Positions 1-64,000 of a stretch of 64,000 nt of DNA are shown piece after piece. Origin of the DNA: an uncultured virus (IMG/VR IMGVR_UViG_3300033068_001295) (lineage: Duplodnaviria; Heunggongvirae; Uroviricota; Caudoviricetes). Where the stretch lies: IMG/VR virus record IMGVR_UViG_3300033068_001295. The stretch is one strand, 5' to 3'. Below the pieces are notes generated by a model that had not been told where the DNA came from, made no database searches, and saw nothing but the letters and a program-made list of their open reading frames with translations. A program made the translations under genes and the position numbers. The stretch's first letter is position 1, and every line of letters begins with the position of its first letter.

Positions 1-1641
1 TTCTACTTGCTTTTTAGCAATGGCTGTAATAGCTGATAACGCTTTTATTTTTGAATAAGCGTCTTCTTTCTCAGATAAGTCTTTTATCTTTCTTATGTTT
101 ACAGATGTCTGTCCTTTACCTTTGGTTAATTGTTTTTGTTGCTTGTAAACCATATCTAATATCTCAGCCGATTTTTTATAAACCTCTGTGATTGGTGTTC
201 TCTTAGATGTGTCAACTGAGAATAAAGCTATTTGCCTATTTTCAAGCTTTGTAAGGTCTAATTTATTAAATAAGGTATCTTGCATCAAATTGCTATAAAT
301 GGAGTTCATATATCCATCTAATTCAGTTTGGTACTCAGATTTAAAATAGTTTTGTATTTTAGTGAAGAAATTATTGAAAATATCTTTTAACCTATTTAAA
401 ATACTTCTTTCTGTTTCATTTTCCGCTGTATTTGCATCGAACTTGTTTTGAATAAATTCCGCCAATACTTTTCCTAATATCTCTTCTCTTACTAAATCTT
501 CGTTTTTGTATATTTCAAAATAGGTTTTAGAATGTTGTGCCCATTGTTTTGTTTTATGTACATTTCTTAAAAGATTTACAATATCTTCTTTTGGAGTTGT
601 TGCTACGATAAAGTGGGCTGTTTCTTCATTTAAATCTTGGGCTTCTACAATACCATCTTTAAATGCGATTATTTTTTCTGTTAAGTCTGCCAAAGCTTGC
701 GCTGATGGTGGGACTCCGTTCTTCTTGCTGTATTTTTCTACATAATCCGCTAAGTTTAATGTTCTAATACCCATTTTCTTTAATAAAGAAAGGATATTTA
801 GCTGTAACTCGTTCTCAGGAACAATTTTAATAGTGTCCTCTACCGCAGTTTGTGTAGGTGTTGCTTCTTTAACTGCTTGTACAGCTAACTCTCCAACAAA
901 ATCTTCTGTCTTTGGTAGTTCTGTTGTGTCGAAATACATGTCTCCGTTAGAAAGTGTTTTTACAATTCTACCAAAAGATTCTTTAGCTTGTTTTTTAGCT
1001 ATTTCAGAGTTTATTATACGCTTTACTTTTGAATTTCCTGCGGGGGTGATTAACTTTCTTCCTTTACTATCAATATAAGATTTGTCAGAAAGTAGTCCTG
1101 ATTTAATTAAGTTATTAATTAACCCATTTATAGATTTTATATTTGTACTGGAATTTATGGTGTACAAAGTTTTTAATCCCTCTATTGTATTCAAACCAAC
1201 CTCTATTAACCCATCATTGGTGTTTTTCAATGCTTGGGAGTATGATGTAAATACCTCTCCTTTTGGTGTTGTGTATTTTAGAGTGTTAACTCTATTTTCA
1301 TCAATTGAAAAAGCTATAACAGGGGTTTGTGCGTCTTTTTGTGTTATAGGTGCTTCATACCAATCAAATCCATTTTCATCTGTTACTATTTCAACAGGTT
1401 TTTCTTTTTTTAGTATTTCGGCAAACTGCTTCAAGTCAAATACAGGAAGTGTAAGAGGTAGTTTATCTGCTATTCTTTCTAGCTTTGGAGACAACGTTTC
1501 TAAATAGATATTTAACGCCTCGTCAAAATCTGTAATTTGCGGATTACTGTAAATTTGGTCAAAAAGCGTATCTCTTTTACCATTTTCATCTAATACCCCT
1601 ACTCTATTGTTATCTTTGTCAAATAGTATTTTGCAATCCAT
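1..1641 (-). CDS. Giant virion/ejection protein, N-terminal part (runs off window); degenerate zincin-like motif
   Basis: ATG at 1641 overlaps the TAA of the upstream gene. Manual translation gives MDCKILFDKDNNRVGVLDENGKRDTLFDQI... and LNEETAHF...VREEILGK. Absent from the ORF track, consistent with no stop in the window. Confidence 0.75.
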   Translation of the reverse strand, partial: MDCKILFDKDNNRVGVLDENGKRDTLFDQIYSNPQITDFDEALNIYLETLSPKLERIADKLPLTLPVFDLKQFAEILKKEKPVEIVTDENGFDWYEAPITQKDAQTPVIAFSIDENRVNTLKYTTPKGEVFTSYSQALKNTNDGLIEVGLNTIEGLKTLYTINSSTNIKSINGLINNLIKSGLLSDKSYIDSKGRKLITPAGNSKVKRIINSEIAKKQAKESFGRIVKTLSNGDMYFDTTELPKTEDFVGELAVQAVKEATPTQTAVEDTIKIVPENELQLNILSLLKKMGIRTLNLADYVEKYSKKNGVPPSAQALADLTEKIIAFKDGIVEAQDLNEETAHFIVATTPKEDIVNLLRNVHKTKQWAQHSKTYFEIYKNEDLVREEILGKVLAEFIQNKFDANTAENETERSILNRLKDIFNNFFTKIQNYFKSEYQTELDGYMNSIYSNLMQDTLFNKLDLTKLENRQIALFSVDTSKRTPITEVYKKSAEILDMVYKQQKQLTKGKGQTSVNIRKIKDLSEKEDAYSKIKALSAITAIAKKQVE

Positions 1642-3623
1642 TATTTACAATTAAAATTTTCTTCTGTTATTTTATTTTTTTCTGTTTTCTTTAAATACTG
1701 ACTAGCATCTGTAAATTTACCTGGCGACTCATTTAAATATTGGTAAAATGATAAGTCTGTTTCTGTGGTAGGTTGCTCTACATTTACTTGATTATAACTG
1801 CCGACGTTTGTATTTATTTGCAAATATAATGATAAATCTCCAATGTTGTCTACTTTTTCGTAAATATTTTTATTTATTTTTATAAACTCCTCTGTTGTGT
1901 TTTTTGCAATTATCTCTGTATCATTGGCTAAAGTATATATTTGACCCTCGAAACTACTGACTAAATTCGGATTATTTATAACTTTATCGCGTCTGTTTTC
2001 TATTTCTCCCGCCTCTTTTAAATTTGGCATCTGCTTAGACAGTAAAGAATAGTTTTTTAAATTTTCGTCTGCGTAGATTTTTACTTTTTCTAATGTAATA
2101 TTATCGTTATTCACCAAATATATACCATCTTTATTTACTCCAAAATTGCTGTAAAAGTTTTTATATAAAGGAGAGTTTTTTTGTTTTTCTTTTAAATGTG
2201 CTATGTGAAAATCTGAGATATACTCGTTTGTTAAATATTGATAGTCTCCTGTGAAATTTGAAGCATCATTTACAGCATCATTTATAACATCATTTATAAC
2301 ATCAAAATACATTTTATATAATACAACTGCTTCTGCATTTTCTACATTGTTAAAATCAACAGGTAGGTTTTTACTTACATACTCTTCTAATGTAATGTCT
2401 TTGGGATATTTTTCAACGTATGTTCTTAAATTATTATATAGCGTTTGTAAGTCTTCTTTTGCAGTTTTTATCCACAAATCTTCTCCTGCTTTTATTAATC
2501 CTTGTTGTTTATAAACATCTTCTTCGCTAAGATTAGTTTTTAGTTTTACAAATACTCTGTCTGTTTTATCCGACTTTATTTTTTCTATTTTCGGCGCAAT
2601 ATCTTTTTCAAAATACTTGTCATATACTTCACTGAACTCTTTTGTGTTTTCTTTATTCGGCGCGGATAAAAACTTAAATAGCGGAACTAAAAATAGTTGC
2701 ATTTCTTGGTCGATAGCTTTATCTTTCAGTCCTATAACGTCAAGTCCCTCACCAATTAAATTATTCTCCAAATCACTTAATACCTGTCTTGTCTGTACTT
2801 CATTGTCTTGCAAGATATCTAAATCCAAAGATGTTAATGTGTCTAATCCTAAAAACAATGATTTATTATTAGATAACTTTACCACTAAAGGCAGTATTTG
2901 TTCTGTCTCTGTATTATTTTCTGGTCTTATTTCTCCATCAACTTCTGTGTATACTTCTGCAATTTTATATCTTTGCATTTCTTGAAATAAAGTGTCTCTA
3001 TTTACAGACATTTGGAAGTTTGGATATTGTATTTCATTTAAAGCCTCGTCAAAAATACGTCTTTCTGCGATTCCCCCTAAAGTGTTTATAACCTCTTTTT
3101 GGACAATGTTTTGATTTATAGGTTTTAGTTTTCCGAAGCTATTAAATTCGTTTGTTGTTTCTGTTGTTTCTGTCGGTGTTGCTTCTAAGTCCTGAGTATT
3201 TTGCAGGCGTTCTAAAGCACTTTTTACTTTATCTTGTAATTCCGTATTATTTTTTAATTCCTTTATCTCATAGCTATTATATCCCGCGGATTTTAATTTC
3301 TGTTCATCTATTGTAAAAATACCTAAATTATCATAAAAAGCAGATGTGTTTGGAACACTTCCCATTTCAATAATATCTACACGGTCTTCTTTTGTTAAAG
3401 GCGTTGTTTCTTTATTTTTATTAGTTATAAAATTAACAAGTGTTTTTACACTAGGCTCTTGTCCAAACATATCAGTAAATTCCGTAGAACGTGATACTTC
3501 ATACATTTTAATAGCTTCATCGATACCGAAAGTTTCCTCTAACTGTTTGAATAGTTTAGAGGGTTTTCCTTGGTAATTAACTCCTGTTATTTGTCCTTTT
3601 CTTTTAATCCAATCACAACCCAT
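1641..3623 (-). CDS. Large virion-associated (ejection/cargo) protein, 660 aa
   Basis: Long ORF among giant genes downstream of the tail module; TATATTTG just upstream. Confidence 0.6.
   Translation of the reverse strand: MGCDWIKRKGQITGVNYQGKPSKLFKQLEETFGIDEAIKMYEVSRSTEFTDMFGQEPSVKTLVNFITNKNKETTPLTKEDRVDIIEMGSVPNTSAFYDNLGIFTIDEQKLKSAGYNSYEIKELKNNTELQDKVKSALERLQNTQDLEATPTETTETTNEFNSFGKLKPINQNIVQKEVINTLGGIAERRIFDEALNEIQYPNFQMSVNRDTLFQEMQRYKIAEVYTEVDGEIRPENNTETEQILPLVVKLSNNKSLFLGLDTLTSLDLDILQDNEVQTRQVLSDLENNLIGEGLDVIGLKDKAIDQEMQLFLVPLFKFLSAPNKENTKEFSEVYDKYFEKDIAPKIEKIKSDKTDRVFVKLKTNLSEEDVYKQQGLIKAGEDLWIKTAKEDLQTLYNNLRTYVEKYPKDITLEEYVSKNLPVDFNNVENAEAVVLYKMYFDVINDVINDAVNDASNFTGDYQYLTNEYISDFHIAHLKEKQKNSPLYKNFYSNFGVNKDGIYLVNNDNITLEKVKIYADENLKNYSLLSKQMPNLKEAGEIENRRDKVINNPNLVSSFEGQIYTLANDTEIIAKNTTEEFIKINKNIYEKVDNIGDLSLYLQINTNVGSYNQVNVEQPTTETDLSFYQYLNESPGKFTDASQYLKKTEKNKITEENFNCK
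2257..2304. repeat. Degenerate 12-bp tandem repeat x4 encoding DVIN-DVIN-DAVN-DASN
   Basis: tttgaagcatca tttacagcatca tttataacatca tttataacatca. Confidence 0.85.
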
Positions 3624-3627
3624 ATTG

Positions 3628-3635
3628 CAAATATA
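3628..3635 (-). promoter_or_regulatory. Bacteroidota sigma-A type -7 element TATATTTG
   Basis: Matches TAnnTTTG immediately upstream of the 660-aa gene. Confidence 0.55.
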
Positions 3636-3659
3636 TTATTTAATTTTTAATTGTGCAAA

Positions 3660-6600
3660 TTAATTGCAAATGTTTTTAGCTCCGTCATTATCTTTCACTA
3701 CAATTTGTTTCTGTATGTTTTCATATTGTGCTAAGAGTTTTTTTACTTCTATTACTTTTTCCGCGCCAATTGCTGTTTCTAAACGTTTTGATATTTTATC
3801 GGAAAAAGCTTGTTTTAATACTTTTACATTAGCCACTTTTTTAATATAAACATCTGTTCTTTCTATTGTGTTTTCATCAAAAGTGTCTGTAAACTTTGTG
3901 TCCTCTATGATATCTCCTTTTGCGTCAATGTATTTCTTATCTGCATTTTTTATAAAGTCTTCATAGATGTCAATAGCTAAATCATTTAACCTGTTTTGTA
4001 CATCTATAATATTATTAACTTTTACCTCTGCTTTAGTTTCAAACTTTACAGTGTCGTCTAATTTTATTCTTACTTTTGGTGCGCTGATTGCTCTATCAAG
4101 GTCATCTAATTGTATCTTGATAGTTGCGTCATTTGTTAAATTTTCTTTTTTATACTTTTTAGATGCTAATGTGTCCGCAGGAACAAATGTTTTTTTATTT
4201 GCAAATGCCTCTCTAACTAATTCCGCTTTTTCTGATAATTCAACCTCACCATTAAAAATTTGAATATCTTTGTAAGTTAATTTTTCTGCTTTTATTCCTT
4301 TTTCAATTATTGCATTATTTATATTTAGTACTATCTCTTGTGGACTTCCTACAAGTAATGCATCAAAGGCAACGGGCGTATTTGTTTTTACAAGTGATAT
4401 TGGAAAAGCAATTTGATATTTGCCTTTACGAAATACAACTATTGGTTGTTTTAAATCAGGGTTCTTTTTAGAAATAGCCCCTACAAAAGTTTTGTCTACA
4501 TCAGCTATTTCATTATCTAAAGTGATTTCTCCGTTTAATATATAACCTTTAGCTATAATAACTTTTTCAACAGCTTCTTTTGATATCGGTAAGTCTGTTA
4601 GTTGTCCGTCAGAGAAAGCTAGTTCAGCACTTCCTAAAAACACATTATCAACTTCAACAGATATCCCTAAATCTAATGTTTCAGGTTTTCCTGCTTTTTC
4701 CCATCTATCAAACGCCTCTTGTCTTATAGACATAAATTGTGGAACTACACTTTCGGTTGTTTCCCTTTCTGCTTTTAAAGTTTGAATATCGTTTCCATTA
4801 GCATCTCTTAAAAAGATTTTTATCTGTTCTTTTGTTCCGCCTATTTTTGTTTTATTCCAACCATCTACATCTTTTATATGAAGTGTTAGTCGGTCTCCTT
4901 TTTTAATATTGTAAGACTCTTCTGCTTTAATAGCCTCTTTAAAATCAGATGGCATTTTTACTTCATCCTGTCCTAGTCTTGTATAAACATCAACAAAAGT
5001 CCAATTAACTGTGTCTGTTGCTCTTATGAACATGTTTAATTGAGGCTCTCTGCTATCAAAGTCTTCTTTTTTGATTTCAATTCTACCTTTAGTTATAAAT
5101 GAAAAAGATGTCCCATCAATTTTAACAACATCCCCTACCTTTAAATTGTCTATATCTTTGCCTTTGCCTTCAATTGTATATTCTGTTCCTATTCTCTCTA
5201 CAATGGTTCTGGGTTTTAAATGTGTTAACTGATAGTTTCCATCTTTTGTTAGCTTTACAGTTACGGGTGCTGTTACATTTACTAGTAAATCAGGTCTTTC
5301 TGATTCTCCCGTAGCATACATTTCATCTTTTAACTGTGTGTACGCCTCTTCTTCAGTTACCTCGTCTTTTGTTTCTATTTGGTCTTGTTGTTGTTCAAGT
5401 TGCTGAATTAACTGAACCATTTCAGCAACAGACGTATTTTCACTGTCTACTGCCGAATCTAATAGTTTCCAATCTTGTAGTTTTTGCACTACATCTGCGC
5501 TTGCTGTACCGTTTTTATATGCCTCTATTTCTTCCTGCGTAGGTTGTTTGTTTGCTATGCCGTCATAGTTATCTCCCATGTAGAGCATGTCATAATTTTT
5601 TAAAACATTTTCTATGCGTTCTTTATATTGTTCGGCTTCTGATTTAGTTTCTGTTTTTACCTCTTCTGCTTTAGGTTTTGATTTAGTTAAGTCCTCTTGT
5701 TCAGCAACAGGTTCTTCTGTTACAGTTGTTGCTATCTCTCTTGTTTTATACTCAGCATAAGTATTTAAAGCATTTTGTAACCACTCTTTAGTGTTTTCAT
5801 TCATGTCTTTTTTACCTAGCTTTCCACCTAACCAACTTCCAATATTCTCCATTTTAAAGTCCTTAGATGCCAAAACTCTTTGTGTGGCTTGACTTTCTAA
5901 AAAGATTTGCTCAGACTGATTATACTCATCTAGTAAGTCTTTTAAGTACTGTGCTTTTTGAGGGTTTGCAATATCATAACCACTAATGGCATCTTGAAAA
6001 CTTTTTATGTTTTTAGAAACACTAAGTAAGTCGCTTCCGCTTATTTCTGAACCTACTACATCTACTGAAAAATCAACATCTGATAAACCTTTTTCGTAAT
6101 TAGATGTTACATTTATTTCTCTTGCTGTTATATCTGCTTTTTCTTGTAGTGCCGTAATTTCAGCTTCAATAGCTAAAAGTTGTGCAGACATTTCTACTCT
6201 TGGACTGTATCCTTCCTTGTCTTTTTTTACATCGACTGCTTCTGCAATTTTTTGTGTTAACTCTTCTCTCATCTTTTCTTTAAAAGCGTATTGTATCTGT
6301 TCAGCAAGTATTTGTTCTTTAAGTCTTAAAGTTTGACTGCTTAACTTTGCCTTTAAATTTAATGCATTTGATAACTCTGTTCCTACTTCTTTTGCTATAA
6401 TGTCCTTTATATCTCTCATAAGAACATTGGCATTTTCTCCAATAGTTGATTGCCATGCAAGAGCTTCTACAATTTGTGCATTTTTAGAAAATTGACTACC
6501 TGTTGCATTTTCAAGAGCTGTTGTATTTAATGTTTGCTCTCCTGCTAATTTTTTACCAATCATGTACTTCCAATAAGTTTTATTGGTTTTCCATTGTTTA

Positions 6601-8438
6601 GCTAAAGTTGTAAATTCATTAAGTCTATCTTCTTTCTCTTGCTGTATTTTCTCTGGTTCTATTCCCGACTCTTTCCATTGGTCAACAGTGATTGTATCTA
6701 ATGCATTTTTCATTTCAAGAGTAGTGTCTGAAATAGACTCTCCTTGAACTTGTCTTGCATTTACAAAAGTTAAAATACCTGACTGTTTGTCTAAAAGGGC
6801 TTTAGAAATATTACCTTTTTGCTCATTCTCCTTTGCCGACTCCGCAAATCCTGCTATTCTGTTAGCAGATTGTATGCGACTTGGCATCATTAAAGACTGT
6901 AAAGTGTTTGTATTAAAAACTTTGTTTGTTGCTTCTTTATAATTTAATTCTTGTTCTTTCTGTTTTTGTTCGCTTCTTGCATTTATACTTCCGCCCGCTA
7001 CCCCAATAAGAATACCTAGCATATTTTCTTTCCAACCCTCATCTGTACCATACTGCTCTGAAAGAGATTCTCCCATAGCTTTGATGTTATTAAAAGATTC
7101 TGTTGTATGCTTTGGATTATAACTATGCTCTATCCATTTATTTCCAAACTTATTTGTAACTCCTTGTAAACCTTCTTCAAATAACCCTTCGGTTACTGAT
7201 GGTTTAATAAAATAATCAAATGTATTTCTAGCTACTTTTTGTTTAGTTGTGACTTTTAATGTTTCTCCCGCAACTTTATCAAATCCGTATCCAAAGGCTT
7301 TTCTGTCTATAAATTCTGAAAGTCCTGTTTTAATTGGGTTTTTAATATCTAATATGTTTCCCATTGTAACAAGAGTAGACGCTCCTACGATAGCTAAATT
7401 TGCTGTAAATACTGCATTTGATGAGTGCTCTAAGTTCTTTTCAAACACTCTTATTTCTTCTGCTGTTGGGTCTCTATCTGTAAAACTGTTATAGAAGTTT
7501 TCTTCGGCTTCTTTTTTATATTGTAGTGCTTCTTGTGAAGCTTCAAATCCCGCTGACCTGCCTGTAAATGCTACAAGTGATGCTATTTCCCCTGCTTTTC
7601 CTACGCCTATTGCTAAGTCTTTTGAAATAGTTCCTGTTTTGTACATTTGACCTGGCGAAGACTTTAGAAAAGATTTCATTTTTCCCACTCCGTCTAATAC
7701 TTTAGCTTCTCCTAAAGAATCTACACCCCATCTACCTAATCTTGATAGTTTACTTGCATTTCTAGCTCCAATTGTGGCTAAAGATGTTCCACCTGTTGCA
7801 TAAGCCCACAGTCCTTCTGAAACTAAAGCACCTGCTGTAAAAGACAAGCCACCTAAAAATTTGTCTGCCCAAAAATTAGTTGTACCCATTTGACTGAATA
7901 CTCCTTTTTGTTCTTCTTGTTTTGTATAGTAGTTAGGAAGTTGGTAATTCATTTTGGTGTCTAAGTCGCTTAACCAATTTGAAAAATCATTATCATATAA
8001 AGAAGATACATTTCCATCACTAATCATTGCACCAACTCCATTAACAACACCATAAGTGCCACCTGTCACTGCGTTTAATGTTTTACCTCCAAATTTTAAT
8101 AAGCCATTAGCCCATTTTTCTCCTGATGTTTGGTTTTGCGCGGCGTACTCTGCGTTATCTCTGCCTCTTTTATAAGTGGGATATTTAGCTAACCATTCTC
8201 CACCTACATTAGCAAAAGCATCTGTAACATTTGTATTTTCAAAAGATAAAGATGGTTTTACTTGCTTTTCTTGCATACCTGTACCCGAAAAAACATTTTG
8301 ACCAAAATCATATCCTAAATCTTTAGGTTTATCTTTTGCATTAATTGGGTTTTTTACACGTATGCCCGAAGCAATATTTTCTATTTCAGGTGTGACTTTT
8401 TGATTCTGTACAATATCTGTTATGTTAATTTCCTCCAT
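3660..8438 (-). CDS. Giant virion/ejection protein, 1592 aa
   Basis: Gly/Ala-rich hydrophobic segments (TEGLFEEGLQG, GILIGVAGG) and long coiled coils typical of podovirus ejection proteins; position after the tail module. Confidence 0.65.
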   Translation of the reverse strand: MEEINITDIVQNQKVTPEIENIASGIRVKNPINAKDKPKDLGYDFGQNVFSGTGMQEKQVKPSLSFENTNVTDAFANVGGEWLAKYPTYKRGRDNAEYAAQNQTSGEKWANGLLKFGGKTLNAVTGGTYGVVNGVGAMISDGNVSSLYDNDFSNWLSDLDTKMNYQLPNYYTKQEEQKGVFSQMGTTNFWADKFLGGLSFTAGALVSEGLWAYATGGTSLATIGARNASKLSRLGRWGVDSLGEAKVLDGVGKMKSFLKSSPGQMYKTGTISKDLAIGVGKAGEIASLVAFTGRSAGFEASQEALQYKKEAEENFYNSFTDRDPTAEEIRVFEKNLEHSSNAVFTANLAIVGASTLVTMGNILDIKNPIKTGLSEFIDRKAFGYGFDKVAGETLKVTTKQKVARNTFDYFIKPSVTEGLFEEGLQGVTNKFGNKWIEHSYNPKHTTESFNNIKAMGESLSEQYGTDEGWKENMLGILIGVAGGSINARSEQKQKEQELNYKEATNKVFNTNTLQSLMMPSRIQSANRIAGFAESAKENEQKGNISKALLDKQSGILTFVNARQVQGESISDTTLEMKNALDTITVDQWKESGIEPEKIQQEKEDRLNEFTTLAKQWKTNKTYWKYMIGKKLAGEQTLNTTALENATGSQFSKNAQIVEALAWQSTIGENANVLMRDIKDIIAKEVGTELSNALNLKAKLSSQTLRLKEQILAEQIQYAFKEKMREELTQKIAEAVDVKKDKEGYSPRVEMSAQLLAIEAEITALQEKADITAREINVTSNYEKGLSDVDFSVDVVGSEISGSDLLSVSKNIKSFQDAISGYDIANPQKAQYLKDLLDEYNQSEQIFLESQATQRVLASKDFKMENIGSWLGGKLGKKDMNENTKEWLQNALNTYAEYKTREIATTVTEEPVAEQEDLTKSKPKAEEVKTETKSEAEQYKERIENVLKNYDMLYMGDNYDGIANKQPTQEEIEAYKNGTASADVVQKLQDWKLLDSAVDSENTSVAEMVQLIQQLEQQQDQIETKDEVTEEEAYTQLKDEMYATGESERPDLLVNVTAPVTVKLTKDGNYQLTHLKPRTIVERIGTEYTIEGKGKDIDNLKVGDVVKIDGTSFSFITKGRIEIKKEDFDSREPQLNMFIRATDTVNWTFVDVYTRLGQDEVKMPSDFKEAIKAEESYNIKKGDRLTLHIKDVDGWNKTKIGGTKEQIKIFLRDANGNDIQTLKAERETTESVVPQFMSIRQEAFDRWEKAGKPETLDLGISVEVDNVFLGSAELAFSDGQLTDLPISKEAVEKVIIAKGYILNGEITLDNEIADVDKTFVGAISKKNPDLKQPIVVFRKGKYQIAFPISLVKTNTPVAFDALLVGSPQEIVLNINNAIIEKGIKAEKLTYKDIQIFNGEVELSEKAELVREAFANKKTFVPADTLASKKYKKENLTNDATIKIQLDDLDRAISAPKVRIKLDDTVKFETKAEVKVNNIIDVQNRLNDLAIDIYEDFIKNADKKYIDAKGDIIEDTKFTDTFDENTIERTDVYIKKVANVKVLKQAFSDKISKRLETAIGAEKVIEVKKLLAQYENIQKQIVVKDNDGAKNICN

Positions 8439-11151
8439 CTAATATTGTATTAATTTTTGTTTTCTTTTTATCTGTAATCAACTCCCTTAAAATAAATTCT
8501 GTTATGAATGTTTGAGGTGCATTTTCAATCAACCATTTTGTATCTTTATCTAACAATTTTATTCCTAAAGAAGTTTTTAATATCTCTTCGTTTTGGTCAT
8601 TTTTTATAGATATTGCCCATTTTTTATCTCCATATAATTTTTCAACTGAGGGGGTTAATGTAAACCCTTCAATTCTTTTTAAATATGTATTTGTAAAATT
8701 TTCTACAACTTCTTGCGGATAATCTTTCAATTTTTCTTCAAATACATTACTTATTGTTGTTTCATTTGTATAAGCTGTTGGGTTTCCGCCTACAGTAGGG
8801 AATAACTGCATTAAATTTGGATTTTCCTGAACTGCCTGCGCAATATTATATGCCATATTATCTGATTTTACTTTTTCAGAAGATTTAATTATTCTTGGTT
8901 TAGATGGTGATAGTTTTACAGAAGTTTCGTCTGCGTTTAATCCCATTTGTTCTCCTTCTTTCTCTTGAATGTATTGCATCATAATTTCATAAGATGCATC
9001 TCCTTTTCCAAGTACAGCTTTTGAATTTTTATTTCCCCAAGTAAAAGTGTTGTCTTTAGAAGAGCCCCCTCTATACTGCTCAATTACAATTTCTTCACCC
9101 ACTAATCTTGCCGTCATTGGCATTTTTGGGTCAAATACTTCTCCTTGTAATCTGTCTTGTGGAATGGAGTTTATAATTTGCGCATTTACATTTTCATTTA
9201 TAAAGTTTATAGTATTATAGTCTGTAAAACTAGATAATGTTCCTGTTTTTGATTTTTCTTGAAGAATTTTTTCTGTTTCTACTTTTGCATCTTTGTTTAA
9301 AGTTCCGCCTCGTAATAAAACTCCTCTTGTACTGTTGTCTACTTCTTCTGTTATTTTTGCAAAAGCTCTTAGAAACTCCCCATCGGTTTTTAACTTCTTT
9401 GTTGCCTCAGTTACTCCACCGTTATCGGCTATAAATTTGTTGTACTTTAATAAGGCATCATCTGTTTTTATTTGTTCCTCAGTCCTATTCTTTTTATAAA
9501 GGCTGTTTGACACCACTCTTTCTGTTGTTTGTTTTGCTATTCTAGCTAAATCTGTGAGTTGTTCTACATATTTACTTTGGGATGCATCAAATGTTTTCTT
9601 AAAAGATTGATTTTCTACATTTACAATGTCTTTAGCTATGTTTTGTTTTTTAATAAGAGCATCTGATATTATTTCAGATTCTTTTTTGTACATCCCCCCT
9701 AGTCTAGCAGAATCGAAAGCCTCTTTTATAGTAGCTACTTTTGACGCTGTATTATTCGGTTTTATCCAATTTAAATTTGCATCTAACCCTCTACTTCTCA
9801 ATTCTTCTGTAAACGCTTTCTTATCTTCGGGTTCTGCAACATCACCTGTCAAGAAAGATTTTGCTGTATCTGTAATAATTTTATAATAAGTATCATGTCT
9901 TTTTTGTAAATTTTCTTGCCCTATTTGCTTTCCTAAATCTTTTGTATCTACCTCAGCAGGCGATACTGTAACTACACTATTTGCAAGAGGTGTTCCTGTG
10001 ACAGAAAGACCGTTTTTTGCCATTTTAGCTTCAAATTCTATTCTCTTTCTTTCATTTTCCTCTCTGTCTATAGCCATCTTTTCATAACTAACTTCTAATT
10101 CTCTATCTTTGTAATACACATCATTAGCTTCAACTGTTTGACTCCACTCAGTTGATGCTAACTGTCCTAGTCCATTTAAATAGTTTCCTTTTTCTAACTC
10201 TAAACTAACCATGTCGATAGGTAAACTGCCCTGAGAGTTTTTAGTGTCTAATATTGATTGCTTAGTGTCTCTTAAAACATCTGCTTTTTGTTTAGCCTCT
10301 GCTTTTTCTTTTGGCGTTAGGTTACTATTGTTTGCTCTAGTTTCATAAAGTTTGATATCACTTTCTGTTGCTTCTAGTCTTTGTTCTATATAGTCAGAAA
10401 AATATTTCCTTGCTTCTTGTTCTTGTTGTCCAAACTTAGCCCACCCATTAATCTTCATTTGTGTTAACTCCTCGGAAGTCATTAAACTCCCCATATACCC
10501 TTGTATTTCATTTTGAGTTAAGCCATCTATTTCTTTTCTTACCTTATACTTTCCATTTGGGTCAGGATTCCCATTCTCATCTACTACTTCTTCTATAAAA
10601 CGTTTTCCCTTTATATCTTTTATCGTTTTTAATTTTTTTAAATGTTCTTCTGTTAGGTCTTTATAAGGGGTATAACTTAAACTTCCAATATCATTAACCT
10701 TTCCATTCATATAATCGTTATATCCTGCTTTATATAAGGCGTAAGCATTATTAGCATCATTATAAAATTGCGGTTTTTTTTCTTTTATCTTTTCTACTTC
10801 CGCTTGATAATTTTTATATTTATAAGTATTTTCCATAGCCGACAAAATGAAAGGGTCATTCGCCGCGGATTTAATATCTCCCATCATAGAATCAGATACA
10901 TTTGAATGTGCCAAGTTTTTGTCTCCATAACTGTTTATCTTATTAGTTATAGAATTTAACTTTGCTTGTATATATTCATTGTCCTGTGGTCTTAGCATTT
11001 TCTGCAATCCAAAAGCATCAAGTGTTTGCTGAACTTTCTGCTTGGCAATATTATAACTACCCTGTTGCATAGCCAAAACACTTTGCACCAACGGTAAATT
11101 TATGCTCGACTCTGATGGGGTGTACTCTAAAGGTGTACTTAAATAATTCAT
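8425..11151 (-). CDS. Large virion/cargo protein, 908 aa
   Basis: Long helical ORF in the cargo gene block. Confidence 0.55.
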   Translation of the reverse strand: MNYLSTPLEYTPSESSINLPLVQSVLAMQQGSYNIAKQKVQQTLDAFGLQKMLRPQDNEYIQAKLNSITNKINSYGDKNLAHSNVSDSMMGDIKSAANDPFILSAMENTYKYKNYQAEVEKIKEKKPQFYNDANNAYALYKAGYNDYMNGKVNDIGSLSYTPYKDLTEEHLKKLKTIKDIKGKRFIEEVVDENGNPDPNGKYKVRKEIDGLTQNEIQGYMGSLMTSEELTQMKINGWAKFGQQEQEARKYFSDYIEQRLEATESDIKLYETRANNSNLTPKEKAEAKQKADVLRDTKQSILDTKNSQGSLPIDMVSLELEKGNYLNGLGQLASTEWSQTVEANDVYYKDRELEVSYEKMAIDREENERKRIEFEAKMAKNGLSVTGTPLANSVVTVSPAEVDTKDLGKQIGQENLQKRHDTYYKIITDTAKSFLTGDVAEPEDKKAFTEELRSRGLDANLNWIKPNNTASKVATIKEAFDSARLGGMYKKESEIISDALIKKQNIAKDIVNVENQSFKKTFDASQSKYVEQLTDLARIAKQTTERVVSNSLYKKNRTEEQIKTDDALLKYNKFIADNGGVTEATKKLKTDGEFLRAFAKITEEVDNSTRGVLLRGGTLNKDAKVETEKILQEKSKTGTLSSFTDYNTINFINENVNAQIINSIPQDRLQGEVFDPKMPMTARLVGEEIVIEQYRGGSSKDNTFTWGNKNSKAVLGKGDASYEIMMQYIQEKEGEQMGLNADETSVKLSPSKPRIIKSSEKVKSDNMAYNIAQAVQENPNLMQLFPTVGGNPTAYTNETTISNVFEEKLKDYPQEVVENFTNTYLKRIEGFTLTPSVEKLYGDKKWAISIKNDQNEEILKTSLGIKLLDKDTKWLIENAPQTFITEFILRELITDKKKTKINTILDGGN

Positions 11152-11885
11152 TTTTTATAGTTTTTTAATAGTACCAAGTTTGTCTTATTTTTTCTTTTAC
11201 CATTTAAATAGCCTCTTAAAGTATTGAGATTTATGCCTGTTTCTTTGGATGCTTCTTTTGAATTCTCATAAATAATTAGGGTTATAGTATCAATAACTCT
11301 TCTTTTTTCATCTCTTATTCTTTTATTATTTTCTTTTTCTATACGGTCTAATTCATTTGCTTTTATTCTGTCTTCCTTTGAGAGTCCTCCTCTTGCAATT
11401 CTTGCTCTTTCGATTGCATCTTTTGTTGTTTGTAACATACCTTTTCCAAAATTAGGGTTGTTACTCCCCGCAACGGATGGGCGTGCTCCTCTCATTTTTT
11501 GTTTCGCCTCTTCACTTCGTTTTTGCCCTGTCTTTTTTAATTCATTGCTTGTGTGGTATATTGTATTTATAACCCCTCCGCCTCCATCTGTCATATTTGC
11601 AAGCACACCTGTTTTTAAATCTCGGCGACCATATAAAGCAATAAACTCTATTTCTTTTTGTTTGATGAATTCGTAATCGTCAGATTCTAATAGGATTTCT
11701 ACTTCGTATTCTGTTTTGTTTGTTATTAAGTTCCATATATTATTTCTTTTTCTCTCACAATAAGCTCTAGCATACTCTGCTTTATTATTTGAAAATCTAA
11801 TATTGTCTCTTTTTGTCCCTATGCCAATATAGAAAGGTTCGTTTTTATCTAATCGTATGTGTCGATATATATAGTATTTTTTCAT
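11148..11885 (-). CDS. Free-standing GIY-YIG homing endonuclease with NUMOD-type/HTH C-terminus
   Basis: YYIYRH...FYIGIG motif, EIEFIALYGR..L.N.TDGG, NPNFGK, and C-terminal YENSKEASKETGIN..TL HTH. Confidence 0.85.
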   Translation of the reverse strand: MKKYYIYRHIRLDKNEPFYIGIGTKRDNIRFSNNKAEYARAYCERKRNNIWNLITNKTEYEVEILLESDDYEFIKQKEIEFIALYGRRDLKTGVLANMTDGGGGVINTIYHTSNELKKTGQKRSEEAKQKMRGARPSVAGSNNPNFGKGMLQTTKDAIERARIARGGLSKEDRIKANELDRIEKENNKRIRDEKRRVIDTITLIIYENSKEASKETGINLNTLRGYLNGKRKNKTNLVLLKNYKK

Positions 11886-11898
11886 CTATTATAATTTA

Positions 11899-11927
11899 AA
11901 AAATGCCCTAGTAAAAGGGCAAAATTA
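11899..11927 (-). promoter_or_regulatory. TAATTTTG -7 element overlapping a hairpin plus T-run upstream of the homing endonuclease
   Basis: caaaatta at 11920-11927; tgccct (11904-11909) pairs with agggca (11916-11921); T-run follows on the minus strand. Confidence 0.45.
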
Positions 11928-11966
11928 GTCTATTTTATTTTAAAAACAAAATGCGTAAAATTTTTA

Positions 11967-14900
11967 TTAAGGTTTTTGATTTTTTGTCCACGACTCTATC
12001 AACATCTGTTGTAGCTTATTTCTTTCTTCGGGAGTTTTTGCATTTGAAAACAAAGAGTTTAAATACTTATCAGGTTGATTAACTGTGAACTTAGTTGGAT
12101 TTACAAAATCTACACTAGAACCTGTTGTTTGGTAGTTGTCCATTGTGGCATTGGTCAAATTTAAATCGCGTATATCTTCAAAATTTTGTCTTCTATCGCC
12201 TTCAACAGCATTGTAGTATTTATTCCATGCATTCTCACTGTTATTCATTGTAGCAAATGCTTCAGTTTCATACTGTTTTTTAAGTCCTTCGTTTAAAAGT
12301 TGTTCTTTACCTGATTGCCCAATGTTAAAAGTTGCTGTTGCGTCTTCTGATGCTATATCTGCTAATTCTTGCGTTGTAATAGCTTGTGTGTTTGCTTGCT
12401 GTTCTTGCCCTAGTAAATTTGCTAACATACTTGCTCTTAGCGCAGGCGGTAAATCTTTTGTTTGCTCATAAGCGGTTTGCATTGCACTGCTATTAGCCAC
12501 TAAACTATTTTCTACACTTCCTTTTTGCGCCTCTTTTCTACCTAAATTCACTTGTTGTAAATAAGGATTTGTTACTGATGAAGGTGTTGTTCTAAAAGGA
12601 GTGAATAAATCAGGGATAATGTTTTTAGTTAAATTTCTTTGAACTACTGTTGCATCTTCTTGTGTTGGTAATGTATCTTCTGTTGGTGTTACTGGCGTTT
12701 GTAACTGCTGTATATTTGGTAAAGGGGCATTTATTTTGGGAGTTTCAATTTTAGGTGTGCTTAATGTACTTGGTGACACCAATGGAAATCTGTAGTCCCA
12801 TTTATTATCTTGAAATTGCTCATTCCAAAAAGTGTCTGGTACTCTATTCTCTTTTTGAGCCAATTCTGAAACTTTTTTTAACTCTTCTTCTGTGTACCCC
12901 GTAGACGGTTTGTTTACAGGAACTCCCGCTTGTTTAAATAGCTCTGGGTTATTTTTTTGTAAGTAGCTTACTCCTTTTGCTGTTAACTTTGCTTGTTTTG
13001 CATATTCTGTTACTGTAGTCGGATGTTTTTCAACCATAAACTTTTGTAACTTACCTGCTTCTTTATTTAAATCTTTTGCGTTTGGGTCAGCATCTCCTTC
13101 ATATCCTAATGTTACCGCTTGTTTGTAAAACTCATTAAACCTTTCTCTTTTTTGAGCATCTGTTAATTTTCCGCCTTCCTGCATCATAGGTTGTTGCTCC
13201 TCACCACCTTGTTGTAAAGAATCTAACATTTGCTGTAATGCGTTTTGTTGCTCTTCGGGAGAAATTGCTTGTAATTGCTCTATAATAGCTTGTGGGTCTT
13301 GTTGTGTTGCTTGGGCGTAAGCCTGTATGATTTGTTCTTGCGTAATTTCTTTTTGTTCCTCTTGTGTATTACTTTGAGAACCCTCAATAACTTCTTCCTG
13401 TTGGTTTTGAATTCCCCCTTCTTGCATCTTCATTAACTCAGCTAATCTTTCTTCTGAAATATTGTATTGTTTTGCTAATTGACGTACTTCATCTGAGATA
13501 ATCATTCCACCCTCTTCGCATTTTTTACCACCATCTTTAAGTATTTCTGTTCCGTCTCCGCGCTTCGGTATGCTTTCCTGAGCTTCAAATATATCTTCAA
13601 ATATTTTTGATTGTTCAGACTGCAATTCTAATTTTTTATCTTGCACTTCTTTAACCTCTTTTGAAAGAAATTCCATATTTAGTTCCTTAGTATTTTCATC
13701 TTCAATTTTTAAAGTTTTGTCCACTTTTTTAAAGTATTCTTTTTCTTCTTCTATTAAATCTGTTACACCAATTTTCTTATTTACTTTATCCATTACTTTA
13801 GCAAAAGTATCCGTAGCTTTAGCTTTTATTCCGTATTTATCTGAAAAACTTTTTGCATTAGTTGCTCCAATTTTTGTAAAATCTGAAAGAACCTTTGAGC
13901 CAGATGGTAACGACGTTTTAATTCCCCCTTGTTCATGTGTCTCACCAACTGCTTTTCTAACCATTCCGTCTTCTCCGTCTTTAACGTGTTCTGCGTTTTC
14001 TATTTCTACTGAGGGGTTGTTTGAATCCGTAATAAACTGTCCTGTCAATAAGTCTGCATTAGTTACTTCCCCACCTTTTTGTAAGTATTTTAAAATAACT
14101 TTACCACCCTCTTCTAAAGATGTATAGTTTGGTTTTGTATTGTATAACTTATTTTTTACACTTTCTTCTAGTTGTTTATTTTGTTTTCCCGCACCATAAG
14201 CTCCTAAAAAGTTTCTTGCTCCTTTAAATAAAGAAAGCCCTGCTCCCATAACACCTTGCCCTGTCTTTCCTTCCCCAAAAGATTTTCCTGCATAAGCTAA
14301 TGATTGGTCTAATCCAAAACTTCCTCCAAAAGGATTTATCAAATTATATCTTACATAATCATCGTATTGTAAATTTGTATTTATAGGATTTCCATTCTCA
14401 TCGTAGTTGTCTTCTCCTGTTGATGGGTTTGTATAGGAATTTGTAACTCTATTTTGAGCCATTCTGTTCTCCATCTCCATACTTGGATTATAACCCTCTT
14501 GTGTCATATTTGTAGGGTCAATAGCTATACCCTCATTAGGTGGGTAATTTTGTTGAGCTTGAGAGAAAAATAGATTATAGTTGTCATAGAATGAACCACC
14601 TTGTTGTTTAATCGCCAAACCGTTTTCACTATAAGGTTGTTTCAATGATTCCATATAAATTTTAAAGTTATTCATATTTTGCATACCTTTGTACCCAGAA
14701 GAATCAATATACTCAAAGTCTTCATTCTCTGTCTTAGCCTTATTTGGGTCTGTATAAAAAACTTTAAAATAATTTCCAGGAGGTAGTTGGTTATTATCTT
14801 TGTATCCTTGTGTGGTTACAGGTTGTATTTTAAATATTTTTCTTTGCGGAGCTATACTTGCTTTTTCTTGCTCTGCTGTCAATGCCCCGCCTTCTTGGTA

Positions 14901-15005
14901 TTTTTTTTCAGACATAGATATAGCAATGGCAATAGCCTGTTCTCTTGGTCTTCCCTCTGCTATTAACTTAGCTATCTTGTGGCTTATGAATGTTTGTTTG
15001 TCCAT
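11967..15005 (-). CDS. Internal virion cargo protein with repeated double-Gly motifs and a Gln-rich segment, 1012 aa
   Basis: About 10 xxxGG motifs (YQEGG, KQQGG, LEEGG, LQKGG, HEQGG, LKDGG, CEEGG, MQEGG x2, LQQGG). Confidence 0.6.
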   Translation of the reverse strand: MDKQTFISHKIAKLIAEGRPREQAIAIAISMSEKKYQEGGALTAEQEKASIAPQRKIFKIQPVTTQGYKDNNQLPPGNYFKVFYTDPNKAKTENEDFEYIDSSGYKGMQNMNNFKIYMESLKQPYSENGLAIKQQGGSFYDNYNLFFSQAQQNYPPNEGIAIDPTNMTQEGYNPSMEMENRMAQNRVTNSYTNPSTGEDNYDENGNPINTNLQYDDYVRYNLINPFGGSFGLDQSLAYAGKSFGEGKTGQGVMGAGLSLFKGARNFLGAYGAGKQNKQLEESVKNKLYNTKPNYTSLEEGGKVILKYLQKGGEVTNADLLTGQFITDSNNPSVEIENAEHVKDGEDGMVRKAVGETHEQGGIKTSLPSGSKVLSDFTKIGATNAKSFSDKYGIKAKATDTFAKVMDKVNKKIGVTDLIEEEKEYFKKVDKTLKIEDENTKELNMEFLSKEVKEVQDKKLELQSEQSKIFEDIFEAQESIPKRGDGTEILKDGGKKCEEGGMIISDEVRQLAKQYNISEERLAELMKMQEGGIQNQQEEVIEGSQSNTQEEQKEITQEQIIQAYAQATQQDPQAIIEQLQAISPEEQQNALQQMLDSLQQGGEEQQPMMQEGGKLTDAQKRERFNEFYKQAVTLGYEGDADPNAKDLNKEAGKLQKFMVEKHPTTVTEYAKQAKLTAKGVSYLQKNNPELFKQAGVPVNKPSTGYTEEELKKVSELAQKENRVPDTFWNEQFQDNKWDYRFPLVSPSTLSTPKIETPKINAPLPNIQQLQTPVTPTEDTLPTQEDATVVQRNLTKNIIPDLFTPFRTTPSSVTNPYLQQVNLGRKEAQKGSVENSLVANSSAMQTAYEQTKDLPPALRASMLANLLGQEQQANTQAITTQELADIASEDATATFNIGQSGKEQLLNEGLKKQYETEAFATMNNSENAWNKYYNAVEGDRRQNFEDIRDLNLTNATMDNYQTTGSSVDFVNPTKFTVNQPDKYLNSLFSNAKTPEERNKLQQMLIESWTKNQKP

Positions 15006-16024
15006 ATTGGTATTTCTAAAACGTTTTTTGTATTTTTAAAGAAGTAGTCTTTGTTGGGTTCTAATATTTTTTGTTCTCCTGTTTCTATTGATTTGGCAAT
15101 GATAGGGTAGTTTACATTCTTCATTGTTATATTTGGGGCAGGCACAATTACAGGTTTACCGTTACTTGCAAAAACACCTCTTGAACTCACAGGAATTCCT
15201 CCCTCTTGCATCAAAGGGTTATTAACAAATTGACTCACCTCGTTATATTGGTCTGTTATATCTGCAAATCTTTGTATTGGTTGTTGTGGCTGTTCTTCAA
15301 CTACTGCTGTTGGTTGTTGTTTTATTTTTTCGGCGTAGTCTTGTAAGAATTTCTTTTCTGCCTGCTTTTGTGTAAGAACTTTTGTTGCTTCTTCTGCGGG
15401 TTTTACTCCTTCTACCTCTTGTTCAGTTTCTTCCGCTAAATTAGTGGTTTCTTCTGTATTATCAAAATTAGTAAAACTTGGTGTTATATAAGGTTCTACC
15501 TCTTTGCTATAAGTACTTTTAATCTTGTTTACATCTCCTATTTTTTTTGCCGACCAATCATAGACTTGTGAAACTGTCTTTACACTACCATCCTTATTAT
15601 AAAAAACACCTTTGTTTGCATTTAAAGTTGACGGAGAAATAAAATAATCAACAGGCATATTACTGTCTTTTTTTTGGGCTTTGAAAAAATTAGAAGCTCC
15701 TTGTACCCCTAAAAAATGTGTTAAATATCTATCTGCATCTTGTACAGGTCTTCCAAGTATAGGTTGTATCTGTTGCTCATTCTCTTTGGTAAATATTCTT
15801 GCAACTTTTTCTGCTTTTACAGGGTCTCTTCTATCGTTAAGAGTGTACCCTAACTTATACCTTTTTACGATATCGTTCCAAGTAGAGTCTATAAACTGAT
15901 AAGAGCCTAATGCAGAGCTAATTTTAGCTTTTGCATTAGGGTTATTACCTGATTCCACTATTGCTACCTTTTTTAAATAATTTGAATAGGGGTCTTCTTG
16001 ATACTGTTTAACTGTCATTCCCAT
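14984..16024 (-). CDS. Virion-associated lytic transglycosylase (lysozyme-like fold)
   Basis: IVESGNNPNAKAKISSALGSYQFIDSTW, then YLTHFLG. Confidence 0.8.
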   Translation of the reverse strand: MGMTVKQYQEDPYSNYLKKVAIVESGNNPNAKAKISSALGSYQFIDSTWNDIVKRYKLGYTLNDRRDPVKAEKVARIFTKENEQQIQPILGRPVQDADRYLTHFLGVQGASNFFKAQKKDSNMPVDYFISPSTLNANKGVFYNKDGSVKTVSQVYDWSAKKIGDVNKIKSTYSKEVEPYITPSFTNFDNTEETTNLAEETEQEVEGVKPAEEATKVLTQKQAEKKFLQDYAEKIKQQPTAVVEEQPQQPIQRFADITDQYNEVSQFVNNPLMQEGGIPVSSRGVFASNGKPVIVPAPNITMKNVNYPIIAKSIETGEQKILEPNKDYFFKNTKNVLEIPIWTNKHS

Positions 16025-16027
16025 ATA

Positions 16028-19000
16028 TTAGTATATTGTTTCTGTATTAACAGTGTTCTTTAAGGTTATTCCAAACGCTGTTTTTTCATCATTAGTTAAT
16101 CTAACTAAAAACCATTCGCCTCTTAATTTTTCCAATACTTGTTTGTGGTTTTTAAAATTTACAACATTTGTATTAATTGTTTTATTAATCATGTTTTTAT
16201 CCCACAACCATATTGGCACATTTACATCTTGATTTCTAACTCTGTTGTAGAAATAATTAAAGTGGTGTTTTCCCTCTTTTGGTGTGTATAAAATAGCTTG
16301 TTCTAATCTATCAGGAGATGTCATTGGATAGTTTCTAACATCGGATATAGTTTTTTGCTCTACAAGGTTTAAAACGCCTGAATTTTGAGTGTTATTGTAT
16401 ATTACAGCTTTGTTAAATCCAACGCCTTTCCATTGAGAGTAATCCCACTCATTTTGCCAACGTTTTGCTTCAACATTTAATGCAATGTTGTTTAAAAACT
16501 TATTTGCATTTTCATTGATTATAGGAAACTCCACAGTAAATGGATAAACTCTTCCGTTAAACACTTGAAATGAACTGTTATCTAAATTGTGACTCCATAA
16601 TGTTCCTGAATCTTCTCCCCAATTAAAACCTGTTTGAAAATAATCATTATGAGAACTGTAATAGTCTGGATTTAATGAGTGATAGCTACTCCACATTCCC
16701 TCTGATAGTTTATATGAAATAGTCCATGACATATCTTCAAAAAAATCGCTATTATCATAGTATATAGGTGTTCTTACATCATCTTCCTCAATATAAAAAC
16801 CTATTTCTTCATCATAACTAATAGGTTGTTTTAAAATGTAATCTCTTTTAGTTACAAACAATCTACTAAATCTATTGTCATATCCTAACGATATCCCTAT
16901 TCCTTTGTACTTATTATCTATATCTACATTTTGAACATATTTTAATATCTTAAAAGGTAGGTGTTCTCTGAACCAATTAGTCATGCCTGATAAATTGTTT
17001 CCATTTCTCTCGGAAATCACTTCCAAATTATCCCCTGTTTGTAAGAATATTTGACCTCTTTTCGCATCAACTGTAACTCTTCCGAAAGGTGTTGATAAGC
17101 TTTCTGTGTTTTGTGTCCCCGCAAATCCCAAATCGGTTGTTTTTAACTCCGTAGGTCTTGTAGCGAACATTCCTGCCAATCCTAAGTTCTTATTAGATGG
17201 CGTTAATCTATCTGCTAATTTATCAACTGCATTAAATACAACTTGTTGGTTTTCAAATCTAGCTAATATTTCGCTTCTTTCTAAAGCTATTAAATCAATT
17301 AGTTTTCCATATTTTGTCGGGAATTCATACCAATTTAAAGGTTTGTAAATTAACCAAGGGTCAGAATAGTTGTTCTCGCTATTATCTGGCTCAGAACATA
17401 CTAATGCATTTTCTTGGTTGTCTCTAAGAGCCCAATCTATTTTACTGTAAGTGGTATCTAGTTTTCTAAACGGTGTGTTAGAAACAACAGAAGAATATAG
17501 TTTATTGTATTTAAAATCTCTGTTTTCTGCTATTGGTATCTTTGATTCTTGTGTCCAATTTATAACGTCTCCTGCTTGTGGGTAGAAATTCTCTTTTAAT
17601 TGTTTTCCCGCATATCTAAAATTACAATTGATTTCACTCTCCACTAAGAAGCTAGTTATTCCATAGTAGAATAAATACATTTTAGCAGGAGGTTTAATAT
17701 AAAATCTGTTTCTTGAGGATAAGCAGTCGAAATTGTAATGACTGTCAATATCAGGAAATGGAATCCCTGCAAAATTATATTCGGTGTCTGATTTATAGTT
17801 ACAGTAGTATTTTGGATAGCCAATGTTTCTATAATCGCTATAATTGAATGGAACTTTATCTGCTGTTCCTACTACGTTTTTTCTAAATATAGGTACTTTT
17901 CTAAGTTCTGAATATCTTGAAATACACACATTGCCTCCAAAAATAGTTTTACAGGTTGTATCTGTGTCTAATTCTTGGTAATGCCCCATAGTCAACCATT
18001 TGATACTGTCAATAGTTCCAAATTGGTCTGGTATGTAATTTTTCAAGGTAAAGTAAGGACTTCCTACATTTCTAACACTCTCAGCAGTTCCGTCACAATT
18101 GTTTTGACTTAATATAGTTCTACTGCCTACCTGTGGTGCAATCTTATTGTTATCGTAGTTTATGTAAGATAAGTCATAGTTAAAGTAATGGTCTCCAAGA
18201 GATAAAAATGTTGACCTTTCTCTTAGAAAATTGTTTACAAAAATAGGTTTTCCTGTTGCTCCATCATTCTCGTCTCTAAATGTAAAGTCTCCCGACAATA
18301 AATGTTTTTTTACAGAAATACCTCTTGTATAATTATCTTCATCTTGGGCTACTAAAAAATTATTATGGTGTCCTGTGGATATTCCGTAGTTGGCAAAATT
18401 GTATGCCGCCCCCAAATCCTCAAAAACTTTTAACCACTCGTATCTGTATCTTCCTTTGTTTACAACTGCTCCGTATAATGCGGAGATTAGAAATATACCC
18501 AGTGTTGTATATTTAACCGCAACGCTAGGGGCATCTGAACCAGCTCCTGCGGGGCCTCCAAAAAACCAACCCCCTATTTCTTTTCTTATATTTGCTACTC
18601 CAATTGCTATCTCTAAAGCAACCTCGGTTACTGCTAAAAACTCTGCTGTTCTTCTTGCTTTCTGTCCTAATATTGTCCATTTAGGATGTTCGTCAACATT
18701 TGGAAATATTGCTTTAGATTTTCCCAATTGATATCCTGTTAAAACAACTTCATTAGGGATAGCTATTTTGTTAAAAGCTAAATCAGGGCTTAAAAATGTA
18801 AATCTATTGTTTTTCTGCCCTGCAAATGGGTGTGGGATAAGCGTAGACGAACTTGACGAAGTTAGGTGTAGTAAATCGTCCCCTAAGTCGTTGTGTGGAT
18901 AGTTTGCATATAGTACTTTATTATTACCTTGGTTATACTGATACATGTCATATCCCAAACCACTTGCAATAACACTTTTAGCAAAACTATTATCTCCTTT

Positions 19001-22000
19001 CATTATCTCATATCCTGCAATATTATCAAATTCCTCTTGTGTTATCAAGTTATTATTCTTAGCAACTAAAAGCATTGTTGAAACAATGTTTGAGTCTACT
19101 TCTATTCCTAATGGAAATATAATACCATCAGAAAAAGATGCTCCATTTGTATCTGACATAAATGGGCTAACTTTGTTATCTGGGAATTTGAAATGTCTAA
19201 TAGGCTCACAAACTAAATTAGTTAGTGGCTTATCAGTGTCTACGTTTACTTTATAAATATAATTTCCATTTATGTCTGTGCCCTCTACAAAATAACTTTT
19301 AAATTTTAACTTATCTTTCGCTTGTAATAGAGCTAAATCTTCTTCATTTATTACTAAATTACTGCTGTTGTATAGCTCTTCATTATCGGGGTAATTTTCC
19401 GTAGATTGCCAAAAAGCAAAGTCTCCTTTTTTATATGCTTGTGGTTCACAATCTTGTACTTTAGGAATAAAATACGTACATTTAGATGAGTATGTTTCCA
19501 CCTTATCGATAGATAAACTTGTCCAAGATACTTCCACATACTTATTTTCTATGTCTCTCGTAACAATAGAAAAACAGCCGTCTGGTGGAGCAGTTCTTGC
19601 TAAAGTCATAGAATCAAAACAAGTTGGGTCTTCATCTGGTGGAGTAGGTGGTACATAAAATTTTGCTGAGGCATCTACAATTTTACAGTCTACAGCTACA
19701 AAAAAACTATTACCTGTAACTGTTCCTAAATTTGTTGTTGTTCCTGCCTCGTTAGTTACCAACAAATCTCCTGCAACTTTTTCAAACATAAGCATTCCAC
19801 CCGTAGCTAAATTAACCAAAGCGGAATGAAAATTTGTAGTCGAAGTACACTTATTATAGAAAGTTAGACGCACTACTTGACCATTCGCGATATCGTCATC
19901 ATCTGCGGGGTCAAGAATTTTTGATAACTCTAAAATAAACTTAGTCCTGTTTAACGTCTGAACTTTAAACCATAAAGCTCCTACATGTATTTTATTGTTC
20001 CAACCTGATGATATTGCATCAGAATCTAATGTAGTTAATAATCCTGCTACACTGCTTGCACCTGTATAGTTATGAAAATAGCCTTGTACACTATCATTAG
20101 TACTTGTTATGTTTTGAACCTCTTCGGCGTAAGAACACTCGGTATTTTCAAAATCGAAATTTCTAATAAAAGCTGTTTCTCCACATGGCATGTAATTTGC
20201 CACAAAAGTTGTGTTTACAACAGGTGTTCCGCTAGTTCCTAATCTGTATAGATTACAAAAACTAGGAGGTCTAACTCTTATATAGTCATCAGGAAAAAGG
20301 CTCTCTATGAATTGCTTCTCTTGCACATTTACAACTGTTGTTAACCAAGTGGTAGGTGTTGTTCCTGTGGCTATAAAATATTGACCCTCTTGAATATATC
20401 CGACATTTGAAAAATCATCTCCTGCTTCTAATACGTCTATAATATACTCTCTTCCAACTTCTAATGAATCCCCAATGGTCAGTTCTGTTGAAATTTCTGA
20501 TATTTGTGTAGTTGATGATTCAAATGCAGGTGTTGTGCATGTATCCCCAAAAAGGTCTTCTACATCTGAGCAATGGTCATCGGGATAGGTGTTTAGTAAA
20601 TATAGAGCTAATTCAGGGATATAAGAATCTGAAGTAGGGTTAGTTACTTCATCAAAATTATCATTAATATAGCTTCTTAAATCTGTGAATTCTGCCTCTA
20701 GTGTAAGTATTATAGTGTCTTGTGAAACTACTGCAACATCTTCTACTATACAACTTCTTTCTGTGTATTCTTCAACTTCAACTCCATTTTCTAAGTCTGA
20801 GCAATATCCGTCTTCTGCACTAGCAGTGTTAAATATCTTCCATCTTTGATTTCTTGATTTTTTTGTGCAATTTGGTGTTGTGGCTTCTAAAGATACTCTA
20901 TTGTCATTTTCTGAATCAACTTCTTCTAAATCTGTATCTAAGGCAGGTCTTGCCACCATAGGAAAATTAGCCGAGTAGCTCCCGTCTTTGTTATAAAATC
21001 TTATAGATAATGGTTGAACTTCGTCCCTGGCAAATCCTTTGTACCTTGCTGTTGCTACTGCCGATTTATATAAATCTTCTTTTGCTATGCTTGATTGCCA
21101 CTTAATTAAAGAGCTAAATAAGTTTACAACAGGTTGTAAGTTTATTTCTGGTTTTTTTGATATGCCCCACATAAACTTTTTTCCCTCTATTGCAACGTCT
21201 CCTTTGGCTTTACTAAACGGTGGTCTAACTTTTGTCAATACGCTCATTTCAACAGCCCTTCTTATTACAGAATTACCATTTGAAATTGTGTCGTCATTAG
21301 TTGTTTGAGAACTTGTATGCAATACAGTGTTATCTGTGGTTGGGTATATACCAACAATATAAGCGGACTCTGTTTTATTAACATTGCTTTTTTCTACACA
21401 AACAACTTTATAATATTGAAAGGTTTTATCTAAGTTATTAGCTTTTAACCTTATTGAAAAATTTGTAAAAGAATCTAGTTCTGTTTGAGCTAATACAACA
21501 TTATTCTCATCAAAAATAGATGTGGGATTTGTTGGAGTGCTGTAATTAGTTATTTCGCTTCCCTCTACATCACAGTATGCGGCATAATACTCATAAACTC
21601 CTAGTTTTAAATTTCCTCCTGTTTGTAAGGTATCTACCTCTAACTGTATTTTTGTATGCTCTGGGAATTGTAATAGTTTACTGACAATAGGGCACTCTGT
21701 TATAATATCGTCTCCGCATGGAACTTCTTCTATAAATAGATAAGAAACATCTGATACCCTTATCCATCTTGGTGGGTTTTTATAATCATTAAAATAAATT
21801 ACAGTTCCTGTTTTTTCAACTTTTATCTCAGGAGATTTAATAGGAAAATTTATATCAAAATTAAAACCTGTTTCTCCATCATCAACTAAGCAGTTGTCAT
21901 TTACCAACTCTATATATTCATGTAATGGATATTGAGTTTGTTCTTCTAAAGGTGTATCTAAGGTGTTTGCCACAGATTCACAATCTCCGCAGTCAATAGG

Positions 22001-22312
22001 CTCATCAAAATTATTTATAACATACTTTACATCATTTACATAACCAATAGATGATTTTCTTGTAGTAGGGTTAGTTAAGAAGTAATAAGTTCTGTCTGAT
22101 GTAATATCTTTTTGTTGTAATATTACTTTGTAGTCAGAAAAAAATACAGATAACCTGTTTGAGGGTTCATTGGTTATGTTTACCTTGTCCCCCGTCTGAT
22201 TTTCTGTATTTGCATTTAAAGCAAATGTATAATCTGTGTTTTTTAACAGTGACGGATGTGTGTCTCTGTTCATTCCAACTTTAGGTGCAGATATGTTTTT
22301 ATTTTCTTTCAA
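16028..22312 (-). CDS. Tail stabilisation/nozzle protein (crAss-like Tstab), 2094 aa
   Basis: N-terminal GMNRD...FALNA, very large size, and position after the tail tubular gene as in crAss-like phages. Confidence 0.7.
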   Translation of the reverse strand: MKENKNISAPKVGMNRDTHPSLLKNTDYTFALNANTENQTGDKVNITNEPSNRLSVFFSDYKVILQQKDITSDRTYYFLTNPTTRKSSIGYVNDVKYVINNFDEPIDCGDCESVANTLDTPLEEQTQYPLHEYIELVNDNCLVDDGETGFNFDINFPIKSPEIKVEKTGTVIYFNDYKNPPRWIRVSDVSYLFIEEVPCGDDIITECPIVSKLLQFPEHTKIQLEVDTLQTGGNLKLGVYEYYAAYCDVEGSEITNYSTPTNPTSIFDENNVVLAQTELDSFTNFSIRLKANNLDKTFQYYKVVCVEKSNVNKTESAYIVGIYPTTDNTVLHTSSQTTNDDTISNGNSVIRRAVEMSVLTKVRPPFSKAKGDVAIEGKKFMWGISKKPEINLQPVVNLFSSLIKWQSSIAKEDLYKSAVATARYKGFARDEVQPLSIRFYNKDGSYSANFPMVARPALDTDLEEVDSENDNRVSLEATTPNCTKKSRNQRWKIFNTASAEDGYCSDLENGVEVEEYTERSCIVEDVAVVSQDTIILTLEAEFTDLRSYINDNFDEVTNPTSDSYIPELALYLLNTYPDDHCSDVEDLFGDTCTTPAFESSTTQISEISTELTIGDSLEVGREYIIDVLEAGDDFSNVGYIQEGQYFIATGTTPTTWLTTVVNVQEKQFIESLFPDDYIRVRPPSFCNLYRLGTSGTPVVNTTFVANYMPCGETAFIRNFDFENTECSYAEEVQNITSTNDSVQGYFHNYTGASSVAGLLTTLDSDAISSGWNNKIHVGALWFKVQTLNRTKFILELSKILDPADDDDIANGQVVRLTFYNKCTSTTNFHSALVNLATGGMLMFEKVAGDLLVTNEAGTTTNLGTVTGNSFFVAVDCKIVDASAKFYVPPTPPDEDPTCFDSMTLARTAPPDGCFSIVTRDIENKYVEVSWTSLSIDKVETYSSKCTYFIPKVQDCEPQAYKKGDFAFWQSTENYPDNEELYNSSNLVINEEDLALLQAKDKLKFKSYFVEGTDINGNYIYKVNVDTDKPLTNLVCEPIRHFKFPDNKVSPFMSDTNGASFSDGIIFPLGIEVDSNIVSTMLLVAKNNNLITQEEFDNIAGYEIMKGDNSFAKSVIASGLGYDMYQYNQGNNKVLYANYPHNDLGDDLLHLTSSSSSTLIPHPFAGQKNNRFTFLSPDLAFNKIAIPNEVVLTGYQLGKSKAIFPNVDEHPKWTILGQKARRTAEFLAVTEVALEIAIGVANIRKEIGGWFFGGPAGAGSDAPSVAVKYTTLGIFLISALYGAVVNKGRYRYEWLKVFEDLGAAYNFANYGISTGHHNNFLVAQDEDNYTRGISVKKHLLSGDFTFRDENDGATGKPIFVNNFLRERSTFLSLGDHYFNYDLSYINYDNNKIAPQVGSRTILSQNNCDGTAESVRNVGSPYFTLKNYIPDQFGTIDSIKWLTMGHYQELDTDTTCKTIFGGNVCISRYSELRKVPIFRKNVVGTADKVPFNYSDYRNIGYPKYYCNYKSDTEYNFAGIPFPDIDSHYNFDCLSSRNRFYIKPPAKMYLFYYGITSFLVESEINCNFRYAGKQLKENFYPQAGDVINWTQESKIPIAENRDFKYNKLYSSVVSNTPFRKLDTTYSKIDWALRDNQENALVCSEPDNSENNYSDPWLIYKPLNWYEFPTKYGKLIDLIALERSEILARFENQQVVFNAVDKLADRLTPSNKNLGLAGMFATRPTELKTTDLGFAGTQNTESLSTPFGRVTVDAKRGQIFLQTGDNLEVISERNGNNLSGMTNWFREHLPFKILKYVQNVDIDNKYKGIGISLGYDNRFSRLFVTKRDYILKQPISYDEEIGFYIEEDDVRTPIYYDNSDFFEDMSWTISYKLSEGMWSSYHSLNPDYYSSHNDYFQTGFNWGEDSGTLWSHNLDNSSFQVFNGRVYPFTVEFPIINENANKFLNNIALNVEAKRWQNEWDYSQWKGVGFNKAVIYNNTQNSGVLNLVEQKTISDVRNYPMTSPDRLEQAILYTPKEGKHHFNYFYNRVRNQDVNVPIWLWDKNMINKTINTNVVNFKNHKQVLEKLRGEWFLVRLTNDEKTAFGITLKNTVNTETIY

Positions 22313-22318
22313 AACTTA

Positions 22319-23188
22319 TTAGAATTTTAAAATTGGAAGATTGAATTGTGCTGTGTGCTTTTGACTATCTCTTTTGAATTGTTTTCCCCATTTTGTGCCC
22401 AATCCTGCAAATTTAGATTCTACAATTGCAGCTCTTTTTAAAGATGGTAGTTCTTGTTTCCACATTGGATATAGTTGTGTTAGCCCTTGTGGGTTTCTGT
22501 TATTTGCAATTATGTCTTCCGCAATCATAACTTTTACGTATTGAGTTATGTATGTTAGTATATCCCCTGTGGTTATTTCAGGTATTAATATTTCATCTTC
22601 TTCATCTGTTGGTAACGCATTGTATTGTACATAAATTTGCCCCTTTGAAAAATTTGTATTTACAACAGAATTTATAATATTAATTTGGTGCAGATATTGT
22701 TTTCTTATTGAAGGGTGTAAATTCAAACAGTCCACTGCTATCCCATCTTTTTTTATGCCACTAACTAATGATAAAAATTGAGGCTCGTAGTAAAAATCAA
22801 TCAAATTGTTATTGATAGTTATTTTTTCTGTGATTATCTTGCTGTGGCAACTTTTTATATATTCTTGATTTACTTCATCGAAGTATGCGGGGTTTTCTAT
22901 ACGTTCTTTATATATATAAGAGTCTGTTATCTCTTTATTATTTAAACAAGCGTTTGTACCTATTGGCTTTACTTTTAAGGCTAATTTTAAAGACTTAAAA
23001 TCTTTAGGTAAATACCCCATAGAGTTTTCTATATCTAGAATCTTTTCTTTTACTTGACAAATATTATTTCCAAATAATCTAAGTCTTGAAATCACATTTG
23101 TTTCTATGCTTAATTTGTCTATGTCTCCGCTACTATAAAAAGATTCAAATGAGCTTTCTATCTCTGCTATAAATTCTTTTATGTTCAT
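22319..23188 (-). CDS. Tail tubular/ring protein
   Basis: TNFSKGQIYVQYNALPTDEEDEILIP motif; synteny with Tstab. Confidence 0.65.
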   Translation of the reverse strand: MNIKEFIAEIESSFESFYSSGDIDKLSIETNVISRLRLFGNNICQVKEKILDIENSMGYLPKDFKSLKLALKVKPIGTNACLNNKEITDSYIYKERIENPAYFDEVNQEYIKSCHSKIITEKITINNNLIDFYYEPQFLSLVSGIKKDGIAVDCLNLHPSIRKQYLHQINIINSVVNTNFSKGQIYVQYNALPTDEEDEILIPEITTGDILTYITQYVKVMIAEDIIANNRNPQGLTQLYPMWKQELPSLKRAAIVESKFAGLGTKWGKQFKRDSQKHTAQFNLPILKF

Positions 23189-23730
23189 TTTAATTTATTT
23201 ATTTTATTTATAACAGGGTCTCTATATCTAAAAGTTTTTACGTACTTTCTTCTTTTACTTGTTTTTTCATAATCTGCCATAACTCTCATTGGCAACATAA
23301 GGTCAAAATGTATTTTATATTTTACTTTAGAAGCAATTACATCTTCTTTTTGTTTTCTAAGAAATGCGTAATCCATGCACCATCCTGAAAACTCTACGTC
23401 TGGTTCAAAAAAAGGCTCATACTTATCTGATATTCTGACTCTTTTTATCAAAGAATTTTGTACTTTTCTTTTTCTTTTTATTTTATAAGGCATCAAAATA
23501 TTACAAAAATACCCAAATCCCTCAATATATATACCGCCTTTAGATTCTATTAGCATTTTTTTTGCTGTCTCAAAAATACCGTTGATTGCTTTTACAAAAT
23601 AATTATATTGGTCAATTCCTTTGGCTACTTTTTTTCTATTCTTTCTGTAATAATCGTAAGCATCTCTATTTACTATTTCCTTTGGGTTTCTTAAAGTGCT
23701 ACCCTCTCTCCACGTTGTTTGGATTCTCAT
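23185..23730 (-). CDS. Basic IHF/HU-like protein
   Basis: GGIYIEGFGYF motif; highly basic; same position as the IHF-like gene of crAss-like tail modules. Confidence 0.5.
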   Translation of the reverse strand: MRIQTTWREGSTLRNPKEIVNRDAYDYYRKNRKKVAKGIDQYNYFVKAINGIFETAKKMLIESKGGIYIEGFGYFCNILMPYKIKRKRKVQNSLIKRVRISDKYEPFFEPDVEFSGWCMDYAFLRKQKEDVIASKVKYKIHFDLMLPMRVMADYEKTSKRRKYVKTFRYRDPVINKINKLK

Positions 23731-24373
23731 CTTGAACTATGTTTCTTGGTATTCCTATTCTTTGTACCGTTTCTTTTACAACTACATCTAGTAGCTTATC
23801 TGGGCAAATAAATTCCTTTTCTAAATAACTTTTGCAGTCTTCTTTTTTACATGAGCTACATTCATCTAATAATTCTGTTTCTAATGTTAGCAAGGTAATA
23901 CTGACGGAGTAAATCTCTTTGTCTGGAATATACATGTATCCATCTGTATCCAAATATATGTATGTTTCTTTGTCGCTAAAATATTTTCTGACTTTGTTTT
24001 TTCTATATTGTGGTAATGAGGTTAAGATTAATTCTATATTACCATCTAAGCTAGTTATCTCATAGATAGATGCCCCTAAACGGCTAAAAATAGGATTAGG
24101 TAGCTTGTTGACACTCTTCATCAAAACATTACATCTTCTAAACTCTATAAGTGGGCAATTTATAACCTCTGACTTATTAAAATCAAAGCAATCTATTTTA
24201 GAAAATAAATTTATTTCTCTATGCAATGTTCTGTCAAGTAGTTTCTGTGAAATAAGAAATTTAGTAACACTTCTTAATACACTTAAAATATAGCGTTTGC
24301 TCAATCTTTCATCCTTGTTATTAAGTTTGAGAGTATTTGTTATATTGCTTATTATGTCCGCGTTTGTAATCAT
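23699..24373 (-). CDS. Tail ring/adaptor structural protein
   Basis: Synteny. Probable start MITNAD at 24373 because TATTTTTG (24389-24396) overlaps the longer start. Confidence 0.55.
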   Translation of the reverse strand: MITNADIISNITNTLKLNNKDERLSKRYILSVLRSVTKFLISQKLLDRTLHREINLFSKIDCFDFNKSEVINCPLIEFRRCNVLMKSVNKLPNPIFSRLGASIYEITSLDGNIELILTSLPQYRKNKVRKYFSDKETYIYLDTDGYMYIPDKEIYSVSITLLTLETELLDECSSCKKEDCKSYLEKEFICPDKLLDVVVKETVQRIGIPRNIVQDENPNNVERG

Positions 24374-24440
24374 TTTATACAATTTATGCAAAAATACTGT
24401 AATTTTGCGAGTAAAAAAAATTCATAAAATCTAATATAAT

Positions 24441-24472
24441 AAAAGAGCGACTAAGTAAAACTCAATCGCTCT
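24441..24472 (-). terminator. Intrinsic terminator
   Basis: Minus strand agagcgattgag-tttta-cttagtcgctct followed by T-run, downstream of the fibre genes. Confidence 0.7.
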
Positions 24473-24509
24473 CAAGAAAAAAGAAAAATAGTGGAGAAAC
24501 CAATAACCA

Positions 24510-26525
24510 CTAAACTACTACTGTGAGAAACCCTGGAGAACCTCCTGATGGTGTTCCTACACTGTTTATATAAAAATTCCCTGGTATCAATCCCCCTGCT
24601 TTAGCTAAATTGTTACTTGGATATATAGGAGTTGTTGACGAAAAAGGAGATAGGTTGATATTTGAAAACGATGCATAAAGACTAATGTTGTTGCTTACAT
24701 CTGCTTCTGTCACATACCTCAAATAAGAATTTTCAAAGCCTATAGTTTTTGTACTGACTGGTTGCGGTGACTCTGTTAACAGTAGTGCTTCTTGCGTACA
24801 TGAGAGTGCTCCAAAATCTGAATCTGAAAAACTAGTTATGAAATCATTGTCTGTATCTAATAGATAATTAACCCCCATTCCAAAGATAAAGCCCTTTTGA
24901 ACAATTAGTGTTTTATATGTTGGTGATGCGCTTGTTCTTAACTTAAATATCGTATTATTACCTCCAACTATATTAGTAAGCGGTGCTGTCGAATCTACAG
25001 GATTTGTAGCATAAACACCTCTTTCATTTAAATCATCAATAATACAATACGAATCTACAATATCAAAATAATTTACATCCGTTTTTTGTGTGTATATTCC
25101 ATCTGTGACTGTTTTATCTTCTGTGTTAAGATAATAATTATCGTATGCTACTAAACACTCACCTACAATATTTAACGACGTTTCTTGAAGCTTTACAAGA
25201 CTTTGATTTGTGCCTTTAAGACTTACATTCTCTAAATAAGCTCCTCCTTGTCCATTTGCTCCAACTCCATAAAAATATACATGTGGTGTATTATTAACAA
25301 CACTATCTTGAACAAATACAGGGCTTCCAAAAAGTTCTATATTATCTGCATTACTATCTACTGCGTTTACATATTGTCCACTAGGTCTGTACTGAGAAAA
25401 AATATTACAATTAATTGCCGAAAAATTTGAATCGTATGTATTTACAGTTCCATCTGAATAACTTTGATGTCTTACTATACCTTTAGTAGCCGTACATAAC
25501 AATTCTATGTTGTCCAAAGCTAAAAATACAGGGGCTAATAAATTTAAATTGCCGTCTACTCCAACCTCTGTTATCAAAAATTCTGTGTCTATTGGATAAT
25601 CAGTTGTTCCTTGTAAAGTTATTGTACGTTTTTGGCTTGAGTCAGATTTTATTGTAGTTGTATTTACAGAAATTTTATTTTGTAAGATTGTGTTTGCTGT
25701 TAAATCTGACTGAGATACTGTAACACTTGTTTGTAAAATAATTTGGGCGTATGGAAACTCAGGAGCAGAGACTTCTGGTGAACTTCCAATAGTTTCCACT
25801 AGAGCGTCTACTAGTTTTTTAAAAGGTTTTAAAATAGACCCGTTAGATGTTCCTGTATAGCTTTCATTTACGTAAAACTGCTTTATATTTTCATCCGATG
25901 GTAAGCTTATTCCCCAACAACCGTTTATTAATTCTACCTTTACGCTGTCATTAGGAGAGTTCATACAAACAGTTAAATCTACTTCATTTGTTGTTGGTGT
26001 TACTGTTACACTCTCATCACTTGATATGATTTCTTTTATGTCGTATTGCGTGTTATCTCCAACATCTGTTGTACCTTTTATTAATGTTGCTCCACTACCT
26101 ACCGATAATAATGTTGTGGTTTTTTGGTTTGCTTCTATAAATGTGTTTAATGCAGTCTCATCTACAGATATAACAATATCGTCAGTTCCTTGCACAATAT
26201 TTATAAGATTTGAATCAACAAGACTTCTTATAAGTTTTCTTCCTGTTCCGTCAATTCCTTTGTATATTTGTGAGCCTGCACCTACATTTAAAAGGGTGAA
26301 AAAACTTACAGTTAAGTTAAACTTATCACATATATAAGCATCTAATGCCTCTAATGTTTCTGTTAATGTTAGTTCGTCTTCTATGTTAGAGCAAGAAAAA
26401 GTTGCATTTTTTACTGTAATGCAACCTGAATCTAATTTTATTGGACATTCACAATGAACAGGTGTACATGCTCTTGGAGTACATCCACAATTTGAATTTG
26501 TGTTTTGGCAATTATTACAACTCAT
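24510..26525 (-). CDS. Tail fibre/spike-like structural protein with Cys-rich N-terminus
   Basis: MSCNNCQNTNSNCGC; GSILKPFK motif; beta-rich C-terminus. Confidence 0.6.
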   Translation of the reverse strand: MSCNNCQNTNSNCGCTPRACTPVHCECPIKLDSGCITVKNATFSCSNIEDELTLTETLEALDAYICDKFNLTVSFFTLLNVGAGSQIYKGIDGTGRKLIRSLVDSNLINIVQGTDDIVISVDETALNTFIEANQKTTTLLSVGSGATLIKGTTDVGDNTQYDIKEIISSDESVTVTPTTNEVDLTVCMNSPNDSVKVELINGCWGISLPSDENIKQFYVNESYTGTSNGSILKPFKKLVDALVETIGSSPEVSAPEFPYAQIILQTSVTVSQSDLTANTILQNKISVNTTTIKSDSSQKRTITLQGTTDYPIDTEFLITEVGVDGNLNLLAPVFLALDNIELLCTATKGIVRHQSYSDGTVNTYDSNFSAINCNIFSQYRPSGQYVNAVDSNADNIELFGSPVFVQDSVVNNTPHVYFYGVGANGQGGAYLENVSLKGTNQSLVKLQETSLNIVGECLVAYDNYYLNTEDKTVTDGIYTQKTDVNYFDIVDSYCIIDDLNERGVYATNPVDSTAPLTNIVGGNNTIFKLRTSASPTYKTLIVQKGFIFGMGVNYLLDTDNDFITSFSDSDFGALSCTQEALLLTESPQPVSTKTIGFENSYLRYVTEADVSNNISLYASFSNINLSPFSSTTPIYPSNNLAKAGGLIPGNFYINSVGTPSGGSPGFLTVVV

Positions 26526-26536
26526 GTTTTTTATTT

Positions 26537-26770
26537 TTATGCTTCTAAAGCTTCTATTCTTGTTGTTAAATCTTGTATCAATTGGTCTTTTGCTATTAAT
26601 GCTGCCACCAATGCTGTATTTATTTGGGTCTGTGTTGAATTAGCAAGTAAACCTAAGTATACAATTGCAGAGGGTGTTACTGTACAATTTGTACTAAATA
26701 GCCCTTCTGGGCACTCAATTGGAGAGTTATTTGTAGGTGTGTATATTGTTTGTGGTGTACAATTTTCCAT
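26537..26770 (-). CDS. Small coiled-coil structural protein
   Basis: C-terminal LTTRIEALEA heptads; probable start MENC. Confidence 0.55.
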   Translation of the reverse strand: MENCTPQTIYTPTNNSPIECPEGLFSTNCTVTPSAIVYLGLLANSTQTQINTALVAALIAKDQLIQDLTTRIEALEA

Positions 26771-27114
26771 TATGGGCAATTTTGTGTTTGTAAATCTTCT
26801 ATTTGTTGAGCTTGTTGTGTTACTGTGCTTTGTAAATCACCTACATCTGATTTTAAATTACAAATTTCATCTATTAAATGTTGAAATAGGTTTTTTACAG
26901 TTTTTTCTGTTGGTAGTGTTGTACACGATTCTAAACTTAATAAGTCTGTTTCCGACTTTACTTCGTCTAATAATTCATAAATATCTGTTACTATTTCTTC
27001 TAAGTTGTAACACTCGTCTGTTATCTTTGTAGATTCTCCTAACGGTAATTGATGTTCTATACAGGCTGTGAACACTTTTGTTCCGCAAGTCTGTCTTACT
27101 TTATTACACTTCAT
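26770..27114 (-). CDS. Small Cys-containing coiled-coil structural protein
   Basis: ORF in the fibre cluster with C-terminal heptads. Confidence 0.55.
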   Translation of the reverse strand: MKCNKVRQTCGTKVFTACIEHQLPLGESTKITDECYNLEEIVTDIYELLDEVKSETDLLSLESCTTLPTEKTVKNLFQHLIDEICNLKSDVGDLQSTVTQQAQQIEDLQTQNCP

Positions 27115-27144
27115 TGTGTTTTTATTTTAAATTATACTTTGTTA

Positions 27145-28935
27145 CTATCTTACACTCATAAATAATTCTTCATAACTAAAGTAGTCTGATTGCATTGTCC
27201 TAGCATTTGTGCCAATTGTTTTATTTATAGTACTTATTACACTCATCGCCGTAGTTGTTAGCGGAATTTGTGTTGTGTGTGTTGCAACTAGTACATTATC
27301 AATATAAAAAGAAACGCTACTTGCCATAGTATTAATATCTACTCTCAATTTATACCATTGTGTTGCAACAACTGCAATAGAGGTAGTCGTTGCATTAACT
27401 GTACCCCCCGACTTAGTAAAACATCTCCAATTTGGTGTAGTCGTTCCTGTAAAAAAAATAGAACCTCCCTCATCATAAGAAATAAAAATACCATTTGAAC
27501 TATTTTGCCAATTTGACGGTACAATATATCCAAAAATTGTAAAAAACCTGTCTGTTACAGTAGATAATGTATCTATTGTAATATATGTTTCAATACTGAT
27601 AGTTCCCAATCCGAGGAATAAGTTCTGATTTCCATAGGTATATCCAGAAACACCCGTAGCAGTTGACCCAGTATTATGTCTGACAACCCCTTGTTGATTT
27701 GTCCTGTTAGTTATAGTACTTGTAGTTCTACAGTCAGACCCTGTGCCACTTGCAAGAGTTACAACTTGTCCGTAAGAAGTTGAAACAGAACCCCCTTGAG
27801 AACCTATAAACTCTTCATGGTAAAGAATCCCTTTTGTTTTATAAAAATTTTTTAAATTCTGTTGTTTATTATTGAAAGTATTCCAATCAGTAGATATGAG
27901 GTATCCATCAGTGGCTGTTGTTGCAACCCCAAGTTTAGTTTTGATATTTGCAGTAGTTTCATCTCCTGTGTTTGTCCCACTTGTATTGCCTAACTTAGTT
28001 ATTTCAGAAGAAGTTATCAATCTTGACCCTGTAGCTATTAGAGCGTCAAAGTCTGTCTTTAGCTGTATTCCTACACTTGTAACCCATGTACTTGCGCTGT
28101 CATAAGCTGTTTTTAACGTGGTTGTAAACGCCTCTGTTATTTGTTCTAATAGTGAATATTTGGCAGGTTTTAATAATCCCGCATTAGCGTTATCTGCAAG
28201 TGGTATTGTTGCATCAGTTCCTGTATCACTTGTAACCGTTCCGTTTGTTGAGGACGCTGTGTAACTTAAATTTGTATTACCACTAGGTATAGTTGGAAAA
28301 GTTGTTGCAACACCTGCTCCATCTAAGTATTGAGAATTGTTTCCTGTTGGATTGTCAAACTTATCATTTAATAGTGTGTCAACTTCAGATTGTGTGTATT
28401 TATCTAAATCTGTTATATCTGCTTCAACATGTGTGTGAGAAGATGGTGTAAAAGTTGTTGGAACATCATCTAAATCATTATAACTATTAGTTTGTGCCAC
28501 TGTCCCTATGTCAGACTCTCGTACAAAAACATCTAATGATGTATTTGTAAAATCTGCTAAATCATAATTTGATGGGTCAAATGTAGGTATGTCTGATAGA
28601 GTAATATATCCACTATCATTTGTCAAAGAACTTATTGGGTCTGCTGATTGTAATGCACTATTTACTAACGATAACAAAGATGCACTTAAAGAAACTACTA
28701 TGTTTGAAGTACCTGTAACTGTAATACTTCCATCAATGTTTACCACTGATTGCACACCTGAGCCACTTCCACCGCCTGTTAAATCTTTTATAGGTATAGC
28801 CTCTCCTGATAAACTTGTAATAAAAACACTTACATCAGAATCAGTGTCTGATTTTACGTAAAAGACAGAGTTTGGTACAGTGGCTTCTAATACAGATTTT
28901 ACCTTATAATGCTTTATCTCTAATCTTTTGTTCAT
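27145..28935 (-). CDS. Fibre protein with C-terminal lectin-like beta-sandwich
   Basis: SYNDLDDVP, SHTHVEADITDL, DGYLISTDWNTFNNK fibre motifs; QWYKLRVDI..VSFYIDNVLVATH; probable start MNKRLEI at 28935. Confidence 0.65.
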   Translation of the reverse strand: MNKRLEIKHYKVKSVLEATVPNSVFYVKSDTDSDVSVFITSLSGEAIPIKDLTGGGSGSGVQSVVNIDGSITVTGTSNIVVSLSASLLSLVNSALQSADPISSLTNDSGYITLSDIPTFDPSNYDLADFTNTSLDVFVRESDIGTVAQTNSYNDLDDVPTTFTPSSHTHVEADITDLDKYTQSEVDTLLNDKFDNPTGNNSQYLDGAGVATTFPTIPSGNTNLSYTASSTNGTVTSDTGTDATIPLADNANAGLLKPAKYSLLEQITEAFTTTLKTAYDSASTWVTSVGIQLKTDFDALIATGSRLITSSEITKLGNTSGTNTGDETTANIKTKLGVATTATDGYLISTDWNTFNNKQQNLKNFYKTKGILYHEEFIGSQGGSVSTSYGQVVTLASGTGSDCRTTSTITNRTNQQGVVRHNTGSTATGVSGYTYGNQNLFLGLGTISIETYITIDTLSTVTDRFFTIFGYIVPSNWQNSSNGIFISYDEGGSIFFTGTTTPNWRCFTKSGGTVNATTTSIAVVATQWYKLRVDINTMASSVSFYIDNVLVATHTTQIPLTTTAMSVISTINKTIGTNARTMQSDYFSYEELFMSVR

Positions 28936-28937
28936 TT

Positions 28938-29303
28938 TTACCAACTTGCTTCTGACCAACTTACTGAACACTCTAAAGCTTCCTCTAAAGTGCAATCTTG
29001 GTCTTTTAAATATTGTTGGGCTAGTCTAAGTATTTCAGAAACTCTTTTTATTGCTTTTGGTTTTCTTTCTTTTTCTTCTAACTTTCCCTCTATTTTATCT
29101 TGAATATAATTTGTTATTTCACAGTTATTTGTACAAAGTATTCTATGAAATAGCATATAATGTTTTATTTTATCTCTGTCTGGGGATTCCCCCAAAAGAA
29201 AATTTTTGTGTGCAAAATAACTAGTGTTCAAGCGAAGTAAATTTTCATCGGTCTCATTAAAATACCTTTGTTTACTTTGCTCTAATATAGATTGTGTACT
29301 CAT
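28938..29303 (-). CDS. Hypothetical structural protein
   Basis: Coupled ORF in the late operon. Confidence 0.55.
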   Translation of the reverse strand: MSTQSILEQSKQRYFNETDENLLRLNTSYFAHKNFLLGESPDRDKIKHYMLFHRILCTNNCEITNYIQDKIEGKLEEKERKPKAIKRVSEILRLAQQYLKDQDCTLEEALECSVSWSEASW

Positions 29304-29836
29304 AAGTAATCTTGGTATTTTGCGGATAAATTTTTAGCTTCACAAAACGCTTTTTCTGCTTGAATAAAATCTCCATCTCTTGTAAATGCTTCCGCGCTTC
29401 TTAGCATAAATTCAACCATTTCTAATACATCTCTTATAGCTTTGTCTTTATTAGAAAAGTTTATGCTTAACTTAATATATATCTTATCTAGTTCTAGTCT
29501 AAATTGGTCTGTTTTTAAATAATATCTTTTTTTATTGTAAGATGTTGGTGAGCCCTCTAAGATAAATTGATAAATACCATCAGGTAAAAACTCATATCTT
29601 TGCTCATCACATTCAGTTAAACAACTAAGACCTAAGTTTATAGAGTTGTATACGTTTATTTTATTTTTAGCCCATGTTTGAATTATTTGCTTGCTACTGC
29701 CAGGCAAAGTTATTTTCATAACAGTGGGACTATTTTGTAAAATTTTCCAATCAGACAAATCAATGCATGAAATTACTGAAGGGTCATAAGTATTGTATAT
29801 TCCAAAATTTATATTTGGTTTTCCTGTTAATAGCAT
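29300..29836 (-). CDS. Hypothetical structural protein (possible tail hub)
   Basis: LPDGIYQF motif; position. Confidence 0.5.
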   Translation of the reverse strand: MLLTGKPNINFGIYNTYDPSVISCIDLSDWKILQNSPTVMKITLPGSSKQIIQTWAKNKINVYNSINLGLSCLTECDEQRYEFLPDGIYQFILEGSPTSYNKKRYYLKTDQFRLELDKIYIKLSINFSNKDKAIRDVLEMVEFMLRSAEAFTRDGDFIQAEKAFCEAKNLSAKYQDYL

Positions 29837-30049
29837 TTATTTTTTATTAGGTTGTAAAAATTGTAAACAAACTAGCTGACATAGCATTTTGAGCCGTCTG
29901 TGTAACGTGTACATTATCAGCCGTAACTAACAATGAATCTCCTCCGTTTCGTGATTAATTCATTATCGGTATTGATTAAACCGACCAAAGAAGTGGCTAG
30001 TAAAATACCGACTACATTCCATGTAATTGATTTGTTCATATTTATAAAT

Positions 30050-30263
30050 TTATTGATTACTCTTTTTGTTTTCGTCTTTCATTTGAGAACTCCTAGAGCT
30101 ACCATAGTAGAATCCTAGCACAAGCCCTATATATCCAGCAAATACTATTCTAATATCGCTATCCAAATTTATGAATGTAAGGGCGTATAGACACCAAAAC
30201 AGCTCCCAATAAGGCTAGTATTACCTGAACGTTTGATTTACCCATTAACTCCCTTGTACTCAT
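30050..30263 (-). pseudogene. Frameshifted small holin-like gene
   Basis: MSTRELMGKSNVQVILALLGAV continues in the +1 frame as WCLYALTFINLDSDIRIVFAGYIGLVLGFYYGSSRSSQMKDE. Removing one base of the 4-nt run at 30196-30199 restores a 70-aa two-TM protein. Confidence 0.6.
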
Positions 30264-30265
30264 TT

Positions 30266-30658
30266 CTAATAATCGATTTTAACTCTGCTTTCTCTACTTC
30301 CCCACATTCTAACGAAATAGCAAATTATAAAAATAATAGATATAACGCTAGAAACGAGTAGAAAAGTGAAAGGAAATGCAATATAAACAGCTAAAACACC
30401 ACCAATAACACCGCATACAGCCATATTAATAAGGTCGCCTTTGCTCGATGGCATCCTAAGTAAGTACTGCTCGATTACTTTTTCCCAAATATATCCAAGT
30501 CCGATACCAACAAAGAACCCAATTATACCAAAGAATATCGGTTGCTCATATTTCGGAAACGTATCACGCCCGAACATTTCAACTATGTCAAACATAATAA
30601 GAATGATTATAATTGAATGTGCTACGTTGTACGCTATATTGATTAATTTTTGTTTCAT
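30266..30658 (-). CDS. Integral membrane protein, paralog-like to 62596-62943
   Basis: About 4 hydrophobic segments; H...G..G...WE...P.S..D...GG.LA pattern. Confidence 0.65.
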   Translation of the reverse strand: MKQKLINIAYNVAHSIIIILIMFDIVEMFGRDTFPKYEQPIFFGIIGFFVGIGLGYIWEKVIEQYLLRMPSSKGDLINMAVCGVIGGVLAVYIAFPFTFLLVSSVISIIFIICYFVRMWGSRESRVKIDY

Positions 30659-30667
30659 TGTTTTTAA

Positions 30668-30762
30668 TGTTTAACTTTGTGAATAAAATTCGTAGCTTGC
30701 CTACGAAGTCATAGAAGTTTAATTCTGCTAATAATTGTGTAAATGTTTTTTGTGCCATTTTG
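30668..30762. repeat. 95-bp exact direct repeat, copy of 32031-32125
   Basis: tgtttaactttgtgaata...ttttttgtgccattttg is identical at both sites, offset 1363 bp. Confidence 0.95.
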
Positions 30763-30982
30763 GATTACAATATAGTCCGTATAAGGTTTGGTAATTAATT
30801 GTGCTTGATATCTAGCTATTCCAGAAGACGAGTTATTTGTTGTTAAATAAGAACCACTAATGCCTACATTTGCATCAGCAACACCCAAAGATTCTCCTAA
30901 TGAAATTAAATAAGATGTTGAACCTGTATCAACTGTATTGCTATCTCCAAAACCCATCATGCCCATCATTTGTGCTAACATA

Positions 30983-31813
30983 CTAAAGTACTTTTACAGT
31001 ATACCAAATTTCATTTGTAGTTGTGGTAACAATAATTCTATTTATTGCCCCATTTGTTGTAGATATAGAATCGCTCCCTACGTTTATCCATGCATCAGGT
31101 ACTGTAATCGCACTTCCGTTTGCTGTTATTTTTACGTAATCTGAGACACCTACTAAAGCAGATACTCCTACGGATAATGTCAAACTTCCTGCTTGAGTTA
31201 AGTTGTCAAAAACTCCATTACCTATGGAAGTTAGTGGGAATTCTCCTGAAAATGTTCCATATTGTACAGGGCTATAAGTTGTAGAGACTGCCGTAGAAAT
31301 CGGTTTATTAATGTCTGAGGTATTATCCACATTACTAAGTCCTATATCCTCTTTAGATAAAATAATATCTCCCTCTTGTGTTAAAGCCTTAACACCATTT
31401 ACCGATATAGGTGCATATACATTTTCTCCGTTTAAATCAGGTATTTGAAAAAATCCATCCCCTGATGGGATTGTGAATGTTACTTGTGTAGAACCACTAC
31501 TATCACTGTATTTAAAGCCCACATCTGACATTTCTAGCACAACTTCTGGAAAATCGGAGTTCCTTACTTTAATTGTATTTGTAGTTTCATCTCCTAAGTC
31601 TGTAACTGATTGCAAGTCTTGTGTCCCAGAACCACCTGTGCTATTAATAACAGGATTGTTTGGGTCAGTACGGTCAATGGTGATATTTGTGCCCGCAGTA
31701 AGGTTTTTTTCAGAAGAGTTAAATATGTCTTTTAGTATATCACGCAATTTTTGTATTGCATCATACCATAGTAAGGATTCTATTCTTTCTAATAAAGTTT
31801 TTTCTCGTGCCAT
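30983..31813 (-). CDS. Fibre-like structural protein
   Basis: AGTNITIDRTDPNNPVIN, QDLQSVTDLG and IGLSNVDNTSDINKPISTA fibre motifs. Confidence 0.65.
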   Translation of the reverse strand: MAREKTLLERIESLLWYDAIQKLRDILKDIFNSSEKNLTAGTNITIDRTDPNNPVINSTGGSGTQDLQSVTDLGDETTNTIKVRNSDFPEVVLEMSDVGFKYSDSSGSTQVTFTIPSGDGFFQIPDLNGENVYAPISVNGVKALTQEGDIILSKEDIGLSNVDNTSDINKPISTAVSTTYSPVQYGTFSGEFPLTSIGNGVFDNLTQAGSLTLSVGVSALVGVSDYVKITANGSAITVPDAWINVGSDSISTTNGAINRIIVTTTTNEIWYTVKVL

Positions 31814-32121
31814 TATACTGTAGCAATTATACCTGCTGTTTTTAGTTTTGCGATTAAGTCATCAATTTTAGCTTCAATATTATCAAGCCTTGTTTCAACT
31901 TCTCCTTTTAAGGCGTTTACAGACGTTCTAGCTGCTGCTAAATCTGCATAGGATGCTGAGATTGCTGTAAGGTCTGTTGTTACCCCTAGAGCTGTAATTG
32001 TAGTTGCTTGTGAAGCTGTTAATTTTTCAGTGTTTAACTTTGTGAATAAAATTCGTAGCTTGCCTACGAAGTCATAGAAGTTTAATTCTGCTAATAATTG
32101 TGTAAATGTTTTTTGTGCCAT
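31813..32121 (-). CDS. Small head-fibre-like coiled-coil protein
   Basis: C-terminal KIDDLIAKLKTAGII. Confidence 0.6.
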   Translation of the reverse strand: MAQKTFTQLLAELNFYDFVGKLRILFTKLNTEKLTASQATTITALGVTTDLTAISASYADLAAARTSVNALKGEVETRLDNIEAKIDDLIAKLKTAGIIATV

Positions 32122-32125
32122 TTTG
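32031..32125. repeat. 95-bp exact direct repeat (source copy, 5' end of the 102-aa gene)
   Basis: Identical to 30668-30762. Confidence 0.95.
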
Positions 32126-32126
32126 T

Positions 32127-32651
32127 TTATGCTTTTCTTAACCTTTCGGCGTAATTAAATTTTTTATATTGTGCTCCATTGTAGAAGTAGGAAAAGGTTT
32201 CCCAATCACCAACTTGTAATGCTTTGTACATCTTTGGATTTAATGATATGAACTTTAACATCATTTTTAGTTGGTTTAACTCTGAAACTTTCATGTAGTC
32301 CCAAAAATCACCAACTGAATTAAATCCTAATTTTTTCCAATGAAAACCCATGATTTGTGGCAAGCCAATGGATGTACTTTCCATTGCTGCTGTAGGGTTC
32401 TTTGAAAACGCGTCATTAAATGCTTTCCACTCTTGTGGTTGTCTTTCTACCCCGTTACTAGCCCACAAACCTGCAAAATTAGCCCATCTTGGAAAAAGTC
32501 TTTTGAACCAACTAGGCTCAAATTGTATTAGTATTTTACCTGTAACTTTATCAAATCCATATCCACCGCTTTCTACGGCAATTACTTTTCTAACGTTGTC
32601 CGTAGGGATGTTGTATTGGTTCGCTATTATCTGTATATCCTGTTTGGTCAT
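32127..32651 (-). CDS. Endolysin, N-acetylmuramidase (DUF3380-type)
   Basis: VIAVESGG..FD, ILIQFEPSWF, STSIGLPQIMGF, FYNGAQY; probable start MTKQD. Confidence 0.85.
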   Translation of the reverse strand: MTKQDIQIIANQYNIPTDNVRKVIAVESGGYGFDKVTGKILIQFEPSWFKRLFPRWANFAGLWASNGVERQPQEWKAFNDAFSKNPTAAMESTSIGLPQIMGFHWKKLGFNSVGDFWDYMKVSELNQLKMMLKFISLNPKMYKALQVGDWETFSYFYNGAQYKKFNYAERLRKA

Positions 32652-32913
32652 AGTAATCGTTATGTCTTTCTTTTGGTCTTTGCATGTCAACAAATTTATT
32701 GACAATATTTGCTCCCGATAGTCCCGCTGTTAAAAACATGAAACTGTTAAATACATTATCTGCTGTGGGGTTATTCACTATGCCTGAAACATAACTAACT
32801 ATTAAATTAGTTATACCTAAAGAAATGGATAAGAAAAAAGAAACTCCGAATGTGAGTGCCTGTTTATCCCACTTCCCATTTTTCATTAAAGTGTCCCTAA
32901 ATATTTTCAGCAT
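32590..32913 (-). CDS. Putative holin
   Basis: Two hydrophobic segments; directly upstream of and overlapping the endolysin. Confidence 0.55.
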   Translation of the reverse strand: MLKIFRDTLMKNGKWDKQALTFGVSFFLSISLGITNLIVSYVSGIVNNPTADNVFNSFMFLTAGLSGANIVNKFVDMQRPKERHNDYYDQTGYTDNSEPIQHPYGQR

Positions 32914-32914
32914 C

Positions 32915-33352
32915 CTACACTGTATTTTTCAACTCGTCAATTTCTTTACGCATCCCCTTATTCTCTTGGTGTATTTTTTCGTAATCTGATTTTAATTTGT
33001 TGTGTTCTTTTTCTAACTTATTGTATTTTTCTTCATAGGTCTGTGCTCTTTCTTCTAAAAGTGCATTTCTAAGAAGTATTTCTCCATATTTCTTTTCCAA
33101 ATCTATTCGGGCATCTTCTAATCTTTCAATTCTGTTTACAAAATCTTGTGCGGAATTTGTATATAAATCTTTTATTAGAGTTGTAAGCTGTGCCTCTTCT
33201 TTTAGGATTTTTACCTCTTCTTGTCGCGCAATTGCAACTTCTTTTTTATCTTTTATCTTTTGAGAATTTCTCCCTAAAATAAAAGTCCCAACCGCTGTAC
33301 CTATAAAAACTGCCGAGCCTACTAATTCTTTCCAATGCTGTAGTATATCCAT
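32915..33352 (-). CDS. Membrane-anchored coiled-coil lysis protein
   Basis: N-terminal TM followed by a long heptad region; in the lysis cluster. Confidence 0.5.
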   Translation of the reverse strand: MDILQHWKELVGSAVFIGTAVGTFILGRNSQKIKDKKEVAIARQEEVKILKEEAQLTTLIKDLYTNSAQDFVNRIERLEDARIDLEKKYGEILLRNALLEERAQTYEEKYNKLEKEHNKLKSDYEKIHQENKGMRKEIDELKNTV

Positions 33353-33365
33353 TAATCTAAGTTTT

Positions 33366-33398
33366 AAAAAAGGGAGGAGTTTTAAATTTCCCCTCCCT
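33366..33398 (-). terminator. Intrinsic terminator after head genes
   Basis: agggagg/cctccct stem followed by T-run on the minus strand. Confidence 0.75.
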
Positions 33399-33423
33399 GC
33401 TTTTGATTAAAAAATATTTACTA

Positions 33424-35637
33424 CTATTCTGCGTTTAATTGTACCGTAGGTAAACCTACTTTGGCGGCAAGTTTATTTACAATGTCTTCGATGTTCTTCT
33501 CTCTTCCGAATTCGCACCAAATTGAATATTCCATTGTCATCTGACTCTGTCTTCCCATTCCTTGACTATATTTTTGGTCTAATAAGCTAATTGCATACTG
33601 TACATATTGCTTGTCAAATTTCAATACAGACTCTTCACCTAATACTGCTTTTGCAAACATGTTGTTTTGATGTCTAACTTCTCCATCGAAATAAGCATTT
33701 GATGCTGCTTCGTGACCTAACAAGTGATATCCTAAGTTATCTCTATCTTGTTTTCTTGACAAACGTTTAACATTAAAAATGCTTCCGAATGTTGGGTCGA
33801 ATGAGTTATTAACTTCTTCAACATATCCACCTGAAACTGAAATACCTGTTGATGTTTCATAGAAAGGAATCTCATCTCTTGATACATCTGTTGGTTTAAA
33901 GATGAAAGGTTTTCCTGTTAAAAGAATACCCATGATAGCATCATCATTTGTTGCTGTTGGTACTAACTCCCATTCTGTGAAATTATAAGCCTCTGGTGCA
34001 GTGGTAGTAAAACCTTGTAAGAAAATATCACTACATTCATCACACACTAAGTTTGTAACCACTTGTGTAGAGTAAACTCTTTGACATCCACCTGTTGTTG
34101 CGGTTGTTAAATAATTAATTGCTGCGATAGTCTCTGTTAAACCACCCGCTGTTGCTGTGATTGTTGGGAAACCTGTTGCTGAATCTGTAACCGTGATAAC
34201 AGCACCTGAACTTGTAACTACTGCTCCTGTGTCTGCTAAAATCGCTGCTGCATGTGCTGTAACAAACGCTGCCGCTGTAACAGTTGGGCTTGTGCTATAA
34301 GTTGTTGCGTAAGTTGTACCATTAATAACCAAAGATGCATCTCCTGAACTACCTGAAATTGTAATTGCTTGTGAAGCCTGTCCTGTTGGTACTCCTGCTT
34401 CAATTGTCAAACTTGGGTATGCCGCTTGCAATTCTGTTAAACGAGAACCATCGCAATCATCATCTTTCAATTGAATTTTGTAGTTTTCAACCGATGCGTA
34501 ACAAGACTCGCCTGCTACCCAAGAAGTTGAAGTAACTGTATCATCGTAACATACATCATTTACATCACCAAGTAAAGTAAACACTGCTGTTGATTGTGCT
34601 CCTGCTGTTGCTACATAAGTTGCAATTTCTGCATCTGTAAGTGCATCGTCTGTAACAACTGTGTAAGTACCTACTCCGCCATTTTGTCCAATTTTAGAAA
34701 CAGAGTCTGCTACAAATCCTGGTACGTTATCGATAGTGGTTGTTAAGTCTGCTCCGTCATCTTCAATTGTAATACTATAAACAAAACCTTGTGTGATTAA
34801 ATCGTATCCTGCGGCACAATCAGCACAATCTTTCAAATAAGTTGGAACTGTAGTTGTGTATGCAGATAAAGAAGATGTTGATGGATGTAAAATAGTATAC
34901 TCAGAAGTTAATCCATTTCTGTCTGTTCTTTGTACTTTGTAAGATGGGTATTGTGCTTGAACTAATCCTAATGCATTTGAAGTCCCATCGTCTGTCAAAG
35001 TCAAAGTTGAAAATGTGTAAGCCGTTCCTGCAAGAGGTAGGTTTTCACTATTTACAATTTTAATATCGATAAGTTCTGTAATCGGAACACCCATTGGAAG
35101 AGTTTGTTCTTGAAGGCGTTTTACAACACGTTTCATAACATCCTCATCATTTTCTCCTACCTCTTTTCCAAAATGGATTTTAATAGTTTGAGAACATTCT
35201 CCTGTTACAAATCCTACGTGGTCTCCTGTTAAAGTGATGTCCATAACAGTTGTTTGTCCCTCGTCCAAAGCAATACCTGTTGAATCTGTAATACCATCAA
35301 AACCTACCAATAAAGAGTCAAAGGTTTGTTTTGTAAATTTAGGAAAATTAGCTCTAATATCTACAACATCTTTTAGTGTAAATGTTTGCGAACTAAACGG
35401 TTTTGAATTTGCAGCGGTTCTTGTGTTTGGAATGTTGTGTTTTCCTAAACGCATTTCTAATACTGCTTGTGCAGGAAGTCCTGCAAAGTCTCCTACAACA
35501 ACTGCACCATTCACTCCTGCTTTATCTGAGCGTACTATAGTGAATTGTCCTTTTGCTAATCTTTTTGCTCCACCACTTGTCAAAACGTTTCCGTCAAGAG
35601 TAAAAAAGTGTTTGGAGATAGCTCTGTGTAATCCCAT
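33424..35637 (-). CDS. Structural protein (auxiliary capsid/head), 737 aa
   Basis: Thr/Ala-rich; third gene after MCP; followed by a terminator. Confidence 0.55.
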   Translation of the reverse strand: MGLHRAISKHFFTLDGNVLTSGGAKRLAKGQFTIVRSDKAGVNGAVVVGDFAGLPAQAVLEMRLGKHNIPNTRTAANSKPFSSQTFTLKDVVDIRANFPKFTKQTFDSLLVGFDGITDSTGIALDEGQTTVMDITLTGDHVGFVTGECSQTIKIHFGKEVGENDEDVMKRVVKRLQEQTLPMGVPITELIDIKIVNSENLPLAGTAYTFSTLTLTDDGTSNALGLVQAQYPSYKVQRTDRNGLTSEYTILHPSTSSLSAYTTTVPTYLKDCADCAAGYDLITQGFVYSITIEDDGADLTTTIDNVPGFVADSVSKIGQNGGVGTYTVVTDDALTDAEIATYVATAGAQSTAVFTLLGDVNDVCYDDTVTSTSWVAGESCYASVENYKIQLKDDDCDGSRLTELQAAYPSLTIEAGVPTGQASQAITISGSSGDASLVINGTTYATTYSTSPTVTAAAFVTAHAAAILADTGAVVTSSGAVITVTDSATGFPTITATAGGLTETIAAINYLTTATTGGCQRVYSTQVVTNLVCDECSDIFLQGFTTTAPEAYNFTEWELVPTATNDDAIMGILLTGKPFIFKPTDVSRDEIPFYETSTGISVSGGYVEEVNNSFDPTFGSIFNVKRLSRKQDRDNLGYHLLGHEAASNAYFDGEVRHQNNMFAKAVLGEESVLKFDKQYVQYAISLLDQKYSQGMGRQSQMTMEYSIWCEFGREKNIEDIVNKLAAKVGLPTVQLNAE

Positions 35638-35660
35638 TGTTTTTTATTTTTAATTTAAAG

Positions 35661-36326
35661 TTATTTTTGTTGTCTTATTTTTTGTAGTTGAAATCGTGGA
35701 TTGTTTTCATTTATGTCAAACTCTCCCGCGCAAATAGAGATTATTCTGTCTAATGCTTTATCGTCCCACTCTATTTTTATTGTTTCATTAAATTTAGATT
35801 CTGGGTCAAACTCATTTATTAACGACATTTGATTTGGATAACGGTAGTAGTTTAAGAAAATAGCATCAACAGAAAAAGTATTATCTGTATATATGGAAAT
35901 GCTATTTGAGTTCACCAAGAACGGTGCTTCTCTCCACTCGAAAGATGGTTTATCATATTGGTCATTTAAAACTGAATTTAAGTTTTCAGCTTGTATTTCC
36001 CAAAGCTCTAACATCTTTTCTTTACAACTTCTTTTTGATGCTGTAGCTCTTACATCTGCTATGTCAAGGATATCATCAGGAAGTAAAAAATCAAAGTGGT
36101 CTTTTTTATTTACAGCACCTACTATTCTTTTATCTAGTACTAATAAGTGCTGTATATATCTTATGTCATCGACACCTCTTTGTTGTAAGTGTTCTTCTGC
36201 AAACTTATTTTGACTTTCATTGTATATTAAAGCAAAACTTCCTCTGCTCGTTGATGTATTATCATTAGTTACGTTTTTTTCAACTTTTTGTAAGTATTTT
36301 TCGTAAACTTTTTCTGATGTGGTCAT
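35661..36326 (-). CDS. Head-tail ring/adaptor-like protein
   Basis: KPSFEWRE and LNYYRYP motifs; synteny with the crAss-like post-MCP block. Confidence 0.5.
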   Translation of the reverse strand: MTTSEKVYEKYLQKVEKNVTNDNTSTSRGSFALIYNESQNKFAEEHLQQRGVDDIRYIQHLLVLDKRIVGAVNKKDHFDFLLPDDILDIADVRATASKRSCKEKMLELWEIQAENLNSVLNDQYDKPSFEWREAPFLVNSNSISIYTDNTFSVDAIFLNYYRYPNQMSLINEFDPESKFNETIKIEWDDKALDRIISICAGEFDINENNPRFQLQKIRQQK

Positions 36327-36333
36327 TCAACTT

Positions 36334-37359
36334 TTATTTTAAACAATATTTTTCGTAATTCTCAGTTATTAAATCCTTAATTTCAGGGTTTAAAATTGCA
36401 TTTTCAGCCGCGCCTTTTAAGTGATTTCCAAGAAGTGTATTATCTAAATAATATTGTTGTCTTTTCCATTCTAGTTTCTGTTTGATGTGCAACTTAGTTA
36501 ACATAGAAAATATATCCATCTTATCTTTTGTTGCAGGATTTTTTGTCATTTCAAATGCCTCTAAAAATCTTTTAGCATTATCATATCCTGTTTTTTCGCT
36601 TTCAAACAATTTCATCACACTTCTCTTAAGTGTTTCTTTATCTGACTCTCTTACTTGTGAAACTTGCATCCATTCTAAAATGCAATATAATGTATCGTCT
36701 TTTTCAGGGTCTAAAGTAGCAAATAAAGTAGAAAATGTTGCAATGGCATCAAACTTATTAGCTTGTTTTTCCTCTTGTAATGAAATGATTTTTTCTCTAT
36801 TTCTTACGCAGTATTTTGCAGTTCTTTGTAGCATTGGGTCTTTTTCTCTAATCTCACAAATTTTTCCTTGTTTTAAAGCGTGAAATAAATCAAAAAGTTC
36901 GTCTGGTCTTGAAGTATCAAACTTTCTTCCTGTATAAACCTTGTACATATAAGGTCGGATTCCTAATGAATCATTTCCGCCCCAAAAATCATTGTTTGTG
37001 GCATCTACCTTAATTTGATAATAATCTTCGTAAGGCTGTTTAATGTGCTTATTATAAGCTAAAAGTAATGATGCTTTATCTGCTTTAGACATTGTGAAGT
37101 TACATGGAGATGCATCTTCAAATCCTGTGTCCCATCTTCTTGTACCATCTTCATCAAAGGGAATTGAATGAATCTCTCCAATACCTTCCATTAATAATTT
37201 TGTAGTGTTGAATGTTTGAAAGCCATCTGGTGCATCTCTATCCAATTTCCCTACAATTTCATAAGTACTTCCTATGATAATATCTGTGTTTGCTACTCTA
37301 ATTGTTGTCTGCGAGTTAGCTACAGTTTTTCTTTTTGTTGTCGTTTTGGTTTCTGACAT
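36334..37359 (-). CDS. Structural protein following MCP
   Basis: Synteny; NNDFW motif. Confidence 0.5.
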   Translation of the reverse strand: MSETKTTTKRKTVANSQTTIRVANTDIIIGSTYEIVGKLDRDAPDGFQTFNTTKLLMEGIGEIHSIPFDEDGTRRWDTGFEDASPCNFTMSKADKASLLLAYNKHIKQPYEDYYQIKVDATNNDFWGGNDSLGIRPYMYKVYTGRKFDTSRPDELFDLFHALKQGKICEIREKDPMLQRTAKYCVRNREKIISLQEEKQANKFDAIATFSTLFATLDPEKDDTLYCILEWMQVSQVRESDKETLKRSVMKLFESEKTGYDNAKRFLEAFEMTKNPATKDKMDIFSMLTKLHIKQKLEWKRQQYYLDNTLLGNHLKGAAENAILNPEIKDLITENYEKYCLK

Positions 37360-37389
37360 TTTTCTGTATTTCTTTTTTGTAAGTTTTAC

Positions 37390-37416
37390 CCCCTTACAGA
37401 ATTATCTAATAAGGGG
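37390..37416 (-). promoter_or_regulatory. Stem-loop after MCP (mRNA stabiliser or attenuator)
   Basis: cccctta/taagggg inverted repeat without a clear T-run. Confidence 0.45.
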
Positions 37417-37431
37417 ATATATACTTAATTA

Positions 37432-39111
37432 TTATTTGTACCCTTTTCTTGCGCTTTGCTCAAGTTCTATTCTTACAAATTTACTTGGGTCTTTTAAAAA
37501 TAAGGCTCCGAACCCGTAGATAAAGAATGAACTATGCATTGTTTTAGCTGATGCAATGATGTCTGTAGCTTTATCAACAGAGTATCTACCATTTTCACGA
37601 CCCCAATAAATTTTGTCTGTTTTTGGTGTGACTAAGTAGATATTTGCCTCATTGTTATTTCCAACTCGCTCAGTACCTTTAGGCATATCTTGATTGTTAG
37701 AATACATTTGGTCAGCGGCATCCCATATAATCATACTATATGTAGTATAATCTTGTCCATTAGGATTCATTCCTCTCAAATTCTTATCTGTGATATTCAC
37801 ATGATTCAAAGACATATCTTCTTCTAATTCAACCATTCCGATTCCTGGTAAGTTAACCGTAGTAAAACGAATAGGTTTTAATGCTAAATTGTAAAGGTCT
37901 CCTGTAACAGGGTTGTCAATCAATCTATCTGCTCCTAGTAACGCAGCAATGTTTGTCAATTGTTGATTTACTTCGTCTTTAAAAATAGCAAAGACATTAT
38001 TAAATGCTTCTGAACCACATTTAAAACGGATTCTTGAGTCAATTGTGTTTTTTAATGGGTTTGCTTTGAATACATAGTCACGAGCTTGTTTGATATGCTC
38101 ACGAGTGATTCCACCACGTCTTCCATAAGTGATTACAAAACCTCTGCTCATTTGATGCCAAAGTCCTTCGTTATATCTTACAGTTCCTTTTTGTGTTTTG
38201 ATTGTAGCTCCTCTTTGGAACATCAAACTTGTAGACATGTTTCTATTAAATTTTTGAATAGCTAACATTTCTAAAATAGACCCTACTGTATATTTGTGCG
38301 TGGCATTTGGAGTTTTATCTTGCATTAAGACAACTTCATTACCTTTTTTATAGAACATCTCAATCTCTTTGATGTAATCCATAGTTGCAGTAGCACCCCA
38401 TTTTAAATCAACTGAGTTAGCTTTTCCTGTAAAGGTTGTTTCAACCCCTTGAGGTGAGCCTAGTTGGAATTCACATGTCATATATTGTGTTCCACCTGGC
38501 ATGTGAACTAAATTTAGCTTTTCACCATATTCAGGTATACCACCACCTGTTTCAAAATACTCAATATCTTTTTGCAATAAAAAGTTTGGATAAGTTTTGT
38601 CTGGGTCATTTGTTACGATAACTACAGTGTGTTCAAAACCATATCCTAAATCTCTTACAGGTTCAGAATCAGAAACAGCAATTGCCTCTCCGTCCATACC
38701 ATCTGCGGTTAATGTAGTATTTGGCGCAAACTCTCTGTTCAATACAATTTTAAATGTTGTTCCGTCAGCCCCTGGTAAAATTTGGTCTGATGTATCATCT
38801 GCTGTTTTTAATCTGTTATCTGTTTCCACAGGTAGGTCATAAGTAAACTTACTATCCCATCCGTTCAATTCAAGAATAGCGTCGTTTTGAAGCACGTCTT
38901 GAAATAAAGGTACAGAGCTAATAGATTGTTGCCCAAAGAACGACTGTAATTTTAAGTGGTTCTTTAATGGGTCTTGCATATACCATGTATTCAGTGTTCC
39001 GAAATCTTGGTATCCTTGCTGATTAACTAATGACTGCGCCATAGAAGCCGTAGTGGCTTTAATAACTACATCACCGTTTCTTGTTGGTACGTTGTTTGAA
39101 TAAAAACTCAT
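37432..39111 (-). CDS. Major capsid protein
   Basis: 559 aa, two genes after portal; NEGLWHQM motif; followed by a stem-loop. Confidence 0.75.
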   Translation of the reverse strand: MSFYSNNVPTRNGDVVIKATTASMAQSLVNQQGYQDFGTLNTWYMQDPLKNHLKLQSFFGQQSISSVPLFQDVLQNDAILELNGWDSKFTYDLPVETDNRLKTADDTSDQILPGADGTTFKIVLNREFAPNTTLTADGMDGEAIAVSDSEPVRDLGYGFEHTVVIVTNDPDKTYPNFLLQKDIEYFETGGGIPEYGEKLNLVHMPGGTQYMTCEFQLGSPQGVETTFTGKANSVDLKWGATATMDYIKEIEMFYKKGNEVVLMQDKTPNATHKYTVGSILEMLAIQKFNRNMSTSLMFQRGATIKTQKGTVRYNEGLWHQMSRGFVITYGRRGGITREHIKQARDYVFKANPLKNTIDSRIRFKCGSEAFNNVFAIFKDEVNQQLTNIAALLGADRLIDNPVTGDLYNLALKPIRFTTVNLPGIGMVELEEDMSLNHVNITDKNLRGMNPNGQDYTTYSMIIWDAADQMYSNNQDMPKGTERVGNNNEANIYLVTPKTDKIYWGRENGRYSVDKATDIIASAKTMHSSFFIYGFGALFLKDPSKFVRIELEQSARKGYK

Positions 39112-39135
39112 TTGTTATTTTAATGTTAATGTTTG

Positions 39136-40218
39136 TTATTTTTCTTGAAAAAATTCTTTAAGTTTATCCTCTCCACCTCTTACTTCTTTTGAAGTAGCTG
39201 TTCTAGGTGTCAATGTGATTACTTTTCTAACTTGCTCACTTGTGACTTTATTTTTAACTTTAACGCCTTGAAACTCGTTAAAACCTTCTTCATCTAAAAT
39301 GTGAAAAGCTATTCTTGCAAATTTTTCGGGGTCTTTTTTTAGTTCAAAAAATACCTTATCTACATTTGCTAATCCATATTCATCAAACTTAGCTGTGTTT
39401 TCTACTAGGCTTTTAACTAGTGACTCTTTTAAGTTTAAATCTTTATACGCGGAAGATATAGATTTTTGAAATACCTTCTGTTCCGCTATTTGTTTTTCTA
39501 CTGCTTCTGTTCTTTCTTGTAGTTTTGACTCGACTACTTTATCAAAATTTGAATTTACTTCCTCTGCAATTTTTAATGCTTCCGAATCTAATGTTAAATT
39601 CTCTTTTAATTCTGCAATCTCTAATTCAATGTGGTTTGGTTTCCACCCTAAAGATTGATATTTTTGTCTTACTAAATACTCTTGTACTTCTTGACTATCT
39701 AAATCTAAGTTTTTAATTGGGTTGACAAACTCTGCATCCATTTGAATTAATTCTGAGATGTCACCACCTTTTTTCTTTAATTCAATAAGTTTTTTTGTCG
39801 TTTCATCAACTCCCTCAGCATCTATATATTTTGAAGCAAACTCTTCTTTTTGTTCCTTTTTTTGAGCTTCATCTAATTGCTCAAATAATTCAGGTGTAAT
39901 TTCTAATTCTGAAATAGGTACTGTTTTCTTTTCCCCATTCTCTTCAATCTCTACGTCTAAGTCTTTCCAATATCCTTTTTCAATTAAAAACTTTGCTTGG
40001 TCAATATATTGATTGGTTTTTACTTGTTGTACAGGAGCAGGTGTCGGTATAACTACTTTTTCTGGCTCTTGTATTGCAGGTGGCTCTTCTCCGAAAAATT
40101 CTGCTATTGGTAATTCTACTTTTGGTGCTTCTTGTTCTAAAGCGGATTCAGGGTTATTAAAAAAGTCTTGTAATGCGTCTCCTGATAATACTGCGGTTTG
40201 GTTTTGGTTGTTTTCCAT
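39136..40218 (-). CDS. Acidic coiled-coil scaffold-like protein
   Basis: Between portal and MCP; E/K-rich; TAAATTTG at 40230-40237 upstream. Confidence 0.55.
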   Translation of the reverse strand: MENNQNQTAVLSGDALQDFFNNPESALEQEAPKVELPIAEFFGEEPPAIQEPEKVVIPTPAPVQQVKTNQYIDQAKFLIEKGYWKDLDVEIEENGEKKTVPISELEITPELFEQLDEAQKKEQKEEFASKYIDAEGVDETTKKLIELKKKGGDISELIQMDAEFVNPIKNLDLDSQEVQEYLVRQKYQSLGWKPNHIELEIAELKENLTLDSEALKIAEEVNSNFDKVVESKLQERTEAVEKQIAEQKVFQKSISSAYKDLNLKESLVKSLVENTAKFDEYGLANVDKVFFELKKDPEKFARIAFHILDEEGFNEFQGVKVKNKVTSEQVRKVITLTPRTATSKEVRGGEDKLKEFFQEK

Positions 40219-40322
40219 TTTCTTCTGTGCAAATTTATACTATTGTTTTTACTTTTCAAAAAGTGTTAAATTCACAGATAACTCATAAGTATTTTTCTTT
40301 ATTAATAAATACTTTTCTTTAT

Positions 40323-43142
40323 TTAGTTTTTATTTACTAAGGCTATCTGTTTTTGTGTCTCTATTTTTTTTGCTTCTAATTTTAATTTCTCTGCGGCAAG
40401 TGCTAGTTTTCTAAGTTCTATCTTATTTTGCTCTACACTATTATTCTGTTTTATTAAGCTATCATTTTCTTTTATTCCTATCTGTTTTGCGGAAAATTCA
40501 TTTTCTAACTCTTGTTGCGCTTGCTCTATTCTATTAAATCCTTCAGCATCAGACTTCTTATCTGAGGCTCTTCCTAAAGCATTTATGTAAGCTTCGTTTC
40601 TGTCGCCCTTTATTTTAAGCGTAGTTATATTTACTTCATGGTCTCTTTCTGCCTGTTGTTGTTTTTCGTTGGCTTGAATTTGTTTATCTACTTGTTGTCC
40701 TTCAAAATCTCTTTGTTCTTGAAGTTGTGCTTTTGATTTAACTTCCATTTGTTTGGTTAAATCTTTTATCTCAGCCAAGACAGGGTTAGTTAGGATGGCT
40801 ATAACATCATCATAACTTCTTTGAATGGTGTTATCATTTAAAACAAATTGTCTAATGTCTTGAATTATTTTTCTGTCGTTAGAGTTTGTTTCAGGAACTA
40901 CTCCTAATCTTCTAAGTGGAAATAATTCTGGGTCTTCAGCTAGTATGTTTAAAAATGATAAGTCCCCATCTGATTTTCTTACAAGTGTTGTAGAATCTTT
41001 TCCATTAACTTCACAATACTGTGCAATAGCTAGATGTACTTCCATACCTCTTGCCTTAGCTGTGTTCATTTTGTCAAAAAGGTGATTTATTAAATATCCT
41101 TTAGCTTCTGCTCCTTGTTTTACACCTTCCGCGGTTTCATAAGTAGTTGCTTGCCCTAACGTTTGAGGTGTTATTCCTATTTGAGATAGTGCCTCTTGTT
41201 TATATTGCTGTGCTAGTTGCCATCTGTATTGTACTTGTGTGGCATAAACAATTTCTTGTCTTTGAAATACATTTGGTGAGTTTCCTTGTGTATTTTGTCG
41301 CGATAAATCAAGTCCTAATAATCCTGTATCTTTTATATCTTCGCGGATTCTAAATAAAGACTCAATTGTAGTTTCATCTTGGTATTCAGATGGAAGCCCT
41401 GTAATATCAAATGTAAAAAATACTCCTAGTTCTTTCTCTAATAGCTCGGTAATTTGATTCATACAGATGTTATGCAACTGTTGATATGGAGCTATCTTTG
41501 AAGCAATTCCTATATCAATAATTCCAACTACGGGTAGTTTGATATCATATATATTAGAATCTTCACCTTTGATTTGGTATTCTAAAGGTTGTACATCTAA
41601 GTATAAGTCTTTTTTAAGTGTAGACCCATTACCTTTTATTTTTATAAATTTCCATGCTTCGGGAGCATAAAGATAGGTTATAGTGTTATTGTATTCAAAT
41701 AAGTTTTCTTCTTTTAACGCCTTTTGTAATTCATTTAAAGATACGTCTCTAGGATTTTTAATTTCATTATCCTCTAAGAAATCTTTTAATAAATCATCTG
41801 TAACTAATTCAACAGAAGTTGAACCAGACTTGTTTTCAAATATTAAAACCGCCATTCTTTTATAGCCTCTCCAATATCCCTCTGTTACGCGTACAGTGTC
41901 TCTTCTTACTTCAATATCGTCTCTGAGTAATTCTGAAAACGTGTTGGCGTAAAAATCTGTTTCTGTTGAATACCTTGGTAAGTATGTTGGTGTTGCAATT
42001 GGAGAACCGTCTGCACTCATTTCAGTTCTGAGTCCTAATGGTGTTCCTAAAGCCTCTTCTAGTTGAACATTGGCTTGGTGGTCATAATAATTATTAAATG
42101 GTGTTACAGTGGGTGTTGGAAATATTTCTGATTTTGCATCTGGAACTTGTGCTCCATTAATTTCCGTATAGTTTTTGGTTTGATTCCAATAGTTTCCTAC
42201 GGCTTCCTGCTCTTTCTGTGTCATTAAATGCCCAAATCTGTTAAGCATTGATGAGATTGACATTGAAGTAATTCTACCTACATATTCTCCGTTTTGTGGA
42301 TATTTAGCGTCTACGTCTTGACTAAAAAATGTTTCTTCTGGCATCCATCTTTCAACAGAATAAGAGTCATATCCAACTCTAAAATGTCTAAAATATCTAC
42401 CTGTAAGTAAAAAGTCTACAAACTCTTCTCTTTCTAAGTCCGCTAAATAAAATCTTTTTTTGTCAGCAGTTAATACATTTTGAGCCCACTCTGTTGCTAA
42501 AACTTTAAAGTTTTTTGAAAGGTTTGCTTCAATCTCACTTGGAGTTAAAGCCTTAGTTTGATTTTGTATTTCTTGTTTATAAGCATCTGCCTCTTCTTGA
42601 CTTTGAAAATCAGATTTATTAACATCTATTCCTCGCTGTAAAAGTAATTTGTTTACCTCTGCTATAAATGTTTGTTGAGCATATTTATGAAGCATTTCTG
42701 TCTTCTGTCTGATATACTCGTTAGTTGAATATTCATCAATAGATTCCACTCTGTATTTATCATCTAATTGACCATAAATACCTGATAATGCATTTACAAT
42801 AATACCTATAAAATCAAAATGCTTTATATAAGTGGGGATGTTTTGAGTATCTCTTAGACTTCTGATTTTTTCATCAAACCACGGCATGTCAAAGTCTTCA
42901 TTGTCAGACACACCAGTGCCAGAATAAGTAAAAATTCCGCTCTGCATCTTTCGATAAGCATTAAACTTTATATTCTTATATAGTTGTTTAATACCATTAC
43001 GTTCAATAGCGTCTACTGTTGCTTTCTTCCATGCTACAGTTTTTTTAGAATTAGGAAGTGCTTGTATTGGAATAGTGTTAGTGTTTTCTCCTGACGCTAG
43101 TCCATCTAAAGCTGTAAAATCGTGTTCTATCTTATTACTCAT
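40323..43142 (-). CDS. Portal protein (intact copy)
   Basis: IKHFDFIGIIVNALSG, GITPQTLGQ and long C-terminal coiled coil; lies between terminase and MCP; probable start MSNKIE at 43142. Confidence 0.85.
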   Translation of the reverse strand: MSNKIEHDFTALDGLASGENTNTIPIQALPNSKKTVAWKKATVDAIERNGIKQLYKNIKFNAYRKMQSGIFTYSGTGVSDNEDFDMPWFDEKIRSLRDTQNIPTYIKHFDFIGIIVNALSGIYGQLDDKYRVESIDEYSTNEYIRQKTEMLHKYAQQTFIAEVNKLLLQRGIDVNKSDFQSQEEADAYKQEIQNQTKALTPSEIEANLSKNFKVLATEWAQNVLTADKKRFYLADLEREEFVDFLLTGRYFRHFRVGYDSYSVERWMPEETFFSQDVDAKYPQNGEYVGRITSMSISSMLNRFGHLMTQKEQEAVGNYWNQTKNYTEINGAQVPDAKSEIFPTPTVTPFNNYYDHQANVQLEEALGTPLGLRTEMSADGSPIATPTYLPRYSTETDFYANTFSELLRDDIEVRRDTVRVTEGYWRGYKRMAVLIFENKSGSTSVELVTDDLLKDFLEDNEIKNPRDVSLNELQKALKEENLFEYNNTITYLYAPEAWKFIKIKGNGSTLKKDLYLDVQPLEYQIKGEDSNIYDIKLPVVGIIDIGIASKIAPYQQLHNICMNQITELLEKELGVFFTFDITGLPSEYQDETTIESLFRIREDIKDTGLLGLDLSRQNTQGNSPNVFQRQEIVYATQVQYRWQLAQQYKQEALSQIGITPQTLGQATTYETAEGVKQGAEAKGYLINHLFDKMNTAKARGMEVHLAIAQYCEVNGKDSTTLVRKSDGDLSFLNILAEDPELFPLRRLGVVPETNSNDRKIIQDIRQFVLNDNTIQRSYDDVIAILTNPVLAEIKDLTKQMEVKSKAQLQEQRDFEGQQVDKQIQANEKQQQAERDHEVNITTLKIKGDRNEAYINALGRASDKKSDAEGFNRIEQAQQELENEFSAKQIGIKENDSLIKQNNSVEQNKIELRKLALAAEKLKLEAKKIETQKQIALVNKN

Positions 43143-43160
43143 GCAGTAAATCTTAATCCG

Positions 43161-43168
43161 CAAAAGTA
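43161..43168 (-). promoter_or_regulatory. TACTTTTG -7 element upstream of portal (duplicated at 45975-45982)
   Basis: TAnnTTTG match about 20 nt before the ATG. Confidence 0.55.
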
Positions 43169-43208
43169 CAATTAAAGAATAACTTTACAAAAAGTATAAA
43201 ATTGTATA

Positions 43209-45956
43209 TTATAAAACGAAGTCGGGGTGCTCTTCTAAATATGTAGAAAGATATTGCAGGTTGGTTTTGTTACTTCCTGTTGATATTCTACTTACAAGTG
43301 TTGAGTATATTAAATCTAACTCTTTTGCTGCAACTTTAGCTGATGGGTAAACTACCTTTGTGACACAGTCTATAACAGGAATTCTCTTATCGGAGTTCTT
43401 TTCTTTTTTAATCTTCCCCTCATTGATTTTTATACCTTTTTCAAAATCTCTTAAATATTGAAAATTAGTTGTATTGTAATTATCACCTCTTAACATTGAT
43501 GTTAATGTACTTGACTTCATGTTAATTGTTTTTGCCGCTTTAGGTACATCTTCATATTCTAATTTTGTCGATATATCAATTACATATCGATACTTGTCTA
43601 TTTTGTGTAAGTCTTCAGGCTTTAACCCATTTTCAAAATCTTTTACATATAAAAATCTCGTTTTATTTCTTGATTTGCCTAAAAACATGTCATCTAAAGA
43701 ATGTCTACTTATCCCAATTTTTTCAGAAAGAGATGATACACTAGGATAAGTTTCTTTTGTGTCAAAATTTATAACTTCTTTTGCGTCTTTTCTTATCTTT
43801 ATGGTAGGTTTTAAATCCCCTTTTAAAAAATCTTCATAATAAATTATATTCGATATATTTGAGTGAATTCCTGCCAGTTGATACATTAATGTTGTATATG
43901 GAATATTATTCTCTTTAGCTTCTGCTCCTTGTTTTACACCTTCCGCGGTTTCATAAGTAGTTGCTTGCCCTAACGTTTGAGGTGTTATTCCTATTTGAGA
44001 TAGTGCCTCTTGTTTATATTGCTGTGCTAGTTGCCATCTGTATTGTACTTGTGTGGCATAAACAATTTCTTGTCTTTGAAATACATTTGGTGAGTTTCCT
44101 TGTGTATTTTGTCGCGATAAATCAAGTCCTAATAATCCTGTATCTTTTATATCTTCGCGGATTCTAAATAAAGACTCAATTGTAGTTTCATCTTGGTATT
44201 CAGATGGAAGCCCTGTAATATCAAATGTAAAAAATACTCCTAGTTCTTTCTCTAATAGCTCGGTAATTTGATTCATACAGATGTTATGCAACTGTTGATA
44301 TGGAGCTATCTTTGAAGCAATTCCTATATCAATAATTCCAACTACGGGTAGTTTGATATCATATATATTAGAATCTTCACCTTTGATTTGGTATTCTAAA
44401 GGTTGTACATCTAAGTATAAGTCTTTTTTAAGTGTAGACCCATTACCTTTTATTTTTATAAATTTCCATGCTTCGGGAGCATAAAGATAGGTTATAGTGT
44501 TATTGTATTCAAATAAGTTTTCTTCTTTTAACGCCTTTTGTAATTCATTTAAAGATACGTCTCTAGGATTTTTAATTTCATTATCCTCTAAGAAATCTTT
44601 TAATAAATCATCTGTAACTAATTCAACAGAAGTTGAACCAGACTTGTTTTCAAATATTAAAACCGCCATTCTTTTATAGCCTCTCCAATATCCCTCTGTT
44701 ACGCGTACAGTGTCTCTTCTTACTTCAATATCGTCTCTGAGTAATTCTGAAAACGTGTTGGCGTAAAAATCTGTTTCTGTTGAATACCTTGGTAAGTATG
44801 TTGGTGTTGCAATTGGAGAACCGTCTGCACTCATTTCAGTTCTGAGTCCTAATGGTGTTCCTAAAGCCTCTTCTAGTTGAACATTGGCTTGGTGGTCATA
44901 ATAATTATTAAATGGTGTTACAGTGGGTGTTGGAAATATTTCTGATTTTGCATCTGGAACTTGTGCTCCATTAATTTCCGTATAGTTTTTGGTTTGATTC
45001 CAATAGTTTCCTACGGCTTCCTGCTCTTTCTGTGTCATTAAATGCCCAAATCTGTTAAGCATTGATGAGATTGACATTGAAGTAATTCTACCTACATATT
45101 CTCCGTTTTGTGGATATTTAGCGTCTACGTCTTGACTAAAAAATGTTTCTTCTGGCATCCATCTTTCAACAGAATAAGAGTCATATCCAACTCTAAAATG
45201 TCTAAAATATCTACCTGTAAGTAAAAAGTCTACAAACTCTTCTCTTTCTAAGTCCGCTAAATAAAATCTTTTTTTGTCAGCAGTTAATACATTTTGAGCC
45301 CACTCTGTTGCTAAAACTTTAAAGTTTTTTGAAAGGTTTGCTTCAATCTCACTTGGAGTTAAAGCCTTAGTTTGATTTTGTATTTCTTGTTTATAAGCAT
45401 CTGCCTCTTCTTGACTTTGAAAATCAGATTTATTAACATCTATTCCTCGCTGTAAAAGTAATTTGTTTACCTCTGCTATAAATGTTTGTTGAGCATATTT
45501 ATGAAGCATTTCTGTCTTCTGTCTGATATACTCGTTAGTTGAATATTCATCAATAGATTCCACTCTGTATTTATCATCTAATTGACCATAAATACCTGAT
45601 AATGCATTTACAATAATACCTATAAAATCAAAATGCTTTATATAAGTGGGGATGTTTTGAGTATCTCTTAGACTTCTGATTTTTTCATCAAACCACGGCA
45701 TGTCAAAGTCTTCATTGTCAGACACACCAGTGCCAGAATAAGTAAAAATTCCGCTCTGCATCTTTCGATAAGCATTAAACTTTATATTCTTATATAGTTG
45801 TTTAATACCATTACGTTCAATAGCGTCTACTGTTGCTTTCTTCCATGCTACAGTTTTTTTAGAATTAGGAAGTGCTTGTATTGGAATAGTGTTAGTGTTT
45901 TCTCCTGACGCTAGTCCATCTAAAGCTGTAAAATCGTGTTCTATCTTATTACTCAT
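43209..45956 (-). CDS. Chimeric ORF: portal N-terminal about 680 aa fused to the C-terminal 234 aa of the homing endonuclease
   Basis: ...KQGAEAK|ENNIPYTT...; both parts identical to their parent ORFs. Confidence 0.8.
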   Translation of the reverse strand: MSNKIEHDFTALDGLASGENTNTIPIQALPNSKKTVAWKKATVDAIERNGIKQLYKNIKFNAYRKMQSGIFTYSGTGVSDNEDFDMPWFDEKIRSLRDTQNIPTYIKHFDFIGIIVNALSGIYGQLDDKYRVESIDEYSTNEYIRQKTEMLHKYAQQTFIAEVNKLLLQRGIDVNKSDFQSQEEADAYKQEIQNQTKALTPSEIEANLSKNFKVLATEWAQNVLTADKKRFYLADLEREEFVDFLLTGRYFRHFRVGYDSYSVERWMPEETFFSQDVDAKYPQNGEYVGRITSMSISSMLNRFGHLMTQKEQEAVGNYWNQTKNYTEINGAQVPDAKSEIFPTPTVTPFNNYYDHQANVQLEEALGTPLGLRTEMSADGSPIATPTYLPRYSTETDFYANTFSELLRDDIEVRRDTVRVTEGYWRGYKRMAVLIFENKSGSTSVELVTDDLLKDFLEDNEIKNPRDVSLNELQKALKEENLFEYNNTITYLYAPEAWKFIKIKGNGSTLKKDLYLDVQPLEYQIKGEDSNIYDIKLPVVGIIDIGIASKIAPYQQLHNICMNQITELLEKELGVFFTFDITGLPSEYQDETTIESLFRIREDIKDTGLLGLDLSRQNTQGNSPNVFQRQEIVYATQVQYRWQLAQQYKQEALSQIGITPQTLGQATTYETAEGVKQGAEAKENNIPYTTLMYQLAGIHSNISNIIYYEDFLKGDLKPTIKIRKDAKEVINFDTKETYPSVSSLSEKIGISRHSLDDMFLGKSRNKTRFLYVKDFENGLKPEDLHKIDKYRYVIDISTKLEYEDVPKAAKTINMKSSTLTSMLRGDNYNTTNFQYLRDFEKGIKINEGKIKKEKNSDKRIPVIDCVTKVVYPSAKVAAKELDLIYSTLVSRISTGSNKTNLQYLSTYLEEHPDFVL

Positions 45957-46022
45957 GCAGTAAATCTTAATCCGCAAAAGTACAATTAAAGAATAACTTT
46001 ACAAAAAGTATAAAATTGTATA

Positions 46023-47396
46023 TTATAAAACGAAGTCGGGGTGCTCTTCTAAATATGTAGAAAGATATTGCAGGTTGGTTTTGTTACTTCCTGTTGATAT
46101 TCTACTTACAAGTGTTGAGTATATTAAATCTAACTCTTTTGCTGCAACTTTAGCTGATGGGTAAACTACCTTTGTGACACAGTCTATAACAGGAATTCTC
46201 TTATCGGAGTTCTTTTCTTTTTTAATCTTCCCCTCATTGATTTTTATACCTTTTTCAAAATCTCTTAAATATTGAAAATTAGTTGTATTGTAATTATCAC
46301 CTCTTAACATTGATGTTAATGTACTTGACTTCATGTTAATTGTTTTTGCCGCTTTAGGTACATCTTCATATTCTAATTTTGTCGATATATCAATTACATA
46401 TCGATACTTGTCTATTTTGTGTAAGTCTTCAGGCTTTAACCCATTTTCAAAATCTTTTACATATAAAAATCTCGTTTTATTTCTTGATTTGCCTAAAAAC
46501 ATGTCATCTAAAGAATGTCTACTTATCCCAATTTTTTCAGAAAGAGATGATACACTAGGATAAGTTTCTTTTGTGTCAAAATTTATAACTTCTTTTGCGT
46601 CTTTTCTTATCTTTATGGTAGGTTTTAAATCCCCTTTTAAAAAATCTTCATAATAAATTATATTCGATATATTTGAGTGAATTCCTGCCAGTTGATACAT
46701 TAATGTTGTATATGGAATATTATTCTCTTTAGCTGCTGTTTTTATACTCGGATATCTTTCTTCTTTTATTAAATGATAACACTCTCTAAAGCAAGACTCT
46801 ATGTCTCCTGCTAATTCATTATATTTTAAACCTTTGTTATGGTCATCTAAATAAACACAAGTAGTTCTATTTATTATCTTTCCTAATAAATAACTCCCCA
46901 TAATACTTTTACTGACATTATTAGCTAATGCCGCTTCTTCTCTACTACCATAAGTAATATTCTTTAATTGGTCATATACTTTTTTAGATGCGTGTGAGTC
47001 AGCACCTCTTTTACCAAACATAGGGTGTTTTTCTCCTTTAAACCTGTCACTTCTTGCTTTTTTCTGAGCGTCTGAGCATTTATAACCTGTTCCGCCATCT
47101 CCTCCATCTGTAAGATTCAAAAGTTCTCCTTTACCTAAATCTTTTCGTCCGTAATAAGCTATCAATGCTACTTCTAATTCTACCGCATCTTTCCAAGTCA
47201 TATTTGTTTTAAGTATTTCTACATGAAACCCATATTTATTAGTATAGCTTTTCCACCAATCACTTCTTTTATTTTTATCAAAAGGTCTTTTAATATCGCC
47301 TATTCCTATGTAAAATACAGTAGTATTTAACCCCTCTTTTACATGTCTATATAAGCAATAAACCTCGTCTGTTATTTCTCTTTTATCTCGTGGCAT
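46023..47396 (-). CDS. GIY-YIG homing endonuclease with multiple NUMOD/HTH DNA-binding repeats
   Basis: YCLYRH...FYIGIG, EVALIAYYGR..LNLTDGGDG, HPMFGK, and five Y(P/E/G)(S/D)-helix repeats; between terminase and portal. Confidence 0.85.
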   Translation of the reverse strand: MPRDKREITDEVYCLYRHVKEGLNTTVFYIGIGDIKRPFDKNKRSDWWKSYTNKYGFHVEILKTNMTWKDAVELEVALIAYYGRKDLGKGELLNLTDGGDGGTGYKCSDAQKKARSDRFKGEKHPMFGKRGADSHASKKVYDQLKNITYGSREEAALANNVSKSIMGSYLLGKIINRTTCVYLDDHNKGLKYNELAGDIESCFRECYHLIKEERYPSIKTAAKENNIPYTTLMYQLAGIHSNISNIIYYEDFLKGDLKPTIKIRKDAKEVINFDTKETYPSVSSLSEKIGISRHSLDDMFLGKSRNKTRFLYVKDFENGLKPEDLHKIDKYRYVIDISTKLEYEDVPKAAKTINMKSSTLTSMLRGDNYNTTNFQYLRDFEKGIKINEGKIKKEKNSDKRIPVIDCVTKVVYPSAKVAAKELDLIYSTLVSRISTGSNKTNLQYLSTYLEEHPDFVL

Positions 47397-47399
47397 ATC

Positions 47400-50057
47400 T
47401 TATCGTCTGTTTCTGTAAAAAATTCTATCTCTATTCCCGTAAAATGATTTTTCTCTGACTATTAGTTTTTTATTTTCCTCTGATTCTTTATGTTTCTCAA
47501 CTGCTCTAACTTTCCATTTATGAGAACTCTGAAGATAGTGGATATAGCCCCACGCCCCAAGTGCGGCGGTCAAACGGTCAACATTGAGATTCTCATTCCA
47601 TTGAATAATTTCTTCTAAAAGCCATATATCGTCTATTCTTTGAACACCTTTTAGTCTTACTATTGTTCCATCTTCATTTTCATATTCAAATTCTTCATTA
47701 CAGTATTCAACAAATAAATTAAATAAAACTCTTTTAGTAGTATTCGGTTGCCACCCAAATTTACGTTTTAAGGTGTTAGGGATATTAAATGTTGTTGAAA
47801 AATCTAAACTTGGGGCTAAATATTTTTCAGTTAATCCTTTTCTATCTAAATATTCTTTTATTGCAAAATCTTCATTTTCTCCAAATGCTGTTCCGTCTAT
47901 CTGATAAAGTTCCATTAGTAATAGCCACTTTTCATAAACTTCTTGATGTCTCTTAGGTCTAAAGCTTAAAGAGGCTACTAATTTTTTACTAAATTTATCT
48001 CCTAATATCTCATTTTTCCAAATATATTTTGTAGCAATACTGTTTTCTTCATTTCCTTCTTCCTGCTTATAATCGTCAAAGCCCGTAGTGTAAGTACCGT
48101 ATTTAACTTTTTCTGTTGGGGGGTCTTCTAATATTAAACAAGGGGCATCCATATTAGGAGAGCTTATTGGAAATTCTACTAAAGGTTTAGTCGAAACGTC
48201 TAATTGAATTTTACCATTACTGTCCCTATAAACATCCCTTCTTCTATCCCATTTTCCTGTTTCTATTAAATGCTGTTTATGTGCTTTTGCTTCATTTATA
48301 GGGAACGGATTAGTTCTTCCACTCATAAAAATCTCTGAGGGTTTGATAGGTATATATACAACCTCTTTTGTATATGCTACTTTATTTCCTCTCTTTTTTT
48401 CTCTGGTTTCTTCAATTTTTTTTGTGGCTTTTTCCCAATCAGTTACTCTTAACTTTATTTTTTTTAATCCTTCCCCTTCTTTACCTAAATAATCGCCTAG
48501 TGTGGAATCTATTTTCGGCATGTCTACACAACATTGTCCTGGAATAAACGTGCCAAAAGGTCTTAATCTGTCCTCTTGCCAGCTTCTATATTCTACAGGT
48601 ACGCCTCTTTCTAGTATTTCCCAGTTCATGGGCATAACTTCATTGGAAACAGGGTCATTTAACACTGTAAGAGCATCAACACTAAGTGCTTCACTGCCAC
48701 CCGTCCCGCTTAATATAGGGTAGCATCTAATCAATCCGTCTGCACCTTTTAAAGCGGGTTTAATCCCCTCTAATGCAGCAATAAATTTGCTCTTAAAAAT
48801 TTCATCAAATACAAATTCATCTGGGGTAAACCCTGCTAGAATTTCTTCATTGTTTCCACTATCTGTATTAATTATGTACAGTGTAGACAAAAGTATTGTC
48901 TTATTAGACTTTGTTTTTAAACCTAATTCAACCTTATCTTTCCAATCATTTGCCACATTAAAAACAGCAAAAGCAGGGTTTTTATATTGTATATCTGTTT
49001 TAAAATTTTTAGCAATCTGATTTAAATCTTTTGCCGAACCACCTGCACACAACAATTCTTTTTTTCCTATTGTGGCAGCGTGTCCTAGTTTAGAACTTTC
49101 TAAAGTTGTTTTTGCGGCACGTCTAGTAGCGGCAATAAAAGTTATAAGAATTTTATTATTTTTTGCATTCTCATAATTTTCAAACACCATTACATCTGAA
49201 TCTCTTAATGGTGGATTAACAATTTTATCCACAGATTCAAACTGCTTATTTTTATCATTAAAAATACTGTGAGGTATAGGAGTGACAAAAACATTCACAT
49301 GATAATACATCCAACCTGAAATATAATATCCATCTACAACTATCCCTCTCTCTAATTTGTTAAATTCTTTAACGTAGTATTCTAAAGTAGAACGCTCCTG
49401 TTGCCAATAATGTTTAGATGTGTTCCAAATCGGAGGATTAGGGTTATGTATGTGAAAATCGTTTCCTGGGTCTGCATTGAAATCAATCCCCATTTCCTCT
49501 AGTCGTTTATTTATCTCAGGATATATTTCGGAAAGTACTTTGTGCATACTTAATGGAGCTTTTGTACCATTTAAAAACTCTATTCCCTCTGTCTCTGCTT
49601 CTGACGAATCGTCCTTTATATTTAACGCAGAAACCGTATCGTCAATAGAAGATACGGCTTTAAATAAAGTATTATGAAAAGCTATTTCATTTGCTCTAAG
49701 GTCTAAGTCCTCTATGCTTGAAATATTTGATGTAGAGATGTAATCATCTGCTCTATCTGTATGTATGCTAATTATACTTAAAGTTTCTTTTACAAAGTCT
49801 TTAAATATTTTTAAATGGTGGTCTCCTTCTGCCCTTTTTACTGAAACTTTTAACCTTTCAAGAATTGCTTTTATTAGTGCCTCTTGTACATTAAATTCTT
49901 CTAGTCTTAAATCAACTGTTGTTTTTCTTCTCCCTTTAAAACCTTCTTCTACATCCTTTGCTTTTAGTTTAGACCAATTATTTTCTTGGATGTATTTTTT
50001 ATATTTTTTAAAGTGCGGAGAATTTTTTTTAATTAACAGTTTTATCTTTTCACTCAT
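47400..50057 (-). CDS. terL: Terminase large subunit
   Basis: ATRRAAKT (Walker A-like), FVFDE (Walker B), SGTGG coupling motif, GFDDYKQ and NVDRL nuclease motifs; upstream of portal. Confidence 0.85.
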   Translation of the reverse strand: MSEKIKLLIKKNSPHFKKYKKYIQENNWSKLKAKDVEEGFKGRRKTTVDLRLEEFNVQEALIKAILERLKVSVKRAEGDHHLKIFKDFVKETLSIISIHTDRADDYISTSNISSIEDLDLRANEIAFHNTLFKAVSSIDDTVSALNIKDDSSEAETEGIEFLNGTKAPLSMHKVLSEIYPEINKRLEEMGIDFNADPGNDFHIHNPNPPIWNTSKHYWQQERSTLEYYVKEFNKLERGIVVDGYYISGWMYYHVNVFVTPIPHSIFNDKNKQFESVDKIVNPPLRDSDVMVFENYENAKNNKILITFIAATRRAAKTTLESSKLGHAATIGKKELLCAGGSAKDLNQIAKNFKTDIQYKNPAFAVFNVANDWKDKVELGLKTKSNKTILLSTLYIINTDSGNNEEILAGFTPDEFVFDEIFKSKFIAALEGIKPALKGADGLIRCYPILSGTGGSEALSVDALTVLNDPVSNEVMPMNWEILERGVPVEYRSWQEDRLRPFGTFIPGQCCVDMPKIDSTLGDYLGKEGEGLKKIKLRVTDWEKATKKIEETREKKRGNKVAYTKEVVYIPIKPSEIFMSGRTNPFPINEAKAHKQHLIETGKWDRRRDVYRDSNGKIQLDVSTKPLVEFPISSPNMDAPCLILEDPPTEKVKYGTYTTGFDDYKQEEGNEENSIATKYIWKNEILGDKFSKKLVASLSFRPKRHQEVYEKWLLLMELYQIDGTAFGENEDFAIKEYLDRKGLTEKYLAPSLDFSTTFNIPNTLKRKFGWQPNTTKRVLFNLFVEYCNEEFEYENEDGTIVRLKGVQRIDDIWLLEEIIQWNENLNVDRLTAALGAWGYIHYLQSSHKWKVRAVEKHKESEENKKLIVREKSFYGNRDRIFYRNRR

Positions 50058-50497
50058 TACTCTTTCTCAATAAAGTTTTTCACAATCTTTGTGTATTCTT
50101 CTTTTATTTTTTCTCTTATTTCTTTATTTTTTTGCGGATTTACTTCTTCTGCCGTTCCGTTTTTAATTGTGTAGATTTGTTGTTGTTTTACAAATTCTTC
50201 TATTTCTGTTTTTATTTCTTGCGGAATTTTTACAACTTCTTTTGAAATCTCATAATAATTTATAAGTTTGTTTTGTAAAAGAAGTAAATCGTTTTGGTAA
50301 TGCGCAGGTTTTTCATTTATATCAAATAATCTATCAGAACATAGTTCTAAATCATCAACGTTTTCTTTTACGAATTTTTGATAATTTTCTCTGTCTATTT
50401 TTATTTGTGGCGCGATTTCTTTTACAAAGTTTTCATACTCTTTGTATTCTTTGTATGCTGTTTCAAATATGTTTTCTATTTCTCTCATATTACCCAA
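50057..50497 (-). CDS. Hypothetical protein
   Basis: Coupled ORF upstream of terL. Confidence 0.6.
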   Translation of the reverse strand: MGNMREIENIFETAYKEYKEYENFVKEIAPQIKIDRENYQKFVKENVDDLELCSDRLFDINEKPAHYQNDLLLLQNKLINYYEISKEVVKIPQEIKTEIEEFVKQQQIYTIKNGTAEEVNPQKNKEIREKIKEEYTKIVKNFIEKE

Positions 50498-50753
50498 TTA
50501 TTTGTTTTTGTGCTATCCAAAAATCAAATTCTTGCTCATTTAAAGGTTCGTCTTTATCTTCTTGGATTGTATTGAATCTTTCAAGTGCTTCATACATTTC
50601 TTGGTCTGTCATATAAAAGAAATGTTTTCCTTTTGTATTTTGTTTGCGGACAACGCTATATAGAATTTCTCCTACTGTCATTGTTGGATTCTCTGTAATA
50701 GCTCTTTCTATTTGTGAGAAGATGCTTCCTTTGTAGTTTATTTCTTTAACCAT
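50490..50753 (-). CDS. Hypothetical protein
   Basis: Coupled ORF. Confidence 0.6.
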   Translation of the reverse strand: MVKEINYKGSIFSQIERAITENPTMTVGEILYSVVRKQNTKGKHFFYMTDQEMYEALERFNTIQEDKDEPLNEQEFDFWIAQKQIIG

Positions 50754-50758
50754 AATTT

Positions 50759-51076
50759 TTAAATGATGTTTCCTTTTATTTTTATCTGTGTTTTTACTTC
50801 TTTTCCCGCCGATTTATAACTTACTTTTAAAGTTTTTGCAAATGCTCCTCGACTATTAGTGCTCTTATATTCAATAATGCCTTGTCCATTTTGGTCTATT
50901 TCGGATGCAGTGCAACCGCAAGTCGCTAATACAGAGATATTTGTAAGTTTATCACCAACTAGCTTATAGTCTACAATAGCTTTTGCTCTATGTGGAATAT
51001 CTCCAAAATTTAATACGTGTTGGTTATTTTCAAAATAGTACTTTGCTGTGTTTGGTTTTATTATTTGTATTTCCAT
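50759..51076 (-). CDS. DUF1573-like Ig-fold protein
   Basis: NFGDI...ATCGCT...G.F.K...IKG signature. Confidence 0.7.
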   Translation of the reverse strand: MEIQIIKPNTAKYYFENNQHVLNFGDIPHRAKAIVDYKLVGDKLTNISVLATCGCTASEIDQNGQGIIEYKSTNSRGAFAKTLKVSYKSAGKEVKTQIKIKGNII

Positions 51077-51079
51077 TTT

Positions 51080-51268
51080 TTAACGTATAAAATAAGCTGG
51101 TTTTTCATTTTTAGTTCCCTGCGTGTTTTGGCGAGAACTATCAACCAATAAAACAGGGCATCCATATTGTTTTTTTAAAAATTTTGTTATCTTTTTATAA
51201 CTTAATTCTTGTATTTCTGCCGCTAAATGTGTTACTTCTACTACTAATAACCGTTTTTCTTTTTTCAT
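51080..51268 (-). CDS. Hypothetical protein
   Basis: Coupled small ORF. Confidence 0.5.
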   Translation of the reverse strand: MKKEKRLLVVEVTHLAAEIQELSYKKITKFLKKQYGCPVLLVDSSRQNTQGTKNEKPAYFIR

Positions 51269-51630
51269 TGTTTTTTATTTTCTATGTAAATTGATTTCCA
51301 TTTTCCTTTTTCACAATCTTCAGTTTCCTCAAAACTTTTGTAATAGATACTGCAAATTTCACATGCTGTGCAGTTTCCTAAATTATCTTCCTCTGCGTTT
51401 CCTGTAATCCAAGAATAAAAGTCAGATAGTGCTTTTATGGTTCTGACTTTTAAACTTAGGGTTTCTTGGTTTTTTGTATTCCAACTACATACAGCACATA
51501 TTCTTCGCCTTTTAATAACATAGTCTTCTTGGTTTTTTTTCTTTAATCTTGAGAGCACGATTATTTTTATTTTATTCAGTGTTCGTCTCATTTTGGTTTC
51601 TTTGTATTTCTTTTTTGTCGGCGGAATCAA
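51265..51630 (-). CDS. Cys-rich putative Zn-binding protein
   Basis: RRRICAVC...CTACEIC...CEKGKW; true start may be the internal Met (MRRTL). Confidence 0.6.
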   Translation of the reverse strand: MIPPTKKKYKETKMRRTLNKIKIIVLSRLKKKNQEDYVIKRRRICAVCSWNTKNQETLSLKVRTIKALSDFYSWITGNAEEDNLGNCTACEICSIYYKSFEETEDCEKGKWKSIYIENKKQ

Positions 51631-51925
51631 ATCTTTCTAATATTGGTTTTTTACAAAATTTTCCCGCGCTATGGTATGGATTATAACAAGCATCTAAAAA
51701 TCTGTCTGTCTCTTCTCCTTCTCTTACCTCTCTATGATACATTGTTCCAAAAACAGGGATTGTATATGCATAATTATTACTGTTCTTTATATCCTGTTCT
51801 AAGTACTCAAATAAACATCTTAAAAGGTCGTCTGCGTCTTCTTCTGTTACATTTTTTCTTTTGCGCGAATATGCCTCACATAAATCCTTTCTGTAATATA
51901 TTAAATCATCATACTTAACTTCCAT
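51572..51925 (-). CDS. IHF/HU-like protein
   Basis: Helix-helix followed by YTIPVFGTMY. Confidence 0.45.
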   Translation of the reverse strand: MEVKYDDLIYYRKDLCEAYSRKRKNVTEEDADDLLRCLFEYLEQDIKNSNNYAYTIPVFGTMYHREVREGEETDRFLDACYNPYHSAGKFCKKPILERFDSADKKEIQRNQNETNTE

Positions 51926-52286
51926 TTATAAAATTTATTAAAAAACACTTTCTACCTGAATTATCTATAAATACCTGTTTTAGATTTAAAAGTTCTTCAT
52001 TAACGACCTTAAGTCTTTGATTGTTTGCATGCGGTCTTAAAAAACCTTTTTTCTGCAAAGTACAATTCAGTGTATTTAGATTTTCAGGTGTTATATCTAA
52101 ACTAATTCTTATAGATTTTTTAGTTGTCAAAGAATATCCATTTAGTATGTACTCTCTGAGCACCGTCCTTTCTCTGAAAGAAAGTTCTTTATTCAAAACG
52201 GTTTTGGAAAATATATCCATCACTGTATCTAATAAAGAAGTGTTATTATTATACTTATAATCTACTTTGTATATCAGTGGTTGCAT
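51915..52286 (-). CDS. Winged-HTH DNA-binding protein
   Basis: LSFRE...IRISLDITPENLNTLNCTLQKKGFL. Confidence 0.5.
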   Translation of the reverse strand: MQPLIYKVDYKYNNNTSLLDTVMDIFSKTVLNKELSFRERTVLREYILNGYSLTTKKSIRISLDITPENLNTLNCTLQKKGFLRPHANNQRLKVVNEELLNLKQVFIDNSGRKCFLINFINGS

Positions 52287-52538
52287 TTAGTCTTTTATTA
52301 CTTGACAAATAATATAATCTTGTTTTTCTATTACAAATAAAGATTCTCCAAAACAATCTATTTCTTTTCCTGCCACCTTGTCTGTGTGGTATAAAACAGA
52401 ATCTCCTACTTCATAGTTGTCTGCTAGTTTTCCTTTATAAAGTACTTCCGTAATTACCTCTTTAGATATTCCAAATTCTGCCGTTCCTTTTTTAGGATTC
52501 CTTACTACTATTTCTGATTTTTTAAATACTGGTTTCAT
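52287..52538 (-). CDS. GroES-like protein
   Basis: EVLYKG...EVGDSVLY...IEKQDYIIC. Confidence 0.45.
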   Translation of the reverse strand: MKPVFKKSEIVVRNPKKGTAEFGISKEVITEVLYKGKLADNYEVGDSVLYHTDKVAGKEIDCFGESLFVIEKQDYIICQVIKD

Positions 52539-52833
52539 TTATTTCTTTAGCTAATAATTGTTTTTGTCTTCTTTTTACGAGCGATATAAAGTTTTTAAAT
52601 ACCACTTTATAATATATTTTTTCTGTTATAAATACCGCATCTATTTTCTGATTTCGGCAAAAGAGTATTTGTATTACTTCTGGCTCTAATGTAACTTTAG
52701 GTATTATAATTTCTTCTCCAAAATGGTATTGGTATATTATACAATTTTTATTTACTTTAGTTATAACAGCACCGCGGACAGTAAGATAGAAATGTATAAA
52801 CTCTAATAACCTTTTATAGTACTTCCTTTTCAT
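52522..52833 (-). CDS. Hypothetical basic protein
   Basis: First gene of the leftward unit; probable start MKRKY. Confidence 0.5.
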   Translation of the reverse strand: MKRKYYKRLLEFIHFYLTVRGAVITKVNKNCIIYQYHFGEEIIIPKVTLEPEVIQILFCRNQKIDAVFITEKIYYKVVFKNFISLVKRRQKQLLAKEINETSI

Positions 52834-52839
52834 CTTGTG

Positions 52840-52931
52840 CAAATATACCTACAATAATTGAAAAATCCTAATTTTTTTAGTTAAATTTTTCTTAACCGTA
52901 TTTTTTTATAATAAAATTTTTTATATATTTG
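52840..52931. promoter_or_regulatory. Divergent promoter pair at the strand switch
   Basis: TATATTTG on minus (52840-52847) and on plus (52924-52931). Confidence 0.65.
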
Positions 52932-52963
52932 TCCGTTAAAAACATTTTAACTACTTTTGTACC

Positions 52964-53209
52964 ATGCAAGAAAACAGAGATAATTTAGGTATTGAAGAAT
53001 TTGTACAAGAGATTTTAGATAGAGTTTCTAAAAAAGTAATATCAAAGGAATACATATTTGATAATGATGATTTTATAAATAAGATACTAGAAGACATGTA
53101 TGAAATATATCTTGAAGGTGCAACTTTAAATTGCCTTTCTGATTGTTTTGAAAGTTTTTTCTACAACTTATTCTTATTTGAACCGCCAACTGAAGATATT
53201 AAACGTTAA
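52964..53209 (+). CDS. Acidic hypothetical protein
   Basis: ORF after the plus-strand promoter. Confidence 0.55.
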   Translation: MQENRDNLGIEEFVQEILDRVSKKVISKEYIFDNDDFINKILEDMYEIYLEGATLNCLSDCFESFFYNLFLFEPPTEDIKR

Positions 53210-53261
53210 AATTTTCTTTATGTATTTTGAAATGTCAAATATATGTTGTAATATTGCATAA

Positions 53262-53990
53262 TAAATACTTTGGCGAGTAGATATAAAAGTTCCAAAATTA
53301 TCATAGTGAGGAACACTTCTAAGTCTTATGGACTATTGTTACAATAGAAGTTTATCTGTTAGTGGATAATCGGTTGCAAACGTCTAACAGTTTCATTTTA
53401 TTTTTATTGAAAATACAAGTTTTGTTATTATTTGTCGCTATTTAATATAAAATCAAAACATATCGATTAACCATCTGATTAGAACAACCCTTAATAGCGA
53501 CTTTAAAGGGCTTTTTCTTTTTAGGTGGTTTCGTTTTTTTATGACGTGTGGCTATGAGAAATCATTCACGTTGCGATAAGAGGAAAGTTCTCTTATTTAA
53601 GCTAAAGGGAAAGGAAGTTAATTCTATCTCCGCCTGAGGATGGCAGTTACACAACTTCTGCCAATTTTACGCAAGTAGGTGTTTAAATAAATAATAACAC
53701 TGAATACCCTTTGATAAGGTATAGTAATAGAACAAAAAGTTACGAGAGAATAATATAGATTCGGTGTTTTTCGACTCTCGGAGATGATGGTAGTCAACCT
53801 CAAGCGAAGTTTATACTTTGAAAATCTTCAATACACCCAAACTTTACTTAGAGTTATCAAATTTAATTTTAATGGGGGTTTGGGGGTGTTCTTTTAGAGA
53901 ATTAAATATTTCCTTAGCTCTGATTACCTTTGAAGTATAAACTTCACTCTGTTTCTTCTCCGTCGGTTTTATACAGAATCTATTTAAAAC
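53262..53990 (+). ncRNA. Candidate large structured ncRNA or cluster of ncRNAs
   Basis: No ORF of 60 aa or more; many nested stems with plus-strand G.U pairs and GNRA loops (see findings). Confidence 0.6.
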
Positions 53991-54052
53991 TGATTTTTAA
54001 TGTTTATAGTAAAATAATTGTAGATTAATTAGGCTATTTAAATTTTTATTAT

Positions 54053-54060
54053 TATATTTG
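54053..54060 (+). promoter_or_regulatory. TATATTTG -7 element upstream of helicase
   Basis: Consensus match. Confidence 0.55.
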
Positions 54061-54140
54061 TACTCAGAACTTAAAATAATCTTATAAAGTATTACTTACT
54101 AAAAATAGGTAAAAAAATAACTGCAAAAACGATTTAGAGA

Positions 54141-55643
54141 TTGATGAGATATACACTAAGACCAAGGCAAGAAGAAGCTGTACAAAAAATAGAAAATTTT
54201 ATATTAAATTCTAAAACTAATCATGGAGTATTTGTTTACCCAACAGGTTTTGGAAAATCTTTAATTATTAGTACATTAGCTCAAAAGTTTACAGATATGT
54301 ACTTTATAAATGTTACTAGCAGTAAAGAACTTGTTTCTCAAAACTATGAGAAATATAAATCTTACGGTTTTGAAGCATCAATATGTTCGGCTTCATTAAA
54401 TAGTAAAAATGTAAGTCATGTTACTTTCGCTACAATTGGTACGTTGGTAAAATTTGTAGACTTTTTTAAAGATAAGAAAGTAGTTATTGTTTATGATGAA
54501 GCACATACTGCATCTACCAAAGGCTCTCAAATAGATTTATTTTTAAGACAACTAAAGAACTACAGATTAGTTGGAGTCACTGCAACACCATTTAGGTTAT
54601 CAAATAGTATGCAGGGTTCTATGTTAAAAATGATGAATAGAGACAGAGATTGTATTTATAAATCAATAAATGATGTAGTTCAAATATCAGAAGTTGTAGA
54701 GCAAGGATATTGGAGTAAATTAATTTACGATATTAAAGATGTGGATGAAACAGATTTAGAATTAAACACAACAGGTTCTGATTATACAGATAAAAGCATA
54801 GAAAAATTTAAAGATGTTAATAATATTAATCAAAGAGTTATTGATGAAGTTAATAATTTAATATTAGAGGGTAGAAAATCTATTTTAGTTTCAGTTCCTT
54901 TTATTGCAGACGCAGAAGATATTTCAGCTAAAATAAGCTGTTCTAAGGCACTTTTTAGTGGAATGGATAATAAGGAAAGAGACAACATTATTAATGACTT
55001 TAAAAGCCTTAAATTAAAAGTTGTAATTCAATGTAAAATACTTACTATAGGTTTTGACCACCCACAATTAGATGCAATAGTCTTAGCAAAACCAAGTAAT
55101 TCTTTAACTTTCTTTTATCAGATTATAGGCAGAGGTGTAAGAGTCCACAAGGAAAAATTAGATTGTAAGATAGTAGATTTAAGTGGTAATTGTAATAAAT
55201 TTGGAAATGTTGAAACAATAACTATTGAAAATGAAAAATTGACAAAAGGATGGGCTGTGTTTAATAATGATATGCTATTGAGTAATTATCCTTTAAATAC
55301 AACAAATCGTCCAACAAAAAAAAGTTTACAAGCTAAAGTAGATTGGGATGCTGAATCTGAAAAAGGTGTTAGTGTAGATTTAATTATGTATTTTGGTAAG
55401 TACAAAGATAAAAAAGTGTCAGAAGTAATTAAAGAGAATAAATCATATTTAACTTGGCTATTAGACCAAAAAGATTTTAATTGGTATGGAGATAAAGGGA
55501 CTAAGTTAAAAGAATGTATTGAAAGACATTTAGGTGTTTTTATAGAAAAGTATAAAGTTATAAATACAATTAACTCAAAAGACATTATAAATAGTTATAC
55601 AAATTCAATTAAAACAATAACAGATTTAAATAATTTATGGTAA
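54141..55643 (+). CDS. SF2 (DEAH) helicase, UvsW/RadD-like, with C-terminal FGKY/YLxW (DUF3820-like) domain
   Basis: PTGFGKS, DEAH, TATP, GFDHP, QIIGRGVR; FGKYKDK...SYLTWLL. Confidence 0.9.
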   Translation: MMRYTLRPRQEEAVQKIENFILNSKTNHGVFVYPTGFGKSLIISTLAQKFTDMYFINVTSSKELVSQNYEKYKSYGFEASICSASLNSKNVSHVTFATIGTLVKFVDFFKDKKVVIVYDEAHTASTKGSQIDLFLRQLKNYRLVGVTATPFRLSNSMQGSMLKMMNRDRDCIYKSINDVVQISEVVEQGYWSKLIYDIKDVDETDLELNTTGSDYTDKSIEKFKDVNNINQRVIDEVNNLILEGRKSILVSVPFIADAEDISAKISCSKALFSGMDNKERDNIINDFKSLKLKVVIQCKILTIGFDHPQLDAIVLAKPSNSLTFFYQIIGRGVRVHKEKLDCKIVDLSGNCNKFGNVETITIENEKLTKGWAVFNNDMLLSNYPLNTTNRPTKKSLQAKVDWDAESEKGVSVDLIMYFGKYKDKKVSEVIKENKSYLTWLLDQKDFNWYGDKGTKLKECIERHLGVFIEKYKVINTINSKDIINSYTNSIKTITDLNNLW

Positions 55644-55668
55644 ACTTGCACATGTAAAAAATAATACA

Positions 55669-55676
55669 TATATTTG
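55669..55676 (+). promoter_or_regulatory. TATATTTG -7 element
   Basis: Consensus match with TTG about 20 nt upstream. Confidence 0.6.
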
Positions 55677-55696
55677 TAGAATAAAAATAAATAATT

Positions 55697-55927
55697 ATGT
55701 TTGAAGTAGATAATACAATGTCTTATAAAACACCGCCATTAATCAATAATGATTTTAAAGAGCTTAATTCAGAAATAGATGGCGTACATTACTTTGTAAA
55801 TAATAATTGTACTGTTGAAGTAGATTTAAATAATCAATGTTATAATATTATATATAAAGATATTTCTTATATTAAAAACTTAGAATACCTAAAAGAAACT
55901 ACCATCGCAGTAAACTATATATATTAA
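55697..55927 (+). CDS. Hypothetical protein
   Basis: ORF after promoter. Confidence 0.5.
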   Translation: MFEVDNTMSYKTPPLINNDFKELNSEIDGVHYFVNNNCTVEVDLNNQCYNIIYKDISYIKNLEYLKETTIAVNYIY

Positions 55928-55967
55928 GTTTACCTAAACAAAACCATAACTAATCTTACAAAAAAAA

Positions 55968-56120
55968 ATGAAAATAACAAAGAAAGAAAAAGTATATAAC
56001 TGTCCAAATTGCGGAGAGAAAGAAGTAAAATACACAGTTGTAGAAGACGCAGATGAAGTGACAATTACTATTCATAAATGCACATCATGTAATTACCAAG
56101 CACACTTAGGAGATTTATAA
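55968..56120 (+). CDS. 50-aa zinc-ribbon protein
   Basis: Manual translation MKITKKEKVYNCPNCGEKE...KCTSCNYQAHLGDL*. Confidence 0.65.
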   Translation: MKITKKEKVYNCPNCGEKEVKYTVVEDADEVTITIHKCTSCNYQAHLGDL

Positions 56121-56465
56121 ATGTTAGTAAGTAAAAGAATTTTATTAAAAGCCTCTACACTACTAAACGTTTTTTGCAAACAAAATAAATCGAACTTCTA
56201 TTTAATTGAAAACGGACTTCCGCCACCAAAAAAAGATAAAGTACAGAAATGGCTCAGAGAAGAATACAATATAGATATTTGCATTCATTTAATAGGTTTT
56301 TATGGTGATGTAAGAACGTTTAAAAATTACGGTGGATTTTATACAATAGAAGATGAAATATGCTATTTAGGAATGTGTGAAAAACTCACAACTTATGAAA
56401 AAGCACAAGAAGAATTAATAACCTTAGTGTTACAAAGATTAGTTTATGATGATGATTGTAGGTAG
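56121..56465 (+). CDS. Hypothetical phage protein
   Basis: QKWLREEYNIDI...TYEKAQE motif. Confidence 0.6.
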   Translation: MLVSKRILLKASTLLNVFCKQNKSNFYLIENGLPPPKKDKVQKWLREEYNIDICIHLIGFYGDVRTFKNYGGFYTIEDEICYLGMCEKLTTYEKAQEELITLVLQRLVYDDDCR

Positions 56466-56487
56466 AGTAAGAATGAAATTAAGTTAA

Positions 56488-57633
56488 ATGTTCAAAAGAT
56501 TAAGAGTAAAATTGTATCCGACACAAAAACAAAAAGAAATGTTTAACATGCATTTTGATGGGTATCGTTTTGCTTATAATTTATGTCTTCAATATAAAGA
56601 AACATTATGGAAACACCACAAATTAAACGTTTCTGGATACACAATGCAATCTGAATTATTTGAAATAAGAAAACAAAGCGATTGGCTTATTAAATGCAAA
56701 GCGGAGTGTATTAGAGATGCCGCTTTAAATGTTGAGAAAACCTATAAAAAGTTTTTTAAAGGGAATGGATTTCCAAAATATAAGTCTAAACGTGGCGAAC
56801 AAAGTTTTACAGCACATCAATCAATAAATTGTAAAAACAACAAAATAAGTTTTTTTGGAGAAAAAATTAAATTTAAAACTTCTGAAAAGCACAATCAACT
56901 ATTAGAAACACACAAGATAAAACAATGCACTTTTAAAAAAGATTTGTGTGGAGACTATTGGGCTACTTTGTTGATTGAAACGGAAGATGTGAAATCACTT
57001 CCGAAATCAGAAAATACAATTGGAATTGATTTAGGAGTTAAGGATTTAGCTGTTACTTCTGAAGGACAAGTATTTGAAAACAAAAAGTTTTTACAATCTA
57101 ATTATTTTAAGTTAAGAAAGTTACAAAGAAGACTTGCAAAAACTAAAAAAGGCGGACAAAATAGAGAAAAATTAAGAATCAAAATAGCAAAATTATGTAG
57201 AAAAATAAAAAGACAAAAAGAACACCATTATCATCAAATTACAAATGAATTACTTAGCGATAACCAAACAATAGTAATGGAGACTTTAAATGTAAAATCG
57301 ATGATGGAAGAAAAGAAAATATCAAGAAATATTTCAGACGCTTCTTGGGGCTTATTAACACAGATGTTAGAATACAAGTGCAATTGGTATGGAAGAAACT
57401 TAATAAAGATAAATAAGTGGTATCCGTCTTCAAAAACTTGTTCTAACTGCGGAAATGTAAAAGAAAAGTTATTGCTTTCCGAAAGAGTTTACAACTGTGA
57501 AGTTTGTAAAATAGAAATAGATAGAGATTTAAACGCCTCTATAAATATAAGAAATTCAGGGATAAAAATACCCGAAGTGACTGTGGAGAATGCGAACATT
57601 AGTTCGGTCGATGAAGCAGTAATTATTAACTAA
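56488..57633 (+). CDS. tnpB: TnpB RNA-guided endonuclease (IS200/IS605/IS607 family), no TnpA nearby
   Basis: N-terminal KLYPT HTH, RuvC I GIDLG, RuvC II VMETL, Zn finger CSNC...CEVC, RuvC III DRDLNASINI. Confidence 0.92.
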   Translation: MFKRLRVKLYPTQKQKEMFNMHFDGYRFAYNLCLQYKETLWKHHKLNVSGYTMQSELFEIRKQSDWLIKCKAECIRDAALNVEKTYKKFFKGNGFPKYKSKRGEQSFTAHQSINCKNNKISFFGEKIKFKTSEKHNQLLETHKIKQCTFKKDLCGDYWATLLIETEDVKSLPKSENTIGIDLGVKDLAVTSEGQVFENKKFLQSNYFKLRKLQRRLAKTKKGGQNREKLRIKIAKLCRKIKRQKEHHYHQITNELLSDNQTIVMETLNVKSMMEEKKISRNISDASWGLLTQMLEYKCNWYGRNLIKINKWYPSSKTCSNCGNVKEKLLLSERVYNCEVCKIEIDRDLNASINIRNSGIKIPEVTVENANISSVDEAVIIN

Positions 57634-57650
57634 AATTAATAAAATTTTGA
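57555..57650 (+). ncRNA. Putative omegaRNA/reRNA overlapping the tnpB 3' end
   Basis: Locally GC-richer; gggata-aaaa-taccc and cgaac-atta-gttcg hairpins and actgt/gcagt pairing; expected position for TnpB RNAs; boundaries approximate. Confidence 0.45.
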
Positions 57651-58006
57651 AAACACATAGATTTTACAAAGATGAATTAGGTTGGTTTATTGATTTAAAA
57701 CGGTTTCCATTTAATAGGTCTCATTTGGCTATGGTTTGTGGCGCGGATGAATTACTAGAAAAACTGTCAGGCGGAGATAAAGAAGTGTTTTTGACAATAA
57801 GTACAAAACCTATTGATAATTGTTATGATTGTTTACACAGAGTTTTAAAACTAGGACTCCTAAATGGAGCTATTTATTCTCCTAGTTCTTTACATGCGCC
57901 GTTAAAAAATAAAATAACAGAGACAAATCAACTATGGTTATGTGCTGTAACATTACTAGTGTTTGGGCATTATCCTAAGAAAATATATTTTAAAATTGGA
58001 AAATAG
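57647..58006 (+). CDS. Hypothetical phage protein
   Basis: WFIDL...LAMVCGADELL...WLCAVT...FGHYPKKIY. Confidence 0.6.
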   Translation: MKTHRFYKDELGWFIDLKRFPFNRSHLAMVCGADELLEKLSGGDKEVFLTISTKPIDNCYDCLHRVLKLGLLNGAIYSPSSLHAPLKNKITETNQLWLCAVTLLVFGHYPKKIYFKIGK

Positions 58007-58226
58007 CACATTTAAACTAATTTTAGACAGAGAGTGGAAAGTTGGTAATTTACTACAAGACCACGTAGAGCAAAGATATTTAAAAGTATTAACTGAGCCA
58101 ATACATAAGTATTATAAATGGTATCATAAACTTTTAAATAAAATTACATTAGGATATAGATTTAATGAAGGCTATGAATACACTGTTGAGTCTGTGCCTA
58201 AAAAATTAAAAATTGGATTATTATGA
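57963..58226 (+). CDS. Hypothetical protein (start uncertain)
   Basis: ORF track; overlaps neighbours. Confidence 0.45.
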   Translation: MGIILRKYILKLENSTFKLILDREWKVGNLLQDHVEQRYLKVLTEPIHKYYKWYHKLLNKITLGYRFNEGYEYTVESVPKKLKIGLL

Positions 58227-58426
58227 GAGAAAAAATAGAAGAATTAATAAAAGAGTTAAAACTTAGAAAGCAAGAGGTTTTTGAGGAGTCTAATGAACTA
58301 TCTCAAATAAATAAACAAAAGCTATGTGAAGATGAAAAACGCATCTTAGAAGACCGTCTGTTACTTTTAGAGCAAGAATATAGTCTCAGAAACAGTTTTA
58401 TTTGTGAGTTACATGACTTATTATAA
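58223..58426 (+). CDS. Small coiled-coil protein
   Basis: Coupled ORF. Confidence 0.55.
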   Translation: MREKIEELIKELKLRKQEVFEESNELSQINKQKLCEDEKRILEDRLLLLEQEYSLRNSFICELHDLL

Positions 58427-58609
58427 TGATAAAAGAAGAGTTTTTTAATTTAGAAAAGCCCCGATATTTTTTCACAAAATGAGTGGGATGATTCTATGCA
58501 CGTTGTTTGGTTGATAGATATTGTAGGAACTTCTGCTTCTATGGCTTGTAGTTCGGTAATGTATTATACAGCAAATTGTATAAATTATATAAGAGAAAAA
58601 TTAAAATGA
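58426..58609 (+). pseudogene. Small gene broken by an extra C in cccc (58459-58462)
   Basis: Removing one C gives a 60-aa ORF whose start and stop overlap both neighbours. Confidence 0.55.
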
Positions 58610-58848
58610 ACTATTTAAAAGTAATATTTAGACTACCATCTCTATTACCTTATCTTTTTATTTGTTTGATTTATTTAGGTTTAATATTTTATTATACGCC
58701 GATAGTTGAACTAATGATTTTAAAAGAGAACGGTCAGTTTAGTGAAGCTGTTATCAGTAAAGGAAAACCTATTGTAGATAGGTATGTTGGAATATTAGAT
58801 TTCTTTTCTTTCTATTTTTGGATTATTTTTATTTATGCCGCCGTCTAA
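58606..58848 (+). CDS. Small membrane protein
   Basis: Two hydrophobic segments; probable start MNYLK. Confidence 0.55.
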   Translation: MNYLKVIFRLPSLLPYLFICLIYLGLIFYYTPIVELMILKENGQFSEAVISKGKPIVDRYVGILDFFSFYFWIIFIYAAV

Positions 58849-59215
58849 AGAAGTTAAAACATCCATACGGCAGTTTAAAGATGGTTCTAGCCATTTTTGG
58901 TGTGACAATGCTCATTATTTTTTAAATGAGAATAATGAAATTATATGGTGTGCGGGAGAGCAAGATAAAGAAGAGTTAAGAACAGCACTTCAAGCGTACA
59001 TTAAGAGAAACAATAAAGTATTTATTGGAAGGCAAGAAAGTAAAGTTGTAAAATCTTATAGCGAAATGTTTACTTTCGGAAAGCACATTAATAAAACGGT
59101 AGATGAAGTCTTTTTACTAGAAAAAAGCTATTTGGAGTGGTGCTTAGAGAAGTATTCTTTTACTTCCGCGCAAGAAAAATTAAAAACAGAGATAACAGAA
59201 ATTTTAAAATCGTAA
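58835..59215 (+). CDS. Protein with C-terminal FGKH/YLxW (DUF3820-like) domain
   Basis: FTFGKHINKTVDEV...SYLEWCL. Confidence 0.6.
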   Translation: MPPSKEVKTSIRQFKDGSSHFWCDNAHYFLNENNEIIWCAGEQDKEELRTALQAYIKRNNKVFIGRQESKVVKSYSEMFTFGKHINKTVDEVFLLEKSYLEWCLEKYSFTSAQEKLKTEITEILKS

Positions 59216-59230
59216 ATCGCAATATAAGAT

Positions 59231-59509
59231 ATGACAGCATCAAAATGTAATACATGTGGACACAATTATCCTTGCATGTGTAGACAACCATTAGGACAAT
59301 TTAAAACAGTACATGAGAATGCAGTTTTAATTAACCCACCAAATCCAATAGAAGATATTGAAAAGTTTTTAAAACAAAAAAGAGAGGAATTTACAGAACA
59401 AACTGAAAAACTTCTCGCGCAAAGAAAAATAAAAGAACTGATTAAAAAATATCCAAACGATTTAGAGTTAGGTAGAGAAATAAGAAAAATGTTTGCAGAT
59501 GAAATTTAA
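59231..59509 (+). CDS. Hypothetical protein
   Basis: YPNDLELGREIRK motif. Confidence 0.55.
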   Translation: MTASKCNTCGHNYPCMCRQPLGQFKTVHENAVLINPPNPIEDIEKFLKQKREEFTEQTEKLLAQRKIKELIKKYPNDLELGREIRKMFADEI

Positions 59510-59691
59510 ACTAACAAAAGAGCAGATAGGAAAATACGAACTTTGGAGAAAAACTTTAAATAAAGTTGACTATGGAGCAATCGGTGGTGGTGCTTGGTTT
59601 ATGTTTTGTCCGACAGGTTTAGGGGGATATTGTAAAAGTAAAACGTGATGACGGCGCGGAAATAGATTTAACAGAAGAAGATAAGTGGTAA
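59499..59691 (+). pseudogene. Small phage gene broken by an extra G in ggggg (59622-59626)
   Basis: MKFKLTKEQ...YGAIGGGAWFMFCPTGLG continues in the shifted frame as DIVKVKRDDGAEIDLTEEDKW*. Confidence 0.65.
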
Positions 59692-59764
59692 CAAAACCCC
59701 CGAAAAAATTTAAAAACAACCATAAATTTAAGTTAAACCTCTTGTAAATAAAACAATATTTAAT

Positions 59765-59772
59765 TATATTTG
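59765..59772 (+). promoter_or_regulatory. TATATTTG -7 element of the recombination operon
   Basis: Consensus match 4 nt before the ATG. Confidence 0.6.
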
Positions 59773-59776
59773 TAGA

Positions 59777-60163
59777 ATGATTAGAAAATACAGTAAGAAA
59801 GGTTTAGAAAAAAGAAAATCCGAGCGAGAGTGTTTGCCTGAATTCTTTAAAAAACATATCGACATAATTAAGTACTATAAATTATCTTGTAGTAATTGTG
59901 GAGAACGTTTGGTTGGAGATGTTAGTGAAGTAGCACACAGACTCCCAAAATCTTTTTTTAAATCTATAATGTGTGATGATGAAAATGTAACTTATTTAGG
60001 AGGAAGATTTAGCAAGTGCGGTTGCCATTCCTTGTATGACGGTACAAATGAACAGTTACAATCCCTTTTAATTTTCCCCGCAGAGAGAGAGATAATAAAA
60101 AAATTATTAGAAAAAGTAACAGAAAATATAAACTATAAACTATACGATAGATGGCTTCTTTAG
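59777..60163 (+). CDS. HNH-like (NinG/Ref-type) nuclease
   Basis: CSNCG...VAHRLPK...NV...CHSLYD. Confidence 0.65.
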   Translation: MIRKYSKKGLEKRKSERECLPEFFKKHIDIIKYYKLSCSNCGERLVGDVSEVAHRLPKSFFKSIMCDDENVTYLGGRFSKCGCHSLYDGTNEQLQSLLIFPAEREIIKKLLEKVTENINYKLYDRWLL

Positions 60164-61122
60164 AAGAAACACTTAAAAAATTAAACAAAGGAAAACGAGA
60201 ACAAGATAATTATTCTTTATTAAAAGAAAAAGAAGTTATAAGAACAAGAACATCTACAGGAAGCCCTTATCTTGATTACTTATCAGGTGGGTTTATGAAT
60301 GGTGGTTATAACTGCCTTGTAGCTAAAGGCGGAAGCGGTAAGAGTTCTATTTCTCTATTGGCTTGTAAAGATACAATTGACAGAAGAGGTAAGGTAGCTG
60401 TTTATTTCGATGGAGAAGGTACTTTAGATGATTCATATTTTAAAAGAATGGGTATAAATAAAGATAAGTTTATACATATTCGGCATAGAAATTTAGAAAG
60501 AATGTTAGATGAAGCGGAAGCATTTGCACAAGCTGATGAAGTCGGAATTATAGTTTTTGACTCAATTCCTATTTTTAAATCAACAGTTGTTCAAGAAAAA
60601 TCAGCAGGTGACTATACTATTGGTATTGAAGCACAAAGATGGGGCACTCGTATGACCTTGATTGAGGGTTATGCAGTAGCAAGAGACATTTGTTTATTAG
60701 GCTTACAACATTATAAGAAAGACCCAGGAGTTATGATGGGAGATAATCGAACACTTTCGCGAGGTGAGTGGCAAGGCACAATGATGAACACTTTTATAGA
60801 TTTAACTAAAAAGAAGATAATTTTAGATGAAAATAAAAATATTATTGGGCATACTTTAGATGTGAGAATTAAAAAATCAAAAGGAAGTGCTTATGACCCA
60901 ACAGAAGTTTTTAATGTTAATTTCTATAATGAAGGTGGGTTTAATCAAATAGATGAGTATGCAAGAGTTTTTGTAGAAACAGAAATAGCAAAACAAGGCG
61001 GAGCTTGGATTAAATTTCCTAACAAAGACGCTGAAGAAGTTTCAGTAAATGGCGTAGATAAATTTATTGAGCATTTAAAAGCAAATCCAGAAGATTTTGA
61101 ATTTTTAAAACAGCAGTTATGA
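60151..61122 (+). CDS. recA: RecA/UvsX-like recombinase
   Basis: STGSPYLD, GGSGKS Walker A, YFDGEG, IVFDSI Walker B, KQGGAW. Confidence 0.85.
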   Translation: MASLEETLKKLNKGKREQDNYSLLKEKEVIRTRTSTGSPYLDYLSGGFMNGGYNCLVAKGGSGKSSISLLACKDTIDRRGKVAVYFDGEGTLDDSYFKRMGINKDKFIHIRHRNLERMLDEAEAFAQADEVGIIVFDSIPIFKSTVVQEKSAGDYTIGIEAQRWGTRMTLIEGYAVARDICLLGLQHYKKDPGVMMGDNRTLSRGEWQGTMMNTFIDLTKKKIILDENKNIIGHTLDVRIKKSKGSAYDPTEVFNVNFYNEGGFNQIDEYARVFVETEIAKQGGAWIKFPNKDAEEVSVNGVDKFIEHLKANPEDFEFLKQQL

Positions 61123-61562
61123 GACCAATAGAAGATATTATAATAGAATATGAAGAATTAAGAGGTTCTTTTAAAAACTTTACCTCTGTTGGTGACGCAA
61201 ATAAAGATACACTTTTAGAATACCAACAACGCTTTTTAGATTTAAAGGCAGATTTACGACCTTGGCACACTAAAATGATGCATGCCTCTGAGATGCGAAG
61301 CGATAAGTCAGCCACTGCAATTAAAATGAGGATTGCAATAGCTATGGTAAAAGATGAATATACCTTTTCAGAAGAAGAAAAGGCTATGTATGAGAAGCCA
61401 CCGACCATATCAAATGCGGATAAATTTGCCGCGGCTACTAAACAGTACAGAGAATTTTTAGACCAAAGAGCCTTTTGGAAAGAAAGTTTTGTTAATGTTG
61501 CAGATTTACGAGAAGATTTACAAGGTTATATTACTTTGTGTAGAGATAGACAAAATAAATAA
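61119..61562 (+). CDS. Helical protein, possible UvsY-like recombination mediator
   Basis: Coupled to recA; all-helical, about 150 aa. Confidence 0.4.
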   Translation: MRPIEDIIIEYEELRGSFKNFTSVGDANKDTLLEYQQRFLDLKADLRPWHTKMMHASEMRSDKSATAIKMRIAIAMVKDEYTFSEEEKAMYEKPPTISNADKFAAATKQYREFLDQRAFWKESFVNVADLREDLQGYITLCRDRQNK

Positions 61563-61564
61563 TA

Positions 61565-61753
61565 ATGGAAAATAAAAAACAATTAGAATGTTGGTTTACA
61601 GGAGTAATGCCTAATATTAGGCTAGATGGTGTGAGGAATCCAACAATGGAGGATTTCAATACAATGAAAGAGTTAATTTATGTTAAGGGTGAAGATATAT
61701 ACAAGAGCATGGATAAGATTTTTGATGAATATTTAGAAAATAACAAGATGTAA
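61565..61753 (+). CDS. Hypothetical protein
   Basis: ORF track. Confidence 0.5.
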   Translation: MENKKQLECWFTGVMPNIRLDGVRNPTMEDFNTMKELIYVKGEDIYKSMDKIFDEYLENNKM

Positions 61754-62229
61754 TGAAAATAATTAAAATCAGTGGACTATTAAGAGACGGTGGTTCTATA
61801 AAAGAAATTATTACAGATAAAGGAATATTTAGCAGAGTAAAAAAGATAAATGGTAGTAATAATGGATATTGATGACGCTTTTGTAATATTACACTAAGTG
61901 CCCAAAAATGATTATTCAGATGAAGATGTAGAGATAAGAATTCCTTTTGACCACTTTCAAGAACTGTTAAGTTGGGCGCAATACTTAAACACAACAATAA
62001 AAATATGAAACGTAGCATAAGAAAAATAATAGATGAAGAACTACTATTTTTAAACAAAAATATAAAAACATTTGATGATATATCTCAATATAATAAAAGA
62101 AAAAACACTAATTACATTAAATTAATACTATATCTTAATGAAATTTGAATTAACAAAAGAACAAATAGAAAAGTATCAAAATTGGCGCAAAAAATAATTA
62201 AAAACTATATAAACAATTAAAATGAAAAA

Positions 62230-62430
62230 ATGGAACCACACCTATTTAAACAAGACGCTAAGTCTATTGTAGACACTATATTTGAAACTAAATGTTTTAG
62301 AGAGGACTTAACTAGAGATGATATAAATGCTGTTGAGGAATTAGTTCAGTTTATGCTATCTTCTCGTTTTGATTCTTTTCTTCAAGCTAGAAAATTATCC
62401 CAAAAGATTATTAAAAAAGAATTAAATTGA
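62230..62430 (+). CDS. Hypothetical protein
   Basis: ORF track. Confidence 0.55.
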   Translation: MEPHLFKQDAKSIVDTIFETKCFREDLTRDDINAVEELVQFMLSSRFDSFLQARKLSQKIIKKELN

Positions 62431-62595
62431 GAACGTATAAAGATTGTGATGGAAATATAAAACAAATAGACTTAGACTTTTTTATCAAGAAGTCTTTTGT
62501 AAATTCCGTTGAAGAATTTGACGACTACTTACAAACACTAGTACACAGAAGCTTAAGATTATCAGAAATAGAACAAATAATATACAAAAAATAAA

Positions 62596-62943
62596 ATGAA
62601 AGAAAAATCACCACTAGAAAACTTATTAAGAGGAATATTAAAGTTTGTAACAGATTTACAATATATCTTCCACAAAGACTTTATTAAAGAAAACTATTAT
62701 AAGCATTTTGGATATTCTTTACCACTTACTTTTGTTTGTATTTGCATAGGATTGTGGCTTTTTGATTTACAAGATACGGGAGCTTTACCTACAATTTTAG
62801 GGGGCTTCGGCGCATTTGCATTTAATGGTATCAGAGAATCGATTTTAGAAGAGGAATATGACGCACCATTTTCATGGACGGATATTAACATAGGTGGACG
62901 GGGTGGTACTCTAGGGGGATTTTTAGCATCTTTATTTTTTTAA
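62596..62943 (+). CDS. Membrane protein (YfiM/VanZ-like pattern)
   Basis: KHF...RE...PFSWTDI...GG.LGG. Confidence 0.6.
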   Translation: MKEKSPLENLLRGILKFVTDLQYIFHKDFIKENYYKHFGYSLPLTFVCICIGLWLFDLQDTGALPTILGGFGAFAFNGIRESILEEEYDAPFSWTDINIGGRGGTLGGFLASLFF

Positions 62944-62944
62944 T

Positions 62945-63340
62945 ATGCCACCAAAAAAAATAAAAAACCCAAAAGTACCGAGAACAAGAAATAACTTTAC
63001 ACTAACCGAATCTGCTTTTTGGGGATTTATTAGGTCTACATTAAGAAATGCATCAAGATGGTGGAAACCTATTACACAATGTAAATTAGAGTCAAGAAGA
63101 GTTTACAAGGGGGCTAAAAAACTACAAAAATGGGAGTACCAATGTAACCACTGTAAAGATTGGTTTATGGAAAAAGAAATACAAGTAGACCATATTGTTG
63201 ATGCAGGGACACTCACTTGTGGAGAAGATTTGAAAGGGTTTGTAGAAAGATTATTTTGCGAAGTGGGTGGATTTCAAACACTCTGTAAGCCTTGTCATCA
63301 AATAAAAACTAATAATACTCGTAATAAAAAAGAAAAATAA
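62945..63340 (+). CDS. HNH endonuclease
   Basis: CNHC...VDHI...LCKPCHQIKT. Confidence 0.85.
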   Translation: MPPKKIKNPKVPRTRNNFTLTESAFWGFIRSTLRNASRWWKPITQCKLESRRVYKGAKKLQKWEYQCNHCKDWFMEKEIQVDHIVDAGTLTCGEDLKGFVERLFCEVGGFQTLCKPCHQIKTNNTRNKKEK

Positions 63341-63365
63341 ATTTGCATATATCAAATTAATGTTG

Positions 63366-63373
63366 TATATTTG
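63366..63373 (+). promoter_or_regulatory. TATATTTG -7 element with TTTG upstream
   Basis: Consensus -7 element; tttg at 63342. Confidence 0.65.
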
Positions 63374-63397
63374 TAAAGAATTTAAGAAGAGAACCGT

Positions 63398-63537
63398 TAG
63401 ATGCACCTTAGCTGGTAGTAAATAGCAAACGTCATACTTCTTTATTGGCTAAAGCCGTTAATACCAATTAAAATAAGACGGAGAGTGTAGGCAAAGGCAA
63501 TTCCCTACGACAATATAGTACTTAACTGCCAAATCTA
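63398..63537 (+). ncRNA. Candidate structured leader or small RNA
   Basis: Nested stems closing a multibranch structure directly after a promoter. Confidence 0.4.
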
Positions 63538-63556
63538 TATTTTTAAATTTAAAACT

Positions 63557-63871
63557 ATGATTTACATTACATATCAAAATACGATGCCCTATGAACCAAC
63601 TTTTATTAGTAATGTTTGGCAAATAGATTGTGATGATGCCGAAGAAAGATGGAAAGAGTTTATGTTAGAAAAAGCAAATTCTATTGGTTTAATTATAAAC
63701 CCACATCACCTAAATGCAATGAGTTATGAAAAGTTTCACTCCGAAGAACCTTACTCAGAATATGCAAAAAAGTATAAATGGTGGAATAAAAGGCTAAAAG
63801 AAAACACCTTTGAAAATTATTTAGAAAATGTTTTAGGCGCAAAAAAAGTTGAATATAAAGAAATATACTAA
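63557..63871 (+). CDS. Hypothetical protein
   Basis: ORF track. Confidence 0.55.
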   Translation: MIYITYQNTMPYEPTFISNVWQIDCDDAEERWKEFMLEKANSIGLIINPHHLNAMSYEKFHSEEPYSEYAKKYKWWNKRLKENTFENYLENVLGAKKVEYKEIY

Positions 63872-64000
63872 TGACAGAACAAATTAAAGATTACTTACTA
63901 AAGTACAACATTAAGTCAGAAGAAGACTTAGCTAAACATATTGAAGAATTAAAAAGAAATACTGTTCCTAATAATGAATTAATCTTTCCTTTGGTTGAGG

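Follow-up and report, generated by a model that had tools for sequence, protein, structure and literature searches.

The window, by which we mean the whole 64,000-nucleotide stretch of DNA analyzed here, is a phage-like genome piece with a G+C content of about 27%. A minus-strand block of structural and packaging genes, which includes the gene for the terminase large subunit (47400-50057) and genes for virion proteins, ends at 52842. The plus-strand block on the other side of the strand switch carries an SF2 helicase gene and also encodes a RecA/UvsX-like gene and an HNH endonuclease (62945-63340). A TnpB-like gene (56488-57633, plus strand) with OrfB_IS605, Cas12f1-like TNB and HTH_OrfB_IS605 domains lies in this early region as well, and is preceded by a 114-amino-acid ORF without a known family. 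Judged by the helicase, Cellulophaga phages phi4:1 (46% amino acid identity) and phi17:2 (likewise about 46%) are the closest phages with a name. The host is probably a member of the Bacteroidota. Closer relatives were found through the helicase and are 68-71% identical; they comprise an IMG/VR record (L001) and three metagenome contigs (L004, L005 and L006), with L005 being near-identical to L001. The features from the strand switch to the helicase gene are as follows.

52843-52963: divergent strand switch; the last minus-strand ORF ends at 52842 and the first plus-strand gene starts at 52964
52924-52932, plus strand: early-type promoter -7 box TATATTTGT within the strand switch
52964-53209, plus strand: gene for an 81-amino-acid protein that opens the plus-strand block; its homologue is a 90-amino-acid ORF at L001:1431-1703
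53225-53256, plus strand: Bacteroidota-type promoter-like site (TTTG, 19 nt, TAATATTG), found by scan, with one mismatch in the -7 box
53281-53405, plus strand: small RNA-like element ending in a T-run; counterparts at L001 1957-2078 and L005 1457-1578
53488-53522, plus strand: hairpin CCCTT/AAGGG (the hairpin itself at 53488-53510) and then a T-run, forming the left border of the variable slot
53520-53543, plus strand: leader motif TTTAGGTGGTTTC ... ATG; in the alignment with L001 and L004, homology with the relatives stops at the ATG at 53541
53541-53579, plus strand: mini-ORF of 12 codons, read from the sequence, with an acgtg/cacgt hairpin that has a GAAA loop
53580-53754, plus strand: 5' non-coding part with the hairpins ataagag/ctcttat and tggcag/ctgcca; its fold is not above chance
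53755-53983, plus strand: the rod, whose MFE fold is an imperfect hairpin of 229 nt; 65 pairs make up its main axis, from which two side hairpins branch off
53984-54140, plus strand: AT-rich spacer with the helicase promoter box TATATTTGT at 54053-54061
54141-55643, plus strand: SF2 helicase gene (Pfam ResIII, DEAD and Helicase_C)

The box TATATTTGT recurs ahead of plus-strand genes (52924, 54053, 55669, 59765 and 63366), sometimes as TATATTTGT(A) and often with TTG(C/T) about 19-20 nt 5' of it, and is kept in the relatives (L001 1824, 3761 and 9014; L004 1661). We take the box with its TTG(C/T) to resemble the Bacteroidota -33/-7 promoter type, and the consensus behind the promoter-like call at 53225-53256 is likewise what we assume the Bacteroidota type to be. 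The L001 helicase operon is preceded by an identical box (position 3761). Since the helicase box at 54053 is 3' of the rod, the rod lies outside the promoter-proximal leader of the helicase gene. The first-pass annotation had located its candidate RNA at the early/late strand switch, which is incorrect: the switch occupies 52843-52963 and the rod 53755-53983, and between them are the conserved 81-amino-acid gene (28% identity to the L001 90-amino-acid ORF, E 2e-5 by pairwise BLASTP), the small RNA-like element and two hairpin/T-run sites.

The small RNA-like element is the only non-coding piece that can be aligned with L001 and L005 (85% over 127 nt, with flanks that do not align). This 125-nt element has three hairpins, lies downstream of the promoter-like site at 53225-53256 and has no Rfam match; three pairs of its middle hairpin survive although both partners have changed, and a contig from an RNA library (53198-53399) covers most of it. 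A second small RNA motif is found at 63378-63448 (plus strand) of the window, in phi4:1 (the L002 locus) at 4018-4092 and in one further locus, L014, at about 385-460. Its invariant strands GAGAACCGTTAG and AGCAAACGTCATAC flank a variable hairpin, and the three closing stems differ but pair (aagaag/cttctt, cacagtgag/ctcactgtg and agatgtag/ctatgtct). The motif stands behind a TATATTTGT promoter in the window and after tRNA genes in phi4:1 and L014, is common to phages whose helicases are only 46% identical, and has no Rfam match; a covariance model of it (R1) found only its two training sequences among the loci examined. These two nearby small RNA motifs are better supported than the rod.

The variable slot and its occupants

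The hairpin and T-run at the left border are also present in L001 and L004, with different stem letters that still pair; across the window, L001 and L004 loci the stems are CCCTT/AAGGG, GACTTA/TAAGTC and ACCTTC/GAAGGT. The local z of this structure is -6.16 in L001 and -5.95 in L004, and the scan for consensus terminators did not call the copy at 53488-53522. The exact TTTAGGTGGTTTC motif occurs once in the window, and in L001 and L004 the hairpin/T-run plus a TTTAGGGG.TTTC...ATG leader stand ahead of the slot ORF. In the window, the mini-ORF begins at the ATG that is equivalent to the start of the relatives' slot gene, and this ATG at 53541 is followed by 12 codons, a stop and unrelated non-coding DNA as far as the helicase promoter. 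Judged from the sequence, the 600 bases from 53541 to 54140 form a non-coding cassette that occupies a variable slot in the early plus-strand region, and the bounds of the slot are the hairpin, T-run and leader ending in ATG on the left and the helicase promoter on the right.

Some 130 nt located 5' of the slot leader are common to L001 (2380-2552) and L004 (100-293) and end in the hairpin/T-run. This conserved piece may represent a further small RNA or else a regulatory leader; its counterpart in the window (53406-53522) is shorter and different. A 39-nt look-alike of 53537-53575 (34/39 positions), where the acgtg/cacgt hairpin opens the mini-ORF, occurs in a public sequencing run (X2), within an otherwise unlike contig of 2126 nt and directly after an TTATTATTTGT box that resembles window 53426-53436. 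The look-alike may be due to chance, as a rough estimate has it, or may be a small shared promoter-proximal module. We considered on the basis of this look-alike that the mini-ORF is a gene remnant and rejected the idea, because the X2 contig in frame also stops within two codons. A hidden remnant of the slot gene was rejected as well, as a tblastn search with the slot proteins of the relatives found no trace of one in the window.

The survey of slot genes covered all relative loci with upstream DNA, and in L001, L005, L004 and L006 it found a plus-strand ORF of 390-450 amino acids directly before the helicase operon. Since the relatives fill the slot with plus-strand genes, transcription of the slot from the plus strand is likely. 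The L001 slot protein matches BT4734-like_N (25.3 bits), which makes it primase-like, and matches PriCT_1 weakly. The L004 and L006 slot proteins have no Pfam or PHROG family, belong in the Atlas to unnamed viral clusters only, and are weakly alike (E 3e-4); overall, little or no relationship is seen among the slot genes of L001, L004 and L006. The slot of L004 additionally holds a gene for a GIY-YIG endonuclease. From this comparison, the rod sits in a variable, recombination-prone slot that would normally be expressed from the plus strand. The rod itself is absent from L001, L004, L005 and L006, and RNALfold found no analogous rod upstream of the helicase gene in L001, L002, L004 and L006.

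Before its helicase gene, phi4:1 has, all on the plus strand, 24 annotated tRNA features (2 of them marked as pseudo) and a mostly non-coding stretch of about 1.4 kb, and L001 has one tRNA upstream of the helicase gene. The mostly non-coding stretch of phi4:1 (3594-4983), which extends from the tRNA array to the helicase gene, is comparatively high in G+C by eye and has only two tiny hypothetical ORFs annotated. Apart from the tRNAs it matches nothing in Rfam, and more RNAs that escaped annotation could be located there.

Fold, strand preference and copies of the rod

The MFE fold of the plus strand over 53740-53995 contains 81 pairs (46 A-U, 22 G-C and 13 G.U), and the side hairpins of the rod are at 53785-53802 and 53894-53923. 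All the rod stems that the first-pass annotation had picked out by eye recur in this fold, among them the outer stem atagattc/gaatctat (53755-62/53976-83) and the stem ggaga/tctcc (53779-84/53957-62). The perfect 13-bp helix at 53806-18/53933-45, which had been described as extended by G.U pairs, is lengthened by G.U and A-U pairs into a stack of 17 pairs (53806-22/53929-45), and beyond a C.A mismatch two further pairs bring this central helix to 19. The stem proposed at 53830-42/53878-90 is present but imperfect, with 12 of its 13 positions paired, one G.U and one A.G mismatch. The central interruption of the rod is a 7-nt strand facing a side hairpin, and the arms are only about 60% Watson-Crick complementary. 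The mean pair probability of the fold is 0.85, and the closing stem, the central 17-pair helix with its two-pair extension and the apex reach 0.93-0.96.

Comparison with dinucleotide shuffles, a generic test for structured RNA that the first-pass annotation had put forward for its entire candidate, separates the rod from the DNA that precedes it. The rod folds to -67.6 kcal/mol versus -49.0 +/- 4.1 kcal/mol for the shuffles (z -4.49; 0/200 as good), whereas the supposed 5' multibranch domain (53530-53740) has a z of -1.74 with 12/200 shuffles as good, and its tac-GCAA-gta hairpin is missing from the predicted fold. The earlier argument that GNRA loops are typical of RNA depends on this 5' part. 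The stretch 53520-54010 as a whole has a z of -2.44. G+C is 0.34-0.365 at 53500-53900 versus 0.21-0.29 in the flanks.

RNALfold was applied to both strands of the window, and among structures of at least 120 nt with z below -3 the segment 53755-53984 (plus strand) ranks first with a z of -5.88. The next best structures, at -5.41 (22082-22321, minus strand) and -5.28 (37248-37489, minus strand), are in coding DNA, which indicates that scores this low arise without RNA function. In a cruder, composition-corrected scan with 256-nt sliding windows, those over the rod were 2nd and 7th of 1994. The fold of the rod is real and ranks first in the window, but it is the end of a continuous tail rather than a lone outlier.

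With RNA parameters, the minus strand folds to -53.6 kcal/mol (z -2.79, versus -4.49 for the plus strand). DNA parameters give the strands similar scores (z -2.86 and -3.17, both better than shuffles) and a fold of just -27 to -28 kcal/mol, whose centroid retains only some of the central pairs, about 30 of 75. G.U pairs account for 13/81 pairs on the plus strand versus 8/72 on the minus strand, as counted on the folds; a global alignment puts the arms out of register. The earlier argument that the G.U pairs single out the plus strand holds in its direction, but the excess is modest, and the plus strand is T-rich (89 T, 62 A), which by itself leads to more G.U pairs. The predicted folding advantage of the plus strand is present but modest.

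Copies of the rod were sought in several collections. A distant blastn search of 52800-54200 against INPHARED phages gave no match, IMG/VR had 0 hits to three patterns that represent the rod or its 5' neighbour, the 5' part, and a pattern scan of 185,579 species genomes gave 6 hits, all of them unrelated by blastn. Capture of the cassette from a host was rejected, as 53541-53995 had only chance-level matches to 401 genomes from the class of a Flavobacteriales MAG (BLAST matches of 27-60 nt at E up to 0.001 in 5/401 genomes).

Close variants of the rod are present in public sequencing runs, of which 18 are indexed as holding part of 53000-54600 and four were examined. At a depth of 2-4, and in pieces that are not necessarily from one genome, two of these runs yielded contigs of the rod. 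In X4, from groundwater, a 338-nt contig over 53587-53924 carries the 5' part and the rod together and has 6 substitutions and 2 gaps (about 98% identity). Helicase pieces from X4 differ at 10/149 and 33/249 positions, and the high identity of the X4 contig may reflect recent recombination. In X3, from freshwater, there are 10 substitutions and 2 gaps over 53714-53850 and 6 substitutions and 1 gap in a contig over 53874-53943, so that the rod is about 90% identical versus 0 differences in 151 nt upstream (53352-53502). The contig from the RNA-library run (X6) covers 53198-53399 only, with the rod outside it, and contigs show neither strand nor ends.

All 5 indels in these copies were located (after or at 53796, 53820, 53873, 53891 and 53894), and every one is in a loop, a bulge, a helix-loop border or the base of a side hairpin, so that 5/5 spare the 65 main-axis pairs. 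Substitutions were located for 4/22, at three sites: 53829 C>T, found in both runs, is in an internal loop, and 53903 and 53904, found in X3, are in the weak A-U stem of a side hairpin, leaving the main-axis pairs untouched. With the listed differences, the variants fold to -67.8 and -70.4 kcal/mol versus -67.1 kcal/mol for the window. Since indels favour homopolymer runs, which are often located in loops, and 4/22 substitutions are visible, this pattern agrees with a conserved fold but falls well short of testing it. The rod copies of the three samples are 90-98% alike, and no compensatory pair was scored among these near-identical copies.

Coding capacity, RNA families and known elements

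The description of the stretch as ORF-free was correct. All six frames of 53500-54145 hold mixed TAA, TAG and TGA stops, the longest stop-to-stop frame in the stretch is 67 amino acids, and the close variants have 1-nt indels within the small ORFs. We also considered a protein gene read under an alternative genetic code and rejected it; since each frame contains all three stop codons, reassigning one of them rescues no gene. At the gathering score, Rfam 15 (4227 models) gave 0 matches over the whole window, and ARAGORN found 0 tRNA or tmRNA genes in the window. The Rfam models include ROOL, GOLLD, 6S, ribozymes, group I/II introns and RNase P. With E up to 10, the region 52800-54200 gave two junk matches (E above 7), rli59 at 17.6 bits (cutoff 100) and RAGATH-30 at 15 bits (cutoff 59.5), both outside the rod. 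These results agree with the first-pass annotation, which could not assign the element to tRNA, tmRNA, RNase P or a group I/II intron, and the strong Rfam match that would have ended its claim to novelty was not found.

A scan for Bacteroidota-type promoters found no plus-strand promoter-like site in 53541-53755, and a sigma-70 scan gave 12 sites versus 12.1 expected. The scan for consensus terminators found 0, with none behind the rod. As a stand-alone small RNA gene the rod fails, being without a promoter or terminator of its own.

RNase III processing hairpins occur in phage early transcripts, an example being the R sites of T7. Like these sites, the rod is an imperfect double-stranded RNA hairpin (as predicted) with internal loops that is positioned between early genes of the same strand, and neither it nor they have their own promoter or terminator. 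Unlike them, the rod has 229 nt and 65 main-axis pairs and is several times longer. We know of no RNase III-type phage sites described in the Bacteroidota. 6S RNA is a rod-shaped regulator of RNA polymerase, and the rod shares with it, including its Flavobacteria form, a length of about 200 nt and a rod-like shape in which a central interruption separates the closing stem from the apical one. In contrast to 6S RNA, the interruption is not a large open bubble, and no 6S model was among the Rfam matches to E = 10. RNA II of ColE1 is a primer/origin transcript; the rod is comparable as a predicted folded transcript beside replication genes with a G-rich run, GGGGGTTTGGGGG, at 53874-53886 on the sense strand, but it differs in having no sequence or structural homology to RNA II and no iterons or DnaA-box cluster.

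The rod is also a non-coding phage stretch in a region that has tRNA genes in the relatives, as in the case of ROOL and GOLLD. These are ornate multi-domain RNAs of several hundred nucleotides (compare PMC12286853), whereas the rod is a simple 229-nt hairpin with no Rfam match at any threshold tried. Structured-RNA candidates from IMG/VR phages (PMC10690425) are reported to rest on comparative alignments. The rod resembles those candidates in being an intergenic phage element proposed from structure; it differs from them in having no alignable relatives beyond near-identical copies, with negative pattern scans in IMG/VR. A full-text literature search, at the level of titles and abstract openings, turned up no such element, and the supplements of PMC10690425 may bear on its novelty.

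Possible origins and roles of the rod

What is the rod? The reading we prefer, with a probability of roughly 0.4, is that it is a clade-restricted structured RNA element transcribed on the plus strand. From the rank of the fold, the strand advantage with RNA parameters, the raised G+C, the plus-strand expression of the slot in the relatives and the retention of the rod in two further samples with indels that spare the structure, we infer that the rod is transcribed, that the plus strand is the one that is read, and that the RNA may have a function. The rod would be transcribed from the same entry as the relatives' slot gene, and its RNA would act as a long double-stranded hairpin. The most plausible role would be that of a processing or stability site, an RNase III-type substrate, in the early transcript. 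Alternatively, the rod may be a stand-alone non-coding RNA that is released from the early transcript. The zone upstream of the helicase gene provides supporting context as a place for RNA genes, with the small RNA-like element here, a tRNA in L001 and tRNAs in phi4:1. The rod is 3' of two hairpin/T-run sites and 5' of the helicase promoter, though, and could therefore lie in a poorly transcribed gap. The folded transcript that the first-pass annotation favoured over a DNA structure thus keeps part of its support, namely the strand bias with RNA parameters and the plus-strand slot genes, and is weakened by the absence of the rod in the relatives and the similar z-scores of coding DNA. It is possible, though less likely than not, that a gene slot has been taken over here by a so far undescribed non-coding RNA, the rod, which would be restricted to this clade of phages. 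In the boldest form of this idea, the transcript stands in for the slot protein; because the slot gene of L001 is primase-like, the rod RNA could act as a primer/origin transcript for the helicase. We consider this form very improbable, and the earlier suggestion of a primer/origin RNA receives no direct support from the locus, which has no iterons and no DnaA-box cluster.

Nearly as likely as a structured RNA element is a non-functional leftover. Recombination or deletion would have removed the slot gene and left a scrap with an old, decayed inverted duplication, and such foreign or rearranged DNA would persist only as the event is recent in a small clade. This explanation is in keeping with the mosaic nature of the slot, in which homology breaks off precisely at the ATG at 53541 and is picked up again at the helicase promoter, in which the genes of L001, L004 and L006 have little or nothing in common, and in which L004 also carries a GIY-YIG endonuclease gene. 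It also agrees with a rod that is known only from near-identical copies (90-98%) and lacks its own promoter and terminator, with the similar z-scores of coding DNA and with a 5' part at the level of chance. More difficult to reconcile with a leftover are arms that are about 60% complementary in copies that are 90-98% alike, since the duplication must then persist for long in a compact genome. The fold is moreover the best in 128 kb of strand sequence, 5/5 indels between the copies spare the main helices, and the local G+C is raised.

An element that acts as DNA, such as a replication origin, a cruciform or a single-strand initiation site, is unlikely. The rod is 158 nt upstream of the helicase gene and adjoins a spacer with 0.215-0.22 G+C, the slot gene of L001 is primase-like, and with DNA parameters both strands beat the shuffles (z -2.86, -3.17). 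The cumulative GC skew, profiled over 50000-58000, is lowest near 52900, about 850 nt from the rod, but the coding strand changes at the same place, so that no origin is needed to explain the minimum. The arms, with a DNA fold of just -27 to -28 kcal/mol, are too imperfect to extrude readily as a cruciform, and there are neither iterons, with no direct repeat family in 53541-54140 beyond two 9-mers seen twice, nor a cluster of DnaA boxes: 52800-54300 has one DnaA-box-like site, with one mismatch, which is in the small RNA-like element and not in the rod, and any 1.5 kb of the window has at most 3. It is very unlikely that a small non-autonomous mobile element (MITE- or PATE-like) once inserted into the slot and left the rod as its remnant. 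The outer 8-bp stems atagattc/gaatctat do look like terminal inverted repeats, and the TnpB-like gene (56488-57633) and the HNH endonuclease gene (62945-63340) are nearby. The outer stems as read from the sequence are, however, not flanked by a target-site duplication, the rod is a single copy in the window with no likeness to the surroundings of the TnpB-like gene, and IMG/VR, the species genomes and the 401 genomes of the Flavobacteriales class hold no copies.

If the rod is a leftover, it is a cautionary case, in which the top fold of a window, located in an ORF-free gap and having G.U pairs and raised G+C, would still need covariation or a transcript to count as evidence of an RNA gene. 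Should the rod work as an RNA, this would be an instance of a phage that fills the slot of a protein gene with a structured RNA, among environmental phages of the Bacteroidota. The slot would then be a natural experiment, since some phages hold a protein gene at this place and others an RNA. The early regions of these Bacteroidota phages appear to be rich in RNA genes, including tRNA arrays and small conserved motifs.
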